Virus record (IMG/VR): IMGVR_UViG_2531839531_000011
DNA from: a virus
Lineage: Duplodnaviria > Heunggongvirae > Uroviricota > Caudoviricetes
Reading direction: 5' to 3' (one strand)
DNA length: 38,542 nucleotides
Shown: in pieces, positions 1 through 38,542 of the stretch
Layout of the letters: the number at the start of each line of letters is the position of its first letter
How positions within the stretch are numbered: position 1 is the stretch's first letter
Notes under the pieces: model-generated
What the model saw: only the letters and a program-made list of their open reading frames with translations
Database searches by the model: none
Told to the model about the DNA's origin: nothing
Made by a program: the position numbers and the translations under genes

Positions 1-1020
1 TTAATCCCCCGTGGACACTGCGTGGACACTTACGCCACCTTTCAGCGGATTAAGGGCCACCGCATCCTGCAGGTAATCCGGTGCAAAATGTGCATATGCC
101 ATTGTTTGCTGAATGGTTGCGTGACCAAGAGTCTTCTGAAGCGCAATAATGTTTCCTCCGTTCATCACAAAATGGCTGGCGAACGTATGCCGCAGCACAT
201 GTGCAGCCTGGCCTTTTGGCAAATCGGGCTTAACTCTTTTCAGCGCCAGACAGAATTCCCGGTACTTCACCTCAAACAAGCCGCCTGTTTCTCTGGTTTT
301 GATCGCCTCACAAACTGCCTGCGAAATTGGCACCGTTCTCTTCCGACCATTTTTGGTTTCAAGAAACGTTACACGGTTATGAACTATCTGTTCACCACGA
401 AGCTTACAAGCTTCACTCCAGCGCGCCCCTGTGCTTAAACACAAAAGCGCAACACGCCAGTAGTCGCCCTCCAGTGTATCGAGCAATAGCGCTACTTCCT
501 TCTGGGACAGGAAAGCCATTTCTCGCGGGGATACATAAAGAATAGAAATCCCCCTTACCGGATGCTCTGCATCCCAGAGGCCTATTTTCTTCAGTACGGT
601 AAACATTCCGGATAACCGATTCATGTATCTGTTAGCAGATGACGGTTTCAATCCATCAGCTATCTTTTGAGAACGCCACGCGATAATTTTCAGCTTATCA
701 AGATCCACAGCCTGCATATCAGCGCCAAGCTCATTGATTATGTTGCGCAGTTGTTTTCGGTCTTCTTCCGCCTTACGCCTGTGCTGGCCGTGATACATCC
801 ACCACAACTCAAGCAAATCATTTAGCGTTCGACGATCACGGTAGCCCTGTATATATTCCCGCTTTTCAGCGTTCGCCATGATGTAGCGTTCAGTGGCCAC
901 CGCTACCGATTTTTTGTCAAATACCTTACGTACGCGCTTTCCCTTGCGTCCGTTCGGCCTGATGTCCAGCAAATAACGACCATCTTCGAGCTTCTTAATC
1001 GACATTGCGAAGCCCTCCAA
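1..1020 (-). CDS. int: Tyrosine integrase (P2 Int-like); true start may be the internal Met at MSIKKLEDGRY (~1005)
   Basis: 339-aa ORF; C-terminal catalytic-region residues (ARWSE, HVLRHTFASHF, LGHATIQQTMAYAHF) typical of phage integrases; position at prophage end next to repressor. Confidence 0.9.
   Translation of the reverse strand: MEGFAMSIKKLEDGRYLLDIRPNGRKGKRVRKVFDKKSVAVATERYIMANAEKREYIQGYRDRRTLNDLLELWWMYHGQHRRKAEEDRKQLRNIINELGADMQAVDLDKLKIIAWRSQKIADGLKPSSANRYMNRLSGMFTVLKKIGLWDAEHPVRGISILYVSPREMAFLSQKEVALLLDTLEGDYWRVALLCLSTGARWSEACKLRGEQIVHNRVTFLETKNGRKRTVPISQAVCEAIKTRETGGLFEVKYREFCLALKRVKPDLPKGQAAHVLRHTFASHFVMNGGNIIALQKTLGHATIQQTMAYAHFAPDYLQDAVALNPLKGGVSVHAVSTGD
11..28. other. Candidate attL core: 18-bp sequence gtggacactgcgtggaca, repeated directly (17/18) at 37363..37380; lies inside the last codons of int
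   Basis: Direct repeat seen by eye at both prophage ends; not statistically tested. Confidence 0.35.
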
Positions 1021-1101
1021 TGAACCGCTCTACAATTTCTCCAGCCTCTTTCCAGCAATAATCAGACCAGACAAAAAGCAGGTCTAACCAGTTTTCTGGC
1101 C

Positions 1102-1689
1102 TCAGCGGGGTAATTTTTGTTTTGTTTCGGTTGAACTCTGATCGCCCTCCAAACTGGAGAAGCCATCAAGAGAGAGAGGCGGAGCAATCTGCCCCGTCGC
1201 AGCATTAGTTTGATTAAACATTACCCAATCCGAATACTTCCGAAAACGGGGATGATTCAAAATCAGGAGTAGCGTTTCTCCAGGCATCATTCTTCCCAAT
1301 ATTTCATAATTTTTGAGATTGTTTTGAGATACCCCTGTCATCTCTTCCATCGCTCTACGCGACAATCCCTCTGCCTCTCGAATCAGGCGGAGTTTTTCTC
1401 CAAGCTCAGATACCACTTCAGATCCATTACCAGCCAATGGCGTGGGTTCAATTTGCCCATTATCTGGAGACACTTGCCCAGTCATAAGCCAAAGCGCGTA
1501 TTTTTTGAACCTATCAACCTGTAAAACTCGCTCAACCAACTCTGCTCTAGCAGGCTGATGACCTGTTTCATATTTCTGAATAGTATTAAGTGGAATCCCT
1601 GTAATATCAGAGAATTGACGTCTGCTTAACTCTTCCGCCTCCCTCATTCTCATGAGTCTTTGCGAATAGTCTATTGACACGTTTCTCAT
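1102..1689 (-). CDS. Immunity repressor candidate with two tandem XRE-type helix-turn-helix domains (ORF extends to 1737; start at MRNVSIDY preferred)
   Basis: Duplicated motif (LSRRQFSDITGIPLNTIQKYETG and LSRRAMEEMTGVSQNNLKNYEILG); aaggag RBS before second ATG; divergent from cox-like gene. Confidence 0.7.
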   Translation of the reverse strand: MRNVSIDYSQRLMRMREAEELSRRQFSDITGIPLNTIQKYETGHQPARAELVERVLQVDRFKKYALWLMTGQVSPDNGQIEPTPLAGNGSEVVSELGEKLRLIREAEGLSRRAMEEMTGVSQNNLKNYEILGRMMPGETLLLILNHPRFRKYSDWVMFNQTNAATGQIAPPLSLDGFSSLEGDQSSTETKQKLPR

Positions 1690-1739
1690 GCGAGAAATAT
1701 ACTCCTTTCTAAATTGAGAAATGCAAGAACAACTCAAAT

Positions 1740-1779
1740 AGCCAAAATAAGCCTATATAAGCCATTTTTAGCCATTTGG
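1740..1779. promoter_or_regulatory. Four exactly tandem 10-bp repeats (AGCCAAAATA AGCCTATATA AGCCATTTTT AGCCATTTGG) in the divergent repressor/cox switch region; candidate operator
   Basis: Read directly; 10-bp helical phasing; P2-type C and Cox proteins are known to bind direct repeats. Confidence 0.5.
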
Positions 1780-1801
1780 ACGAATTAAGGAGATTACCAC
1801 A

Positions 1802-2089
1802 ATGAGCGAATCAGAGCTTGAGGGGTTCATTCAGGTAGCACCATATCCACTTGAAGCGGTGCCATATCAACTATTTGCCAAGATGATTGGCCGCAAAGAA
1901 TCAACCGTCAGAACCATGATTGACGCAGCAAAGTTACCAACGATTGACTTTGTAAAACCGGGTTCAGCAAAGACGCGAGCATCAGAAAACTGGGTATATC
2001 TGCCAGCATTTAACGCAGGTATGCGCAAAGCATTTTTTGATCAGCCGAAAGAGCGCCGCGACGCATGGTTGCTCTGGCTGGGTCTTTGA
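1802..2089 (+). CDS. cox: Cox/Apl-like excisionase and switch regulator
   Basis: 95 aa; AGGAG RBS; motifs WVYLPAFN and WLLWLGL resemble recalled P2 Cox; divergent from repressor. Confidence 0.65.
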   Translation: MSESELEGFIQVAPYPLEAVPYQLFAKMIGRKESTVRTMIDAAKLPTIDFVKPGSAKTRASENWVYLPAFNAGMRKAFFDQPKERRDAWLLWLGL

Positions 2090-2100
2090 CGAGGATTTTT

Positions 2101-2442
2101 ATGAGACAACAACGTAATTCACGCTTTCGCAATGGCGCAGAACGCCATGCTAACCGTTTCGCTACCAGCGCATCACGTAGCAGCTCTCGCTACAGCCTGA
2201 GCGAAACACACGCAACGCCGGATGGCTACCCCGTAAAACAAATCGGCGAACACGCCTGGCTGATTGAGAAAGCTGGAATCGTGGTCCACAAATGCCCGCG
2301 TAATCCGTTTACCGGAAGCCGCATTTTTGCCCTGAGCAGCGGCGACAATCAGTTCGGACAGGATTTCACATTATACGAAGCACTACGCACGGTTGATCGT
2401 CTGCTTCGCGGGCAAAGTTTTATTAAACAGGCTGATTTATAA
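2101..2442 (+). CDS. Hypothetical early protein (113 aa, basic N-terminus)
   Basis: ORF in early operon, start MRQQRNSRF; no recognisable domain. Confidence 0.55.
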   Translation: MRQQRNSRFRNGAERHANRFATSASRSSSRYSLSETHATPDGYPVKQIGEHAWLIEKAGIVVHKCPRNPFTGSRIFALSSGDNQFGQDFTLYEALRTVDRLLRGQSFIKQADL

Positions 2443-2452
2443 CAGGTGCTTT

Positions 2453-2740
2453 ATGACTAAAGACCATGCACAAGGTGTATTTATCCGTTTTATTGATTTT
2501 CGCGGTGAACTGTTATTACGTGCATCCGCTATTGATGGAGTGACTCCGGCGGGTAAAAACGGAGCCGACGAAGCCACTTACGTTTATCTGAACGGTACGC
2601 GACTGCTTGTGGAACTTCCGCACCAGACCGTACGAGAAATCATTAGCGAAGCTGAAAAGGCACGCCAGGTTCATGGCGATGAACCCTATATCGAAATTAT
2701 TTGTATGGATTCAGAAGCTGAAATCCAGAAAGCAGATTAA
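2453..2740 (+). CDS. Hypothetical early protein (95 aa)
   Basis: ORF with in-frame ATG at MTKDHAQGVF; co-oriented in early operon. Confidence 0.55.
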   Translation: MTKDHAQGVFIRFIDFRGELLLRASAIDGVTPAGKNGADEATYVYLNGTRLLVELPHQTVREIISEAEKARQVHGDEPYIEIICMDSEAEIQKAD

Positions 2741-2751
2741 AGGGTGTTGCG

Positions 2752-2994
2752 ATGGGCAAAGAATATAAAACTCTCATTAACAAAGCACTTGAGCGTTTTT
2801 ATTTTCGCTTAAGCGCATCAGGCACTCATGCTGAACGTGCAGCCCGTGACTCATTGACCAGGGCAATCCGGAGTCTGTATGACGTGGCTTTTTACGCTGA
2901 TGATCTGGATGCACTTAACGAACTTTCTGAGCTTATCTGCGCCGCAGAATGCGGGGAACATATTGAACCGTATAAGCTGGGGAATATCGCATGA
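2752..2994 (+). CDS. Hypothetical early protein (80 aa)
   Basis: ORF MGKEYKTLINKALERF; stop overlaps next ATG. Confidence 0.5.
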   Translation: MGKEYKTLINKALERFYFRLSASGTHAERAARDSLTRAIRSLYDVAFYADDLDALNELSELICAAECGEHIEPYKLGNIA

Positions 2995-3104
2995 GTATAT
3001 TTATCTCATGGCTTGTTATGATTATTTCGGTGGCCTGCGCCATTGGGATTATGCGAATTATTCATTCAGTAAAAAAGATCGAACGTTTTTTCACTGGTGA
3101 ATAA
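2991..3104 (+). CDS. Small hydrophobic peptide (37 aa, MSIFISWLVMIISVACAIGIMRII...), possible single-pass membrane protein
   Basis: ATGA overlap with upstream stop; hydrophobic core; too short for the ORF track. Confidence 0.3.
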   Translation: MSIFISWLVMIISVACAIGIMRIIHSVKKIERFFTGE

Positions 3105-3196
3105 CCATACAAATAAAACATCAGGTTAAATAAGAAAACGTGAAAACAATCCGCATGCGCGGAGGTATTCGCACACGTAAATAACGGAGATATAAA

Positions 3197-3607
3197 ATGA
3201 ATGCAAAAGAAGAAGGTATTATCAGAGCACTGAAAGAAATTTCAAAGATGGAAAGCGAAGTGGCGAAAAAAGCCGTAGCAAATAATCATATAGACGTCGC
3301 TACCCACACAATGATAGTTGCAAAAGTCACGGCAGAAGCCGCCAAAATCATCGAAGAACAGGGTGCGGAACTTACGCTTTTCAAAACTCAACCAGTCACC
3401 GGACTGGATTTATCTGACACCGGACGCCTTATTTACACAATTGGCTCAGAGCCACAGCGATACACCATTATCGCCGGATTACAGGACAAATACCTGATCA
3501 CTCCTTACCCCATAAGGGAATCAGCGCTTCTGACAAATCTCCACCTGATAGAGCGCTCTCAGGTCGCATTCATTGATGACGCCCAACACACCGTATTTAA
3601 CGCATAG
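3197..3607 (+). CDS. Hypothetical protein (136 aa), first gene of accessory operon
   Basis: GGAG RBS; AT-richer than flanks; no recognisable domain. Confidence 0.55.
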   Translation: MNAKEEGIIRALKEISKMESEVAKKAVANNHIDVATHTMIVAKVTAEAAKIIEEQGAELTLFKTQPVTGLDLSDTGRLIYTIGSEPQRYTIIAGLQDKYLITPYPIRESALLTNLHLIERSQVAFIDDAQHTVFNA

Positions 3608-3633
3608 GGTTACTGGACAAAAAAAGGGGGGCA

Positions 3634-3837
3634 ATGGCAATTAAGCATTTTCCCGTCGTTCGCTTTACCTCCAGAGGACGTGAATACGAAGTCGACGAAC
3701 GCCTGATTACCACTATCGACAAACATCGTTCGGAAAAGGATGCACACCACATCTACCTCACTGACGGCACTTACTTCTGCGCCACCAACGTGGCGCGAGT
3801 AAATCTTATCCGACAGGTACAGGAGCAGCGTAAATGA
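3634..3837 (+). CDS. Hypothetical protein (67 aa)
   Basis: GGGGGG RBS upstream; stop overlaps next start (ATGA). Confidence 0.5.
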   Translation: MAIKHFPVVRFTSRGREYEVDERLITTIDKHRSEKDAHHIYLTDGTYFCATNVARVNLIRQVQEQRK

Positions 3838-4052
3838 GCAGAAGGCGAATCACACGCAGGCATCGCCGCACACACATGAATTCCTTACCGACGCTGAAAG
3901 AACTCATTCAACACGAGATCGCTGATTTCTGCGCAACGCTGGGGTCGCCTGGCGAACCGGAAACACCAGAAGCGATGCAGCGCGAACTCATGATGCGCAT
4001 CGATAACGTTTTTGACTTTTTCCTGAATAACAAAAGAGAGCAATCAACATGA
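3834..4052 (+). CDS. Hypothetical protein (72 aa; alternative start at MNSLPTLKEL)
   Basis: Translationally coupled on both sides (ATGA overlaps). Confidence 0.45.
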   Translation: MSRRRITRRHRRTHMNSLPTLKELIQHEIADFCATLGSPGEPETPEAMQRELMMRIDNVFDFFLNNKREQST

Positions 4053-4252
4053 ACAAAAAGACTTGGTTTCGCGCATACATGTGGGCGCTGGTATGCGTCC
4101 TCATTTCTATCATTCTGTATGCAGGACTACTCCCCCGAATGATTTCATCAGACAGCTCCTTCCTGGTATTGCTGGGCATTTTCATTGCCATGCTGTACCC
4201 GGCAGGCGTTGTTCGCCTTTTCAGTAAGTACATCAAGGAAATCAAACAATGA
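4049..4252 (+). CDS. Small two-helix membrane protein (67 aa)
   Basis: Two hydrophobic segments (WALVCVLISIILYAGLL and FLVLLGIFIAMLYPAGVV); ATGA overlap with SPFH gene. Confidence 0.55.
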   Translation: MNKKTWFRAYMWALVCVLISIILYAGLLPRMISSDSSFLVLLGIFIAMLYPAGVVRLFSKYIKEIKQ

Positions 4253-5079
4253 AGAAATTCAGACTCTTTCAGATTATCCCGCTTTTTGCCGCCATCCTGC
4301 TGGTTGGTTGCGATCGCGTTGAGCCAGGTAATGTGGGCATCAAAGTCAACAAACTGGGCGACGACAAAGGCGTCGGTGAAGTGGTTGGCGTTGGCCGCTA
4401 CTGGACAGGCTGGAATACAGAGGTTTACATCTTCCCGACCTTCAAACAAATGAAGACCTACGATGAGCCGTTCAGCTTCCAGATGAGTGACGGCACAACC
4501 ATCGGCTATCACATCGGTGTGGCCTACAAGGTTGATCCATCCAAAGTTACCACAGTGTTTCAGACCTACCGCAAAGGCGTGGATGACATTACCGACACCG
4601 ACCTGCGCCAGAAGATCGCCGATGCACTCAACCGGCTGGCCAGCAAAATGACCACCGATAAGTTTATCGACGGTGGTAAGTCTGAACTGCTGGATTCAGC
4701 ACTTAAAGATATTCAGGAAGAGATGACCCCCATCGGCATTCAGGTCATGAGCCTCTCTTATGTCGGTAAACCGGAATATCCGCCAACCGTTATCGACAGC
4801 ATTAACGCCAAAGTCACGGCAAACCAGAAAACCCTGCAACGTGAACAGGAAGTCAAGCAACGCGAAGCTGAAGCCAACATGCTGCGCGCAGAAGCTGCCG
4901 GACAGGCCGATGCCATTCGCACAAAAGCCCAGGCTGAAGCCGACGCCATTCGTTTACGCGGCGAAGCTCTGCGCCAGAATCCCGGCGTTATGGAGCTGGA
5001 AGCGATCAACAAATGGAACGGCACGCTGCCGCAATACATGACCAGTAACACCGCTGTTCCGTTCGTTCCCGTGAAGTAA
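4249..5079 (+). CDS. SPFH/Band-7 (stomatin-prohibitin-flotillin-HflK/C-like) lipoprotein
   Basis: 276 aa; signal peptide with lipobox LLVGC; central SPFH-like region; C-terminal Ala/Glu/Gln-rich coiled-coil (EAEANMLRAEAAGQADAIRTKAQAEADAIRLRGEA). Confidence 0.7.
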   Translation: MKKFRLFQIIPLFAAILLVGCDRVEPGNVGIKVNKLGDDKGVGEVVGVGRYWTGWNTEVYIFPTFKQMKTYDEPFSFQMSDGTTIGYHIGVAYKVDPSKVTTVFQTYRKGVDDITDTDLRQKIADALNRLASKMTTDKFIDGGKSELLDSALKDIQEEMTPIGIQVMSLSYVGKPEYPPTVIDSINAKVTANQKTLQREQEVKQREAEANMLRAEAAGQADAIRTKAQAEADAIRLRGEALRQNPGVMELEAINKWNGTLPQYMTSNTAVPFVPVK

Positions 5080-5084
5080 TTAAA

Positions 5085-5130
5085 TCCGGCCAGTGAAAAC
5101 CGCTGGCCGGAGCAGTATCAGGATTTTTTA
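5085..5130 (+). terminator. Hairpin (TCCGGCCAG...CTGGCCGGA, 9-bp stem) followed 13 nt later by TTTTTT; candidate terminator of accessory operon
   Basis: Inverted repeat and T-run read directly. Confidence 0.45.
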
Positions 5131-5307
5131 GTATGCCGTTCTCACAAAAAAACCGCTTGCCATGCCGCAATCAGCCAGGTTACATTTCCGCTGCACCTCA
5201 TAAAACGGGTGCCGGGATTCTCAACCTGCTGACAAACGAAGCGCACAACCGCGCCAGCGGTTTTTTTGTGCGTACTGTATTGCCACGTCTTTTTCGCATC
5301 AGAATTA

Positions 5308-5386
5308 TGGTGGGGCGTACGGGGCCGACTTCGGTCGGGCCGGTTTCTTCGTTTGCCGGTGTTGAGAACCCCGTACGTCTCGCCAC
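5308..5386 (+). ncRNA. Candidate structured RNA element: long-range stem (GGTGGGGCGTACGGGG pairing with CCCCGTACGTCTCGCCACC) enclosing a UUCG-tetraloop hairpin
   Basis: Complementarity seen by eye in a ~320-bp region with no credible ORF; strand and function unknown. Confidence 0.25.
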
Positions 5387-5449
5387 CCCGAGATTCTCAA
5401 CTCTGGTTGGTGAGTATCCAAAAACTCACAAACGAAGAGGCCAAACACC

Positions 5450-5680
5450 ATGGCAAACCGCAAACAGCACCGCACTATCGCGGAGCGTCGTCACATCCAG
5501 ACTGAAATCGATCGCAGACTCACCCGCGCTGCACACATCGCCTTTATCATGCAATCCAACACATTGCACAGACTCAACAGCACTATTTCAGCCGACTACT
5601 GCGCCGCTGTATTCAGCTATCTGGCGGAAGACCTCCTGTCTCTTCAGGATCTCATCCAGCAGCAAAACAAACTCCATTAA
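5450..5680 (+). CDS. Hypothetical protein (76 aa) upstream of replication genes
   Basis: GAAGAGG RBS before ATG; MANRKQHRTIAERRH basic N-terminus. Confidence 0.5.
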   Translation: MANRKQHRTIAERRHIQTEIDRRLTRAAHIAFIMQSNTLHRLNSTISADYCAAVFSYLAEDLLSLQDLIQQQNKLH

Positions 5681-5752
5681 TTCCTGTTCCGGGCCTTTCC
5701 TGCACCTTGCGGCGGGAGGCCTTCGCACATCTGTAACAAGAGGATTGCCGCA

Positions 5753-6118
5753 ATGATTCTCGCCAACGACTTTCTTGAATACCTGCTCAACACAGAGCGT
5801 GATCTTGCCGCTCGCGTGCGTGATCGTTATGACATGTACCTGAAATCCCTGCCTGTACCGCAGCTCGCTGACGGAAAGATTGTTATTGATGGTCGTTACA
5901 TGATTGACAGCCACGAGGGAAATTACAGGCTTTACCGCATTGAAGGTGGCACCCCGTCCGTTATTGGCATTTACCAGCGCCCATCCTCTGCAATCGTCGA
6001 TGTGATTGCCGACAGCATCCGCATCACACATCGCCATGCCGACACAGAAGACACCGTGCTGGAAATTCAGCGGCTGGCTACAGTCTGCCGCGACACCCTG
6101 AATGGCATGACGAAGTAA
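5753..6118 (+). CDS. Hypothetical protein (121 aa) immediately upstream of gene A
   Basis: ORF with start overlapping previous stop region; no domain recognised. Confidence 0.5.
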   Translation: MILANDFLEYLLNTERDLAARVRDRYDMYLKSLPVPQLADGKIVIDGRYMIDSHEGNYRLYRIEGGTPSVIGIYQRPSSAIVDVIADSIRITHRHADTEDTVLEIQRLATVCRDTLNGMTK

Positions 6119-6124
6119 ATCACT

Positions 6125-8947
6125 ATGACGGCAGAGTACATCAGGGACTGGCAACAACCGCGCCACGCAGTGGGGCGTGAAGGAACGGGGATCCCCGCTC
6201 CTGAATCCGCGCTTTCCTCCTGGCTGGATGCCTACCGGGCAGAGAACGAGCGCCGCCAGGAAATGGCTGATGCGGCGTTCTCCGCCACGCCGCTGGGCAA
6301 CCTGATTAATAAAAGCCTGGACGCACAGGAAAAACAGGACAAAACCATCACACTGGCAGGAGACGCCAGAAAACAGGCACGCGGCGCGGTGGATGAAGCC
6401 ATGGCCTCGCTGCGCCTGCTGCCGTCCTATCTGCGCGATCCGCTTATTCGCCACCTCTCCTTCCTGCGCAAAAAACAGGAAGCCGATCGCCGGAAAGGCA
6501 AAAAGAGCTGGCAGGCTGAACGCTACGCGCGCGGAACCCTGCGCAAAATATTCGAACGTCTGGAGCGCACCGACAGCCGCTGGCTGACACCGGGTTATCG
6601 CTCCCTTGCCGGACGCGAACGCCTGGACGATTTGCTTTACCTGCCGCAGCTTAACAAGCACCAGATACAGACGCTGGCCACCATGACGGCGGCAATGTTC
6701 AGCAGCACCTTTGAGACTCTCTGTGATGGTTTCGGTGCCAGAGATGGCGAGCTGACCATGGATGTAACGCTGAAGGCGTATCAGATGCTGGCCCGCATGG
6801 CGTTACACCTGCACGCCATGCCTCCACATTATGACGCACTGACAACAGACAAAGACCGGAGGAACGAACCGGACACGGAACTGCTGCCGGGCGCAATCCT
6901 TCGCCTGACCTGTGCGGACTGGTGGAAACGCAAACTGTGGCTGTTACGTTGTGAGTGGCGGGAAGAACAACTCCGCGCCGCCTGTCTGGTTTCCAGAAAA
7001 ACATCACCCTATCTGAGCCAGGACGCGTTAAGCGAGTTTCGCGCACAGCGCGAGAAAACACGCGATTTCCTGAAAAGTTTCATGCTGGAAAATGAAGACG
7101 GGTTCACGATTGATCTCGAGACGGTGTATTACGCGGGAGTAAGTAACCCGGTTCACCGTAAGGCAGAAATGATGGCCACCATGAAGGGACTGGAACTTCT
7201 GGCCGAAGCCCGTGGCGACAAAGCGGTGTTTCTGACTGTCACCTGCCCGTCAAAATACCACGCCACAACAGAGAACGGTCATCCGAATCCCAAATGGAAC
7301 GGGGCCACCATGCGCGACTCCAGCGATTACCTGGTTAACACGTTTTTTGCGGCGGTCCGCAAAAAACTGAACCGCGACGGCCTGCGCTGGTATGGCATCC
7401 GCACGGTGGAGCCTCACCATGACGGCACCGTGCACTGGCATATGATGGTCTTTGCTCATCCGGAAGAAATCGACACCATTGTGTCCCACACCCGCGATAT
7501 TGCCATTCAGGAAGACCGCCACGAACTGGGCAATGATATTACTCCGCGCTTTAAGGCGGAGTACGTCGACGGCTCAAAAGGCACGCCAACCAGCTACATC
7601 GCCACCTACATCGGAAAGAACCTGGACAGCCACGCCGTGGATGGCATCGACCCGAAAACGGGCAAGCCACGCGTTGACCACGAAACCGGAAAATCAATGG
7701 CCGAGAGCGTGGAGCGCGCCATCGGCTGGGCGCGCCTTCACCGGGTCCGCCAGTTCCAGTTCTTTGGCATCCCCTCCCGTCAGGTGTGGCGTGAACTGCG
7801 CCGCCTTGCCAGCCAGATGGCACGCAACCCGGAAGGCCCGCAACGACTGAAGGATGACGCAATGGATGCAGTGCTCGCTGCCGCTGATGCCGGGTGTTTT
7901 GCCTCCTACATTGAAAAACAGGGCGGCGTACTTGTTCCACGCAAAGACTACCTGATTCGCACCGCCTACGACCTCGCAGATGAGCTGAACGATTACAGCG
8001 AACAGAGCGTACAGATTTACGGGATCTGGTCACCACTCATCGGGGAGTCCTCCCGTGTGTGCACGCATCCGGATAACTGGAAGCTGGTAAGACGCAAACC
8101 GGAAGCGGAAGACAGCGCCCGCGAAAATGGTTTTGACCTTCAGGGCGGCCCTGCCGCCCCTTGGACTCGTGGCAATAACTGTCCCCGTGTACAGGAAACG
8201 GACAACAACGGGACAGAACAGCCGGAAGAACGGCCAGCACCGTGGCCGCAGCTCCCTGACGGCGTTGAAGTGAACGAATGGATGCGCTCACTGAAACGGC
8301 ACGAACGCCGGGCGCTGATGCGTTCGCTTCGTGACAAACAGGCAAAAAACAGCAGTGATGAAATGCAGAGCTGGACACAGAGCCGCAAACAGCAGCGGCC
8401 TTTGCCTGATAACCACGAATTACTCGCTAAAGAATGGCGGGAGTCTGCTGAATCTCTCGGCCTGCATATCGGTGAACAGCAGATGCAGCACCTGTTACGG
8501 GGCGGCAGTCTGTACGTTGACGGCAGCATCATTGCACCGCAGGGATTTGAAATTGTACGCAAACCGGATACCCGCCCGGACAGCCGAATCACGCAGCTCT
8601 GGCAGCGCCTGAGCCGTAATCACGGCGTAAGCAGCACGGAGATCCGCCATAACCCGGTCGCCAGCTATCTGGCACAGCTGGGGGCATCAGACCCCGAAGC
8701 CGCCGCACGCCTGGCATCCACACTTCAGCAGGACCAGAACACCATGAAAACACCCGTTACCGTGCTTTCTGACATGCTGCGCGCCATCCGCGACGCAGAG
8801 TACGCACAGAGAATCTGTGAAACCACTGAACGCGCCCACCGCAAAGCAGACCTGCTGCGGGGTGGCCTGACCCGTGGGAACAAAAAACAGACAGAAACGG
8901 GATTCACAAATCCCGTAAATGAGCAAAAAACGCGCCGCGATATATGA
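6125..8947 (+). CDS. A: Replication initiation endonuclease (P2 gpA-like rolling-circle initiator) with long C-terminal extension
   Basis: 940 aa; motifs HDGTVHWHMMVF and YIATYIGK match the histidine and catalytic-tyrosine motifs I recall for GPA-family initiators. Confidence 0.85.
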   Translation: MTAEYIRDWQQPRHAVGREGTGIPAPESALSSWLDAYRAENERRQEMADAAFSATPLGNLINKSLDAQEKQDKTITLAGDARKQARGAVDEAMASLRLLPSYLRDPLIRHLSFLRKKQEADRRKGKKSWQAERYARGTLRKIFERLERTDSRWLTPGYRSLAGRERLDDLLYLPQLNKHQIQTLATMTAAMFSSTFETLCDGFGARDGELTMDVTLKAYQMLARMALHLHAMPPHYDALTTDKDRRNEPDTELLPGAILRLTCADWWKRKLWLLRCEWREEQLRAACLVSRKTSPYLSQDALSEFRAQREKTRDFLKSFMLENEDGFTIDLETVYYAGVSNPVHRKAEMMATMKGLELLAEARGDKAVFLTVTCPSKYHATTENGHPNPKWNGATMRDSSDYLVNTFFAAVRKKLNRDGLRWYGIRTVEPHHDGTVHWHMMVFAHPEEIDTIVSHTRDIAIQEDRHELGNDITPRFKAEYVDGSKGTPTSYIATYIGKNLDSHAVDGIDPKTGKPRVDHETGKSMAESVERAIGWARLHRVRQFQFFGIPSRQVWRELRRLASQMARNPEGPQRLKDDAMDAVLAAADAGCFASYIEKQGGVLVPRKDYLIRTAYDLADELNDYSEQSVQIYGIWSPLIGESSRVCTHPDNWKLVRRKPEAEDSARENGFDLQGGPAAPWTRGNNCPRVQETDNNGTEQPEERPAPWPQLPDGVEVNEWMRSLKRHERRALMRSLRDKQAKNSSDEMQSWTQSRKQQRPLPDNHELLAKEWRESAESLGLHIGEQQMQHLLRGGSLYVDGSIIAPQGFEIVRKPDTRPDSRITQLWQRLSRNHGVSSTEIRHNPVASYLAQLGASDPEAAARLASTLQQDQNTMKTPVTVLSDMLRAIRDAEYAQRICETTERAHRKADLLRGGLTRGNKKQTETGFTNPVNEQKTRRDI

Positions 8948-8989
8948 AGCGCGCACAAAACAGGCAAAAACGGGATTTCAGAATCCCGT
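8897..8989. promoter_or_regulatory. Two copies of a 20-bp palindrome ACGGGATT-N4-AATCCCGT (8897..8916 inside the A 3' end; 8970..8989 upstream of parM); candidate ParR-binding centromere/operator or terminator
   Basis: Perfect 8-bp inverted repeats read directly, spaced ~73 bp. Confidence 0.4.
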
Positions 8990-9023
8990 AAACGATTAAT
9001 TAATCAACATAAGGAAAATCGAC

Positions 9024-9983
9024 ATGAAAATTTGTATCGACGACGGCTCCACCAACATCAAGCTGGCATGGACTGAGAACGGCGAACGCCGCAACGCCAT
9101 CAGCCCGAACAGCTTCAAGTCGGAATGGTCTGCGCCGTTCGGTGGCACGCAGCCCGCAAACTACATGCTTGATGGCGTGCGCTATGGTTTTGATCCGGTC
9201 AGCGATCGCTTTGTCCAGACGACCGACACGCAATACCAGTACAGCGATGTGAATGTCATTGCCATTCATCACGCGCTGGTCAAATCAGGTATCACACCAC
9301 AGGAAGTGGATGTGGTTGTCACCCTGCCACTGAGCGAGTATTTCGACACAAACGCCCAGCCGGATATGACCAACATCAACCGCAAAAAAGCGAATGTTAT
9401 GCGCCCGGTGGAGTACCAGAACGGTGAGGCATTCACTATCCGTAACGTGCGGGTTATGCCTGAATCCATTCCGGCTGGCTTTAAAGCACTGGCTGACATG
9501 AGTCCGTTTGAATCCCTGCTGATTGTGGATTTAGGCGGAACCACGCTGGATGTGGCAAAGGTTCAGGGACAACTGGCAGGTATCAGCCAGGTGTTTTGCG
9601 ATCCACACGTAGGCGTTTCCCTGATGGCCGATGCAGTACTCTCGGTGATGGCCGCTAACGGTATGCGTACCAGTCACCACATCGCCAATACCATTATCGA
9701 ACATCGCCATGATGAAGCCTGGCTGCGCCAGCACATCCACAATGACGCGCATTACGCCAGCCTGATGGCGGTTATTCGTGAAAAGGAAGAAACACTGAAA
9801 CAACGCGTGATCCGCGCGCTGGCGGGTTTTTCGGGTTACGGGCGGGTGATGGTTGTCGGTGGCGGGGCGGAGATTGTGGCACCCGCTATCCGCGAAGCCT
9901 GCGGAGTTAATGCGACTTTCATCGCGGACGGGGTGCCACAGTTTGCTCTGGTTAAGGGGCTGTACGCAATGGACAAGGAGTAA
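9024..9983 (+). CDS. parM: ParM/StbA-like actin-fold partition ATPase
   Basis: 319 aa; N-terminus MKICIDDGSTNIKLAW and downstream blocks closely resemble recalled plasmid R1 ParM; DLGGTTLD phosphate motif. Confidence 0.8.
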   Translation: MKICIDDGSTNIKLAWTENGERRNAISPNSFKSEWSAPFGGTQPANYMLDGVRYGFDPVSDRFVQTTDTQYQYSDVNVIAIHHALVKSGITPQEVDVVVTLPLSEYFDTNAQPDMTNINRKKANVMRPVEYQNGEAFTIRNVRVMPESIPAGFKALADMSPFESLLIVDLGGTTLDVAKVQGQLAGISQVFCDPHVGVSLMADAVLSVMAANGMRTSHHIANTIIEHRHDEAWLRQHIHNDAHYASLMAVIREKEETLKQRVIRALAGFSGYGRVMVVGGGAEIVAPAIREACGVNATFIADGVPQFALVKGLYAMDKE

Positions 9984-9987
9984 ACCA

Positions 9988-10299
9988 ATGACGACTCCAA
10001 CCAGACGGATAAGTTTCTATCTGAAGCCCGCCGCCGTCAAGAACGAAGGTGAAGCATGCGCCTGGCTGGACAGCCTTACACCAGAAGCGCGCAAAAGCGG
10101 CCAACGCGTGGCTTTTCTGGCCGGGCTGGCACTTCTGAAAATGAATCCGGCAGAGGCTTACCGACTGGCTGCATGGGCTGATGATGAAGCGTTATCAGTG
10201 ACACAAACCAGGACAGAACGCCCCGCGTCACAGCCAGTATCAACCGCACAGATAACCAGTCAGATGGCCGGAAATATCCGGGCGTTATTTCCCGAATAA
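9988..10299 (+). CDS. parR: ParR-like DNA-binding adaptor
   Basis: 103 aa directly after parM with AAGGAG RBS; AFLAGLAL and C-terminal NIRALFPE resemble recalled R1 ParR. Confidence 0.55.
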   Translation: MTTPTRRISFYLKPAAVKNEGEACAWLDSLTPEARKSGQRVAFLAGLALLKMNPAEAYRLAAWADDEALSVTQTRTERPASQPVSTAQITSQMAGNIRALFPE

Positions 10300-10362
10300 C
10301 ACAACATCAGGGCGCATCCGCCCTGATGACTTTAACCCGGGAACATAAACAAGGGGGACACA

Positions 10363-10698
10363 ATGCAACACATTGACAGAGAAAAAGCGCAGCGACTGAT
10401 TGAGCGGATGGAAGCGCTGGCGAAAGAAGAAAATGTCAACATCCAAAAAATAGCTGAATGTGGCCAGATAGTTCTTCGTCGTGAAAAAGACCTCAAACAA
10501 CTGATGTCTGGCGAAACCAGCAAAACATGGACTTCAGGTGAGGAGACGATTTATTGCAGCTTCTGCAATAAATCCCAGTACGAAGTCACAAAGGTGATTG
10601 CCGGACCGTCTGTTTACATCTGCAATGAGTGCGTTGATTTGTGCAATGAAGTTATCAGGAGAGAAGTGACAGACCATGAAGAAAAAACGCATGAATGA
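10363..10698 (+). CDS. Stand-alone ClpX N-terminal-type C4 zinc-binding domain protein
   Basis: 111 aa; C-terminal block [38 protein letters not shown] matches the ClpX zinc-binding domain signature. Confidence 0.7.
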
Positions 10699-10864
10699 CG
10701 AATTTGACGGCTTTTAATTTTATCGGGGCGCACTGTCGCCCTGCATGGAGAAAAACAATAAAAAAGATGAATAACTGCTCATGTCAGACGCGCTGCGGGC
10801 AAGTCTGGCACCCTGCCCTGTCTCCGCAAAGGCTGTTGTCTTAACACGACAGAGTATGCCAGCA

Positions 10865-11272
10865 TTAAATATAATCTTCTTCGTAGTCGCTGATTAATTC
10901 ATTGCCATAATCAGACAGCAATTTCAAAGCAAAGGTAACTTCCTCAAGGGTAGCTATCCCCATTGCTGAAAACACCGTTAATTTAACCAGCAGCAGGGAG
11001 TTTGAAAGTTCGGAAGAGTTCATCATTAAAAATATTGATGCAGCCTGAAAAGCTGTGCGTTTATTCCCATCATGAAAGGCATGAGCCTTGGCTATACCAA
11101 TCAAATACATAGCAGCCAGAGCATGAATATCATCAACCCCTTCATAGTAGTGTAGTGTCCTGACGCGATTTAAAGCACCTTCAAGTAGCCCGTCATTGGC
11201 ATTTCCGCTCTGGGGTAAAGTTTCAGCATGGATACGTTCTACTTGTTCTTTTGACAAAAACACTATGTCCAT
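10865..11272 (-). CDS. doc: Doc (death-on-curing) Fic-family toxin
   Basis: 135 aa; Fic-type motif HAFHDGNKRTA; start overlaps antitoxin stop (TGATG). Confidence 0.85.
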   Translation of the reverse strand: MDIVFLSKEQVERIHAETLPQSGNANDGLLEGALNRVRTLHYYEGVDDIHALAAMYLIGIAKAHAFHDGNKRTAFQAASIFLMMNSSELSNSLLLVKLTVFSAMGIATLEEVTFALKLLSDYGNELISDYEEDYI

Positions 11273-11628
11273 CAGTTATCCTCAAGCTTTTTAATGATAT
11301 CCGCATGTTTTTCTCTTGTACGCTTCATTGCATCTTCAAAAGACAATCCTTTTTTTCTCTGTGCGACAAGAGCTGGATGACGTTTTTCCAGATCTCTCAC
11401 TGCATTTATTAAGAGTGGTTGCTTCATTTTGTTTATTTGATCCCGCAGTTTTTTGGTTTTGCCAAGGACAGCCCGTATTTCAGGACTAAGATCAGAACCA
11501 GCAAGAACAACATCCTTCCCTCCCTGCGCCGTGATAACGACACTGCCACCGGAAGAAAGGTAATCCAGAATTTCACTCAGGTTCTCACGAAATTCATCAT
11601 CAGTTACAGTTTTCATATTCATTTCCAT
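11272..11628 (-). CDS. phd: Phd/YefM-like antitoxin candidate (start may be a downstream Met)
   Basis: Small acidic-C-terminus protein immediately upstream of and coupled to doc. Confidence 0.6.
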   Translation of the reverse strand: MEMNMKTVTDDEFRENLSEILDYLSSGGSVVITAQGGKDVVLAGSDLSPEIRAVLGKTKKLRDQINKMKQPLLINAVRDLEKRHPALVAQRKKGLSFEDAMKRTREKHADIIKKLEDN

Positions 11629-11639
11629 TATGCACGCCC

Positions 11640-11740
11640 ATAACGTAAGTATAACGGCTTGTTGGGCAGTAATAACACCGCCATATTTTCATTTTATACA
11701 CCGCACAATAGTGCACAAATTTGCACAATTTTTTTGAACA
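11640..11740 (-). promoter_or_regulatory. Candidate phd-doc promoter/operator with repeated TGCACAA motifs
   Basis: gtgcacaaatttgcacaattttttt directly upstream of the antitoxin start. Confidence 0.3.
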
Positions 11741-12102
11741 ACTTTTTACCCTTCCGGCCCGCGTGGCGACTGGATCCGTCAAGGATCCGTGCGTGCACAA
11801 AAAAACGCGTTTTTTCTGCGCGCAGGTGACGGGGGAACAGCCCGCGTTTCAGGGGGTAAATAGCATTCCCTGAACGATGTCGCAGAGATACAACAGAATG
11901 GCTGTCTTTCTCACGCTGAGCGTGAAAAAGACGTGAGGTTTTTTGATTTGATGGGGTGGCAGATAAGGCCGTCAAAATCGCACTGAGGCGGCGAGAACAT
12001 GCAGTCAGCGCGATGGGATTGCGTAAGAGCCTGACCGCCGATGATGGCAATAAGCTGGAAGGCGTCGTGAAATTATCTGATTGATACAGGAGCTGGAGAG
12101 TC

Positions 12103-12125
12103 GGGGCATAAATTTTTTATGCCCC
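12103..12125. terminator. Palindromic hairpin GGGGCATAAA-TT-TTTATGCCCC downstream of portal gene (bidirectional terminator candidate)
   Basis: Near-perfect inverted repeat read directly. Confidence 0.4.
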
Positions 12126-12152
12126 GGCGAAGCAGCAGACAAGCGAAGCGCG

Positions 12153-13199
12153 TCAGGATGTGGGCGGGGTGTCCAGCAGTGCGTAAGGGTTAAAGCGGAT
12201 CACCTCTTCGCCAAGCCAGTCATTGATGTGCTTCATGGCCTCCATAACGGGCATCAGCTCGTTAATTGCATAAACCCGCGCGGCCTTCTCCACATCACCA
12301 AACGCACTTTTTTCGCCCGGCATCGCCCCCATCAGTTGCGGCGGAACGCGGTGCGCAGCCAGCACATCATCACGGGATGCCGCCTTAACATTCATGAACT
12401 CATCCTTTGCGGTGATCTGCTGGAACGGCAAAATTTGCACCCCCTCTTTGCCCCCGTTGGGCGCATGAATGAGCACGTTTTTAAATGCACCACCACCACG
12501 TGCACCCTGTAGCGTTTCCTTCAGGGAGTCCATGCTTTCGCGGTTTACCTGCGCTGCACCGATGTAGATGATGCACCCGGCGTGGGATCCATTGTCGTAG
12601 TACAGTTTTCTGAACATGTCCGCCGAATGAGACAGGCTGGCCGAGAGTAATGCGCCGAGATATTCCGGCATGCCGTAGATTTCCTGGTTAATGTCAGGAT
12701 TCATCAGGTGGCACACTTTGCCAGGGCGAAACTGAAACGCGTCCTTGCCATCCTGCACATACCACCATGATTCAAGATCGCTTCCGCGTCGCATGTATTT
12801 CGCCAGGGCGTGCCGTAATTTAAGCGGTTCGCCGAGCATATTGCTCCGAAGCTCAAGGAATGCGTTACCGAACACAAACCAGTCCAGCGCCAGCGCCGAG
12901 AAATCCTGCCGGGAAAGCAGCGGGTGCGGGATGTAGCAACTGAGCAATACATTACGCTTAAAGTAAAGCGCAGACTGATGCCAGGACGTTTGCCGGGCAG
13001 CTCTTGCCAGACCGTACCAGTCCACCGGGGTTTCATACCACCGCCCGTTATCAGCACAGTACATATTGTCCAGCAAATCATGCCCGGTCAGGCGATAAGG
13101 ACCATCAAATGTGAATGCACTGAGCGACGATTCTTTCCTGAGCGCATCAGCGAGATCAATGCGTGAACTCATGCGCACTTTTTTATTTTTTCTGCTCAT
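12153..13199 (-). CDS. Q: Portal protein (P2 gpQ-like)
   Basis: 348 aa; position and divergent arrangement with terminase as in P2. Confidence 0.85.
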   Translation of the reverse strand: MSRKNKKVRMSSRIDLADALRKESSLSAFTFDGPYRLTGHDLLDNMYCADNGRWYETPVDWYGLARAARQTSWHQSALYFKRNVLLSCYIPHPLLSRQDFSALALDWFVFGNAFLELRSNMLGEPLKLRHALAKYMRRGSDLESWWYVQDGKDAFQFRPGKVCHLMNPDINQEIYGMPEYLGALLSASLSHSADMFRKLYYDNGSHAGCIIYIGAAQVNRESMDSLKETLQGARGGGAFKNVLIHAPNGGKEGVQILPFQQITAKDEFMNVKAASRDDVLAAHRVPPQLMGAMPGEKSAFGDVEKAARVYAINELMPVMEAMKHINDWLGEEVIRFNPYALLDTPPTS

Positions 13200-14950
13200 C
13201 AGAACTCCATAACCGTGAAACGCTCGTTTTCTCCTTCGCCGCCAATCGGTTCGTTAATGACAGCAAGCATGGTTGCCCACGCAAGGTCGCCGTGGCTGAT
13301 CCCCCTCGCGCGGTCCGTTTCGTATGTGATAAAGCCGCCCGGTGTTTTCACCTTACGCACGGCGTTAAAGGCCGCGACCAGCTCACGTTCGGCGCGATCG
13401 TATTCCCACCGCCCGGCACGCATTATTTGCAACATTTTCAGTACCAGCGACCGTTTTGATGACAGCGTGAAGGTGTACGGAATAGCAGCAGGGAAAAACC
13501 GTTTCACTATCTGATAAACAGCCTCCCCGTTCCCGCCTGTCACATCAATGCCGATGTGTTCCACGTTGTAGCGACACGTGAACTCTTCAATGACTCTGGC
13601 CTGTTCTTCAAACTCCAGCCCCTGAACGCGTCGCGTCTCCACCGTTCGAAAACGGCCTCCAGGAACAGCCGGAGGAACCACCACGGACACAGCGCCGCTG
13701 TCGCCGTTTCCACTGCTGCCGTTTGCGTCATACCCAATCCATACCGGACGATTCCCCATCGGGCGGGGAGCAAAAGGTTTCCAGTCTTTCCAGTCGTCGT
13801 ATCCGTCAACACCGCAGCCAATCAGGATATTCAGGTTAAATGCCGATTCCCCTTCGCGGACAAACTCACACATATAGAGATTGCGGAACTCGTCTTCGGT
13901 GTTTTCATCACGAATTTCGTCAATATCGGTGTGTTTCCAGCCGTGATTAACCACATCTTCCAGCGTGACAATTTGCCGCCACGTCCGGTCAGGGCAGATA
14001 AGCCCGTTATGCAGCGTTTTCCAGTCCACAGAAAAACGCTGGCGTTTATGCGTGGCCTTTTTCTCGTTCCAGCGGTCGCCGTTCCAGTAGGCGTATGCCT
14101 CGTGCGTTTCGGTGGATGGCGTGGAGAAGTAGGTGCGCCGCAGTCCGCTGAGGGTTGCCATAGCGCCAGCCACCTTGCGCAGTTCAGCAAAGCGACTGAC
14201 CCAGAAAAATTCATCAAAATAAAAATTGCCCGTGTAGGACTGTGCCGTCGCAGCAGAAGTACCAAGAAAATGCAGCTCTGCGCCGTTGGAGAGGATGATT
14301 TTATCGCCCCCTTTCAGCTCCACATCAACTTCAGATGCAGCCTTCTGAATAATGCTTTTAAACTGGAACGCCTGACGACGCGACGCAGACAAAAAAATCT
14401 GGTTACGCTGGTAAGGTTGCGCCACATCGTCACGCAGCGCCATCAGCAGTGCTTCCTGTGCAAAATACCAGGTCGCTCCAATCTGTCGGGATTTCAGGAT
14501 CATCCTGTTACGTATCCCGGCTTCCCTGCAAAGTGTCAGGGAGTCAAACCAGCCCCGCTGATGCCACTCCAGCCTGCTGATGATTTTTTCCCGCAGTGCG
14601 GCAATCTGTTCCGGCGTGAAATGATTTTTGAGTTTTTTCGCCCGGCTTTTCTTTCCTGTGGCCGTCGCATCCGGCTGGCCATCATGCAGTTTTTTAAGCT
14701 GCCGGGTCAGCAGGTCTATTTCCTTGAAGTCACCACCTGTTTTATTCTGTTTTTCAGTAAGCTGGATGAGGCGCGCATCGATGGACTGCGTGACACGCTG
14801 CACGGGTGGCGTTTCATCCCACTGGTCGCGTTTTTTCCACGCATAAATCGTGTTCGGGTTTATTCCCATCAGACGTGATATTTCTGCGGGCGGATAACCC
14901 TGCCAGTAAAGTTGCCGCGCACGCTGGCGCACAAAAGCGTCCTGAATCAT
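13199..14950 (-). CDS. P: Terminase large (ATPase) subunit (P2 gpP-like)
   Basis: 583 aa; N-terminus MIQDAFVRQRARQLYWQGYPPAEISRLMGINPNTIYAWKKRDQWDE. Confidence 0.9.
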   Translation of the reverse strand: MIQDAFVRQRARQLYWQGYPPAEISRLMGINPNTIYAWKKRDQWDETPPVQRVTQSIDARLIQLTEKQNKTGGDFKEIDLLTRQLKKLHDGQPDATATGKKSRAKKLKNHFTPEQIAALREKIISRLEWHQRGWFDSLTLCREAGIRNRMILKSRQIGATWYFAQEALLMALRDDVAQPYQRNQIFLSASRRQAFQFKSIIQKAASEVDVELKGGDKIILSNGAELHFLGTSAATAQSYTGNFYFDEFFWVSRFAELRKVAGAMATLSGLRRTYFSTPSTETHEAYAYWNGDRWNEKKATHKRQRFSVDWKTLHNGLICPDRTWRQIVTLEDVVNHGWKHTDIDEIRDENTEDEFRNLYMCEFVREGESAFNLNILIGCGVDGYDDWKDWKPFAPRPMGNRPVWIGYDANGSSGNGDSGAVSVVVPPAVPGGRFRTVETRRVQGLEFEEQARVIEEFTCRYNVEHIGIDVTGGNGEAVYQIVKRFFPAAIPYTFTLSSKRSLVLKMLQIMRAGRWEYDRAERELVAAFNAVRKVKTPGGFITYETDRARGISHGDLAWATMLAVINEPIGGEGENERFTVMEF

Positions 14951-15104
14951 TGCTCCCCCTGAGTAATTACAGGAAGATTACCCGCGCGCGAAACCGTTCT
15001 CCTTAACCCCCTGTTCTGACTGTTTTCTTACAACAAAAGCCCTTTGTATCAGCCTGTTACGCTTTGCCATCATGACTGAAGAACCAGTCAGAGGGGCAAA
15101 AACT

Positions 15105-15941
15105 ATGGCTAATGAAAAAAAGACATCCCGCAAAAAGTTTCGCGTGGCTGTCTCCGGTGTGACGGCAGACGGGCGCGAAATAAACGGCGACATGCTGAAA
15201 GCTGCCGCCACCAGTTATAACCCGTCCGTTTATGGTGCACGTGTGAATATTGAGCACATCCTGTCACCACTCCCCGGTAGCGAGTTTTCCGCTATGGGCG
15301 ATGTTGTGGGGTTGAGCACCGAAGACATAACCGATGGCCCGCTGGCAGGCCGCACGGCACTGTATGCCGAAATTGAGCCGACCGCTCGCATGATGTCCCT
15401 GCTTAACGATGGTAAAAAAATTTACTCCAGTATTGAGCTGGAACCACAGTCAACCATCACGGGAGGCCCTTACCTGCGCGGGCTGGCAATGACCGACACC
15501 CCCGCCAGCCTGGGCACGGAACGTCTGGCCTTTGCGGCACAACAACGTATGCAACTGATGACATTCAACTGTCAGCAGGGAGAGGTGGCGATGTTCACCG
15601 CCGCTATGGAGTCGGAACTCATCGAACTCACCGAACAACGTCAGGAAGAAGGCACCCAGTGGTTTAACCGCGTAATGGGAATTATTGGCCGTGGCCGCAA
15701 AGCGGATGACGCCAGTTTCTCCCGTATTCAGGAAGCGGTGGAAGGTGTCGCAACGTCACAGGCCGACATTATCGACCGTTTTAATGCACTGGAAACCCGC
15801 CATCAGCAGGACAGCCAGAAAATCACTTCGCTGACCACAGAGCTGACAACACTGAAGGAAAAGCTGCGCACGCAGGACGGCGATCCGCAGAACCGGTTCA
15901 CCGCAACGGGCGCAGCCTCCGACCAGCTGGCTGACTTCTGA
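15105..15941 (+). CDS. O: Capsid scaffolding protein (P2 gpO-like)
   Basis: Start chosen at MANEKKTSRKKFRVAVSGVTADGREI, which matches the recalled gpO N-terminus pattern. Confidence 0.8.
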   Translation: MANEKKTSRKKFRVAVSGVTADGREINGDMLKAAATSYNPSVYGARVNIEHILSPLPGSEFSAMGDVVGLSTEDITDGPLAGRTALYAEIEPTARMMSLLNDGKKIYSSIELEPQSTITGGPYLRGLAMTDTPASLGTERLAFAAQQRMQLMTFNCQQGEVAMFTAAMESELIELTEQRQEEGTQWFNRVMGIIGRGRKADDASFSRIQEAVEGVATSQADIIDRFNALETRHQQDSQKITSLTTELTTLKEKLRTQDGDPQNRFTATGAASDQLADF

Positions 15942-15964
15942 TAAGACAAAGGAGCAAATTTTTT

Positions 15965-17017
15965 ATGAATCTGGTGATGTCAGATAATGCCCGTAACAAG
16001 CTGGGCTGCTACATGACGCGACAGGCGTCGATTAACAATATCCCGGTTTCTGGACTGGTATCGCGATTTACCGTGGAACCCGCGGTGCAGCAGCGTTTTG
16101 AAAACGCCTCAAAGGATAGCACCGAACTTACAAAAAAAATTAACGTGATCGGTGTGACCGACCAGAAAGGCGAAAAAGTCCTCATGGACACCACCGGGCC
16201 GATTGCGCGCACAAATACCAGTTATGACGGCACAGATCGCCGCAACCCGATTAACGCTGTCGACCTGAAGTCCCGTCAGTACCAGTGTGAGCAGGTGAAC
16301 TACGACACGTTTATTTCGTATCCGCAGCTTGATGCCTGGGCGGCGCACAATGACTTCCAGACCCGCATCAGCGCACAGATTGCCCGACAGGTGGCGCTTG
16401 ACCGCATCATGATCGGCTTTAACGGCACGTCACACGCGGAAAAATCCAACTTCAGCACCAACAAGCTGCTTCAGGACGTTAACGTGGGGTGGCTGGAGCA
16501 CATCAGAACCAATGCCAGCGCGCGCGTAATGAATGACGTGACGCTGACCTCCCGCAACATGGACAACACCGTGGCGCACGCGGGTAAGTATGCGAACGCT
16601 GATGCACTGGTACAGGACGCACGCTCATCCCTGCTGGATGAATGGCACAAGGAAGCTGACGACCTCGTGGTGATTATGGGGCGCAACCTGTTTAACTCGC
16701 TGCGTCTGCCCGTGCTGAACAGCATCAGCGGCCAGAATCCCAATGCGGAATTACTTGCCGGGCAGCTCATCCTGTCATCGCGCACCATTGGCGGGCTGGG
16801 CGTGTTCCTTGCGCCGTTCTTCCCGGATGCAACGATGCTGATCACCTCGTTCAACAACCTGTCGATTTACTGGCAGAAAGGTTCAATGCGTCGTCTGATG
16901 AAAGACGAACCGGAATACAACCGCATCGCCACCTACCAGTCCATCAATGACGCTTATGTCGTTGAAGACTATGGCAAGTGCGCGATGGTCACTGGCCTGA
17001 AGTTCGCCGACAGCTAA
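15965..17017 (+). CDS. N: Major capsid protein (P2 gpN-like)
   Basis: 350 aa; FTVEPAVQQ block; gene order O-N-M-L. Confidence 0.85.
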   Translation: MNLVMSDNARNKLGCYMTRQASINNIPVSGLVSRFTVEPAVQQRFENASKDSTELTKKINVIGVTDQKGEKVLMDTTGPIARTNTSYDGTDRRNPINAVDLKSRQYQCEQVNYDTFISYPQLDAWAAHNDFQTRISAQIARQVALDRIMIGFNGTSHAEKSNFSTNKLLQDVNVGWLEHIRTNASARVMNDVTLTSRNMDNTVAHAGKYANADALVQDARSSLLDEWHKEADDLVVIMGRNLFNSLRLPVLNSISGQNPNAELLAGQLILSSRTIGGLGVFLAPFFPDATMLITSFNNLSIYWQKGSMRRLMKDEPEYNRIATYQSINDAYVVEDYGKCAMVTGLKFADS

Positions 17018-17062
17018 TCAACTCACGGCGGGCATCATGCCCGCCTGTAACGGAGAGAAAAA

Positions 17063-17863
17063 ATGATTACTCCTGCACAACAACACTGGCAGAACGTGAT
17101 GGCACAGCGCGCAGGCCGGGCGAATGAAGGCGTGGACCACGCCGCGCGTACCGCGCATGAAGAGGTGCTGTATCGTCTGCGTCTGGCACAGGCCCGGCTT
17201 AAGGGCGTACAGGCCAGAAGCGCGAAAGCCGCCATCAAAAAAGAGTTGTTGCCGGATTTTTCCGGCTGGATTGAGGGAACGCTGGAGGCTGACGGCGGGC
17301 AGCAGGATGAAGTGATTGCCACGCTGATGGTGTGGGCGATTGACTGCGGCGATCTTCCGCTGGCGTTGCGTATTGGTGCGTATGTGGTCCGTCATAACCT
17401 CATTATGCCGGATAACTTTGGCCGTACTGCTGCCACAGTGCTGACCGAAGAAATCTGCAACCCGGTACTGACGCAGGCCGGGACGGATGCCGACGCGGAT
17501 TTGTCCGCCTTTATCGAACCTCTGGATACCCTCCGGGAGATTGTCACCGACCAGGACATGCCGGACGAAGTGCGCGCCAAATTATGCAAGGCGTGCGCCT
17601 TTGCCCGCCGTGGCCTGAGTGATGCGGACAGCATGGCCCTGTCACTGAAGCTGCTGCGCGAAGCAATGCACCTGAACCCGAATGCAGGTGTGAAACGCGA
17701 GATTGCAACCCTTTCCCGCGCCCTGAAAAAAGCCGATTCCGCAGCCGAACCAGAAGACGCCAGCGCACAGCAGGCGCAGGACGAAAGCAGCAAAAGTAAA
17801 AAGACAACGCGGAAGCCTGCAACACGAAAAACCACCGCGACGCAGAAGGCGAAGCGCGGTTAA
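17063..17863 (+). CDS. M: Terminase endonuclease (small) subunit (P2 gpM-like)
   Basis: 266 aa; position after N; basic C-terminus. Confidence 0.8.
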   Translation: MITPAQQHWQNVMAQRAGRANEGVDHAARTAHEEVLYRLRLAQARLKGVQARSAKAAIKKELLPDFSGWIEGTLEADGGQQDEVIATLMVWAIDCGDLPLALRIGAYVVRHNLIMPDNFGRTAATVLTEEICNPVLTQAGTDADADLSAFIEPLDTLREIVTDQDMPDEVRAKLCKACAFARRGLSDADSMALSLKLLREAMHLNPNAGVKREIATLSRALKKADSAAEPEDASAQQAQDESSKSKKTTRKPATRKTTATQKAKRG

Positions 17864-17965
17864 CGACTGACCCCGTCAGCGGGCGGCGTGCGCGGTGTTC
17901 CGGTTTGACTCCGTGACCGTTTACACCGCGCACCCACCGCCCGATTTTTTTCAGGAGTGAACCCC

Positions 17966-18460
17966 ATGAGTATGGTTGCCAGAACCAACCCCGGCCCCGC
18001 AGAGGACGACATCACCGATACCGATGATGGTGATACCCGTATTTCAGCGGGTGCATTCTGGCCGGATATTGTGCTGCGTGAGCTGCGTCTGGCGGTACGA
18101 CTGCCGGGCCGTGTGACCACCTCCCGTCTGCTGCATACCGCCACCGGGGCTGTGGCACACGTTACCCGCGAGCTGGAAGCATGGCAGCAGGAACAGCAGG
18201 CGGCTGGCCATCAGACGCTGGCCGATGTTCCGGCACCCGTAATTAACGGAGAAAGCGTCAATCTCTGGCACTGGCGCAATGCGGTTTACACCGCCACACG
18301 CGCCCTGATTCTGGAGCGTTACCGCGATGCGGACACAACGGACAAGGGCGACCGCCGGGCGGACGCACTGGATATACAGACATCGGATTTGTGGCGTGAT
18401 GTGAGCTGGGCCATCTCTGACATTCTGTGCCGCCCGCGAATCTTTGCGGAGTTGTGCTGA
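17966..18460 (+). CDS. L: Head completion/stabilisation protein (P2 gpL-like)
   Basis: Position; AGGAG RBS before ATG at 17966. Confidence 0.7.
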   Translation: MSMVARTNPGPAEDDITDTDDGDTRISAGAFWPDIVLRELRLAVRLPGRVTTSRLLHTATGAVAHVTRELEAWQQEQQAAGHQTLADVPAPVINGESVNLWHWRNAVYTATRALILERYRDADTTDKGDRRADALDIQTSDLWRDVSWAISDILCRPRIFAELC

Positions 18461-18660
18461 TGAAAGTAAAGGCACTGGAAGGCGACACCGTGGATTCGCT
18501 CTGTTTCCGGTACTACGGCACGACGCAGGGCGTCACCGAAAAGGTGCTGGATGCCAACCCCGGACTCTGTCAGCAGGTATTTCTGGACGCCGGGCAGGAA
18601 GTGGAGATGCCGGAGCCGGAGAAGAAGAAACGAGAAATGATTCAGTTGTGGGGGGAGTAG
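18460..18660 (+). CDS. X: Tail protein X (P2 gpX-like)
   Basis: 66 aa; MKVKALEGDTVDSLCFRYYG; ATGA overlap with L. Confidence 0.75.
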   Translation: MKVKALEGDTVDSLCFRYYGTTQGVTEKVLDANPGLCQQVFLDAGQEVEMPEPEKKKREMIQLWGE

Positions 18661-18662
18661 CA

Positions 18663-18986
18663 GTGAGCACCATTCAAACAGGGATCACAGAGCAGGTTAT
18701 TGCGTGGCTCTTTGACCACCTGCCAACGGTGTATGCAGCAGGCGCGGCGGTCAGCATTTCCGCGCTGATGAGTCTTTATGACGGACGAACACTGGTTCAG
18801 ACCGTAACGGGATCGCTGGCGTGCGGCGTTCTTGCCATGGCCGTGGCCGGGTCGTTGCGCTTCTTCGGGTTTCCTGAAGATGCCGTGACGTTTATCGGCG
18901 CATCAATCGGTTTTATGGGCGCAGAGAAAGCACGCGACAAGGTTATTGCGGCCTTTAATCGCAGGGTGAAGGAGAAGGACGAATGA
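18663..18986 (+). CDS. Holin candidate (GTG start), three hydrophobic segments
   Basis: GGGGGAG RBS; hydrophobic helices; position before endolysin. Confidence 0.55.
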   Translation: MSTIQTGITEQVIAWLFDHLPTVYAAGAAVSISALMSLYDGRTLVQTVTGSLACGVLAMAVAGSLRFFGFPEDAVTFIGASIGFMGAEKARDKVIAAFNRRVKEKDE

Positions 18987-19375
18987 GCAACACATTTAAA
19001 TTCAGCAGCCGGAGCGAAAAGAATTTGCAGGGCGTAAATCCTGAGCTGGTGAAAGTGACCCGACGGGCACTGGAAATTTCGGAAGTGGATTTTGGTATCA
19101 CCGAAGGGTTGCGCAGCCGTTACCGCCAGAAGCAACTTGTGGCCACGGGTAAGAGCCAGACCATGAACAGCCGCCACCTTACGGGGCATGCCGTGGATGT
19201 TGTGGCTTATATCGGCAGCCAGGTGTCATGGGAATGGCCGCTGTACGAAAAAATCGCAGCAGCATTCAGACAGGCCAGCCGGGAACTGAATATTCCGGTG
19301 GAATGGGGCGGCGACTGGAAGCCCCTGAAAGACGGACCGCATTTTCAGTTACCGCACGGAGTTTATCCGGCATGA
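18983..19375 (+). CDS. Endolysin, peptidase M15-type peptidoglycan endopeptidase
   Basis: 130 aa; SRHLTGHAVD zinc-ligand motif; lysis-cassette position. Confidence 0.7.
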   Translation: MSNTFKFSSRSEKNLQGVNPELVKVTRRALEISEVDFGITEGLRSRYRQKQLVATGKSQTMNSRHLTGHAVDVVAYIGSQVSWEWPLYEKIAAAFRQASRELNIPVEWGGDWKPLKDGPHFQLPHGVYPA

Positions 19376-19779
19376 AGCTCTGGCCCACGCTGGGTGTCGC
19401 TTTTCTTCTGATTGCCGCCTGGGGAGTATCCATGCGTCTGTCGTGGTCACTGGGCCGGGAGAACGCCAGAAACGAAGCGCAGGCCAGCACCCTGAAAAGT
19501 ACCGTCGACACCCTGAATATCATCAGCGCCAGGGTACAGGATATGCAGCAGGTGCTGGCACAACTCCGCGCGGAAAATCAGCAACGCAATCAGGACGGAG
19601 AGGCCAGACGTGAACAGCTACGCAACGATATTGCAAAAGATGAATGCGCCCACGCTTTGCCTGACGCTCGTTTTACTGACAGGTTGCACAGGCACGCAGA
19701 ACGCGCCACGGCCAGCGCCGTCAGTCCGGCTTATACCGCAGACGCTGACCATACCGGTAACGCCTCCCCCCTTCCCTGA
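19372..19779 (+). CDS. i-spanin (Rz/LysB-like)
   Basis: N-terminal membrane anchor, coiled-coil-rich periplasmic region; ATGA overlap with endolysin. Confidence 0.6.
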   Translation: MKLWPTLGVAFLLIAAWGVSMRLSWSLGRENARNEAQASTLKSTVDTLNIISARVQDMQQVLAQLRAENQQRNQDGEARREQLRNDIAKDECAHALPDARFTDRLHRHAERATASAVSPAYTADADHTGNASPLP

Positions 19780-19930
19780 TACTCCCACATGGGGAAATCT
19801 CGGTATATGGGGCGACCGCCTTCTGGATGCACTGGAAACCTGTAACGCGGATAAACGGGCCATTGAATTACTGGAACAGCGCAGGCTGCAACGGCTGAAC
19901 AACGAGGACAACAACCATGCTGAAAACTGA
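19640..19930 (+). CDS. o-spanin (Rz1/LysC-like lipoprotein) starting inside the i-spanin gene in another frame
   Basis: Lipobox LLTGC after 12-aa hydrophobic signal; proline-rich mature region. Confidence 0.55.
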   Translation: MNAPTLCLTLVLLTGCTGTQNAPRPAPSVRLIPQTLTIPVTPPPFPDTPTWGNLGIWGDRLLDALETCNADKRAIELLEQRRLQRLNNEDNNHAEN

Positions 19931-20384
19931 TTCCCTGCGTGAAGCCATGACCCGTTCATGCCGATGGTGTCAGGCTAACCCGGAAAAATTCACCATTTTC
20001 GTGGAGAGCGGCAACATTGAAACGACCGGAGAAACGCCCTCGTTTGTTTACCGCTATCAGATGGTGATGTTTGTCATGGATTACGCCGGGGAGCTGGACG
20101 ACCTCACGCTGCCGCTACTGGCGTGGTTATCCGAAAATCAGCCACAGTTGTTGCTCAACCCTGAGCGTAATCAGGACATCAAATTCTCCGCCGTTATCAA
20201 TGACGATGACAGCGCCGATCTCCTGTTTACGCTCCCCCTGCGGGAACGCGTTCGCATCACGCGCAGCAGTCAGGGCACAGCGCAGGCAGAACACCTGCCG
20301 GAGCCAAAACCCCGCCTGCCCTCTTCCGAAGGCGACTGGTCGCATGTATTCCAGGATGTGACGTGGGGTGAAAGCGATGGATAA
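19917..20384 (+). CDS. R: Tail completion protein (P2 gpR-like)
   Basis: 155 aa; gene order lysis-R-S-V. Confidence 0.7.
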   Translation: MLKTDSLREAMTRSCRWCQANPEKFTIFVESGNIETTGETPSFVYRYQMVMFVMDYAGELDDLTLPLLAWLSENQPQLLLNPERNQDIKFSAVINDDDSADLLFTLPLRERVRITRSSQGTAQAEHLPEPKPRLPSSEGDWSHVFQDVTWGESDG

Positions 20385-21012
20385 GGCATTCACCCGCGTG
20401 GATGAAACCTTTGAGGCCATCCGCGACAGCCTGAATCAGCAGGCCATCAATAACATCGCCAGAAAGCTGGCACAGGATTTACGTCGCGCCCAGCAGGCAC
20501 GTATCCGGTCACAGAAAGCGCCGGACGGGACCGCGTGGACACCACGCAGACGCCGCGTAACCCGGATACAGGAACGCATTCGCTTTCTCTGGAATAACGA
20601 AGCACGCACGCTGAAAAACTGGCATCACGACACGGGGAAATACGGGCGAACCATTACCGGGTGGGATGAGGATAAAAACAATATCCGCACGTTTTACCGG
20701 GATGACATCGACCGTTTTCTGGAAATACGCACCCGGCGCATCAACCAGGACAGCACCAGGCGCGTCCCCATGTTCGTAAAACTGCGCACCGCCCGCTACC
20801 TGAAAGCCCGTGCAGATGCTTCCGGTGTGACGGTGGGTTACAGCGGCGTGGCCGCACGTATTGCACGCGTTCATCAGTTCGGTGAGCGTGATCAGGTTGC
20901 GCCAGGCATTTTCACCGATTACCCGGTACGTGAGCTGCTGGGTATCAGCCAGGCAGATGAGCGCCTGATTTATAACACGGTGCTGGGCCGGATTGCGGAG
21001 GCTGTACGGTGA
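20368..21012 (+). CDS. S: Tail completion/virion morphogenesis protein (P2 gpS-like)
   Basis: 214 aa; position between R and V. Confidence 0.7.
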   Translation: MKAMDKAFTRVDETFEAIRDSLNQQAINNIARKLAQDLRRAQQARIRSQKAPDGTAWTPRRRRVTRIQERIRFLWNNEARTLKNWHHDTGKYGRTITGWDEDKNNIRTFYRDDIDRFLEIRTRRINQDSTRRVPMFVKLRTARYLKARADASGVTVGYSGVAARIARVHQFGERDQVAPGIFTDYPVRELLGISQADERLIYNTVLGRIAEAVR

Positions 21013-21590
21013 GCGCAGAACTCATGCGACTGCTGAGCAATGTCATCCGCACCGGGATAATCTCTGAAGTTGATGAGAAGTCCTGGTGCGTGCGCGTTCG
21101 CAGCGGCGAACTGGAAACAGGCTGGTTACGCTGGAACACCACGCGCGCGGGAGCCTTCAATGTGTGGCTGCCGCCATCACCCGGCGAACAGGTGGTAATT
21201 GCCTGCATTGGCGGCAACCCGGAAACCGCCATGATAATTGGCAGCCTGTGGAGTGATACCAATCCGGCCCCCGGCAAAAGCCTGAAAGAAATCGTGGTCA
21301 GCGCGCCGGATGGCGCGGTGTTCCGCTACGACGCGGACGCTGGCGCACTGAGCGCCAGCGGCATGAAAACAGCCAGCCTGCAGGCATCCGTCAGCGTGAC
21401 ACTGGACACGCCCGTCGTGGAATGCACAAACCTTCTGAGAACGGCGACGCTTGACGTCACAAAAGGGGGAAAGATGAGCGGCAATATCACGCACAGCGGC
21501 GGCAATTTCACCTCAAACGGCATCACAGTGCATACGCATAAGCACGGTGGCGTTAAAGGTGGCAGCGATTCGACAGGAGGCCCGCAGTGA
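21009..21590 (+). CDS. V: Baseplate spike/assembly protein (P2 gpV-like)
   Basis: 193 aa; Gly-rich C-terminus (HTHKHGGVKGGSDSTGG). Confidence 0.85.
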   Translation: MSAELMRLLSNVIRTGIISEVDEKSWCVRVRSGELETGWLRWNTTRAGAFNVWLPPSPGEQVVIACIGGNPETAMIIGSLWSDTNPAPGKSLKEIVVSAPDGAVFRYDADAGALSASGMKTASLQASVSVTLDTPVVECTNLLRTATLDVTKGGKMSGNITHSGGNFTSNGITVHTHKHGGVKGGSDSTGGPQ

Positions 21591-21937
21591 CAACCCGCTA
21601 CACAGGAATGAACCCGGACGGGACGGGAAACCTGAACGATATGGAGCACCTGAAACAGTCAGTCAGGGACATCCTGACCACCCCGCTGGCAAGCCGGGTT
21701 ATGCGACGGGAATATGGCAGCCTTTTGCCTGATTTGATTGACGAACCCATGAATAACACCACGCGTCTGCAATGCATGAGTGCTGCCGTGATTGCACTGA
21801 CACGATGGGAACCCCGCATTGCCCTGGACGCCATCGACGTTGTCTGGAAGGCAGGAGGCCGCGCCGGGGTGACGCTGTCGGGCACTGTCATGCAGACCAT
21901 GCAGAATGTTGAATTAACCATCACGCTGAGGGAGTAA
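21587..21937 (+). CDS. W: Baseplate protein (P2 gpW-like)
   Basis: 116 aa; position and size. Confidence 0.8.
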   Translation: MTTRYTGMNPDGTGNLNDMEHLKQSVRDILTTPLASRVMRREYGSLLPDLIDEPMNNTTRLQCMSAAVIALTRWEPRIALDAIDVVWKAGGRAGVTLSGTVMQTMQNVELTITLRE

Positions 21938-21940
21938 ATC

Positions 21941-22837
21941 ATGCCCGCCGTTGACCTTTCCCAGTTACCGGAACCCGCCCTCATCGCGGAGCCTGACTTT
22001 GAAGCAATTCTGGCTGACACAAAAGCCATGATGATTGCGTCCTATCCCGCCGAACAGCGTGAAGCCGTTTCCGCCGCGCTGGAGCTGGAATCGGAACCCC
22101 TTAACGTTATCGCCCAGACAACAGCGTTTCGTGAAATGCTGTTACGCCAGCGGGTTAACGAGGGCGCACGCGCCTGCATGTTAAGCCACAGCGCCGGGAC
22201 AGACCTGGACAACCTCGCGGGCAATATGAACACAAAGCGCCTGGTTATCACTCCGGCAACGGATACCACCGACGCGGTGATGGAGAGCGACACCTCGCTT
22301 AGACTGCGGGCGCAGCGGGCGTACGACGGCCTGAGTGTTGCTGGCCCGTCAGGTGCATACGAGTATTTTGCCCGCAGCGCCAGCGGTCTGGTGCGTGATG
22401 CGCGGGCTATCAGTCCGTCTCCGGCCAATGTGACGGTTTCCATCCTGTCCACTGAAGGCGACGGCACAGCAACGGAGGCGTTGCTTAATACCGTTCGCGC
22501 CGTTCTGAATGCAGAGGATACCCGCCCGGTGGCCGACCGCCTGACGGTACAGAGCGCCAGAATCGTGACATGGCGGCTGAATGCAAAACTGTACTTTTAC
22601 CCCGGCCCGGAATCCGAACCTATTCTGGCCGCAGCTGAATCGTCGTTCAGGAAGTGGCTGGCTGAGCAGGGGCTTATCGGTCAGGACGTGGCGCTGTCAG
22701 CCATTGCTGCCGCACTGCATGTGCACGGTGTGCAACGCGTGGAGATAATCGAACCCACACAGAATATGGCCATCAGCGACATACAGGCGGCGCGCTGTGA
22801 GTCATTCACCATCAGCGAAGGTGGGCGCAATGAGTAA
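21941..22837 (+). CDS. J: Baseplate assembly protein (P2 gpJ-like)
   Basis: 298 aa; position and size. Confidence 0.8.
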   Translation: MPAVDLSQLPEPALIAEPDFEAILADTKAMMIASYPAEQREAVSAALELESEPLNVIAQTTAFREMLLRQRVNEGARACMLSHSAGTDLDNLAGNMNTKRLVITPATDTTDAVMESDTSLRLRAQRAYDGLSVAGPSGAYEYFARSASGLVRDARAISPSPANVTVSILSTEGDGTATEALLNTVRAVLNAEDTRPVADRLTVQSARIVTWRLNAKLYFYPGPESEPILAAAESSFRKWLAEQGLIGQDVALSAIAAALHVHGVQRVEIIEPTQNMAISDIQAARCESFTISEGGRNE

Positions 22838-23360
22838 TTCACTGTTACCGCCATCAGCCAGCAGTTTCATGCGTTGCGCCGAAGCTGTCGGAGCGCGCAT
22901 TACAGACATCCCGGTAGACCTCAACACGCTGTGGTCACCGGACACCTGCCCGGTGCATCTGCTGCCTTATCTCGCCTGGGCATTTTCCGTTGACCGCTGG
23001 GATCGCAACTGGCCGGAAGAGACAAAGCGACAGGTGATTCGTGATGCATGGCTGATACACCGACACAAAGGGACCATCAGCGCACTGCGCCGGGCCATTG
23101 AGCCGCTGGGATACCTCATTCGCGTGTCTGAGTGGTGGGAGTTCGGCGGAGAACCGGGAACATTTACCGTTGAAGTCGGCACGCTGGACAGTGGCGTGAC
23201 GGAGGAAATGTATCTGGAAATGGAGCGGTTGATTGCTGATGCCCGCCCGGCCAGCCGCCACATGACAGGGCTGAATATCATTCAGGAGATCCCGGGGGAT
23301 ATTTTCGCGGCGGCAGCAACTTACGACGGTGAAGTCATTACCATTTATCCGGACGATTAA
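22830..23360 (+). CDS. I: Baseplate/tail protein (P2 gpI-like)
   Basis: 176 aa from ATG at 22830 overlapping J stop. Confidence 0.75.
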   Translation: MSNSLLPPSASSFMRCAEAVGARITDIPVDLNTLWSPDTCPVHLLPYLAWAFSVDRWDRNWPEETKRQVIRDAWLIHRHKGTISALRRAIEPLGYLIRVSEWWEFGGEPGTFTVEVGTLDSGVTEEMYLEMERLIADARPASRHMTGLNIIQEIPGDIFAAAATYDGEVITIYPDD

Positions 23361-23362
23361 GC

Positions 23363-25729
23363 ATGAGTACCACAACACGAAAATTTAAAACCGTTATCAC
23401 CGATACGGGTGCAAAAAAATTAGCTCAGGCAGCCGCGCCAGATGGTAAGCCTGTCCGCCTGACTCATATGGCCGTGGGCGACGGTGGCGGCACGTTGCCC
23501 ACACCAGACAGTAAGCAGACCCGTCTGGTGCATGAGGTGTGGCGACACACTGTTAATCGCGTCATCCTGGACGCAACACATCAGAACCGCATTATTGCGG
23601 AGCTGGTTATTCCTCCTGAAACGGGCGGATTCTGGATCCGGGAAATTGGTGTATTTGATGAGCACGGCGATTTAATCGCGGTGGGCAATACTGCCGAAAG
23701 TTACAAGCCAGCCGTTGCCGAAGGGTCCGGTCGTGCACAAACGTTTCGCACCATTCTGACCGTATCCAGCACTGCCACCGTGGCGCTTACCGTGGATAAC
23801 ACCATGGTGATGGCCACAGTGGATTACGTGGATGACAAACTGAAAGAGCATGAACGGTCACGACATCACCCGGACGCCTCGCTGACCGCAAAAGGCTTTG
23901 TTCAACTCAGTAGCGCCACTAACAGCGTGTCTGAAACGCAGGCTGCAACGCCGAAAGCAGTAAAGGCAGCATATGACCTGGCTAATGGCAAATACACCGC
24001 ACAGGACGCTACCACTGCGCGGAAAGGGATAGTTCAGCTCAGTAGCGCCACCAACAGCACGTCTGAAACGCAGGCTGCAACGCCGAAAGCAGTAAAGACC
24101 GCGTATGATCTTGCTAACGGTAAATATACTGCGCAGGATGCCAGCACGACGCGAAAAGGCCTTGTCCAGCTCAGTAGCGCCACCAACAGCACGTCTGAAG
24201 CGCAGGCTGCAACGCCGAAAGCAGTAAAGGCCGCGTATGACCTTGCTAGCGCAAAATATACCGCTCAGGACGCCACGACGACACAAAAAGGGATAGTCCA
24301 GCTTAGTAGTGCCACCAACAGCACGTCTGAAACACTGGCCGCGACACCGAAAGCGGTTAAGGCGGTAATGGATGAAACGAACAAGAAAGCGCCTTTAAAC
24401 AGTCCTGCGCTGACCGGAACGCCAACAACGCCAACTGCGCCAAAAGGGACTAATAATACTCAGATCGCAAGCACGGCTTATGTGATGGCCGCGATTGCCG
24501 CACTTGTAGACTCGTCGCCTGACGCACTGAATACGCTGAACGAGCTGGCGGCGGCGCTGGGCAACGACCCGAATTTTGCGACCACCATGACTAACGCGCT
24601 TGCGGGTAAGCAACCGAAGGATACCACCCTGACGGCGCTGGCCGGGCTTGCTACTGCGGCAGACAGGTTTCCGTATTTTACGGGGAATGATGTCGCCAGC
24701 CTGGCAACTCTGACAAAAGTCGGGCGGGATATTCTTGCGAAATCGACCGTTGCCGCCGTTATCGAATACCTCGGTTTACAGGAAACGGTAAATCAGGCTT
24801 CTGGCGCATTACAGAAAAACCAGAACGGCGCAGATATTCCGGGAAAAGATACCTTCACCAAAAATATTGGGGCCTGCCGCGCATATAGCGCATGGCTGAA
24901 TATTGGTGGCGATAGTCAGACCTGGACAACTGCGCAATTTATTTCGTGGCTGGAGAGTCAGGGGGCATTTAACCATCCTTACTGGATGTGCAAAGGCTCA
25001 TGGGCTTATGCAAATAATAAGGTCATTACAGATACAGGTTGCGGAAATATTTGTCTTGCAGGTGCTGTGGTGGAAGTTATTGGCACTCGCGGCGCAATGA
25101 CCATACGCGTTACTACGCCGAGCACGTCCAGCGGCGGCGGAATTACTAACGCTCAATTCACCTATATTAATCATGGTGATGCTTATGCTCCTGGCTGGCG
25201 ACGAGACTACAACACGAAAAACCAGCAGCCTGCATTTGCTTTAGGGCAGACAGGAAGCAGGGTTGCAAATGATAAAGCTGTTGGCTGGAACTGGAATAGC
25301 GGTGTTTATGATGCAGATATCAAAGGCGCAACAGCATTAATACTCCACTTCAATATGAATACGGGGAGTTGCCCTGCTGTACAGTTCCGCGTGAATTACA
25401 GGAACGGCGGTATCCTTTATCGTTCAGCGCGTGATGGTTATGGCTTTGAAGATAACTGGTCAGCGTTTTACACCACAACCTACAAACCCTCTGCGGGGGA
25501 TGTTGGTGCATATACCAAAGCGGAATGTAACTCAAAGTTTATTACAGGTATTCGTCTGGGCGGTCTGTCATCTGTTCAGACATGGAATGGTCCCGGCTGG
25601 TCTGACAGGTCAGGTTATGTCGTTACGGGTTCAGTTAACGGAAACCGTGATGAATTAATTGATACAACTCAGGCAAGGCCAGTTCAGTATTGCATTAATG
25701 GAACGTGGTATAACGCAGGGAGTATTTAA
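23363..25729 (+). CDS. H: Tail fibre protein (P2 gpH-like) in the expressed orientation, with internal tandem repeats
   Basis: 788 aa; conserved N-terminus; ends ...INGTWYNAGSI before the chaperone gene. Confidence 0.9.
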   Translation: MSTTTRKFKTVITDTGAKKLAQAAAPDGKPVRLTHMAVGDGGGTLPTPDSKQTRLVHEVWRHTVNRVILDATHQNRIIAELVIPPETGGFWIREIGVFDEHGDLIAVGNTAESYKPAVAEGSGRAQTFRTILTVSSTATVALTVDNTMVMATVDYVDDKLKEHERSRHHPDASLTAKGFVQLSSATNSVSETQAATPKAVKAAYDLANGKYTAQDATTARKGIVQLSSATNSTSETQAATPKAVKTAYDLANGKYTAQDASTTRKGLVQLSSATNSTSEAQAATPKAVKAAYDLASAKYTAQDATTTQKGIVQLSSATNSTSETLAATPKAVKAVMDETNKKAPLNSPALTGTPTTPTAPKGTNNTQIASTAYVMAAIAALVDSSPDALNTLNELAAALGNDPNFATTMTNALAGKQPKDTTLTALAGLATAADRFPYFTGNDVASLATLTKVGRDILAKSTVAAVIEYLGLQETVNQASGALQKNQNGADIPGKDTFTKNIGACRAYSAWLNIGGDSQTWTTAQFISWLESQGAFNHPYWMCKGSWAYANNKVITDTGCGNICLAGAVVEVIGTRGAMTIRVTTPSTSSGGGITNAQFTYINHGDAYAPGWRRDYNTKNQQPAFALGQTGSRVANDKAVGWNWNSGVYDADIKGATALILHFNMNTGSCPAVQFRVNYRNGGILYRSARDGYGFEDNWSAFYTTTYKPSAGDVGAYTKAECNSKFITGIRLGGLSSVQTWNGPGWSDRSGYVVTGSVNGNRDELIDTTQARPVQYCINGTWYNAGSI
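23894..24375 (+). repeat. Tandem 132-bp (44-aa) tail-fibre repeats, about 3.6 copies (KG-VQLSSATNS-SETQAATPKAVKAAYDLANGKYTAQDATT)
   Basis: Repeats visible in both the H translation and the DNA. Confidence 0.75.
24759..24784. other. gix/hix-like inversion crossover site (TTATCGAATACCTCGGTTTACAGGAA) inside H
   Basis: 26 bp; inverted copy at 27686..27711 differs at two positions; resembles the Gin gix consensus. Confidence 0.7.
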
Positions 25730-25731
25730 TT

Positions 25732-26265
25732 ATGATGCACTTAAAAAACATTACTGCTGGCAATCCTAAAACAAAAGAGCAATACCAGCTAACAAAGCAA
25801 TTTAACATCAAATGGCTTTATTCAGATGATGGAAAAAACTGGTATGAGGAACAAAAGAATTTCCGGCCAGACACATTGAAAATGGCCTATGACCATAACG
25901 GCGTTATTATTTGTATTGAAAAGGATGTTTCAGCAATTAATCCGGAAGGCGCAAGCGTCGTTGAATTACCTGATATTACAGCAAATCGCCGTGCTGATAT
26001 TTCGGGTAAATGGATGTTCAAAGATGGCGCAGTGATAAAGCGAACTTATACCGGGGAGGAACAGAGGCAGCAGGCAGAGAATGAAAAGCAAAGCCTGTTG
26101 CAACTTGTCAGGGATAAAACCCAGCTATGGGACTCACAGCTACGGCTGGGCATCATTTCCGACGAGAATAAACAAAAATTAACCGAGTGGATGCTCTATG
26201 CGCAGAAAGTCGAATCCACAGACCCCTCCAGCCTGCCAGTAACATTTCCCGAACAACCTGAATGA
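25732..26265 (+). CDS. G: Tail fibre assembly chaperone (P2 gpG-like), expressed orientation
   Basis: 177 aa; N-terminus [22 protein letters not shown] shared with the inverted copy. Confidence 0.85.
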   Translation: MMHLKNITAGNPKTKEQYQLTKQFNIKWLYSDDGKNWYEEQKNFRPDTLKMAYDHNGVIICIEKDVSAINPEGASVVELPDITANRRADISGKWMFKDGAVIKRTYTGEEQRQQAENEKQSLLQLVRDKTQLWDSQLRLGIISDENKQKLTEWMLYAQKVESTDPSSLPVTFPEQPE

Positions 26266-26293
26266 GACAAGGCCCGATAGCGGGCCTTAATTT

Positions 26294-26824
26294 TTATTCA
26301 GGCTTTTGTGGCCATTCAGGATTTGCCCTATCCACACGGCTGACCAGAACACTGTAGCGTTCCCATGCTTCCAGTCGTGTGCGTTCCTCGTCTGTTGCCA
26401 TATTCAACCTGACAGCGCGTTCCAGCGGCTGGATGACTGATTCAGCTTCGGAAAGCAATGCGGCCTTTTGTGATTCGGCCTGTTGTTGCTGTTCGTCTGC
26501 CGTATAAATCCGTTTAACCACAGCTCCATCCTTAAACATCCACTTTCCTGAATCATCAGCGCGGCGGTTGGCTGTAATATCTGGAACCTCGACAACGCTA
26601 AAACCTTCGGGATTAAGCGTGGATGCATCTTTGGTGATGGCGACAATAATATTATTTGCATCGTAAACAATCTTTATTGTGTCTGGCTGAAAGTTTTTCA
26701 CTTCCTCATACCAGTTTTTACCGTCTTCTGTATATAACCAGATAACATCAAAATTCTTTGTTAGCTGATATTGCTCTTTTGTTTTTGGATTTCCTGACTT
26801 AATATTTTTTAAATGCTGCATCAT
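26294..26824 (-). CDS. Alternative tail fibre assembly chaperone, silent orientation
   Basis: 176 aa; paralogue of G on the opposite strand; convergent with G across a hairpin at 26270..26290. Confidence 0.8.
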
Positions 26825-27685
26825 TTACACCTGTGCGACGTTATACCATGTGCCATTGATGTATTTTTGTATTGGTCTGAAGATGGCTTCATCATCGCCA
26901 TCTACTTCACCAATGATTCTTAATCCGGTAATTGCGTGTCCGGCTTTTTCATAACGACCACCACGCGCCATCAATTGAACAACACGCGTACCCAGGCGAA
27001 CATCTTTTACATAGCGTGAATCAAAATTCCCCCAGTTGCTGGGCTGTATCTGACCGTTAACAGAAAATATTACCGAGTTATCTGTATTTCGCTGGCTATA
27101 GAAATGCCAGCCTGAATCATCACCAAGCTCTGCAACAGTTGGTCTTGATGAAGTGCCCCATAAATTAAACCCTACGTTCTTCGTGGAGTTGTTGGAGCTG
27201 GATAGCGAGAACTTTTTACTATCACCTGCCTGAATGTTTTTAAAAGCAATAGCCACTCCATTCTGAAAGCGGAATACTCGCTGACTATTAGCGTAAACAT
27301 CCAGAATACCATCACCATTCTGTTTAAATCCGGTATCATTATCACCAAGAACAATTGAGCTACCACCTAACGCATTCGTTGTACCAACTCCAAGACTGCC
27401 ATTAATGACGGCATTAACCAGAATATTCAGTGCATTCAATTTCAGCGTCATCAGGTCTTTTGTTGTGGTGCCCTAGCGGCTTCTCCATTTGAAATATTCA
27501 TTGCCGTTGTCGCCTGTTTCAAACCACATGAATGAATCAGTATCGCTGTCAGCATCATTTTTAAACCCAATCTTTGCCCAGTCAGTATTTCGAATCCAGG
27601 CAAGGATTGAGTCGTTTGCAAAAGTAAGCCCACCGGACAAGGTATCGCCATTCTTTTGCACCGCGTTCCTGGCCCTGTTTACCAT
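26825..27685 (-). pseudogene. Alternative tail-fibre variable domain interrupted by an in-frame TAG
   Basis: Two ORF pieces (27473..27685 and 26825..27451) in the same frame separated by an amber stop near 27473; ends ...INGTWYNVAQV like H. Confidence 0.6.
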
Positions 27686-27711
27686 TTCCTGTAAACCGAG
27701 GTTTTAGATAA
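27686..27711. other. gix/hix-like inversion crossover site, inverted copy (reverse complement TTATCTAAAACCTCGGTTTACAGGAA)
   Basis: Read directly. Confidence 0.7.
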
Positions 27712-27741
27712 TGGCGGTTTCTGGCCTGCATGGCATGATTT

Positions 27742-28356
27742 GTGCTTTTGGACGGGAGATTCAGCGTGCTGATTGGCTATGTAAGGGTATCAACAAATGA
27801 CCAGAATACAGACCTGCAACGAAACGCTCTTGTTTGTGCAGGATGTGAACAAATATTTGAAGATAAATTAAGCGGGACAAAGACAGACCGACCGGGATTA
27901 AAACGCGCTTTAAAGCGCCTTCAAAAAGGTGACACGCTGGTTGTCTGGAAACTGGATCGCCTCGGGCGAAGCATGAAACATCTGATTTCTCTCGTCGGGG
28001 AACTACGGGAGCGAGGGATTAATTTTCGCAGTCTGACCGACAGCATAGATACATCTTCTCCAATGGGGCGTTTTTTCTTCCACGTGATGGGTGCCCTGGC
28101 TGAAATGGAACGTGAATTAATTGTAGAGCGTACACTGGCCGGTCTGGCAGCAGCACGCGCACAAGGGCGCACAGGCGGACGTCGCCCGAAGCTGACAAAA
28201 GAACAGAATGAGCAAATAGCAAGGCTGATTAAAAACGGGCACGACAGAAAACAACTGGCAATAATTTACGGCATTGGTACATCGACGATTTATCGTTACC
28301 ACCCCGCAGGAGAATCAAGCGGAACAATTGAGAAGAGCAAACAAAATAACCGCTAA
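27742..28356 (+). CDS. Serine DNA invertase of the Gin/Cin/Pin/Hin family (probable GTG start at 27769, MLIGYVRVSTNDQ)
   Basis: Near-identical to recalled Gin over most of its length; catalytic-serine motif YVRVSTNDQ; C-terminal HTH. Confidence 0.9.
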   Translation: MLLDGRFSVLIGYVRVSTNDQNTDLQRNALVCAGCEQIFEDKLSGTKTDRPGLKRALKRLQKGDTLVVWKLDRLGRSMKHLISLVGELRERGINFRSLTDSIDTSSPMGRFFFHVMGALAEMERELIVERTLAGLAAARAQGRTGGRRPKLTKEQNEQIARLIKNGHDRKQLAIIYGIGTSTIYRYHPAGESSGTIEKSKQNNR

Positions 28357-28376
28357 TCTGGCCATTAGCGGTTTTT
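28350..28376. terminator. Bidirectional intrinsic terminator (CCGCTAAT-ctggcc-ATTAGCGG then TTTTT) between convergent invertase and U genes
   Basis: 8-bp perfect stem and T-run read directly. Confidence 0.55.
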
Positions 28377-28384
28377 GTGTTAAA

Positions 28385-28879
28385 TCAGAACAGCCCTTTA
28401 ACTGAACTGGCCGCGCTGTTAAGAGATGATGTCACTTTATCTTTGAAGCCGGACAGCATATCGCTGAACGATGAGGATTGCAGGCGCTCCCGCAAATCCT
28501 CATCACAGCGTTCAAGGGTCAGTGAAAATTCTATTTTTTTCGCCTTACCGTAGCGATCAAATTCAGAGCGGGTCGTACTCGTTTCGGTCAGGACATACAT
28601 GCCGTAAATCTGCCCGACGCCATCAATCAGAGGCCAGGGGCGTCCTGTATATGCCTGCGTGGTCAGCAGCGACAGCGACACTTCGCCACCTGTAATTTCA
28701 GGATAAAGCACGCCTGAAAGCACGATGCGATCATCACCTGCACCGATATACTGCCAGCTTGCTGAACGGTTAACGCGTTCATTTTTCACATGCCGCCAGC
28801 TTTTGTTTTGCTGTAACTGCTGATGCGGCAATGTGCGCAGCTCAAAAACAAACATGCCGTAGATCATCATCATGGCCAT
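28385..28879 (-). CDS. U: Tail protein (P2 gpU-like)
   Basis: 164 aa; follows tape-measure gene on the same strand. Confidence 0.7.
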   Translation of the reverse strand: MAMMMIYGMFVFELRTLPHQQLQQNKSWRHVKNERVNRSASWQYIGAGDDRIVLSGVLYPEITGGEVSLSLLTTQAYTGRPWPLIDGVGQIYGMYVLTETSTTRSEFDRYGKAKKIEFSLTLERCDEDLRERLQSSSFSDMLSGFKDKVTSSLNSAASSVKGLF

Positions 28880-28885
28880 GACTCC

Positions 28886-31702
28886 TCAGTCTTTATCGTA
28901 AAAACTGCCACGCCCGGCACGGGCGCGCCGTTCCATTTCTGCCCTGACCATTTCGCCAACCAGTTTCGCCAGTTCGCGGGGATTCTGCGTAACAACGTTA
29001 TGCAGATGAACATGAATTTCACCGCCAAATCCGGAGGCAACAGGCTCCCGGTTACGGGAAGTTGCAGGAACTGATGCCACTGGCGATCGTATAGCCTCCG
29101 CCACCGGGCGGGAGCTGGCCGCAACAACAGGGACCAGCGCCGGAGGCAGCGGAGCCGGAACCACGGGGGTGATATTAATTGCGGGGGCAGGCTTACTGAC
29201 CTGCGGAATCTTCCGCTCCTGCCACTCCCCACGAACGGCAAGTGCGCGGGGCAGGTTCTTAAAGACAATATCGCCGGGGCCAATACGTTTTTTCGTCTCA
29301 TCAACCAGCTTACCTGTGTTATCAGCAATTTTGCTGAGCCTGCGTAGCGTACCGGTATTGTTGTCTGTGAGCGGTTTGTTGTCTTTGGGTTTATCACCTC
29401 CGGAGCCATTTCCATTTTCCACAGGCTTCGGCGGATTGATTTTCGCCAGGTCCCCCTGAAGCAAGGCAACCTTGTCCTGAAGAATGGCCGCACGCTGTGC
29501 GTCTTCGATTTTCTTTCTCGCCCGTTCCGCTTCATCCGGAAGCACTCCGAGCTTTTCAAGTATCCACGCCAGTGAATCCATCAATGCTTTTGTTGGTGTC
29601 AGGACAAGCTCTATCGCTCCACCGAGTACCCTGCCAAATACCTCGCCAGCACTGGTACATTTATCCAGCGTTTCCTTGCTGGACTCCATCGGTGACAGCA
29701 GCGATTTAAACCAGTTAAACACCTGGCTGATCCCGCTTCCGATTGCGTCAAAAACAGGACCGAACCGTTCAAAGGTTTCGCGCAACGGAGCCAGCCGTTC
29801 CATAATCCCACTGAACACCCCTGCATAAAACGCCTTGATGGGTTCCCAGTATTTCCAGATGAGAACCGCCGCAGCCACAAACGCAGCAGCAATCAATCCG
29901 ACCGGGCTGAACAGCGCCCCGATAGCGCCCCCCAGTAACGAAACGGAACCCGTCACCATTCCCCATAGTGCTGGCAGGAGCCTGACAGCATTCATTGATC
30001 CGGTCAGGAGGGAAAAGCCAAGACGCAGTTTTGCCAGCGGGCCAGCAAGCACACCAATAGCCAGCGACAACGAGCCGACCGTTGCAGTCATCGCCAGCAA
30101 CGCCCCACCTGCAATCAGTAGCTGGCGCGTCAGTGCCGGATGGGCCTGCGCCAGCGCCGTCACCTTTGATACCACCCGCGTGAGCCACTGCGTGACAGAA
30201 CGCAGCGGACCGTCAATCAGATCTGCAATGCGGATGCGCAACCCTTCCCATGCACTGCCGAGTGATTTCAGATCGCCGTCAAGGTTGTTGGCCATAACCT
30301 TTGCCGTGCGTTCAGCCTCACCGCGTGCGCCTTCAAGTTCTTTTCTCAGTTTAGGTAAGGATCCGTCACCTGCCGCATCAACGAGGGCCATAAATGATGT
30401 GAAAGCCTCTTCTCCGGCAATGTCCTTAAAGAACGATACCCGATCAACTTCTCCGTATTTGCGGGTGGCTTTATAAAGGTCAGTCAGCAGATCTTCCATC
30501 GGGCGCATTTTGCCCCCGGCATCCGAGACAGACACGCCCAGCTCTTTCAGCGCCTCTGCTGCCGCCTTTGGCGGTGATGCCAGACGAGCCAGGCTGGCAC
30601 GCATTGCCGTCCCGGCATCACTTCCCCTGATACCCATATTCGCCAGCACGCCCGCCATCGCTGCGGCCTGCTCCAGCGATATTCCCAGCTTACCCGCCAC
30701 CGGACCTGCATATTTCATGGTTTCGCCCAGTGCGCGAAGGTCAGTGTTGGTACGGGTAAACGCTGCAGTGAGTGTGTCACCGACCCGGTCCATCTGGTCA
30801 GCAGAAAGGCCGAACTGCGTCAGGATATTTGAGCCAATATCCGCCGTCTCGCCGAGATCCATACCGCCAGCCGTTGCCATGCTCAGCACGCCGGGAAGCG
30901 CAGCCTGAATGGCCTGCGGAGTGAAGCCAGCCATTGCAAGAAATGCCTGTCCACTGGCGGCATCGCCTGCGGTGAACTGCGTTTCAGAGCCAAGTTTTAA
31001 CGCCTGCTCACGCAGCGCCTTAAACTGCGGGCTGTTCTGGTCGATTCGCGTCAGTGCCTGAACGCGGGACATCTCTTTGCCGAACCCGATCGCAGGCTGC
31101 AAAAAACGCCCGGCAGCATAGCCGCCCGCCGCTGCCGCACCAATTGCCAGCGCACCACCTGTTTTCAGTTTTCCCGCTGTTTCCTGCGCGCGCGAATACC
31201 GCTCACGCGCCCGCGTTACACGCGCAAGCGCCTGCCGTTCGCGTTCAAGCTGGTTGTTATACTGTTCGGTGCGTCTGATGGCCTGCTGGATGGTGTTATC
31301 GCTGCCTGTCAGGGAAATGCCGTGGCGTTTCAGCTCTCCGCCAAGTTCCCGCATTTTCTGAATTTCCCGTGTGCGCGATTCATTCAGGCGTTCAAGCCGG
31401 GTGCTTAACTGCTGCATCAGCTTTTGTTGTTTTTCGCTGAGCACTGTACCCGTGCGTTGTAACTGATTAAGAGCGTTAAGCTGGCGTCGTGCTTTCAATA
31501 TGCCAGCATCCGCTTTACTGACAGCGTCACGGGCGCGCTCAAATGAACGCGCCTGACGCTCGAGATTTTTGATCGCCCCCTGCGTTCGCTGGATGGAGTC
31601 ACCAAACTGCCCCATCAGGCGGCGGGCGTTTTCGGCAGGCCGGGTCAGCCTGTCAACGGCGCTGAAAGCGACCCGGATATCAAGAGTCTTCATTATCTGC
31701 AT
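28886..31702 (-). CDS. T: Tail tape-measure protein (P2 gpT-like)
   Basis: 938 aa; Ala/Gly-rich, coiled-coil N-terminus, hydrophobic central segments. Confidence 0.85.
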   Translation of the reverse strand: MQIMKTLDIRVAFSAVDRLTRPAENARRLMGQFGDSIQRTQGAIKNLERQARSFERARDAVSKADAGILKARRQLNALNQLQRTGTVLSEKQQKLMQQLSTRLERLNESRTREIQKMRELGGELKRHGISLTGSDNTIQQAIRRTEQYNNQLERERQALARVTRARERYSRAQETAGKLKTGGALAIGAAAAGGYAAGRFLQPAIGFGKEMSRVQALTRIDQNSPQFKALREQALKLGSETQFTAGDAASGQAFLAMAGFTPQAIQAALPGVLSMATAGGMDLGETADIGSNILTQFGLSADQMDRVGDTLTAAFTRTNTDLRALGETMKYAGPVAGKLGISLEQAAAMAGVLANMGIRGSDAGTAMRASLARLASPPKAAAEALKELGVSVSDAGGKMRPMEDLLTDLYKATRKYGEVDRVSFFKDIAGEEAFTSFMALVDAAGDGSLPKLRKELEGARGEAERTAKVMANNLDGDLKSLGSAWEGLRIRIADLIDGPLRSVTQWLTRVVSKVTALAQAHPALTRQLLIAGGALLAMTATVGSLSLAIGVLAGPLAKLRLGFSLLTGSMNAVRLLPALWGMVTGSVSLLGGAIGALFSPVGLIAAAFVAAAVLIWKYWEPIKAFYAGVFSGIMERLAPLRETFERFGPVFDAIGSGISQVFNWFKSLLSPMESSKETLDKCTSAGEVFGRVLGGAIELVLTPTKALMDSLAWILEKLGVLPDEAERARKKIEDAQRAAILQDKVALLQGDLAKINPPKPVENGNGSGGDKPKDNKPLTDNNTGTLRRLSKIADNTGKLVDETKKRIGPGDIVFKNLPRALAVRGEWQERKIPQVSKPAPAINITPVVPAPLPPALVPVVAASSRPVAEAIRSPVASVPATSRNREPVASGFGGEIHVHLHNVVTQNPRELAKLVGEMVRAEMERRARAGRGSFYDKD

Positions 31703-31900
31703 TCCCGCTGCGAAGTGCCGCCCGCTCGCGCCAGCTAACCACTTCGCCGGGCGTCATCATGAAGATTTCGGCGGGCGACCAGTTAAAAATGGCGGCAATA
31801 TCCGCCACCAGATCTTCGATGTGCTCAAAGCACACCAGGGTGATTACGCTGCCGTCTCCTGCACGCTCTTCGCGCCAGAGTCTGGCTCGCTCATAAAATT
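31680..31900 (-). CDS. E' frameshift extension of the tail assembly chaperone (E+E' made by -1 frameshifting)
   Basis: Overlapping -1 frame ORF; AAATTTT heptamer (plus-strand complement at ~31894..31900) at the frame junction. Confidence 0.55.
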
Positions 31901-32218
31901 TACAGCCACAGCGCACAACTGAATAAAATCGCGTGACGACATTTTTTTAATCATCACTTCATCCAGTCGTGGCGAGGTCACGCGAGGCAACAGCGTAAAC
32001 ATGGTATCCGCTTTCAGATTCAGCACATCAGACAGCGACAGACCACGCAGGGATCCAGCCTGCTCAATAGCCCCGGTGATCTCCACATACGTGATTTTTT
32101 CGCCACCACGCTCAATTGGTCGGGTCAGTTTTACGCCACGTTCGACAGCCATATCCTCACCTGCCGTCACATCATCCGCCACGGTGTTATTCCGGGTTTC
32201 AGTATCGATGTCTTTCAT
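31844..32218 (-). CDS. E: Tail assembly chaperone (P2 gpE-like)
   Basis: 124 aa; position between tube and tape-measure genes. Confidence 0.75.
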   Translation of the reverse strand: MKDIDTETRNNTVADDVTAGEDMAVERGVKLTRPIERGGEKITYVEITGAIEQAGSLRGLSLSDVLNLKADTMFTLLPRVTSPRLDEVMIKKMSSRDFIQLCAVAVNFMSEPDSGAKSVQETAA

Positions 32219-32273
32219 CAGTTGTCTCCTTTTCAGTCAGAGGCGACGCACTGCGCCGCCTGCATATTACTTA

Positions 32274-32789
32274 TCAGCCAAGCCCAAGCGCGGAACGGAT
32301 GCGATCTGGCACAATGTCCTTGCCGTCCTTCCGGTAGATGTGGTTCAGCAGGTCGATTTCCCACAGCGGGCGATCGTTAACGCTCAGCTTGTAGTAGGTG
32401 TTTTTGACAGCGTAAGTGTGTGATGTGGCTTCGCCCTGTTTGGCTTCCCCCATATCAATTTCCGTCACACGCCCGCGCATCTCGATTTCATACAGATCGC
32501 TTTCTGCATCGGTGTAGTATTCACCCGCAAAACGCAGCAGCGTGCCGTCAATCGTGCCGCCATATTTAAGGAACAGCGCACGAACAGCTCCACCCATGAC
32601 AAAACTCGCATCAAGCGCGGAGTCATCCAGACCGAGATCAATACTTACCGCCCCCATCATGCCTCCACCACGATAGCTGTCGGTTTTGCGCGTCAGTTTG
32701 GGCGGCGTGACGGATGTCACCTTACCCACTTCGTTTTCACCATCCACAAACAACGTAAAAAAGCGAAGATGTTTTGGTACAGCCATCAT
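32274..32789 (-). CDS. FII: Tail tube protein (P2 gpFII-like)
   Basis: 171 aa; position after sheath gene. Confidence 0.85.
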   Translation of the reverse strand: MMAVPKHLRFFTLFVDGENEVGKVTSVTPPKLTRKTDSYRGGGMMGAVSIDLGLDDSALDASFVMGGAVRALFLKYGGTIDGTLLRFAGEYYTDAESDLYEIEMRGRVTEIDMGEAKQGEATSHTYAVKNTYYKLSVNDRPLWEIDLLNHIYRKDGKDIVPDRIRSALGLG

Positions 32790-33970
32790 GCACCTCCCAG
32801 CACCGCAAATGCGGGACCAAAGAATTCATCAGTAAACGTCTGGTAAAGCTCCATGTCTTCCAGTGGCGGAACGGGCGTATATTTGTAGCGAATACGCACA
32901 CGTCCCTGACGTAAATCCGTTGTGCTGTTATCCACCACGTCATACCAGCACTCCGCACCAATCAGTTTCCCGGCAGTAACCAGCGAATCCAGTTTTGCCC
33001 TGATGGCGCTGATAACGTCCTTCACGTTCGCAGGCGTCAGTGGACTGTCGATGGTTTCAAACTGCGCTTCCGCAATTGAATCAGCCAGCACCTGTGCGGT
33101 TCGGGTATACACCTCAAAGATGTAGGCGTTCGTTTCCGGTGTGCGGTTGCCCCAGAAGCGGAACCCGTTGCGACGAATAATGGTCGTGATTTCTTTGTTA
33201 TTGAGACTGTTGGCATCACTGTCTTCGGCCTGCAACGACCAGAACACATGCCTCGACATCCCCAGCACATTTTTGACCGGAACGTTGGACAGCGATTTGT
33301 GCCAGCCCTGCTCATGGTCAATGTACGCACGAAGGCCGCACGCATAGGCAGGCGCGGGGAACGTTTCGTTTTTGCCACTTTTCGGGTTGTAGGCGATGAA
33401 GTCCGGCCATAAGAGCATCACCTCACGTTCGTTGAATTTCTGGCGGTAGGTAATTGCCTCAGCCATCGTGTTACAGTCATGACATGAGGCATACACAAAC
33501 GCGCGCAGTTTACCCGCAATCACGCACAGGGATTTTGTTACCGCTTCCGTGTCCAGCTCCGGCGCGGCCAGAATACGCGGACGGTATCCGATGCTTTCAT
33601 CCTGCTCTGCAACAAGCAGCGCATACATCCCCGTATAGCTGCCGTCATCCTCAGAACCACCGATAACCAGTTGATCCTGCGTCTTTCCGTCTTCTTCTTT
33701 GTGTTCAGCCACGCGAACGACGATCACCTTTGTGCTCACCTGGTCTGCGATGGCCTTAAGCGCACGATAAAGCGTCCCCGTTGTCCCGCATTTTCCCAGC
33801 ACGTCATTGACGCGGGTCAGCAGTGTGGGCTTGTTCAGCGGGAACAGCTTCGCGTCCGCATCATCCGCCGTTGCCACGATACCGATAACGCTGGAATCAA
33901 CATCGTTAATCGCTGTTACCAGGTCGGTATTTTCCGTAACACGGGCACCATGAAAACGAGTTTCACTCAT
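32786..33970 (-). CDS. FI: Contractile tail sheath protein (P2 gpFI-like)
   Basis: 394 aa; size and position as for P2 FI. Confidence 0.9.
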   Translation of the reverse strand: MSETRFHGARVTENTDLVTAINDVDSSVIGIVATADDADAKLFPLNKPTLLTRVNDVLGKCGTTGTLYRALKAIADQVSTKVIVVRVAEHKEEDGKTQDQLVIGGSEDDGSYTGMYALLVAEQDESIGYRPRILAAPELDTEAVTKSLCVIAGKLRAFVYASCHDCNTMAEAITYRQKFNEREVMLLWPDFIAYNPKSGKNETFPAPAYACGLRAYIDHEQGWHKSLSNVPVKNVLGMSRHVFWSLQAEDSDANSLNNKEITTIIRRNGFRFWGNRTPETNAYIFEVYTRTAQVLADSIAEAQFETIDSPLTPANVKDVISAIRAKLDSLVTAGKLIGAECWYDVVDNSTTDLRQGRVRIRYKYTPVPPLEDMELYQTFTDEFFGPAFAVLGGA

Positions 33971-34126
33971 AGCTTCAGCCCCTTGTATCCGTTAAATGAT
34001 TCGGCAACAATCATCACCCACCACGCGCGTAATCTCACCCCTGCGCCGTTCTCCCGCCACGGCGACAACAAAAAGCAGTAACCCACTCCGCACGCACATG
34101 CGACCATGCCGCACAGGGAGGGAAAG

Positions 34127-35236
34127 ATGACCGACACCACCATGCAATTGCTCAGTCAGAGCACAGACCCCGTGAAAATGCCGGATTTTGATATTCTCGC
34201 GGAGGGGGAAACGCTGTCCGGCGTGGCAGAGCGCCTGATGAGTCTGTCACTGACTGACAACCGGGGATTTGAAGCGGACCAGCTCACCATCACGCTGGAT
34301 GATGCGGATGGTCAGTTGCAGCTACCGCCACGGGGCGCGCGCCTGACGGTTCTCATTGGCTGGAAAGGAGAACCGCTGACAGAAAAAGGCACTTACATTG
34401 TTGATGAAATCGCTCACGAAGGACCGCCGAACAGGCTGACGGTTTCAGCCAGAAGCGCAGATTTTCGGGATGAATTTAACGTTAAACGTGAGGTGTCCTG
34501 GCATGATGTGACCGTTGAGCGAGTGGTATCCGCCATCGCTCATCGGTATGGTCTGAAACCGCAAATCAGCGAAATGCTGATGGATATCGAAATCGACCAC
34601 GCCGACCAGACCGAAGAAAGTGACATGTCCTTCCTTACGCGCATGGCGGAAATGCTGGGCGCAATCACCACGGTAAAAAGCGGTAATCTGTTATTCATCA
34701 TGCCCGGCGGTGGCGTGAACGCACAGGGCCAGCCGTTGCCATCGTTCGCCATCACACGCAGCAGCGGCGATCGCCATCAGTTCCGCATTGCTGACCGCGA
34801 GGCGTATACGGGGGTACGCGCTTACTGGCTTGATCTTAATTACGGGAAAAAGAAAAAAGTCAGCGTGAAACGCCGCAAACCGCCAAAACCCAAAAAGGAG
34901 AAAAGCAGCAGCCGTGAAGGTGATTATATGGAAGGCGCAGAAGGCAATGTGTTTGTGTTACGCAAGACTTATCAGAACGAGCAGGCAGCAAGACGCGCAG
35001 CAGCGGCAAAATGGCAGCAGCTACAACGCGGAGCCGCATCATTCTCCATCACGCTGGCGCGTGGACGCGCAGAACTCTATCCCGAAATGCATGGCACGGT
35101 GAAAGGCTTCAAAAGTGACATCGACAATCAGGACTGGATTATTGCAAAAGCTGAGCACACCATTGATAACAGCGGCTTTACCACACAGCTTGAGCTTGAG
35201 GCAAAAATCCCGGAATGGATAGCGGAAACAGAGTGA
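34127..35236 (+). CDS. D: Late control/tail protein D (P2 gpD-like); ORF extends to 34106, AGGGAGG RBS favours 34127
   Basis: Size and position immediately before ogr. Confidence 0.75.
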   Translation: MTDTTMQLLSQSTDPVKMPDFDILAEGETLSGVAERLMSLSLTDNRGFEADQLTITLDDADGQLQLPPRGARLTVLIGWKGEPLTEKGTYIVDEIAHEGPPNRLTVSARSADFRDEFNVKREVSWHDVTVERVVSAIAHRYGLKPQISEMLMDIEIDHADQTEESDMSFLTRMAEMLGAITTVKSGNLLFIMPGGGVNAQGQPLPSFAITRSSGDRHQFRIADREAYTGVRAYWLDLNYGKKKKVSVKRRKPPKPKKEKSSSREGDYMEGAEGNVFVLRKTYQNEQAARRAAAAKWQQLQRGAASFSITLARGRAELYPEMHGTVKGFKSDIDNQDWIIAKAEHTIDNSGFTTQLELEAKIPEWIAETE

Positions 35237-35278
35237 AGAACTTAGAATAGCGGCAGCACCACGTTAAGGGAGGTCGCT

Positions 35279-35539
35279 ATGTTCCGTTGTCCGCTTTGTG
35301 GCGCATCTGCCCGTATCCGCACCAGTCGTCCGGAAAATGATTCAAACACCGTGCGGCAAAAGTATTACCAGTGTAACAACCTGGAATGCGGCGTATGCTT
35401 CTCAACACTGGAAGCCTTCCATAAATTCACATCGAAACACGCCTCCGGCGTTCACTCATCAGAAGGTATTCCGTGGCATGAGCTGCCAGCTTCACACAGG
35501 GGAAACAATCAGATGAGTTTGCCTTTACCTCAGAATTAA
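35279..35539 (+). CDS. ogr: Ogr/Delta-family zinc-finger late transcription activator
   Basis: MFRCPLCGASARIRTSR...YYQCNNLECGVCF matches the recalled Ogr Cys4 pattern. Confidence 0.85.
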   Translation: MFRCPLCGASARIRTSRPENDSNTVRQKYYQCNNLECGVCFSTLEAFHKFTSKHASGVHSSEGIPWHELPASHRGNNQMSLPLPQN

Positions 35540-35627
35540 CAGGCAGAATTGCCGGAGTAACAAAAAAGCGATAGATTACGTGCGGGTGCCTTTCGGCTGA
35601 TGGTCGGAGGGAATACCCGAAGGCCAG

Positions 35628-35813
35628 ATGTGGAAAGGCCCCGAGTCAACTTTAACGTTAACCCGAGGCCCTAACCATCTACCCTTAGCAAGTGATAGGT
35701 TAGCGCCTCCCCGAAAAAGGAGCAAGCGCTATGTCGCAAAAATCGCTTACGGCCATCACGTTCTGCGTGACGGCAATCCTCATCATCTGGATGCTGCACG
35801 GTTCGCTGTGTGA
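35628..35813 (+). CDS. Mok-like overlapping reading frame (modulator of hok translation)
   Basis: 61-aa ORF overlapping the hok-like start in another frame, as in hok/mok/sok loci. Confidence 0.4.
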   Translation: MWKGPESTLTLTRGPNHLPLASDRLAPPRKRSKRYVAKIAYGHHVLRDGNPHHLDAARFAV

Positions 35814-35871
35814 AATACGGATGAGCTTCTGGGGAGCGGAGTTTGCGGCGTTCTTACAGTGTAAGCAGTAA
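35731..35871 (+). CDS. Hok/Gef-family type I toxin (46 aa)
   Basis: MSQKSLTAITFCVTAILIIWMLHGSLCEIRMSFWGAEFAAFLQCKQ; hydrophobic helix plus SLCEIR signature; below ORF-track size cut-off. Confidence 0.7.
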   Translation: MSQKSLTAITFCVTAILIIWMLHGSLCEIRMSFWGAEFAAFLQCKQ

Positions 35872-35880
35872 GGAAACCGC

Positions 35881-35902
35881 GACGGGGGAGTAATCCCCCG
35901 TC
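35881..35902 (+). terminator. Hairpin GACGGGGGA-gtaa-TCCCCCGTC at the 3' end of the hok-like transcript
   Basis: 9-bp perfect stem read directly. Confidence 0.4.
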
Positions 35903-36048
35903 AATCAGTTGCCAGGATAAGGTCGATAAGGCATCCTGTCTCACTCTATACCAGCTAATCAATTGACACATATCAATAAAAAGCCTGATAAAATCAAAAT
36001 GTTTTGTTACAAATGTCAGCTAGTAGAGGGCCAAAGGAGGCAGATTAT

Positions 36049-36381
36049 ATGGCATTAATCAAATGTCCTGAATGCCAGAAAGAGGTGATCGATTCAGTAT
36101 TGTCTTGCCCTGCTTGTGGCAAACAACTGAAAAATCTTAAACGCTCATTTTTTGGAGAACTCATTAAGTGTTTTTTTATATTATTTAATGTTTTTATAAT
36201 CTACACGATTTGTATTGGGCTAAGAGAGGTGGGTGAAATAATAAACAACGCCACATCCGATGCCGAAAAAGCCGGTACAGTTATTGGTACGGGCTTAGGT
36301 TTAATTGCTATTGGAGGCTTATGGGTTATTGGCAATATCATTATCGGAAATTTAGTATTTCTTACTAAACCAAAGGGATAA
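36049..36381 (+). CDS. Zinc-ribbon (CPEC...CPAC) membrane protein, AT-rich cargo gene
   Basis: AGGAGG RBS before MALIKCPECQ; N-terminal Cys4 ribbon followed by two or three hydrophobic helices. Confidence 0.55.
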   Translation: MALIKCPECQKEVIDSVLSCPACGKQLKNLKRSFFGELIKCFFILFNVFIIYTICIGLREVGEIINNATSDAEKAGTVIGTGLGLIAIGGLWVIGNIIIGNLVFLTKPKG

Positions 36382-36385
36382 CAAA

Positions 36386-37279
36386 ATGAAAAATGTGATT
36401 ATTTCTATAGGCGCATCATTTATATCAATTAGTGTGCTACCTGCTCACGCAGCAACTGAGCATAATAACTTTAAGTCATCACTCCAGTGCCGAGCAATAG
36501 AAAATAATAAAGAAAGACTTTCTTGTTATGATAAGTCAATACAACCGACTCGAACGACAGTTGCTGAAAAATTCGAAAGCAGAGATCAATGCCCTGATGA
36601 GAAAGATGATGACAGACGTTTATCTTGTTATGACCGTTTTTTTTCTCCAACATTTACTCCGCCTGTAAGCTCAAAATCTAAAGTGAAACAGCTAGTAACA
36701 ACAGAGACTCAGCAACCAAATCTTTCTGAGATATCTAAATGTCGAGCAGAAAACGATAAAGAAACTAGAGTAAACTGCTACGATAAACTATTTCCACAGG
36801 AAAAAGCTACGCAATCTAAATCAAAATTAGAGAAAGCCACAGACTCAGGAAAATGGCACACATCCATTACTACATCGCCAATTGATGATTCGAAAAATGT
36901 AATTTTATCGTTAGAAAGTGATGATTATATAAGAACTCCATTTGGAGAAGCGGTTACCCCTACTCTGTTTATAGCTTGCCGAGAAAAGAAAACCGAAGTA
37001 TTTCTTAATTGGGATGTATATTTAGGCCTTGAACAAACCAGCATGCTGTATCGCCTTGATAAACAGAAAGCAGTTGAGCGAAACTGGCTAGTATCTACAG
37101 ATACAAAGGCTGTTTTTTATAAAGGCAATGACATTAACTTCATCAGAAAACTAGCCAACTCAAACAAAATGTATGCAAGAATAACCCCTTATAATGAAAG
37201 CCCTGTAAGTGCAACTTTCAATTTAAACGGCCTGTCAACCACGCTAAAACCGCTTCAAGAAGCCTGTAACTGGAAATAG
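36386..37279 (+). CDS. Secreted protein with three Cys-containing repeats (C-x10-R-L/V-S/N-CYDK/R) and a C-terminal domain, AT-rich cargo gene
   Basis: 297 aa; signal peptide ...VLPAHAAT; repeats at RLSCYDK, RLSCYDR, RVNCYDK. Confidence 0.6.
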   Translation: MKNVIISIGASFISISVLPAHAATEHNNFKSSLQCRAIENNKERLSCYDKSIQPTRTTVAEKFESRDQCPDEKDDDRRLSCYDRFFSPTFTPPVSSKSKVKQLVTTETQQPNLSEISKCRAENDKETRVNCYDKLFPQEKATQSKSKLEKATDSGKWHTSITTSPIDDSKNVILSLESDDYIRTPFGEAVTPTLFIACREKKTEVFLNWDVYLGLEQTSMLYRLDKQKAVERNWLVSTDTKAVFYKGNDINFIRKLANSNKMYARITPYNESPVSATFNLNGLSTTLKPLQEACNWK

Positions 37280-37309
37280 TATAAATCATGCGGCTAAGCC
37301 ACAATCACA

Positions 37310-37347
37310 GATAACACAAAGCCCGTGAAAACGGGCTTTGTGTTATC
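37310..37347. terminator. Strong bidirectional terminator: 16-bp perfect inverted repeat GATAACACAAAGCCCG-tgaaaa-CGGGCTTTGTGTTATC
   Basis: Read directly, just after the cargo genes. Confidence 0.6.
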
Positions 37348-37362
37348 TATAACTCGAAAATG

Positions 37363-37380
37363 TGGTCACTGCGTGGACAT
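37363..37380. other. Candidate attR core (gtggtcactgcgtggaca), direct repeat of 11..28
   Basis: 17/18 match to the sequence at the int 3' end; lies between cargo genes and host flk. Confidence 0.35.
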
Positions 37381-37546
37381 GCGCCGATACAAATCCTTTT
37401 ATATCAAAAAGTTAAATCAACATCTTTTTCATCAACAAGGATTTTCACGTTTGTGTTACCTGTATGAGACGAGAGTTAACCGGACAAGTGTGCCATAATC
37501 TCGCGGCCAGGCATACTTGCGAAGATTTCAGGTATAAGGATACGTA

Positions 37547-38542
37547 ATGATACAACCTATTTCCGGCCCTCCTCCTGGGCAACCACCAGGTCAGGGAGAT
37601 AACCTGCCGTCTGGCGCGGGCAATCAGCCTTTATCCAGTCAGCAACGTACTTCGCTGGAAAGCTTAATGACGAAAGTGACCTCACTGACGCAACAGCAAA
37701 GAGCAGAACTGTGGGCGGGTATCAGGCACGATATTGGTCTGTCGGGAGATTCACCGCTGCTTTCGCGTCACTTCCCTGCCGCTGAGCATAATCTGGCGCA
37801 ACGTCTGCTGGCCGCGCAAAAAAGCCATTCTGCCCGCCAGCTTTTAGCGCAATTAGGGGAGTATTTACGTCTGGGGAATAATCGTCAGGCGGTCACGGAT
37901 TATATCCGTCATAACTTTGGTCAGACGCCGCTGAATCAGCTCTCACCGGAGCAATTAAAAACCATTCTCACCCTGTTGCAGGAAGGGAAGATGGTTATTC
38001 CGCAACCACAGCAGCGCGAGGCGACCGACCGTCCTTTATTACCGGCGGAGCACAATGCGCTAAAACAGCTGGTGACCAAACTTGCGGCGGCAACGGGGGA
38101 ACCCAGCAAACAGATCTGGCAATCGATGCTGGAACTTTCCGGGGTGAAAGATGGCGAGTTAATTCCAGCGAAACTGTTTAACCATCTGGTGACCTGGCTA
38201 CAGGCGCGTCAGACGCTAAGCCAGCAAAATACGCCGACGCTGGAATCACTACAGATGACGCTAAAACAACCTTTAGATGCCAGTGAACTGGCGGCGTTAT
38301 CGGCATATATCCAGCAAAAATATGATCTTTCTGCGCAATCATCGCTTTCTTCTGCCCAGGCCGAGGATATTCTTAATCAGCTTTATCAACGGCGGGTTAA
38401 AGGGATTGATCCGCGTGTTATGCAACCGCTGCTTAATCCTTTTCCACCGATGATGGACACGTTGCAAAATATGGCAACGCGTCCCGCGCTGTGGATACTG
38501 TTAGTCGCGATTATCCTGATGCTGGTCTGGCTGGTTCGTTAA
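37547..38542 (+). CDS. flk: Host flagellar regulator Flk (C-terminally membrane-anchored)
   Basis: 331 aa; N-terminus MIQPISGPPPGQPPGQGDNLPSG and C-terminal hydrophobic anchor match my recollection of E. coli Flk. Confidence 0.75.
   Translation: MIQPISGPPPGQPPGQGDNLPSGAGNQPLSSQQRTSLESLMTKVTSLTQQQRAELWAGIRHDIGLSGDSPLLSRHFPAAEHNLAQRLLAAQKSHSARQLLAQLGEYLRLGNNRQAVTDYIRHNFGQTPLNQLSPEQLKTILTLLQEGKMVIPQPQQREATDRPLLPAEHNALKQLVTKLAAATGEPSKQIWQSMLELSGVKDGELIPAKLFNHLVTWLQARQTLSQQNTPTLESLQMTLKQPLDASELAALSAYIQQKYDLSAQSSLSSAQAEDILNQLYQRRVKGIDPRVMQPLLNPFPPMMDTLQNMATRPALWILLVAIILMLVWLVR

Follow-up and report, generated by a model that had tools for sequence, protein, structure and literature searches.

The tail genes FI, FII, E, T and U of the prophage analysed here stand in reverse orientation relative to phage P2, and across a large enterobacterial clade of P2-like phages this orientation is fixed and normal. 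The window (the whole stretch of 38,542 nucleotides under analysis) is a P88-like prophage of P2 type (Xuanwuvirus, Peduoviridae). As a whole, its arrangement is very probably explained by an ancient inversion of the FI..U block that became fixed in the clade, together with an FI-D spacer that would act as a bidirectional late promoter built on an Ogr box. The layout matters little as an anomaly, given that it is the layout of a prophage family carried by roughly one in four complete E. coli genomes. Its interest is that of a structural marker: divergent FI and D genes characterise Xuanwuvirus, Reipivirus, Reginaelenavirus, Senquatrovirus and their relatives, and set this clade apart from Peduovirus, Felsduovirus, Wadgaonvirus and the non-enteric genera. 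For annotation purposes, a divergent FI/D pair should not be flagged as a rearrangement or a misassembly.

At the level of gene content, homologues of every P2 tail-module protein (FI, FII, E/E', T, U and D) are present in the window (Table 1), and in BLASTP comparisons with P2 the FI, FII, T, U and D proteins show 33-49% identity with E values from 1e-41 to 1e-120. Read along the minus strand from 33970 to 28385, the block runs FI, FII, E, T, U, which is the internal order of P2. Within E, the -1 frame stays open after a slippery A AAT TTT heptamer (about 31901-31895) as far as about 31690, and the annotation of P88 holds two CDSs matching E and E'; E' is probably the product of a -1 frameshift that would extend E from the heptamer to that point. 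Open reading frames and Pfam domains agree in placing all of FI..U on the minus strand and H/G, the invertase, D and ogr on the plus strand, as the earlier note had read them. The block accordingly converges with the invertase over a two-way terminator and diverges from D across 33971-34126 (156 bp), also as described before. The longest ORF of D begins at 34106, yet the ATG preceded by a ribosome-binding site (GGGAGGG) lies at 34127; the D start at 34127 and the spacer limits 33971-34126 were adopted because this site and the P88 annotation agree.

The departure from P2 is clear-cut. The P2 RefSeq record places FI, FII, E, E', T, U, D and ogr on the strand of the V to G genes and treats them as one F operon, matching the prior description of FI-FII-E-T-U-D as an operon co-oriented with H-G and ogr. 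U (22312-22791) and D (22791-23954) lie there on the same strand, co-transcribed and overlapping by one base. The window shares with this pF-driven operon the homology of all seven genes (33-49% identity), the order from FI to U, an Ogr-family activator and a TGT-N12-A(C/G)A box upstream of FI. It differs in the trait that defines the canonical operon, namely a D gene co-oriented with FI..U, directly 3' of U and in one transcription unit with them: here the block is inverted in place, and D is cut off from it and faces FI across the 156-bp spacer. FI..U is, in short, a clean in-place inversion relative to P2.

Table 1. Features of the window; coordinates count from its first nucleotide, and boxes, -10 elements and starts are predictions
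Feature	Position	Strand	Supporting detail
Integrase	1-1020	minus	
Repressor	1102-1737	minus	
Early and replication genes, including A	A at 6125-8947	plus	
Q and P	12153-14950	minus	
Comparator Ogr-type box, P/O divergent spacer	15013-15036	minus	core 15015-15032, centre 15023.5
O through G	about 15105-26265	plus	
H	23363-25729	plus	
G	25732-26265	plus	
Gin/Hin-type serine invertase, convergent with gpU	27742-28356	plus	Pfam Resolvase and HTH_7
Bidirectional intrinsic terminator between convergent invertase and gpU	28348-28373		10-bp stem, T-runs on both strands
gpU homologue (tail protein), last block gene	28385-28879	minus	Pfam Phage_P2_GpU E=2.7e-39; 47% identity to P2 U
Tape measure (gpT homologue)	28886-31702	minus	Pfam PhageMin_Tail E=4.5e-58; 33% identity to P2 T over 732 aa
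Tail assembly chaperone E	31844-32218	minus	weak Pfam Phage_TAC_7 match; 35% identity to P2 E (tblastn)
Tail tube FII	32274-32789	minus	Pfam Phage_tube E=2.2e-45; 42% identity to P2 FII
Tail sheath FI, first gene of leftward operon	32786-33970	minus	three Pfam sheath domains; 45% identity to P2 FI
Predicted -10 of leftward FI promoter, GATGAT	34015-34010	minus	predicted start about 34003
Predicted Ogr box TTGTTGT-N12-AGAAC	34048-34071	minus	core TGT-N12-AGA 34050-34067, centre 34058.5; binding inferred
Predicted extended -10 of rightward D promoter, TGcGACCAT	34099-34107	plus	predicted start about 34114
gpD homologue (baseplate hub, VgrG/Pvc8 family)	34127-35236	plus	Pfam Phage_GPD; 49% identity to P2 D
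ogr (Ogr/Delta-family zinc-finger late activator)	35279-35539	plus	Pfam Ogr_Delta E=5e-14; 42% identity to P2 Ogr

The spread of this layout was followed with an 8.3-kb query that spans both junctions of the block. Its alignments to P88 and further Xuanwuvirus records (P884B11, Citrobacter PhiSM, 520873, 500465-2, PhiR44_2 and Chuche) are collinear and unbroken, with 93-97% identity; in P88, 97% of the query is covered in one piece at 95% identity, and the annotated strands are those of the window, with the invertase on the plus strand, gp44-gp49 on the minus strand and D on the plus strand. P88 and PhiSM are the closest named relatives, with 95-97% nucleotide identity to the window over the 8.3 kb; from the invertase through U, T, E, FII and FI to D and ogr, their genes follow the same order on the same strands. 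Their differences from it are only allelic and lie mostly in cargo genes and in the fibre/invertase module left of gpU, apart from the lack of an ogr annotation in the P88 RefSeq record. Both are functional, plaque-forming temperate phages (PMC5285337, PMC6456863). Among 5426 complete E. coli genomes, the query is found in one piece in 1103, and an 801-bp probe for the FI-D junction (coverage of at least 80%) is found in 1358, nearly always at 95-99% identity. The probe for the invertase-gpU junction is intact in 621 genomes; elsewhere, owing to the variability of the fibre/invertase module left of gpU, it breaks at the 3' end of this gene.

Such recurrence of both junctions excludes an assembly error and a strain-specific rearrangement. 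The earlier note had left room for the junctions being artefacts of assembly, a suspicion with nothing behind it beyond the odd appearance of the block when set against P2. Independent complete assemblies that repeat the two junctions number from hundreds to thousands, and sequenced phage isolates have them as well; an artefact at one or both of them is scarcely credible.

Beyond Xuanwuvirus, the same configuration is found in phages of three further genera. Searches of a phage collection by tblastn found FI and D adjacent and divergent in Klebsiella phages Kp4848-1 (Reipivirus) and Kp4871-3/Kp4878-3 (Reginaelenavirus), and tblastn of D and FI gave the same result for Salmonella SEN4/SEN5 (Senquatrovirus); FI and D of these three genera are 55-73% identical to those of the window. 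A scan with the D protein over one genome per species yielded 46 loci from about 20 Enterobacterales genera, including Salmonella, Edwardsiella, Symbiopectobacterium, Serratia, Erwinia, Pantoea, Enterobacter, Kosakonia, Brenneria, Klebsiella and Rouxiella. All 43 of the loci that have both FI and D show the order J+ I+ H+ ... U- T- E- FII- FI- D+ ogr+. Thus every examined relative with a D protein at least 63% identical to that of the window (four ICTV genera and 43 genome loci) has the divergent layout. The nearest relatives outside the clade, Felsduovirus RE2010 and Wadgaonvirus 500465-1, with D about 52-53% identical, are co-oriented like P2, as are phages of Pseudomonas, Ralstonia, Acidovorax and Yersinia and those of the Klebsiella Kp4867-2 type. 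The layout had been presented as unusual, a view that does not survive the synteny comparison: relatives share this orientation as their common arrangement. Of the two descriptions offered for it, inversion with respect to P2 and arrangement specific to the lineage, both hold, the second being the more informative in view of the clade-wide sharing.

The position of a serine invertase gene directly beside the block raises the question of whether FI-U could be a large programmed segment, flipped by this Gin-like enzyme and occurring in both orientations. Apart from this adjacency, the evidence goes against such an arrangement, which is highly improbable. The sole gix-like inverted repeat of the window (24753-24792 and 27678-27717, 40 nt, 90% complementary) brackets the H/G segment. 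No inverted repeats pair 28357-28385 with 33971-34126, which leaves the FI-U block unbracketed, in agreement with the earlier note, where no gix-like repeats had been found at the block ends. Only one orientation is seen in the 1358 E. coli genomes positive for the FI-D junction and in 47 of 47 related loci and phage records. Besides, the invertase is absent from most of the 43 clade loci and from SEN4, and in Wadgaonvirus 500465-1 it lies directly upstream of a co-oriented FI. The invertase serves the H/G tail-fibre switch and not the FI-U block. That neighbouring switch resembles the Mu G segment with Gin, as well as P1 Cin and Salmonella Hin, in its alternative H C-termini and G genes and in the 40-nt repeats that bound it; in DNA, the invertase region 27674-28121 shares 93-96% identity with Mu/D108 gin, a likeness that extends over the 5' two-thirds of the gene. 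The FI-U block differs from the G segment in lying outside the switch, free of flanking repeats, in having one orientation, and in being found in relatives devoid of an invertase.

At the boundary with the invertase, the terminator hairpin 28348-28373 folds with -16.9 and -16.1 kcal/mol (z about -3.9). In the relatives, a crude scan for a hairpin plus T-run detected a terminator downstream of gpU in 23 of 42 distinct sequences only, and for this reason the element is not claimed to be clade-wide.

With regard to the origin of the arrangement, the simplest reading is that one ancient inversion would have occurred in the ancestor of the clade and is now fixed. The inverted state is taken as the derived one by parsimony over the sampled genera rather than from a rooted phylogeny. 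The block could also be thought of as a foreign contractile-tail module that recombined into the genome in the opposite orientation, instead of inverted resident genes. P2-like phages are mosaic, and the adjoining invertase region has its 93-96% identity to Mu gin. However, no discontinuity marks the block: its proteins are 33-47% identical to those of P2 (Table 1), as against 41-55% for the flanking structural proteins D, J (55%), N (41%) and P (44%). This similar divergence of block and flanks argues for one old, fixed inversion over a foreign module. In addition, the block keeps exactly the P2 gene order, and the identities of FI and D to the window rise and fall together across the clade (for instance 70/72, 68/73 and 55/63). 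The import of a foreign module is accordingly very unlikely, and the inversion of resident genes is retained in what follows.

This inversion has a consequence for gene expression: with no co-oriented gene left upstream of it, D must have its promoter within the 156 bp that separate it from FI. The need for a promoter of its own, already foreseen in the earlier note, is supported by a conserved Ogr-type box in the spacer, accompanied by -10 elements that face both ways. The late consensus of P2 is TGT-N12-ACA, and the content of its late operons has been described (PMC3931495). A scan of the window for this exact consensus gave six matches, none in late intergenic regions and not above chance; the FI-D box was missed because its right half-site reads AGA and not ACA. 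It was found by aligning the FI-D spacers of four genera and then allowing A(C/G)A at the right half-site. In the window, the 12 specified bases of TTGTTGT-N12-AGAAC occur exactly twice, in the P/O and in the FI/D spacers. Among 48 related spacers, all have the TTGTTGT half-site at the same position and 44 contain a single TGT-N12-A(C/G)A box; in the remaining four the weaker half-site reads AGG, a difference of one base. In the 44 box-bearing loci the distance from the box centre to the FI ATG is 78-88 bp, and that to the RBS-preceded D ATG is 64-76 bp in nearly all of them.

Conservation outside the box was measured column by column in 43 distinct spacers anchored on the box centre. It is highest 41-49 bp from the centre towards D, in the columns TG, A2 and T6 of an extended -10, and 44-49 bp from the centre towards FI, in the columns A2, A5 and T6 of a -10. 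From this -10 geometry, starts are predicted about 55-56 bp from the box centre on both sides, which would give D a leader of only about 13 nt. A generic sigma-70 scan of the FI-D spacer found no promoter; such a result is expected for activator-dependent promoters and lends no positive support.

These observations suggest that the FI-D spacer is probably a second bidirectional Ogr-dependent late promoter. The evidence leans towards a single dyad Ogr box that would drive both late promoters, the inversion having been tolerated thanks to the symmetry of this site. According to this model, the inversion would have brought the F promoter, together with its dyad-symmetric Ogr box, up against the start of D, and the symmetric site, at once or after the gain of only a -10, would have driven the orphaned gene. 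Two starts would each lie about 55 bp downstream of the box: a leftward one for FI..U, whose transcript would end at the terminator next to the invertase gene, and a rightward one for D, from which transcription would probably read through into ogr.

The precedent for such a design is the divergent pP/pO pair of P2. In the P2 record the two promoters, with starts at 3016 (pP) and 3127 (pO), are served by one annotated activator site at 3057-3087. The core of that box, TGT-N12-CCA, is centred at 3071.5, 55.5 bp from each start, and the -10 of pO, GAAACT, lies 44-49 bp from the box centre. The FI-D box of the window is likewise midway between divergent late units, with predicted -10 elements 44-49 bp to each side, and the P/O and FI/D boxes of the window share the same 12 specified bases. 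The two systems differ in that the FI-D box separates a sheath gene and D instead of terminase and scaffold genes, and in that starts and Ogr dependence are mapped in P2 and predicted in the window.

A different possibility is that D is transcribed from an independent promoter in the spacer, either a constitutive sigma-70 promoter or one with a separate regulator site, and that the box belongs to the FI operon only. In line with this idea, the box sits a few bases tighter to FI in some sub-lineages, and the right half-site of the window is degenerate (AGA). Nevertheless, there is only one box-like element per spacer, and the narrow range of distances between its centre and the D ATG is kept in nearly every box-bearing locus over about 20 genera. 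Moreover, the extended -10 on the D side is conserved with no conserved -35, a pattern characteristic of promoters that depend on an activator and parallel to that of P2 pP/pO. An independent D promoter is therefore unlikely, and the shared Ogr box is preferred as a simple, testable account of D expression after its separation from the F operon. If this account is true, the clade would provide a natural case of promoter capture via operon inversion, and the FI-D spacer would be a second pP/pO-like bidirectional late promoter that defines a clade of several Peduoviridae genera.

The divergent FI/D layout is itself already known, in that it has been present for years in public annotated phage records (P88, PhiSM, SEN4). 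In the literature on Xuanwuvirus, P88 and SEN4, no discussion of the orientation of the tail operon was found, nor any comment on the FI/D layout as a clade marker or on a shared Ogr box. The promoter model proposed here, which draws on spacer alignments and on the analogy with P2, would be a small new inference of a familiar kind.

Two further resemblances were considered and set aside. A mirror duplication of the spacer halves was rejected, as these are 36% identical with only the box and the -10 positions in common. The short similarity 'CCCTTGTATC' between the FI/D and P/O spacers was dismissed because it overlaps the FI ribosome-binding site in the FI/D spacer and is not conserved in relatives. 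The P/O spacer of the window is organised like its FI/D spacer, with the -10-like elements TAATCT (14980-14975, minus strand) and TGcCATCAT (15065-15073, plus strand). A box of the TTGTTGT type is also located between P and O in SEN4.

In the scaffold gene O, the longest reading frame begins at 15072, while the ATG at 15105 is preceded by a ribosome-binding site (GAGGGG) and agrees with the annotation of phage P88. As the predicted -10 element of pO (15068-15073) overlaps the upstream ATG, translation likely starts at 15105 rather than at 15072. Both predicted bidirectional promoters, in the FI-D spacer and in the divergent P-O spacer, also carry on each side a conserved alternating CGCGCG(CG) run, located between the predicted late-activator site (Ogr box) and the -10 and about 19-40 bp from the centre of the box. 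The run occupies the same columns in the related genome loci L004-L048, and the pP promoter of P2 has a similar GC-rich stretch.

Within the tail genes, the heptamer A AAT TTT (31895-31901, minus strand), near the end of the chaperone gene E, is a candidate for -1 frameshifting, with the -1 frame open as far as the start of the tape-measure gene T; the site in P2 is instead TTTTTTG. At 27674-28121, which covers the right gix-like site together with two-thirds of the invertase gene from its 5' end, DNA identity to gin of Mu, D108 and SfMu is 93-96%, in contrast to the P2-like remainder of the prophage; a Mu-type tail-fibre switch is joined on here in a sharp mosaic junction. In the constant part of the tail-fibre gene H (23890-24361), a 132-bp unit, equivalent to 44 amino acids, is present in three to four tandem copies with 84-86% identity.

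Coordinates of features matched in the accessory and regulatory regions
Feature	Position	Strand	Remark
SPFH/Band 7 protein	4249-5079	+	
Ash-like ORF	5133-5756		adjoins isrK and C4 matches
isrK	5193-5267	+	Rfam, 62 bits, above gathering score
C4 antisense RNA	5303-5390	+	Rfam, 79 bits, above gathering score
ParM actin-like segregation protein	9024-9983	+	full-length, E=3e-82
Fic/Doc toxin	10865-11272	-	
Phd/YefM-like antitoxin	11272-11628	-	slightly below Pfam cut-off
CGCGCG(CG) run, P-O	14982-14990		
CGCGCG(CG) runs, FI-D	34030-34040, 34090-34098		
Zinc-ribbon protein	within 36004-38542		
VasI-like type VI secretion protein	36386-37279		matched at E=1e-24

In the early region, the segment at 5193-5390 (plus strand) is an antisense immunity element of the P1/P7 type. 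The ParM gene and the SPFH/Band 7 gene both lie in this region too, in what is an integrating P2-like prophage. Between the replication genes and Q, a low-GC cargo slot is occupied by the toxin/antitoxin pair (10865-11628, minus strand), and the small ORFs found at this position in P88 differ from those of the window. At the other end, the sequence 3' of ogr (36004-38542) is low in GC (36%) and is probably not phage DNA but host chromosome or an island that flanks the right attachment site.

Two contigs attributed to Firmicutes, one from Vagococcus sp. WN89Y (L008) and one from the Planococcaceae MAG UBA3378 (L049), bear the same enterobacterial prophage region with 97-98% protein identity, which most likely reflects contamination or mis-binning of their assemblies. 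The deposited 'phage' records 520873 (NC_049344.1) and 503458 (NC_049341.1) are probably defective prophages, because insertions of IS100 (IS21 family) break their tail sheath/tape-measure region, within the counterpart of window positions 27400-35700.

Follow-up and report, generated by a model that had tools for sequence, protein, structure and literature searches.

The locus downstream of ogr in the window, by which we mean the whole stretch of 38,542 nucleotides of viral DNA that was analysed, is very probably a complete hok/Sok-type type I toxin–antitoxin module, built around a 46-residue Hok subfamily ('cluster 72') and carried as cargo by a P88-like prophage. Hok/Sok modules are textbook type I toxin–antitoxin systems, and the module itself is an ordinary element of an already catalogued kind; its sole unusual point appears to be that no mok reading frame is conserved in the 46-residue subfamily. 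The locus is more than a chance arrangement of bases, as the 421 bases around it are widespread and its ORF is under purifying selection. The initial annotation had labelled it Hok/Mok/Sok-like. The Hok and Sok parts of that label, together with the reading as prophage cargo, agree with the Pfam and RefSeq assignments, with RNA helices that covary between relatives and with conserved promoter-like hexamers on the minus strand; the Mok part does not find support. The features of the module are collected in Table 1.

The 46-residue ORF had been picked out by its Hok/Gef signature, and the family searches confirm this assignment. The peptide, MSQKSLTAITFCVTAILIIWMLHGSLCEIRMSFWGAEFAAFLQCKQ, matches PF01848 (HOK_GEF) over residues 7–44 at 29.9 bits, where the gathering score is 22 (E 4e-7), and PHROG 251, 'MokW-like host killing' (E 1e-22), and is labelled WP_000078916.1, Hok/Gef family protein, in RefSeq. 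Its NCBIfam matches all fall under their cut-offs; the best-scoring curated model, that of HokA of E. coli K-12 (NF007290), covers residues 6–45 including the EFAAFL-C-K tail and gives 34 bits (E 2e-8) where 89 are needed, so that the peptide is not a HokA equivalog. PADLOC holds no model for the peptide or for two neighbouring cargo proteins. A protein search returned 67 homologues, and all those with a source name are called Hok/Gef; the hosts of the named homologues are E. coli, Shigella, Salmonella and Klebsiella. The full-length homologues are 46 residues long, and M1, Q3, K4, G24, C27, A36, E37, A39, A40, L42, Q43, C44 and K45 are invariant among them. All 99 copies that were recovered carry an intact ORF, and the dN/dS values of 0.12–0.38 obtained against divergent copies show that the ORF is maintained as a protein by purifying selection. 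An identical peptide is listed as 72_1621, cloned for toxicity assays as plasmid LRP137, in Table S2 of the 2026 catalogue of Hok proteins by Escalera-Maurer et al. (bioRxiv 10.1101/2025.08.07.668861). In that study, 42 of the 45 homologues tested were toxic when expressed from an artificial promoter and Shine–Dalgarno sequence, not from the native leader, and 72_1621 is not among the three exceptions (19_179, 60_1482 and 69_1540). Since 72_1621 belongs to the published panel, the induced-expression toxicity assay that the initial annotation had proposed is already available, as a preprint.

Table 1. Features of the hok/Sok-type locus. Positions are those of the window; pairings, RNA ends and regulatory elements are predicted.
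Feature	Position	Strand	Description	Basis
hok promoter (candidate)	35549–35577	+	−35 TTGCCG 35549–35554, 17-nt spacer, −10 TAGATT 35572–35577	Read directly
Full-length hok mRNA	35584–35937	+	Minimum extent	Rfam leader start, hokW homology, fold
tac	35584–35598	+	5′ element; partner fbi (inactive full-length form) or 35630–35642 (active truncated form)	
61-aa ORF	35628–35813	+	mok-like geometry in this allele; other frame than hok	
ucb-like element GUGGAAAGGCCCC	35630–35642	+	tac partner when truncated; sequesters GAGG when full-length	Folds
Sok-like antisense RNA (predicted)	35634–35689	−	About 56 nt	Ends by alignment with annotated sokW of 933W
GAGGC	35665–35669	+	Homologous to the mok Shine–Dalgarno of R1 and hokW	CGAG[G/A]C in 38/38 loci
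Leader segment with predicted Sok-recognition loop	35683–35696	+	Pairs 3′ UTR in full-length form	
Sok promoter (putative)	35697–35725	−	−35 TTGCTC 35725–35720, 17-nt spacer, −10 TAACCT 35702–35697	Conservation, sokW alignment
dcb-like GCCUC(C)	35705–35710	+	Pairs GAGGC (truncated); CUCC pairs hok Shine–Dalgarno (full-length)	
hok Shine–Dalgarno	35717–35722	+	AAGGAG	Read directly
hok	35731–35871	+	46-aa Hok/Gef-family membrane toxin	Pfam, RefSeq WP_000078916.1, dN/dS
3′ stem-loop	35881–35902	+	9 bp, arms 35881–35889 / 35894–35902, GUAA loop, no U-tract	
3′ UTR arm	35904–35916	+	Pairs leader 35683–35696 in full-length form	
fbi (fold-back inhibition element)	35921–35936	+	GGUCGA-U-AAGGCAUCC, complementary to tac	

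Of 5426 complete E. coli genomes, 1750 have a match to the same 421 bases around the locus, as do 198 phage records. In E. coli NCCP 15734 these bases are 99.8% identical and the ORF is annotated as 'Hok/Gef family protein'. Copies in P88-like phages (Xuanwuvirus, Peduoviridae) are 93–95% identical, and there too hok follows ogr; in Salmonella P2-like prophages, one to three tandem hok loci occupy the same position after ogr. This shared position sustains the view of the locus as prophage cargo. Moreover, hok genes are known to be enriched in prophages, and phages with two or three copies have been documented (bioRxiv 10.1101/2025.08.07.668861). Stx phages such as 933W carry an 82.5% identical copy, unannotated, that adjoins lom. 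We considered whether this copy could be hokW and rejected the identification: the hokW start derived from the published primers is absent from it, and hokW proper is at another place in 933W. A scan of contigs gave six loci and a scan of viral records identical peptides only, the diversity of the set coming from look-ups of exact proteins; the RNA alignment used below comprises 38 distinct full-length loci that are 72–99% identical.

A consensus scan for promoters and terminators called no promoter on either strand, both of the proposed promoters being weak matches; homology and conservation were therefore used to position them. The candidate hok promoter agrees with the consensus at 8 of 12 positions, one short of the 9 of 12 set as the threshold of the scanner. 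In 35 of the 38 relatives its −10 element reads TAGATT, TAGAAT or TAAATT and ends 6 nt upstream of GGGTGCC, and the TTGCC of the −35 element is kept in the 933W copy. Transcription would start at the G of GGGUGCC (35584), as both the Rfam match to the hok leader and the validated hokW leader begin at the homologous GGGTGC. At the other end, sequence conservation across the relatives ceases near 35944. The 357-nt RNA from 35584 to 35940 folds at −149.8 kcal/mol (z = −5.4 relative to shuffles), and its helices covary across the 38 loci, in keeping with the long structured leader described at the outset. The functional unit extends from 35549, where the promoter starts, to about 35937. The span given to the locus in the initial annotation, 35560–35902, does contain every feature that had been described, but the unit is longer on both sides, with a promoter that begins at 35549 and an fbi element that reaches 35936. 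The fbi element lies wholly outside those earlier limits.

Two mutually alternative sets of pairings emerge from the folds and from the alignment. The tac–fbi helix, of 15 bp, is part of the minimum free energy fold; it is 96.7% paired across the 38 loci, and in four of its pairs both bases have changed. When the 3′ end is removed in the prediction, the 5′ bases re-pair with 35630–35642, and this tac–ucb helix is 96.8% paired and likewise has four pairs in which both bases have changed. One and the same set of tac columns, then, covaries with two partners, fbi and 35630–35642. Gultyaev, Franch and Gerdes are said to have recognised in 1997 that one segment covarying with two partners is a signature of the hok mRNA family. 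The pairing of GAGGC with GCCUC is invariant across the 38 loci save for one compensatory change to GAGAC:GUCUC, and since the bases of GCCUC(C) that would pair with GAGGC overlap those that would pair with the hok Shine–Dalgarno, the two pairings should be mutually exclusive. The leader segment 35683–35696 pairs with 35904–35916 in a helix of 11 bp that is 89% paired and has five pairs changed on both sides, and the aligned loop that we predict to be recognised by Sok retains a motif of the YUNR type (CUUA, CUAA, CUUG and others). Lastly, the 9-bp hairpin that had been noted after the ORF is there, with its GUAA loop; it is 98.8% paired across the 38 loci, and five of its nine pairs are changed on both sides. 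By analogy with R1, this stem-loop probably serves to protect the processed mRNA at its 3′ end rather than as a terminator (PMC9841398). The terminator scan called it solely as a minus-strand terminator-like site, of which shuffled sequences yield about as many, and found no terminator downstream of fbi.

Taken over all helices, which were themselves obtained from the window sequence, 94% of the cells in the 38 sequences are paired; in slid controls the figure is about 40%. The observed covariation was reached by none of 500 shuffles, and most of it falls between the E. coli and the Salmonella/Klebsiella clades, so that few independent events are represented. The GGAG of the hok ribosome-binding site lies 12–13 nt upstream of the hok ATG in the relatives. 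Truncation is predicted to leave the region of translation start more accessible in 34 of 36 loci when set against the full-length form, and in 35 of 36 when set against the Sok-blocked form. The mean probability that the hok Shine–Dalgarno is unpaired, however, is just 0.02 in the full-length, 0.08 in the truncated and 0.02 in the Sok-blocked form, an opening consistent in direction but small, which is why we do not use it as strong evidence.

An Rfam scan of the whole window at gathering thresholds reported neither the hok nor the sok family, its only hits being C4 and isrK, elsewhere in the window. In a permissive scan, RF01794 ('sok') matches 35584–35744 on the plus strand with 42.7 bits against a gathering score of 59 (E 3e-8 locally). 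The same model gives 35.6–51.7 bits with other members of the 46-residue subfamily and 113.5 bits with hokW, which it matches on the hok-sense strand from the start of the mRNA to the hokW ATG. Because RF01794 describes the hok-sense strand, it is in practice a model of the hok leader. Thus, the search for Sok on the minus strand of the leader that the initial annotation had suggested does return the leader, but under threshold and on the plus strand.

The case for an antisense gene rests instead on the minus strand itself. The putative Sok promoter is under the threshold of the scanner; its conserved hexamers align with the annotated sokW promoter of 933W/Sp5, the one that has been mutated. 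Takada et al. silenced sokW by substitutions around its −10 element, which validated the control by Sok at that locus (Takada et al., 2021; PMC8621323), and to judge from the mutagenic primer the change was from TAACC to GAGCC. In our alignment, 36 loci have TAACCT as their −10 element and the other two TATCCT, and the spacer is of 17 nt in all 38. The RNA predicted to start from this promoter has a single-stranded 5′ tail of 13 nt and a 16-bp stem-loop followed by UUU; it folds at −30.1 kcal/mol (z = −5.0) and has the architecture of SokW, although SokW, at 71 nt, is longer than the approximately 56 nt predicted here and has a longer hairpin. The initial annotation had held that the locus would be in doubt if neither antisense RNA nor leader structure were conserved; we find the Sok hexamers in 38 of 38 loci and helices that covary. 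Sok is known to bind only the processed form of hok mRNA. The predicted probability that its target region, 35675–35690, is unpaired rises from 0.29 in the full-length to 0.62 in the truncated form, which fits this rule.

In most respects the locus resembles hok/mok/sok of plasmid R1, the system of the Gerdes laboratory whose canonical model is reviewed in PMC9841398. Both have a Hok/Gef toxin with an SLCEIR motif, pairing of the mRNA ends through tac and fbi, alternative tac–ucb and GAGG–dcb pairings, a 3′ stem-loop whose protective role is assigned here by analogy (PMC9841398), and an antisense Sok gene, here putative, with a promoter just upstream of the hok Shine–Dalgarno on the other strand and a hairpin RNA with a 5′ tail, here predicted. 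Unlike R1, the toxin has 46 rather than 52 residues, with an invariant C-terminal Cys; no start codon follows the conserved GAGG and no overlapping ORF is conserved; the leader is under the Rfam threshold; and the locus is borne by a prophage and not by a plasmid. The hokW-mokW-sokW locus of 933W/Sp5 is likewise prophage-borne, and the two leaders align at GGGTGC at +1, at AAAGCCCC, at GAGGC, at the TAACC of the Sok −10 element and at GCACCC at the 3′ end. It is nonetheless a different locus, as the peptides share 31% identity over 35 residues, with no orthology between them, and 933W carries both at separate places, with hokW, mokW and sokW annotated and the lom-adjacent copy not. Moreover, an in-frame mokW begins 8 nt past the GAGG of hokW, whereas there is no such start here.

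On this basis, the module may work as follows. The promoter TTGCCG-17-TAGATT would direct the synthesis, from 35584, of a stable hok mRNA 354 nt or more in length. In the full-length RNA, tac would pair with fbi, the Sok-target region with the 3′ UTR, and the hok ribosome-binding site would be held in a local hairpin, so that, as we propose, the RNA would be neither translated nor bound by Sok. Slow trimming of the 3′ end back to the 35881–35902 stem-loop would remove fbi; the 5′ end could then pair with 35630–35642 and GAGGC (35665–35669) with GCCUC (35705–35709), exposing the loop recognised by the 5′ tail of Sok. Sok, an unstable antisense transcript about 56 nt long that would be made from TTGCTC-17-TAACCT, would pair with 35634–35689 and silence the mRNA by cleavage of the duplex, presumably an RNase III step, and probably also by allowing CUCC to re-capture the hok ribosome-binding site. 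Should the synthesis of Sok stop, through loss of the prophage, shut-off of transcription by an infecting phage, or induction of the prophage, Hok would be made, and the 46-residue protein would insert in the inner membrane and kill or arrest the cell.

What the module does for the prophage can be approached through its relatives, from which both roles put forward initially, stabilisation of the prophage and abortive infection, are plausible. It is also conceivable, although we consider it somewhat unlikely, that the same module aids the lysis of the phage's own host at induction. This is the part played by hokW-sokW in prophage Sp5, where sokW is gone after treatment with mitomycin C, HokW precedes endolysin, and the phage yield is halved in the absence of the locus (Takada et al., 2021; PMC8621323). 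The 933W/Sp5 genome also holds a copy of the 46-residue subfamily, the one adjoining lom; however, the low identity of HokW to the present peptide, and the different regulation of a lambdoid phage, weaken the parallel. Furthermore, Pecota and Wood are reported to have observed in 1996 that hok/sok of R1 excludes phage T4, which leaves a role in defence equally open.

Where the locus departs from R1 is in the mok gene. In R1, translation of mok, from an ATG that lies 8 nt past GAGG, up to the hok Shine–Dalgarno is required for the translation of hok (PMC9841398). The initial annotation had pointed to a 61-residue mok-like ORF that overlaps hok in another frame. The ORF is present but it is not conserved, and its role as a mok is unsupported. 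Could it be a working mok that opens the hok start and is blocked by Sok, making the locus a canonical three-gene system? Its geometry in this allele would allow it: a GAAGG lies 5 nt upstream of the ATG at 35628, and the frame reads across the hok Shine–Dalgarno and start and ends inside hok, as the requirement in R1 would have it; 4 nt separate the ATG from the end of the duplex predicted with Sok, a distance within the footprint of a ribosome; and the truncated form is predicted to leave this ATG exposed, its probability of being unpaired being 0.66. Yet the ATG is not at the position homologous to that of mok, for it lies 37 nt before GAGG and not 8 nt after it as in R1 and hokW. The ORF, moreover, has no match in Pfam, NCBIfam or PHROG, and is common only to near-identical alleles, indels or stops breaking it elsewhere: frameshifts end it after 17 codons in P88_4B11 (95% identical) and after 8 codons in the 933W copy (82%), and the copies in Salmonella and Klebsiella are without its ATG. 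That the ATG is retained in the E. coli copies is explained by its overlap with the conserved tac partner. We regard the three-gene reading as unlikely, and the 61-residue ORF, judged on its sequence, is probably not a functional part of the module.

No other frame takes its place. There is no ATG, GTG or TTG 4–13 nt downstream of GAGG in any of the 38 loci, while the same search applied to 933W recovers the mokW ATG 8 nt past GAGG. A leader ORF crossing the hok start is missing in 16 of the 38 distinct relatives, and in 12 of 38 stops occur in all three frames before the hok Shine–Dalgarno. We also considered, and rejected, a mok that starts from a near-cognate codon past GAGG, or one that merely reaches the hok Shine–Dalgarno; no frame is consistently open. 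The Hok catalogue covers the coding sequence only and explicitly sets aside Mok, Sok and the structure of the mRNA (bioRxiv 10.1101/2025.08.07.668861). The absence of mok is therefore not settled in it, and both the RNA anatomy and the missing conserved mok described here are additions to what it reports for cluster 72.

Tentatively, then, and with rather less confidence than we attach to the identity of the module, we suggest that the 46-residue Hok subfamily may work without a mok leader peptide: the R1-type switch would be kept, GAGG would be a structural element only, and Sok would control the translation of hok directly. In R1, by comparison, mok is the route of action of Sok (PMC9841398). 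Possibly, the GAGGC:GCCUC pairing in the processed mRNA frees the hok ribosome-binding site from the CUCC anti-Shine–Dalgarno, and the binding of Sok reverses this; when the Sok target is blocked in silico, the hok Shine–Dalgarno hairpin re-forms. If so, the same RNA switch can control a toxin directly, without a coupled upstream ORF. It is very unlikely that the locus is instead a silenced relic that does nothing because, without mok, the native mRNA never gives rise to the peptide: a mok that is not conserved, a hok Shine–Dalgarno predicted to be paired in every state, and a literature on toxicity that rests on an artificial promoter and Shine–Dalgarno, not the native leader, would accord with such a state, but an ORF intact in 99 of 99 copies with a dN/dS of 0.12–0.38, promoters, tac, fbi, ucb, dcb and Sok hairpin conserved with compensatory changes between genera, and a locus that keeps its position across diverged P2-like phages, where it is even triplicated, are not patterns expected of a dead locus. 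Pedersen and Gerdes are said to have found, in 1999, several of the chromosomal hok loci of E. coli K-12 in a silenced state of this type.

For biology at large these results change little, as the exact peptide is catalogued and reported to be toxic, and the enrichment in prophages is documented. A wider interest attaches to the existence of a widespread Hok subfamily that is apparently without mok, although mok of R1 is needed for the translation of Hok. For annotation, the unit from 35549 to about 35937 includes a predicted antisense RNA gene that is unannotated, and the Rfam 'sok' model, at its threshold, misses the 46-residue subfamily, all members tested scoring below it. Moreover, automated prophage boundaries that end at the hok stop codon remove an essential 3′ element.

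The window itself is an E. coli P2-like prophage, of the P88-like group (Xuanwuvirus), inserted at pdxB-flk. The hok locus lies between ogr (35279–35539, Pfam Ogr_Delta) and a gene for a zinc-ribbon membrane protein, and two further cargo genes separate it from attR. The att core is the 20-nt TTTTCATCAACAAGGATTTT at 37426–37445; its twin is found, in a matching genome, next to the start of pdxB, beyond the integrase and outside the window, and in genomes free of the element the homology begins at window position 37426, in the pdxB-flk spacer. The hok locus is therefore about 1.5 kb inside attR. It had been placed between ogr and the prophage end, inside candidate att repeats; it is indeed inside the prophage, but the repeat that was probably used for that placement is not the att core. 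That 18-nt repeat, at 11–28 and 37362–37379, was considered as the core and rejected in favour of 37426–37445. It flanks the att core and resembles the arm sites of an integrase.

The Rfam family RF01794, although named for the sok antitoxin, matches the hok-sense strand of the window from the start of the mRNA to the toxin ATG (35584-35744), and its match in the validated hokW locus (L097, 703-877) likewise lies on the hok-sense strand and spans the interval between the mRNA start and the hokW ATG. Thus, RF01794 models the hok leader and not the antisense RNA. The same model matches, separately, the leader of each of three copies of the 46-aa hok locus arranged in tandem, with a spacing of 498 bp, in two Salmonella enterica contigs; these copies have diverged from one another. 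A further locus of the 46-aa subfamily, found next to lom in phage 933W and also in other Stx phages, is distinct from hokW-mokW-sokW and carries no annotation in the original 933W record (AF125520.1).

At the other end of the gene, the final 13 codons of hok and the adjoining GAAACCGC (window 35840-35879) are nearly invariant in nucleotide sequence between E. coli, Salmonella and Klebsiella. This near-invariance extends to synonymous sites and suggests that a constraint at the RNA level is added to that on the protein. Many of the prophage contigs predicted in IMG/VR, such as L014, L016 and L020 (locus length 1641), end exactly 3 nt past the stop codon of hok. The hok 3' UTR is thus split by boundaries that were set automatically, with loss of the 3' hairpin and of fbi, the fold-back inhibition element.

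The prophage itself extends further. A 20-nt sequence, TTTTCATCAACAAGGATTTT, appears to form its attachment core; it is present at window 37426-37445, where homology with prophage-free E. coli genomes starts, and again in the matching E. coli genome (L098, 1518-1537, minus strand), past the integrase and outside the window, immediately 5' of the pdxB start codon. The GTGGACA-N4-GTGGACA repeats close to each prophage end, one of which falls within the 3' end of int, were rejected as the core. In the circular form they lie on either side of it, and they are similar to the consensus for arm sites of the P2 integrase, TGTGGACA. Two genes in the hok-attR interval, coding for a zinc-ribbon membrane protein and a VasI/TagO-like protein, are additional cargo. 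PADLOC returned no match for either gene, and window 35900-37560 is uncommon in E. coli, with at least 80% of it present in 237 genomes out of 5426.

Features in the window and in the comparison loci
Feature	Location	Strand	Match or context
isrK Hfq-binding RNA	window 5193-5267	+	Rfam, 62 bits (cut-off 50)
C4 antisense RNA	window 5303-5390	+	Rfam, 79.2 bits (cut-off 45)
Zinc-ribbon membrane protein gene	window 36049-36381	+	PHROG 6586
VasI/TagO-like type VI secretion-associated protein gene	window 36386-37279	+	Pfam VasI, E 1e-24
GTGGACA-N4-GTGGACA repeats	window 11-28 and 37362-37379		close to each prophage end
Tandem hok copies (Salmonella)	L095 and L096, 1505-1645, 2003-2143, 2501-2641		immediately after ogr, P2-like prophage
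Second hok locus, 46-aa subfamily (phage 933W)	L003 2001-2375 = AF125520.1 45491-45865		adjoins lom

Elsewhere in the window, isrK and C4, which are adjacent and both exceed their Rfam thresholds, are a P1/P7-type immunity RNA pair within a P2-like prophage. A repeat with a period of 132 nt (three copies, 84-86% identical; window 23890-24361, plus strand) is contained in a 788-aa ORF (23363-25729) that is probably a tail fibre.

Follow-up and report, generated by a model that had tools for sequence, protein, structure and literature searches.

The two genes that lie between the hok/gef toxin gene and attR of a P2-like prophage are phage cargo (a moron) and not host core DNA, and the larger of their products belongs, judging from profile comparisons, to the VasI superfamily, in which it falls into a separate and large subfamily. 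The window, i.e., the whole stretch of 38,542 nucleotides that was analysed, is the P2-like prophage, with the integrase stop codon at position 1 and the cassette as the last cargo before attR. Two co-oriented genes between a hok-like locus and attR had been proposed by a first-pass annotation made from the sequence alone, and both open reading frames were found on the plus strand (Table 1). The pair is already present in databases, under RefSeq names and as the PHROGs families phrog_6586 (gene 1) and phrog_1848 (gene 2), both without assigned function, and a prophage moron is a familiar element. The prophage 'TagO' genes as a distinct, large, phage-borne branch of VasI appear not to have been described before, and the same appears to hold for their two fixed positions in P2-like genomes with interchangeable small membrane partners; literature searches on TagO/VasI in P2-like phages or on an ogr-att hotspot found nothing specific. 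A sizeable sister subfamily of TagO/VasI resides in P2-like prophages of Enterobacterales and not in T6SS clusters, a finding that corrects the name 'T6SS-associated protein TagO' widely given to prophage genes in databases. The ogr-attP interval is added as a cargo site of P2-like phages, and the cassette offers a compact two-gene, 1.3-kb E. coli system for probing the VasI/IalB fold in the periplasm.

Table 1 Features of the cassette and its surroundings, numbered by position in the window
Feature	Position	Strand	Remarks
Tail gene D	34106-35236
ogr	35279-35539		PF04606
hok/gef toxin gene	35731-35871		PF01848
Promoter-like element (putative)	35963-35994	+	TTGACA at 35963-35968; extended -10 TGATAAAAT at 35986-35994
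Small palindrome, candidate operator	36003-36013	+	TTTGT-N-ACAAA, directly past the -10
Gene 1	36049-36381	+	Predicted inner-membrane protein, 110 aa
Gene 2	36386-37279	+	VasI/TagO-family protein, 297 aa, predicted to be exported
Sec signal peptide of gene 2	36386-36451	+	Residues 1-22, read from the sequence; cleavage between AHA and A
Three C-x8-R-[LV]-x-C-Y-D-[KR] repeats	36488-36787	+	36488-36535, 36590-36637, 36740-36787
C-terminal beta domain, IalB fold	36848-37276	+	Residues 155-297
Hairpin closing the operon	37309-37348	+	Arms 37309-37326 and 37331-37348, 18 bp, 4-nt loop
Attachment core at attR, right edge of phage DNA	37426-37446 (about)	.	Genome matches and P88 attP
Host flk	start 37547		NF007987, 505 bits

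The first-pass annotation had recognised neither protein family. Gene 2, however, is a clear match to Pfam VasI/DUF3121 (PF11319), scoring 87.7 bits against a cut-off of 26.5 bits (E = 1e-24), and its residues 118-296 covered the profile from end to end (positions 1-184 of 184). TagO/VasI has been known as an accessory T6SS gene since 2009, and a 2026 review still gave its role as 'unknown'. Gene 2 is homologous at the Pfam level to the TagO/VasI proteins of V. cholerae (VCA0118) and E. coli Sakai (ECs_0222), and it shares their layout of signal peptide, C-x8-R-L-x-C-Y-D hairpin, beta domain and C-terminal C-x-W. Nevertheless, the RefSeq name of gene 2, 'T6SS-associated protein TagO', goes too far on the sequence evidence. 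On the equivalog model TIGR03360 gene 2 reached 72.8 bits, below the cut-off of 124.2 bits, and other phage-type members scored 39-57 bits, whereas the true TagO ECs_0222 scored 257.4 bits. In the opposite direction, a profile of the phage-type proteins gave ECs_0222 40.6 bits, compared with more than 165 bits for the 150 closest representative clusters. This profile matched at least 685 clusters at E ≤ 1e-30 and 5710 at E ≤ 1e-3, counted as 50% identity clusters in a library of 1.84 billion representatives. Identity between gene 2 and E. coli TagO was 22% over 205 residues. Unlike TagO, whose Sakai gene ECs_0222 adjoins clpV, gene 2 has extra hairpin copies, is prophage-borne, belongs with small membrane partners and is never found beside clpV or tssM. 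All relatives with enough surrounding DNA that were examined lay in P2-like prophages and none in a T6SS cluster. An assignment of gene 2 as a true T6SS TagO was rejected on the TIGR03360 score, the low identity and this lack of any relative within a T6SS cluster.

The T6SS and the tails of P2 are related contractile machines, which lends some appeal to a T6SS-related conversion, in which the phage protein would act on type VI secretion by the host or by a neighbour and would either replace or tune TagO, so that killing is altered, or shield the periplasm of the lysogen from T6SS attack. Such a role is also favoured by the Pfam family and the motif-plus-domain architecture common to gene 2 and TagO, and by the behaviour of V. 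cholerae VasI, which is required for efficient killing and not for Hcp secretion (PMC3166118). We consider it unlikely, given the distance from TagO in identity and in both profile directions and the fact that the gene always occurs with phage-specific partners.

Gene 2 starts 4 nt past the stop codon of gene 1. Its product carries the signal peptide that had been proposed for it, with a recognisable cleavage site and one hydrophobic segment, at the N-terminus; there is no lipobox. A regular-expression search matched the Cys motif three times and no more, at residues 35-50, 69-84 and 119-134, each of which is modelled as a helix-loop-helix. The copy number given by the first-pass annotation was therefore right, but not the spacing, which is C-x8-R (i.e., C-x11-C) and not C-x10-R. 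Homologues contain one, two or three copies, and the copy adjoining the beta domain is universal. The residues invariant across the family include C119, C131, C198 and C294, a pattern that would fit disulfides in a periplasmic protein. The C-terminal domain shows the beta-sandwich fold of IalB (invasion-associated locus B, PDB 3dtd), with which gene 2 shares 16% identity and which lacks the Cys hairpin. On the Pfam family IalB (PF06776), gene 2 scored 16.6 bits against a cut-off of 22.1 bits; for this reason the family assignment was rejected and only a fold relationship was kept. A search of the PDB by sequence profile returned nothing relevant, and a fold search of BFVD returned only uncharacterised phage proteins. 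The same fold was present there in virulent T4-like phages as well, so that it is not tied to lysogeny. Some relatives of gene 2 are fused to PG_binding_1 and TonB_C/TolA_C domains, which makes the periplasm, near peptidoglycan, the probable setting of the fold. One such protein, the VasI-PG_binding-TonB_C fusion P0201, was located on a short contig.

The open reading frame of gene 1 opens at TTG 36004, which was rejected as the start in favour of ATG 36049, because the latter has AAGGAGG 8 nt upstream, agrees with the 110-aa RefSeq and phage annotations, and matches the homologues, all of which begin with MAL(I/V). The N-terminal zinc ribbon followed by hydrophobic helices, as described in the first-pass annotation, was borne out: the ribbon is CPEC-x10-CPAC (C6, C9, C20 and C23), and two hydrophobic segments are centred on residues 42-53 and 84-97. 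Hydropathy placed TM1 at about residues 34-58 and TM2, which is glycine-rich (GTGLGLIAIGG), at about residues 79-104. The N-terminal part is basic, and the helices are joined by an acidic loop of 20 residues that contains SDAEKAG; TKPKG forms the C-terminal tail. A cytoplasmic ribbon and a periplasmic loop are predicted from the positive-inside rule. On the Pfam family Zn_Ribbon_1 (PF13240), gene 1 scored 24.5 bits against a cut-off of 25 bits (E = 2e-5). DrpB (YedR, NF038392) was rejected as a candidate for the transmembrane part, at 16.8 bits against a cut-off of 50 (E = 0.006). Homologues with 57-80% identity precede the VasI-like gene in Klebsiella, Enterobacter, Dickeya and P88. Among the E. 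coli, Klebsiella, Enterobacter and Dickeya copies, which share 47-80% identity, there is little or no variation in the four cysteines and in the loop motif DAE(K/R)AG.

The genetic context analysis of relatives revealed two positions in P2-like genomes. Position A has the order gpD, ogr, (hok), [Zn-ribbon gene], VasI-like gene and att, and the Zn-ribbon partner is usually present. Examples come from Klebsiella, Enterobacter and Dickeya and from many IMG/VR contigs, and their VasI-like proteins have one, two or three hairpins. Variants of position A occur in an E. coli prophage, in which the VasI-like gene is convergent with a gene for a Zn-ribbon-TM2-domain protein, and in a Salmonella prophage, in which the VasI-like gene stands alone. 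At position B, a cI-type repressor gene, the VasI-like gene and int lie on one strand, with no membrane partner; Pectobacterium has the order cI, a gene for a Flk_N tail-anchored protein, the VasI-like gene and int. One position B locus also carries a gene for an NsnB/AriA-like defence ATPase between the VasI-like gene and int. Defence genes were neighbours at a few loci only. From these two positions, the exported VasI-like protein is judged to be the constant element and the membrane partner to be exchangeable, and position B would fall within an operon transcribed in the lysogen. The cI-int interval is a classic site of lysogen-expressed exclusion genes. According to PMC13586616, the P2 defence hotspots include the integrase-att and integrase-primase intervals, and position B, in the cI-int interval, matches the latter; position A, on the ogr-att side, was not found among the hotspots described there. 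A scan of genome contigs found nine loci, all from Enterobacterales except one on a MAG contig labelled Planococcaceae, which was taken to be contamination.

We regard envelope-level exclusion of, or defence against, incoming phages as the most likely role of the pair, although its chances are put at somewhat less than even. This role is favoured because the family is prophage-borne, exported and patchily distributed, occupies a position in a lysogeny operon and has defence genes among its neighbours at some loci. Points against it are the small number of such loci, the occurrence of the fold in virulent T4-like phages and the lack of a PADLOC match. The first-pass annotation had suggested a pair of this kind acting on the envelope, or else a host-interaction factor. 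In our reading, the pair is a moron operon that P2-like temperate phages carry next to attP inside their genome, and it would be expressed in the lysogen from its own sigma-70-type promoter. The product of gene 1 would be a small inner-membrane protein whose C4 zinc ribbon faces the cytoplasm and whose two transmembrane helices are joined by a conserved periplasmic loop of 20 residues. That of gene 2 would be Sec-exported, periplasmic and probably disulfide-bonded, with one to three Cys-stapled helical hairpins ahead of a beta domain of the IalB/VasI fold. The exported protein would form the core unit and may act in the periplasm against the incoming phage, by hindering penetration of the tail, breaching of peptidoglycan or transfer of DNA. 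The membrane partner, which can be exchanged, would serve as anchor or regulator of the exported protein. If this proves true, the cassette would represent a new envelope-level defence on common E. coli and Klebsiella prophages.

Several known systems were compared with the cassette. Envelope superinfection exclusion proteins include T4 Imm and Sp, P22 SieA, HK97 gp15, T5 Llp and TP-J34 Ltp. These proteins are phage-encoded, small and membrane-bound or periplasmic, and they block the entry of other phages; an action of this kind is proposed for the cassette by analogy alone. The Serratia locus SDIC4, like the cassette, has two genes and encodes a small exported protein, which is its active component: SDIC4B, an exported protein reported to have a VasI-like fold, gave 10-200-fold phage protection alone, and SDIC4A was dispensable (bioRxiv 10.1101/2024.01.28.577318). 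This serves as a precedent for the proposed protective role. SDIC4 is found across Enterobacterales, and SDIC4B belongs to Pfam PF27224. Comparison of gene 2 with SDIC4B gave no BLAST match and an hhalign probability of 1.5%, SDIC4A had no similarity to the cassette proteins by BLAST, and no WYL/BrxR gene stands beside the cassette, whose neighbours are hok and attR. The PADLOC models had no meaningful match to gene 1 or gene 2. The moron loci of P2-like phages (old, tin and Z/fun, as well as the defence hotspots described by Rousset et al. 2022 and in PMC13586616) resemble the cassette in being AT-rich and patchy, and in having a fixed genome position and transcription signals of their own, which for the cassette are predicted. 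Unlike these loci, which have nucleic-acid targets, the cassette encodes proteins predicted to act at the envelope, and its ogr-attP position was not found among the hotspots described in the two papers.

Another reading is an abortive-infection or membrane-toxin module, in which gene 1 would encode a pore-forming effector, with the VasI-like protein as its sensor or restrainer, so that envelope damage by a phage frees the pore and the cell depolarises. The glycine-rich TM2 is compatible with this, as is the occurrence of small membrane proteins (TM2-domain and Flk_N tail-anchored) as alternative partners, and the cassette adjoins the hok/gef membrane toxin gene. However, the VasI-like gene has no membrane partner in many prophages, so that the partner cannot be the essential effector, and this arrangement seems quite improbable. 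A broader proposal, to which we likewise assign a rather small probability, is that the phage-type VasI-like proteins form a new class of periplasmic immunity: they would sense the penetrating tips of injection machines and block their passage across the periplasm, and the membrane partners would signal to the cytoplasm. The machines meant here are contractile or other, such as phage tails, tailocins and T6SS spikes, and the exchangeable partners are the Zn-ribbon-2TM, Zn-ribbon-TM2 and Flk_N anchor proteins. If true, it would give a first mechanistic handle on the role of TagO/VasI within T6SS clusters. A factor for host interaction or envelope fitness is of similarly doubtful standing. In that case the pair would be an IalB-like aid to adhesion or invasion, or would be associated with envelope stress or peptidoglycan, and would help the lysogen in the gut and not against phages. 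The Pfam score of gene 2 for IalB is below the cut-off, as given above, and the mechanism of IalB is itself unknown. Moreover, the family occurs in plant pathogens (Dickeya, Pectobacterium and Brenneria) and in environmental Enterobacterales, which shows that its occurrence does not depend on an animal host.

The base composition and the expression signals of the cassette were in line with exclusion or defence by an accessory phage operon. The GC content was 0.357 for gene 1 and 0.369 for gene 2, as against 0.552 for the backbone of structural genes, which upheld the low GC noted in the first-pass annotation, and it was low in each host lineage (0.36-0.47 in the cassette compared with 0.55-0.58). 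Both genes had dN/dS ratios of 0.15-0.45; purifying selection acts on them, so that they are functional genes, and their composition marks them as foreign in origin. A promoter-like element upstream of gene 1 was missed by a consensus promoter scan, because its spacer is 20 nt. In an alignment, the GATAAAAT block and the sequence downstream of it were kept in E. coli, P88 and Klebsiella; Dickeya and Enterobacter retained part of them. The palindrome was kept as TTTGTAACAAA in the copies of E. coli 500465-2, P88 and Klebsiella. The extended -10 TGATAAAAT and TTTGT-N-ACAAA were thus conserved from E. coli to Klebsiella, whereas the flanking DNA was not. This conservation indicates that the cassette has a predicted promoter of its own and possibly an operator. 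Transcription from the repressed prophage is suggested as well, the cI-int relatives lying on the same strand; a point against it is that the AT-rich cassette could be silenced by H-NS.

At the other end, thirty bases past gene 2, the operon is closed by a hairpin whose arms are 100% complementary (dG -31.1 kcal/mol, z -9.45). A perfect-stem terminator had been described there, and the perfect stem was found again; its length is 18 bp instead of the 16 bp given, and it has no U-tract, which is why a consensus terminator scan made no call at this site. In P88, three positions per arm differ and the pairing is still perfect, i.e., there are three compensatory pair changes, and the other cassette lineages each have a strong hairpin of their own at the same site. 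The structure is therefore under selection, and it possibly serves as a terminator, which may be bidirectional, or as a transcript stabiliser. A scan of the whole window against Rfam gave no match in or near the cassette.

These signals also bear on a role in the phage's own cycle, as an aid in lysis, tail penetration or release. Here the location of the cassette, directly past tail gene D and ogr, the activator of late genes, and the presence of the fold in virulent phages are offset by the promoter-like element, the atypical GC content and the alternative position in a lysogeny operon. Furthermore, the cassette is patchy in P2-like phages: it was present in six phage records and, by megablast of 35880-37540, in 237 of 5426 complete E. 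coli genomes. A role of this kind is very improbable.

The distribution and the boundaries of the cassette identify it as phage DNA. The remaining 5189 E. coli genomes lacked it, and prophage-free E. coli aligned only from position 37426 of the window on, that is, over the beginning of pdxB and the intergenic region that separates it from flk. The similarity of P88 attP to the window stops at about 37446, and these two limits together place the attachment core, which lies within the first eight codons of host pdxB; the reverse complement of 37426-37448 reads GTG AAA ATC CTT GTT GAT GAA, the start of PdxB. That the pair consists of conserved host genes of the flk-pdxB locus, the outcome that the first-pass annotation had named as counting against its reading, has adjacency to flk and nothing beyond in its favour and is almost certainly wrong; it was rejected because 5189 genomes lack the pair, because phage records contain it, and because its occurrences elsewhere on chromosomes invariably mark the end of a P2-like prophage. 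As expected of a moron, the cassette lies within the phage genome, is lacking in many related phages as well as in hosts free of the prophage, and combines an atypical base composition with a conserved -10 element of its own, part of the predicted promoter, and the selected hairpin. The earlier view of it as recently acquired, AT-rich phage cargo is supported by the small share of E. coli carriers and by the stand-alone phage record P88_4B11, in which the cassette sits amid phage genes, with ogr/hok as its neighbours at one end and int at the other.

The prophage was inserted within codons 1-8 of pdxB (window 37426-37448), the reverse complement of which reads as the PdxB start, GTG AAA ATC CTT GTT GAT GAA. 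Past these start codons, the pdxB reading frame in the window enters phage DNA and then stops. The annotation of strain NCCP 15734, which is near-identical, shows an intact pdxB of 1113 bp (39437-40549 of locus L020) directly after int, at the opposite end of the prophage.

Short repeats were found around the prophage ends and the att core. The 13-mer CACTGCGTGGACA was present at each end, with one copy located within the int 3' end (16-28) and the other on the phage side, ~50 nt from the att core (37367-37379); the attP region of phage P88 contains a near-match to the latter copy with one mismatch. CACTGCGTGGACA is possibly an arm-binding site for Int. Furthermore, the right arm of the large hairpin 3' of the cassette, TTTGTGTTATCTATA (37337-37351), reappears as TTTGTGTTACCTGTA just past the core on the host side (37450-37464), so that the att core is flanked by similar sequences. 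At the other end of the cassette, a TTTGT-N-ACAAA palindrome (36003-36013) directly 3' of the -10 element was kept from E. coli to Klebsiella, and its comparison with the sites of known regulators gave no match.

Related phages were also examined for the neighbors of the cassette. P88 carries two additional small genes in the interval between hok and the cassette (L002: 3777-4603), indicating that the ogr-att interval gathers further cargo; their products of 80 and 192 aa had no match in the family search. In the Pectobacterium prophages, the VasI-like gene is preceded by a gene for a 200-aa tail-anchored Flk_N-domain protein (L017: 6355-6957; L019: 6350-6952), which exhibited identities of 22-29% with parts of host Flk. 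The host Flk gene (37547-38542) happens to adjoin the prophage of the window. These associations may be coincidental, or may hint that VasI-like proteins and anchors of the Flk type are functionally linked. A BFVD search with me0c569d36092, the structure model of the window VasI-like protein, retrieved the same fold in uncharacterised proteins from three virulent T4-like phages (RB16, KP15 and Aeromonas phage 65.2) and from Vibrio phage VH7D (Foldseek E values of 1e-4 to 6e-8), showing that the IalB/VasI fold is recurrent among phages generally.

Other features of the prophage are listed below. In the early region, isrK and the C4 antisense RNA (together 5193-5390) are, by their sequence matches, a P1/P7-type antisense immunity element, here inside a P2-like prophage. 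The classic GpA-GpQ hotspot is occupied by cargo (9024-11628) that includes a ParM gene, which is unusual in integrating phages. The low-GC stretch at 25500-28356 (0.40-0.42), in which tail-fibre and assembly ORFs lie in opposite orientations, is probably an invertible host-range segment.

Further features of the prophage and their window coordinates
Feature	Coordinates	Strand	Match	Location
SPFH/Band 7 membrane-scaffold protein	4249-5079		PF01145, E 6e-31	Among early genes
isrK	5193-5267		Rfam, 62 bits, above gathering score	Early region
C4 antisense RNA	5303-5390		Rfam, 79 bits, above gathering score	Early region
ParM-type actin-like segregation protein	9024-9983			GpA-GpQ cargo
Small ClpX-type zinc-finger protein	10363-10698			GpA-GpQ cargo
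Doc of Phd/Doc toxin-antitoxin pair	10865-11272	minus		GpA-GpQ cargo
Phd of Phd/Doc toxin-antitoxin pair	11272-11628	minus		GpA-GpQ cargo
Serine invertase	27742-28356		Resolvase + HTH_7	Adjoins tail-fibre/assembly ORFs

What the first reader, a model, noticed from the sequence alone, without database searches (positions are those of the whole stretch)
37363..37380. Candidate att cores: 18-bp direct repeat at both prophage ends, left copy inside the int coding end
gtggacactgcgtggaca at 11..28 and gtggtcactgcgtggaca at 37363..37380 match 17/18 in direct orientation, bracketing int...ogr plus cargo. The left copy encodes the last residues of Int (VHAVS), so attP would overlap the int 3' end. This places the hok and AT-rich cargo inside the prophage and the insertion just upstream of flk.
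Basis: seen in the sequence. Interest (0 to 1): 0.4.

Follow-up and report, generated by a model that had tools for sequence, protein, structure and literature searches.

The report
P2-type integrase arm sites, not cores
The 18-bp repeat at the two prophage ends is real, but it is the pair of integrase "arm" binding sites that flank the attachment site of P2-like phages; the true crossover core is a different 20-bp sequence in the start of the host gene pdxB, so this is an ordinary, already described feature.

Summary
It matches 17/18, in direct orientation, and is far beyond chance.

It is not the att core.
- Prophage-free E. coli K-12 lacks the 18-mer. Its homology to the window starts only at 37426.
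- The sequence shared by attL, attR and attB is TTTTCATCAACAAGGATTTT (37426..37445), which is pdxB codons 2-8.
- The attL copy lies about 183-202 bp left of window base 1, outside the window.
- The packaged phage P88_4B11 (Int 99.4% identical) carries both 18-mers in one uninterrupted attP, 276 bp apart, with the core between them.
- Phage PhiSM (Int 98.2% identical) has a published, experimentally mapped attB at this pdxB site.

Each 18-mer is two 8-bp boxes (C/T)GTGG(A/T)CA, 11 bp apart. They match the P2-type arm consensus tgTGGaCa. They sit where the P2 record annotates the Int "P arm" and "P' arm", including the P' arm inside the int 3' end.

An IHF consensus site lies between the right-hand boxes and the core.

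Verdict: a known feature, of low interest.

The parts
10..28 (+). P' arm of attP, which lies in attL of the prophage. It is two direct 8-bp Int arm-type boxes, CGTGGACA at 10..17 and CGTGGACA at 21..28, 11 bp apart. It sits inside the int 3' coding end, over codons S326-T332.
   Evidence: It is in the same register relative to the int stop as the P2 'P' arm' protein_bind feature: in both phages the 18-mer starts 10 nt after the first base of the stop. It is the best conserved 18-nt stretch of int DNA against P2, at 17/18 versus a mean of 10.3 and sd of 2.6.
37361..37379 (+). P arm of attP, which lies in attR of the prophage. It is two direct arm-type boxes, TGTGGTCA at 37361..37368 and CGTGGACA at 37372..37379, 11 bp apart.
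   Evidence: It aligns column for column with the P2 P arm (TGTGGTCAaTGTGTGGACG) and the WPhi P arm. Homology between prophages carrying different cargo starts at 37353, just outside the first box.
37402..37414 (+). IHF consensus site TATCAAAAAGTTA (WATCAANNNNTTR), between the P arm and the core.
   Evidence: It is one of only 2 matches in the whole window. It lies in the block AAATCCTTTTAT.TCA....TT, which is conserved with P2 and WPhi and which the P2 record annotates as the IHF binding site.
37426..37445 (+). True att core, attR copy: TTTTCATCAACAAGGATTTT. This is the reverse complement of pdxB codons 2-8.
   Evidence: It is the only stretch shared by attB (K-12), attL (AJ1), attR (the window and Br_178) and the ends of the PhiR44_2 record. 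It occurs once in the window. It contains the 17-bp PhiSM attB ATCCTTGTTGATGAAAA, mapped experimentally in K-12 (PMC6456863). A plasmid secondary site shares exactly those 17 bp.
37426..37448 (-). Orphaned 5' end of pdxB: the GTG start at 37448..37446 plus codons 2-8. The insertion separated it from the rest of the gene, which lies left of the window.
   Evidence: In K-12 the pdxB CDS start aligns to window 37448. In lysogen AJ1, pdxB is annotated 8 codons shorter and lies left of int.
1..1005 (-). int: a P2-type heterobivalent tyrosine integrase of 334 aa.
   Evidence: Pfam Int_N and Phage_integrase. It is 99.4% identical to the Int of phages PhiR44_2 and P88_4B11, 98.2% to PhiSM Int and about 50-53% to P2 Int. 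The N-terminal arm-binding region MSIKKLEDGRYLLDIRP... keeps Y11, D14 and R16.
37310..37347 (+). Hairpin with a 16-bp stem (gataacacaaagcccg / cgggctttgtgttatc) immediately before the P arm. It occupies the position of the ogr terminator that precedes the P arm in P2.
   Evidence: Read from the sequence and aligned with the P2 and WPhi terminators. The consensus terminator scan did not call it, so its function is inferred.
35731..37279 (+). Cargo between ogr and attP: hok (35731..35871), a zinc-ribbon membrane ORF (36004..36381) and a VasI/TagO-like ORF (36386..37279). GC is 36-40%. It lies inside the prophage.
   Evidence: Pfam HOK_GEF, Zn_Ribbon_1 and VasI; GC profile. The same genes lie between ogr and attP in the phage genomes PhiR44_2, P88_4B11 and PhiSM. 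In Br_178 they are replaced by Com plus a DNA methyltransferase.

Best explanation
The two 18-mers are the arm-type binding sites (P and P') of the attP of a P2-like temperate phage (Peduoviridae, genus Xuanwuvirus: the P88_4B11 / PhiSM / PhiR44_2 type).

In the circular phage the layout is: cargo terminator hairpin, P arm (2 boxes), 46 bp containing an IHF site, 20-bp core, 192 bp, then the P' arm (2 boxes) inside the last codons of int.

The inferred mechanism follows the P2 and lambda paradigm.
- The small N-terminal domain of Int binds the (C/T)GTGG(A/T)CA boxes, while its core-binding and catalytic domains bind the core.
- IHF bends the P arm so that one Int molecule can bridge arm and core, forming the intasome.
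- Strand exchange takes place in the 20-bp core, against the identical sequence at codons 2-8 of pdxB.
- Cox presumably binds in the 192-bp core-to-P' spacer to direct excision.

Integration splits attP at the core. One arm therefore ends up at each end of the prophage, in the same orientation. This is why they look like terminal direct repeats. The P arm is 46 bp inside attR (window 37361..37379). The P' arm is 192 bp inside attL (window 10..28). The attL core itself is outside the window.
For: Shown here:
1. attB, attL and attR share only TTTTCATCAACAAGGATTTT. The 18-mer is absent from the empty site.
2. The intact attP of packaged phage P88_4B11 contains both 18-mers 276 bp apart, with the core between them.
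3. The PhiR44_2 record is cut exactly at the core. The circular PhiSM record has the P' arm on one side of the core and the P arm on the other.
4. The P2 RefSeq record annotates these Int/IHF/Cox binding features: P arm 24293-24320, IHF 24324-24357, core 24356-24383, Cox 24399-24472, and P' arm 24470-24496 inside the int 3' end. The P2 sequences TGTGGTCAaTGTGTGGACG and TGTGGACActGTGTGGACA are nearly identical to the window's, at the same places and the same 11-bp period.
5. An IHF consensus lies between the P arm and the core.
6. The 18-mer is the most conserved 18 nt of int DNA against P2, although it encodes a non-catalytic tail that WPhi Int lacks.
7. The Int N-terminal domain is P2-type.

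From the literature:
[quoted passage not shown] Y, D and R are proposed as the discriminating residues (PMC3448106).
- The attB of PhiSM was mapped experimentally to the pdxB 5' end (PMC6456863).
Against: - No binding or mutational data exist for this particular phage. The assignment rests on positional and sequence homology to the sites annotated for P2.
- The left flank of this genome is not in the window. The attL core position is extrapolated from relatives whose int is 97-99% identical.
- The core-to-P' spacer is 192 bp, against 89 bp in P2. I could not identify convincing Cox boxes in it.
Confidence: 0.9

Rival explanations
1. One reading: the 18-mers are the att cores. The crossover would occur within them, attP would carry one copy overlapping the int 3' end, and attB would carry one copy upstream of flk.
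For: A 17/18 direct repeat lies close to both ends of the prophage. Terminal direct repeats are the usual signature of att cores.
Against: - The empty site in K-12, and most of the 5426 complete E. coli genomes, align to the window only from 37426 on. K-12 has no 18-mer.
- Prophage DNA continues about 200 bp left of the left copy and 46 bp right of the right copy.
- Phage genomes carry two copies, not one.
- P2 and WPhi carry the same boxes but integrate at unrelated attB sites.
Confidence: 0.01
2. A chance or coding-driven repeat with no DNA-level function. The left copy would be conserved only because it encodes the Int tail.
For: The left copy is coding. Across all pairs of positions in a 38.5-kb window, about 0.6 direct 17/18 matches are expected by my own back-of-envelope estimate, not a tool result.
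Against: - The right copy is non-coding.
- The same tandem boxes occur exactly twice in every related attP examined, and nowhere else in the window.
- The stretch is the most conserved of int DNA against P2, although it encodes a dispensable tail that WPhi Int lacks. In WPhi the boxes lie just downstream of the stop.
Confidence: 0.02
3. Binding sites for another phage regulator, such as Cox or the C repressor, and not for Int.
For: Cox also binds repeated boxes in P2 attP, and its footprint reaches the int stop (PMC3936717).
Against: - The P2 record assigns these exact sequences to Int and a separate interval to Cox.
- The boxes are conserved between phages that differ in their repressors. The Cox of this window is only 58% identical to P2 Cox, while the boxes are about 95% identical.
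- The published consensus tgTGGaCa is for Int arm sites.
Confidence: 0.04

Closest known systems
Bacteriophage P2 attP (P arm, IHF site, core, Cox boxes, P' arm)
   Same: - Two direct 8-bp boxes at an 11-bp period on each arm, all in one orientation, matching tgTGGaCa.
- The P arm directly follows a terminator hairpin and is followed by the conserved IHF block.
- The P' arm lies in the last codons of int, in the same register to the stop codon.
- The Int N-terminal domain is conserved.

   Different: - The core and attB are unrelated: P2 has the 27-bp AAAAAATAAGCCCGTGTAAGGGAGATT, this phage has a 20-bp core in pdxB.
- The core-to-P' spacer is 192 bp here and 89 bp in P2.
- About 1.8 kb of cargo (hok, a zinc-ribbon ORF, a VasI/TagO-like ORF) lies between ogr and the P arm, whereas in P2 ogr abuts attP.
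- Int is only about 50-53% identical.
Citrobacter rodentium phage PhiSM (Shae_phiSM), Escherichia phages P88_4B11 and PhiR44_2 (genus Xuanwuvirus)
   Same: - Int is 98-99% identical.
- The attP is the same, with both arm pairs and the pdxB core.
- The cargo next to attP is the same.
- The phage-borne AAGGAG + TTG start reads into truncated pdxB.

   Different: - The window's immunity region differs: its repressor ORF is up to 211 aa with two HTH domains.
- The rest of the genome is mosaic. The best E. coli match is about 95-97% identical over about 90% of the first 25 kb.
- The PhiSM paper, as far as I read it, describes only the 17-bp core and not the arm sites.
Lambda attP arm-type sites (P1, P2, P'1-3)
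   Same: The logic is the same. A heterobivalent tyrosine integrase bridges distant arm sites and the core with IHF bending. Arm sites end up at both prophage ends after integration. This rests on established knowledge, not on a test made here.
   Different: The box sequence, number and spacing differ. The directionality factor is Cox and not Xis. There is no sequence homology.

Membership tests
att core (identity segment where strand exchange occurs) | The same sequence is present once in the unoccupied bacterial site (attB). | tested here: not met
   The K-12 pdxB-flk region has no match to the 18-mer with up to 3 mismatches. Homology to K-12 starts at 37426.
att core (identity segment where strand exchange occurs) | It lies exactly at the host/prophage sequence boundary on both sides. 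| tested here: not met
   The right copy ends 46 bp inside the boundary. The left copy is 192 bp inside the attL core in lysogen AJ1.
att core (identity segment where strand exchange occurs) | A single copy is present in the excised or packaged phage genome (attP). | tested here: not met
   P88_4B11 attP has both copies, 276 bp apart. P2 and WPhi likewise have two.
P2-type Int arm-binding sites (P and P' arms of attP) | [quoted passage not shown] | tested here: met
   The boxes are CGTGGACA and CGTGGACA (10..28), and TGTGGTCA and CGTGGACA (37361..37379). The consensus is from PMC3448106.
P2-type Int arm-binding sites (P and P' arms of attP) | Position in attP: the P arm lies after the terminator and before the IHF site and core; the P' arm lies at or within the int 3' end. 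| tested here: met
   Alignment with the annotated P2 features and with WPhi. An IHF consensus lies at 37402..37414.
P2-type Int arm-binding sites (P and P' arms of attP) | The cognate integrase has a P2-type N-terminal arm-binding domain, with the Y / D / R discriminator residues proposed in PMC3448106. | tested here: met
   Y11, D14 and R16 are invariant in the alignment with P2 and WPhi Int. The N-terminal ~40 residues are more conserved than the rest (the discriminators are).
P2-type Int arm-binding sites (P and P' arms of attP) | Physical binding by Int, and a requirement for recombination. | not testable with these tools
   This needs footprinting or EMSA and box mutagenesis. The P2 record annotates binding features only for P2 itself.
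PhiSM-type integration at pdxB | The core contains ATCCTTGTTGATGAAAA at the 5' end of pdxB, and the phage end supplies AAGGAG + TTG in frame with truncated pdxB. | tested here: met
   The core at 37426..37445 contains the reverse complement of the 17-mer. The in-frame reading TTG-SETEKGL-KILVDENMPY was found in lysogen AJ1. The left flank of this window's own genome was not available.

The most novel reading that the evidence does not exclude
The P' boxes lie inside the int 3' end, and int is transcribed towards the chimeric, phage-started pdxB about 200 bp downstream. Occupancy of the P' arm and the neighbouring spacer by Int and Cox could therefore act as a roadblock or switch on read-through transcription into pdxB. 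That would couple vitamin B6 synthesis in the lysogen to the state of the prophage. Nothing here tests this. The PhiSM paper instead predicts a dedicated phage-borne promoter.
Probability: 0.05. Interest if true: 0.4.

Novelty: already known. Interest (0 to 1): 0.1.

Why it matters
It matters mainly as a correction for annotation. In P2-like prophages the most conspicuous terminal direct repeat is the arm-site pair, not the core. Using it to call boundaries here would misplace attL by about 200 bp and attR by about 50-65 bp. It would also miss that the phage integrates inside pdxB and supplies a new start for it. The biology itself is already described: P2-type arm sites, and pdxB integration with a phage-borne TTG start.

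Tried and rejected
1. I looked for Cox boxes in the 192-bp core-to-P' spacer and in the Pe/Pc region. Only short, weak repeats turned up (CTGAAAAA-like, TAAGCC-like). I assign nothing from them.
2. The strict tandem-box pattern gave no hit in SEN5 or phiT5282H (Int about 56% identical). Inspection showed that they use TGTAGACA-type boxes in the same layout. This is a variant box, not an absence of arm sites.
3. I tried to find the exact source genome in order to read its own left flank. The best complete E. coli genome is only about 95-97% identical over about 90% of the first 25 kb. The attL position is therefore taken from relatives: AJ1, whose int region is 99.3% identical.
4. No tRNA or tmRNA target lies in the window, so a tRNA-type attB was rejected.
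5. The terminator scan did not call the hairpin before the P arm. I list it as a hairpin only.

Full report
**Observation.** The window opens with the stop codon of a minus-strand integrase gene (stop 3..1, ATG 1005..1003).
- GTGGACACTGCGTGGACA lies at 11..28 and GTGGTCACTGCGTGGACA at 37362..37379.
- The two copies match 17/18 in direct orientation. With up to 3 mismatches they are the only occurrences in the window, against 0.01 expected from shuffles.
- Each copy is itself two 8-bp boxes, (C/T)GTGG(A/T)CA, spaced 11 bp start to start. That degenerate tandem pattern occurs only at these two places.

**Where the prophage really ends.** I searched the right junction against 5426 complete E. coli genomes.
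- Every genome matches, but most, including K-12, match only from window 37426 rightwards. There the features under the match are pdxB and flk.
- In K-12, pdxB is transcribed divergently from flk, and its start codon aligns to window 37448..37446.
- In lysogen AJ1 (int region 99.3% identical) a pdxB annotated 8 codons short lies to the left of int, with 203 bp between its annotated start and the int stop.
- Aligning attB (K-12), attL (AJ1), attR (the window and strain Br_178) and the two ends of the phage PhiR44_2 record shows one common segment, TTTTCATCAACAAGGATTTT.
- In the window this segment is 37426..37445. It occurs once. It is the reverse complement of pdxB codons 2-8.
- The attL copy is 183-202 bp to the left of window base 1, so it is not in the window.
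- The K-12 empty site contains no 18-mer, even with 3 mismatches.

**Phage genomes settle the question.**
- Int is 99.4% identical to that of phages PhiR44_2 and P88_4B11 (genus Xuanwuvirus) and 98.2% identical to that of Citrobacter phage PhiSM.
- In the packaged P88_4B11 genome attP is uninterrupted. It reads P-side 18-mer, 46 bp, core (one mismatch to the host), 192 bp, then the int-side 18-mer inside the int 3' end. The two 18-mers are 276 bp apart and are the top direct repeat of the region.
- A core would be present once in attP, so the 18-mers are not cores.
- The PhiR44_2 record is cut exactly at the 20-bp core.
- For PhiSM, the attB was mapped experimentally in K-12 to the 17 bp ATCCTTGTTGATGAAAA, 6 bp inside pdxB. 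That paper also describes a phage-borne AAGGAG + TTG that reads into the truncated pdxB, and lysogens grow on minimal medium (PMC6456863).
- I find the same in-frame TTG-SETEKGL-KILVDENMPY in lysogen AJ1.
- The same prophage end sits in a plasmid (p120899_146). The junction there is TTTTCATCAACAAGGAT|ctttctg, so only those 17 bp are shared with the secondary site.

**What the 18-mers are.** The P2 RefSeq record annotates these binding sites:

| Feature | P2 coordinates |
|---|---|
| Int "P arm" | 24293-24320 |
| IHF | 24324-24357 |
| attP core | 24356-24383 |
| Cox | 24399-24472 |
| Int "P' arm" | 24470-24496 |

- The P' arm lies 8 bp inside the int CDS, which ends at 24462.
- The P2 sequences are TGTGGTCAaTGTGTGGACG (P arm) and TGTGGACActGTGTGGACA (P' arm). 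They have the same two-box structure, the same 11-bp period and the same orientation as the window's. In both phages the P' 18-mer starts 10 nt after the first base of the int stop.
- An alignment of terminator, P arm, IHF block and core shows the boxes and the block AAATCC.TTTA..TCA....TT invariant among this prophage, Br_178, PhiR44_2, P2 and WPhi. The cores that follow are unrelated.
- The window has an exact IHF consensus, TATCAAAAAGTTA, at 37402..37414. It is one of only two in the window.
- Nilsson et al. [quoted passage not shown] These are bound by the N-terminal domain of Int, with Y, D and R as candidate discriminating residues (PMC3448106).
- The window's Int has Y11, D14 and R16 and a strongly conserved N-terminal 40 residues.
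- Against P2, int DNA is 57% identical overall, but the 18-mer is the best conserved 18-nt stretch of the whole gene (17/18; mean 10.3, sd 2.6). This holds although it encodes a tail beyond the catalytic domain that WPhi Int lacks. In WPhi the boxes lie just downstream of the stop. That points to constraint at the DNA level.
- More distant relatives (SEN5, phiT5282H) keep the layout with TGTAGACA boxes.

**Mechanism.**
- Shown: the anatomy of attP, attL, attR and attB, and the homology to the annotated P2 sites.
- Inferred from the P2 and lambda paradigm: the Int N-terminal domain binds the four boxes. IHF bends the P arm. Int bridges the arms and the core to build the intasome. Exchange takes place in the 20-bp core. 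Cox acts in the long core-to-P' spacer during excision.
- Integration cuts attP at the core. The P arm therefore stays with attR (flk side) and the P' arm with attL (pdxB side), in the same orientation. This mimics terminal direct repeats.

- hok (35731..35871, Pfam HOK_GEF), a zinc-ribbon ORF and a VasI/TagO-like ORF (GC 36-40%) lie between ogr and the P arm. They are carried in the phage genomes PhiR44_2, P88_4B11 and PhiSM, so they are inside the prophage.
- In Br_178 the slot holds Com plus a DNA methyltransferase instead, and homology resumes at 37353, just before the first box.
- The insertion is 101 bp upstream of the flk ATG (37547), but its target is the pdxB coding start.

**Novelty.** Nothing here departs from described biology. 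P2-type arm sites are established, and the pdxB attB with its replacement start was published for a phage whose Int is 98% identical. Roughly 300 of 5426 complete E. coli genomes carry this int. Interest is low. The practical lesson is that terminal repeats in P2-like prophages can be arm sites and will misplace the boundaries.

Noticed in passing
left of window base 1 (L002 2799-2860); window 37426-37448: The phage integrates inside pdxB at codons 2-8. Its left end supplies AAGGAG + TTG in frame (TTG-SETEKGL-KILVDEN...), which replaces the lost start. This was already published for PhiSM (PMC6456863). RefSeq annotates pdxB in lysogens from Met9 instead.
   Followed up: yes
L015 3030-3120 (plasmid p120899_146, NZ_CP025917.1): The same prophage right end (cargo, P arm, IHF site, core) occurs on 9 E. 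coli plasmid records. In this plasmid it is joined to a truncated topoisomerase-like gene after just the 17-bp core. This is a secondary attB on a plasmid, and the prophage there looks degraded (a group II intron and truncated genes).
   Followed up: partly
window 1102-1737 (-): The immunity-repressor ORF next to int is up to 211 aa long, with two helix-turn-helix domains (Pfam HTH_3 at 28-73, HTH_31 at 111-154). In relatives with nearly identical int the C repressor is 100-112 aa. This looks like a different, duplicated-HTH immunity type. Homology to the closest int region ends at about 1100.
   Followed up: partly
window 36004-37279; L003 5032-5965: The slot between hok and the P arm is an exchangeable cargo site. 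Here, and in PhiSM, P88_4B11 and PhiR44_2, it holds a zinc-ribbon membrane ORF plus a VasI/TagO-like protein (PF11319) at 36-40% GC. In strain Br_178 it holds Com plus a DNA methyltransferase.
   Followed up: partly
L012 and L013, about 2000-2220: Salmonella phage SEN5 and Enterobacter phage phiT5282H have the same attP layout, but with TGTAGTCA/TGTAGACA boxes instead of TGTGGACA. This is a variant arm specificity within the P2-type group.
   Followed up: no
window 23890-24361: There are three tandem copies of a 132-bp unit (84-86% identical) inside the tail-fibre gene (23363..25729).
   Followed up: no
window 8881-8995: Two 42-nt direct repeats lie 73 bp apart (81% identical), each containing a small hairpin (aacgggattt...aatcccgt). 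They sit just after the replication gene (6125..8947).
   Followed up: no
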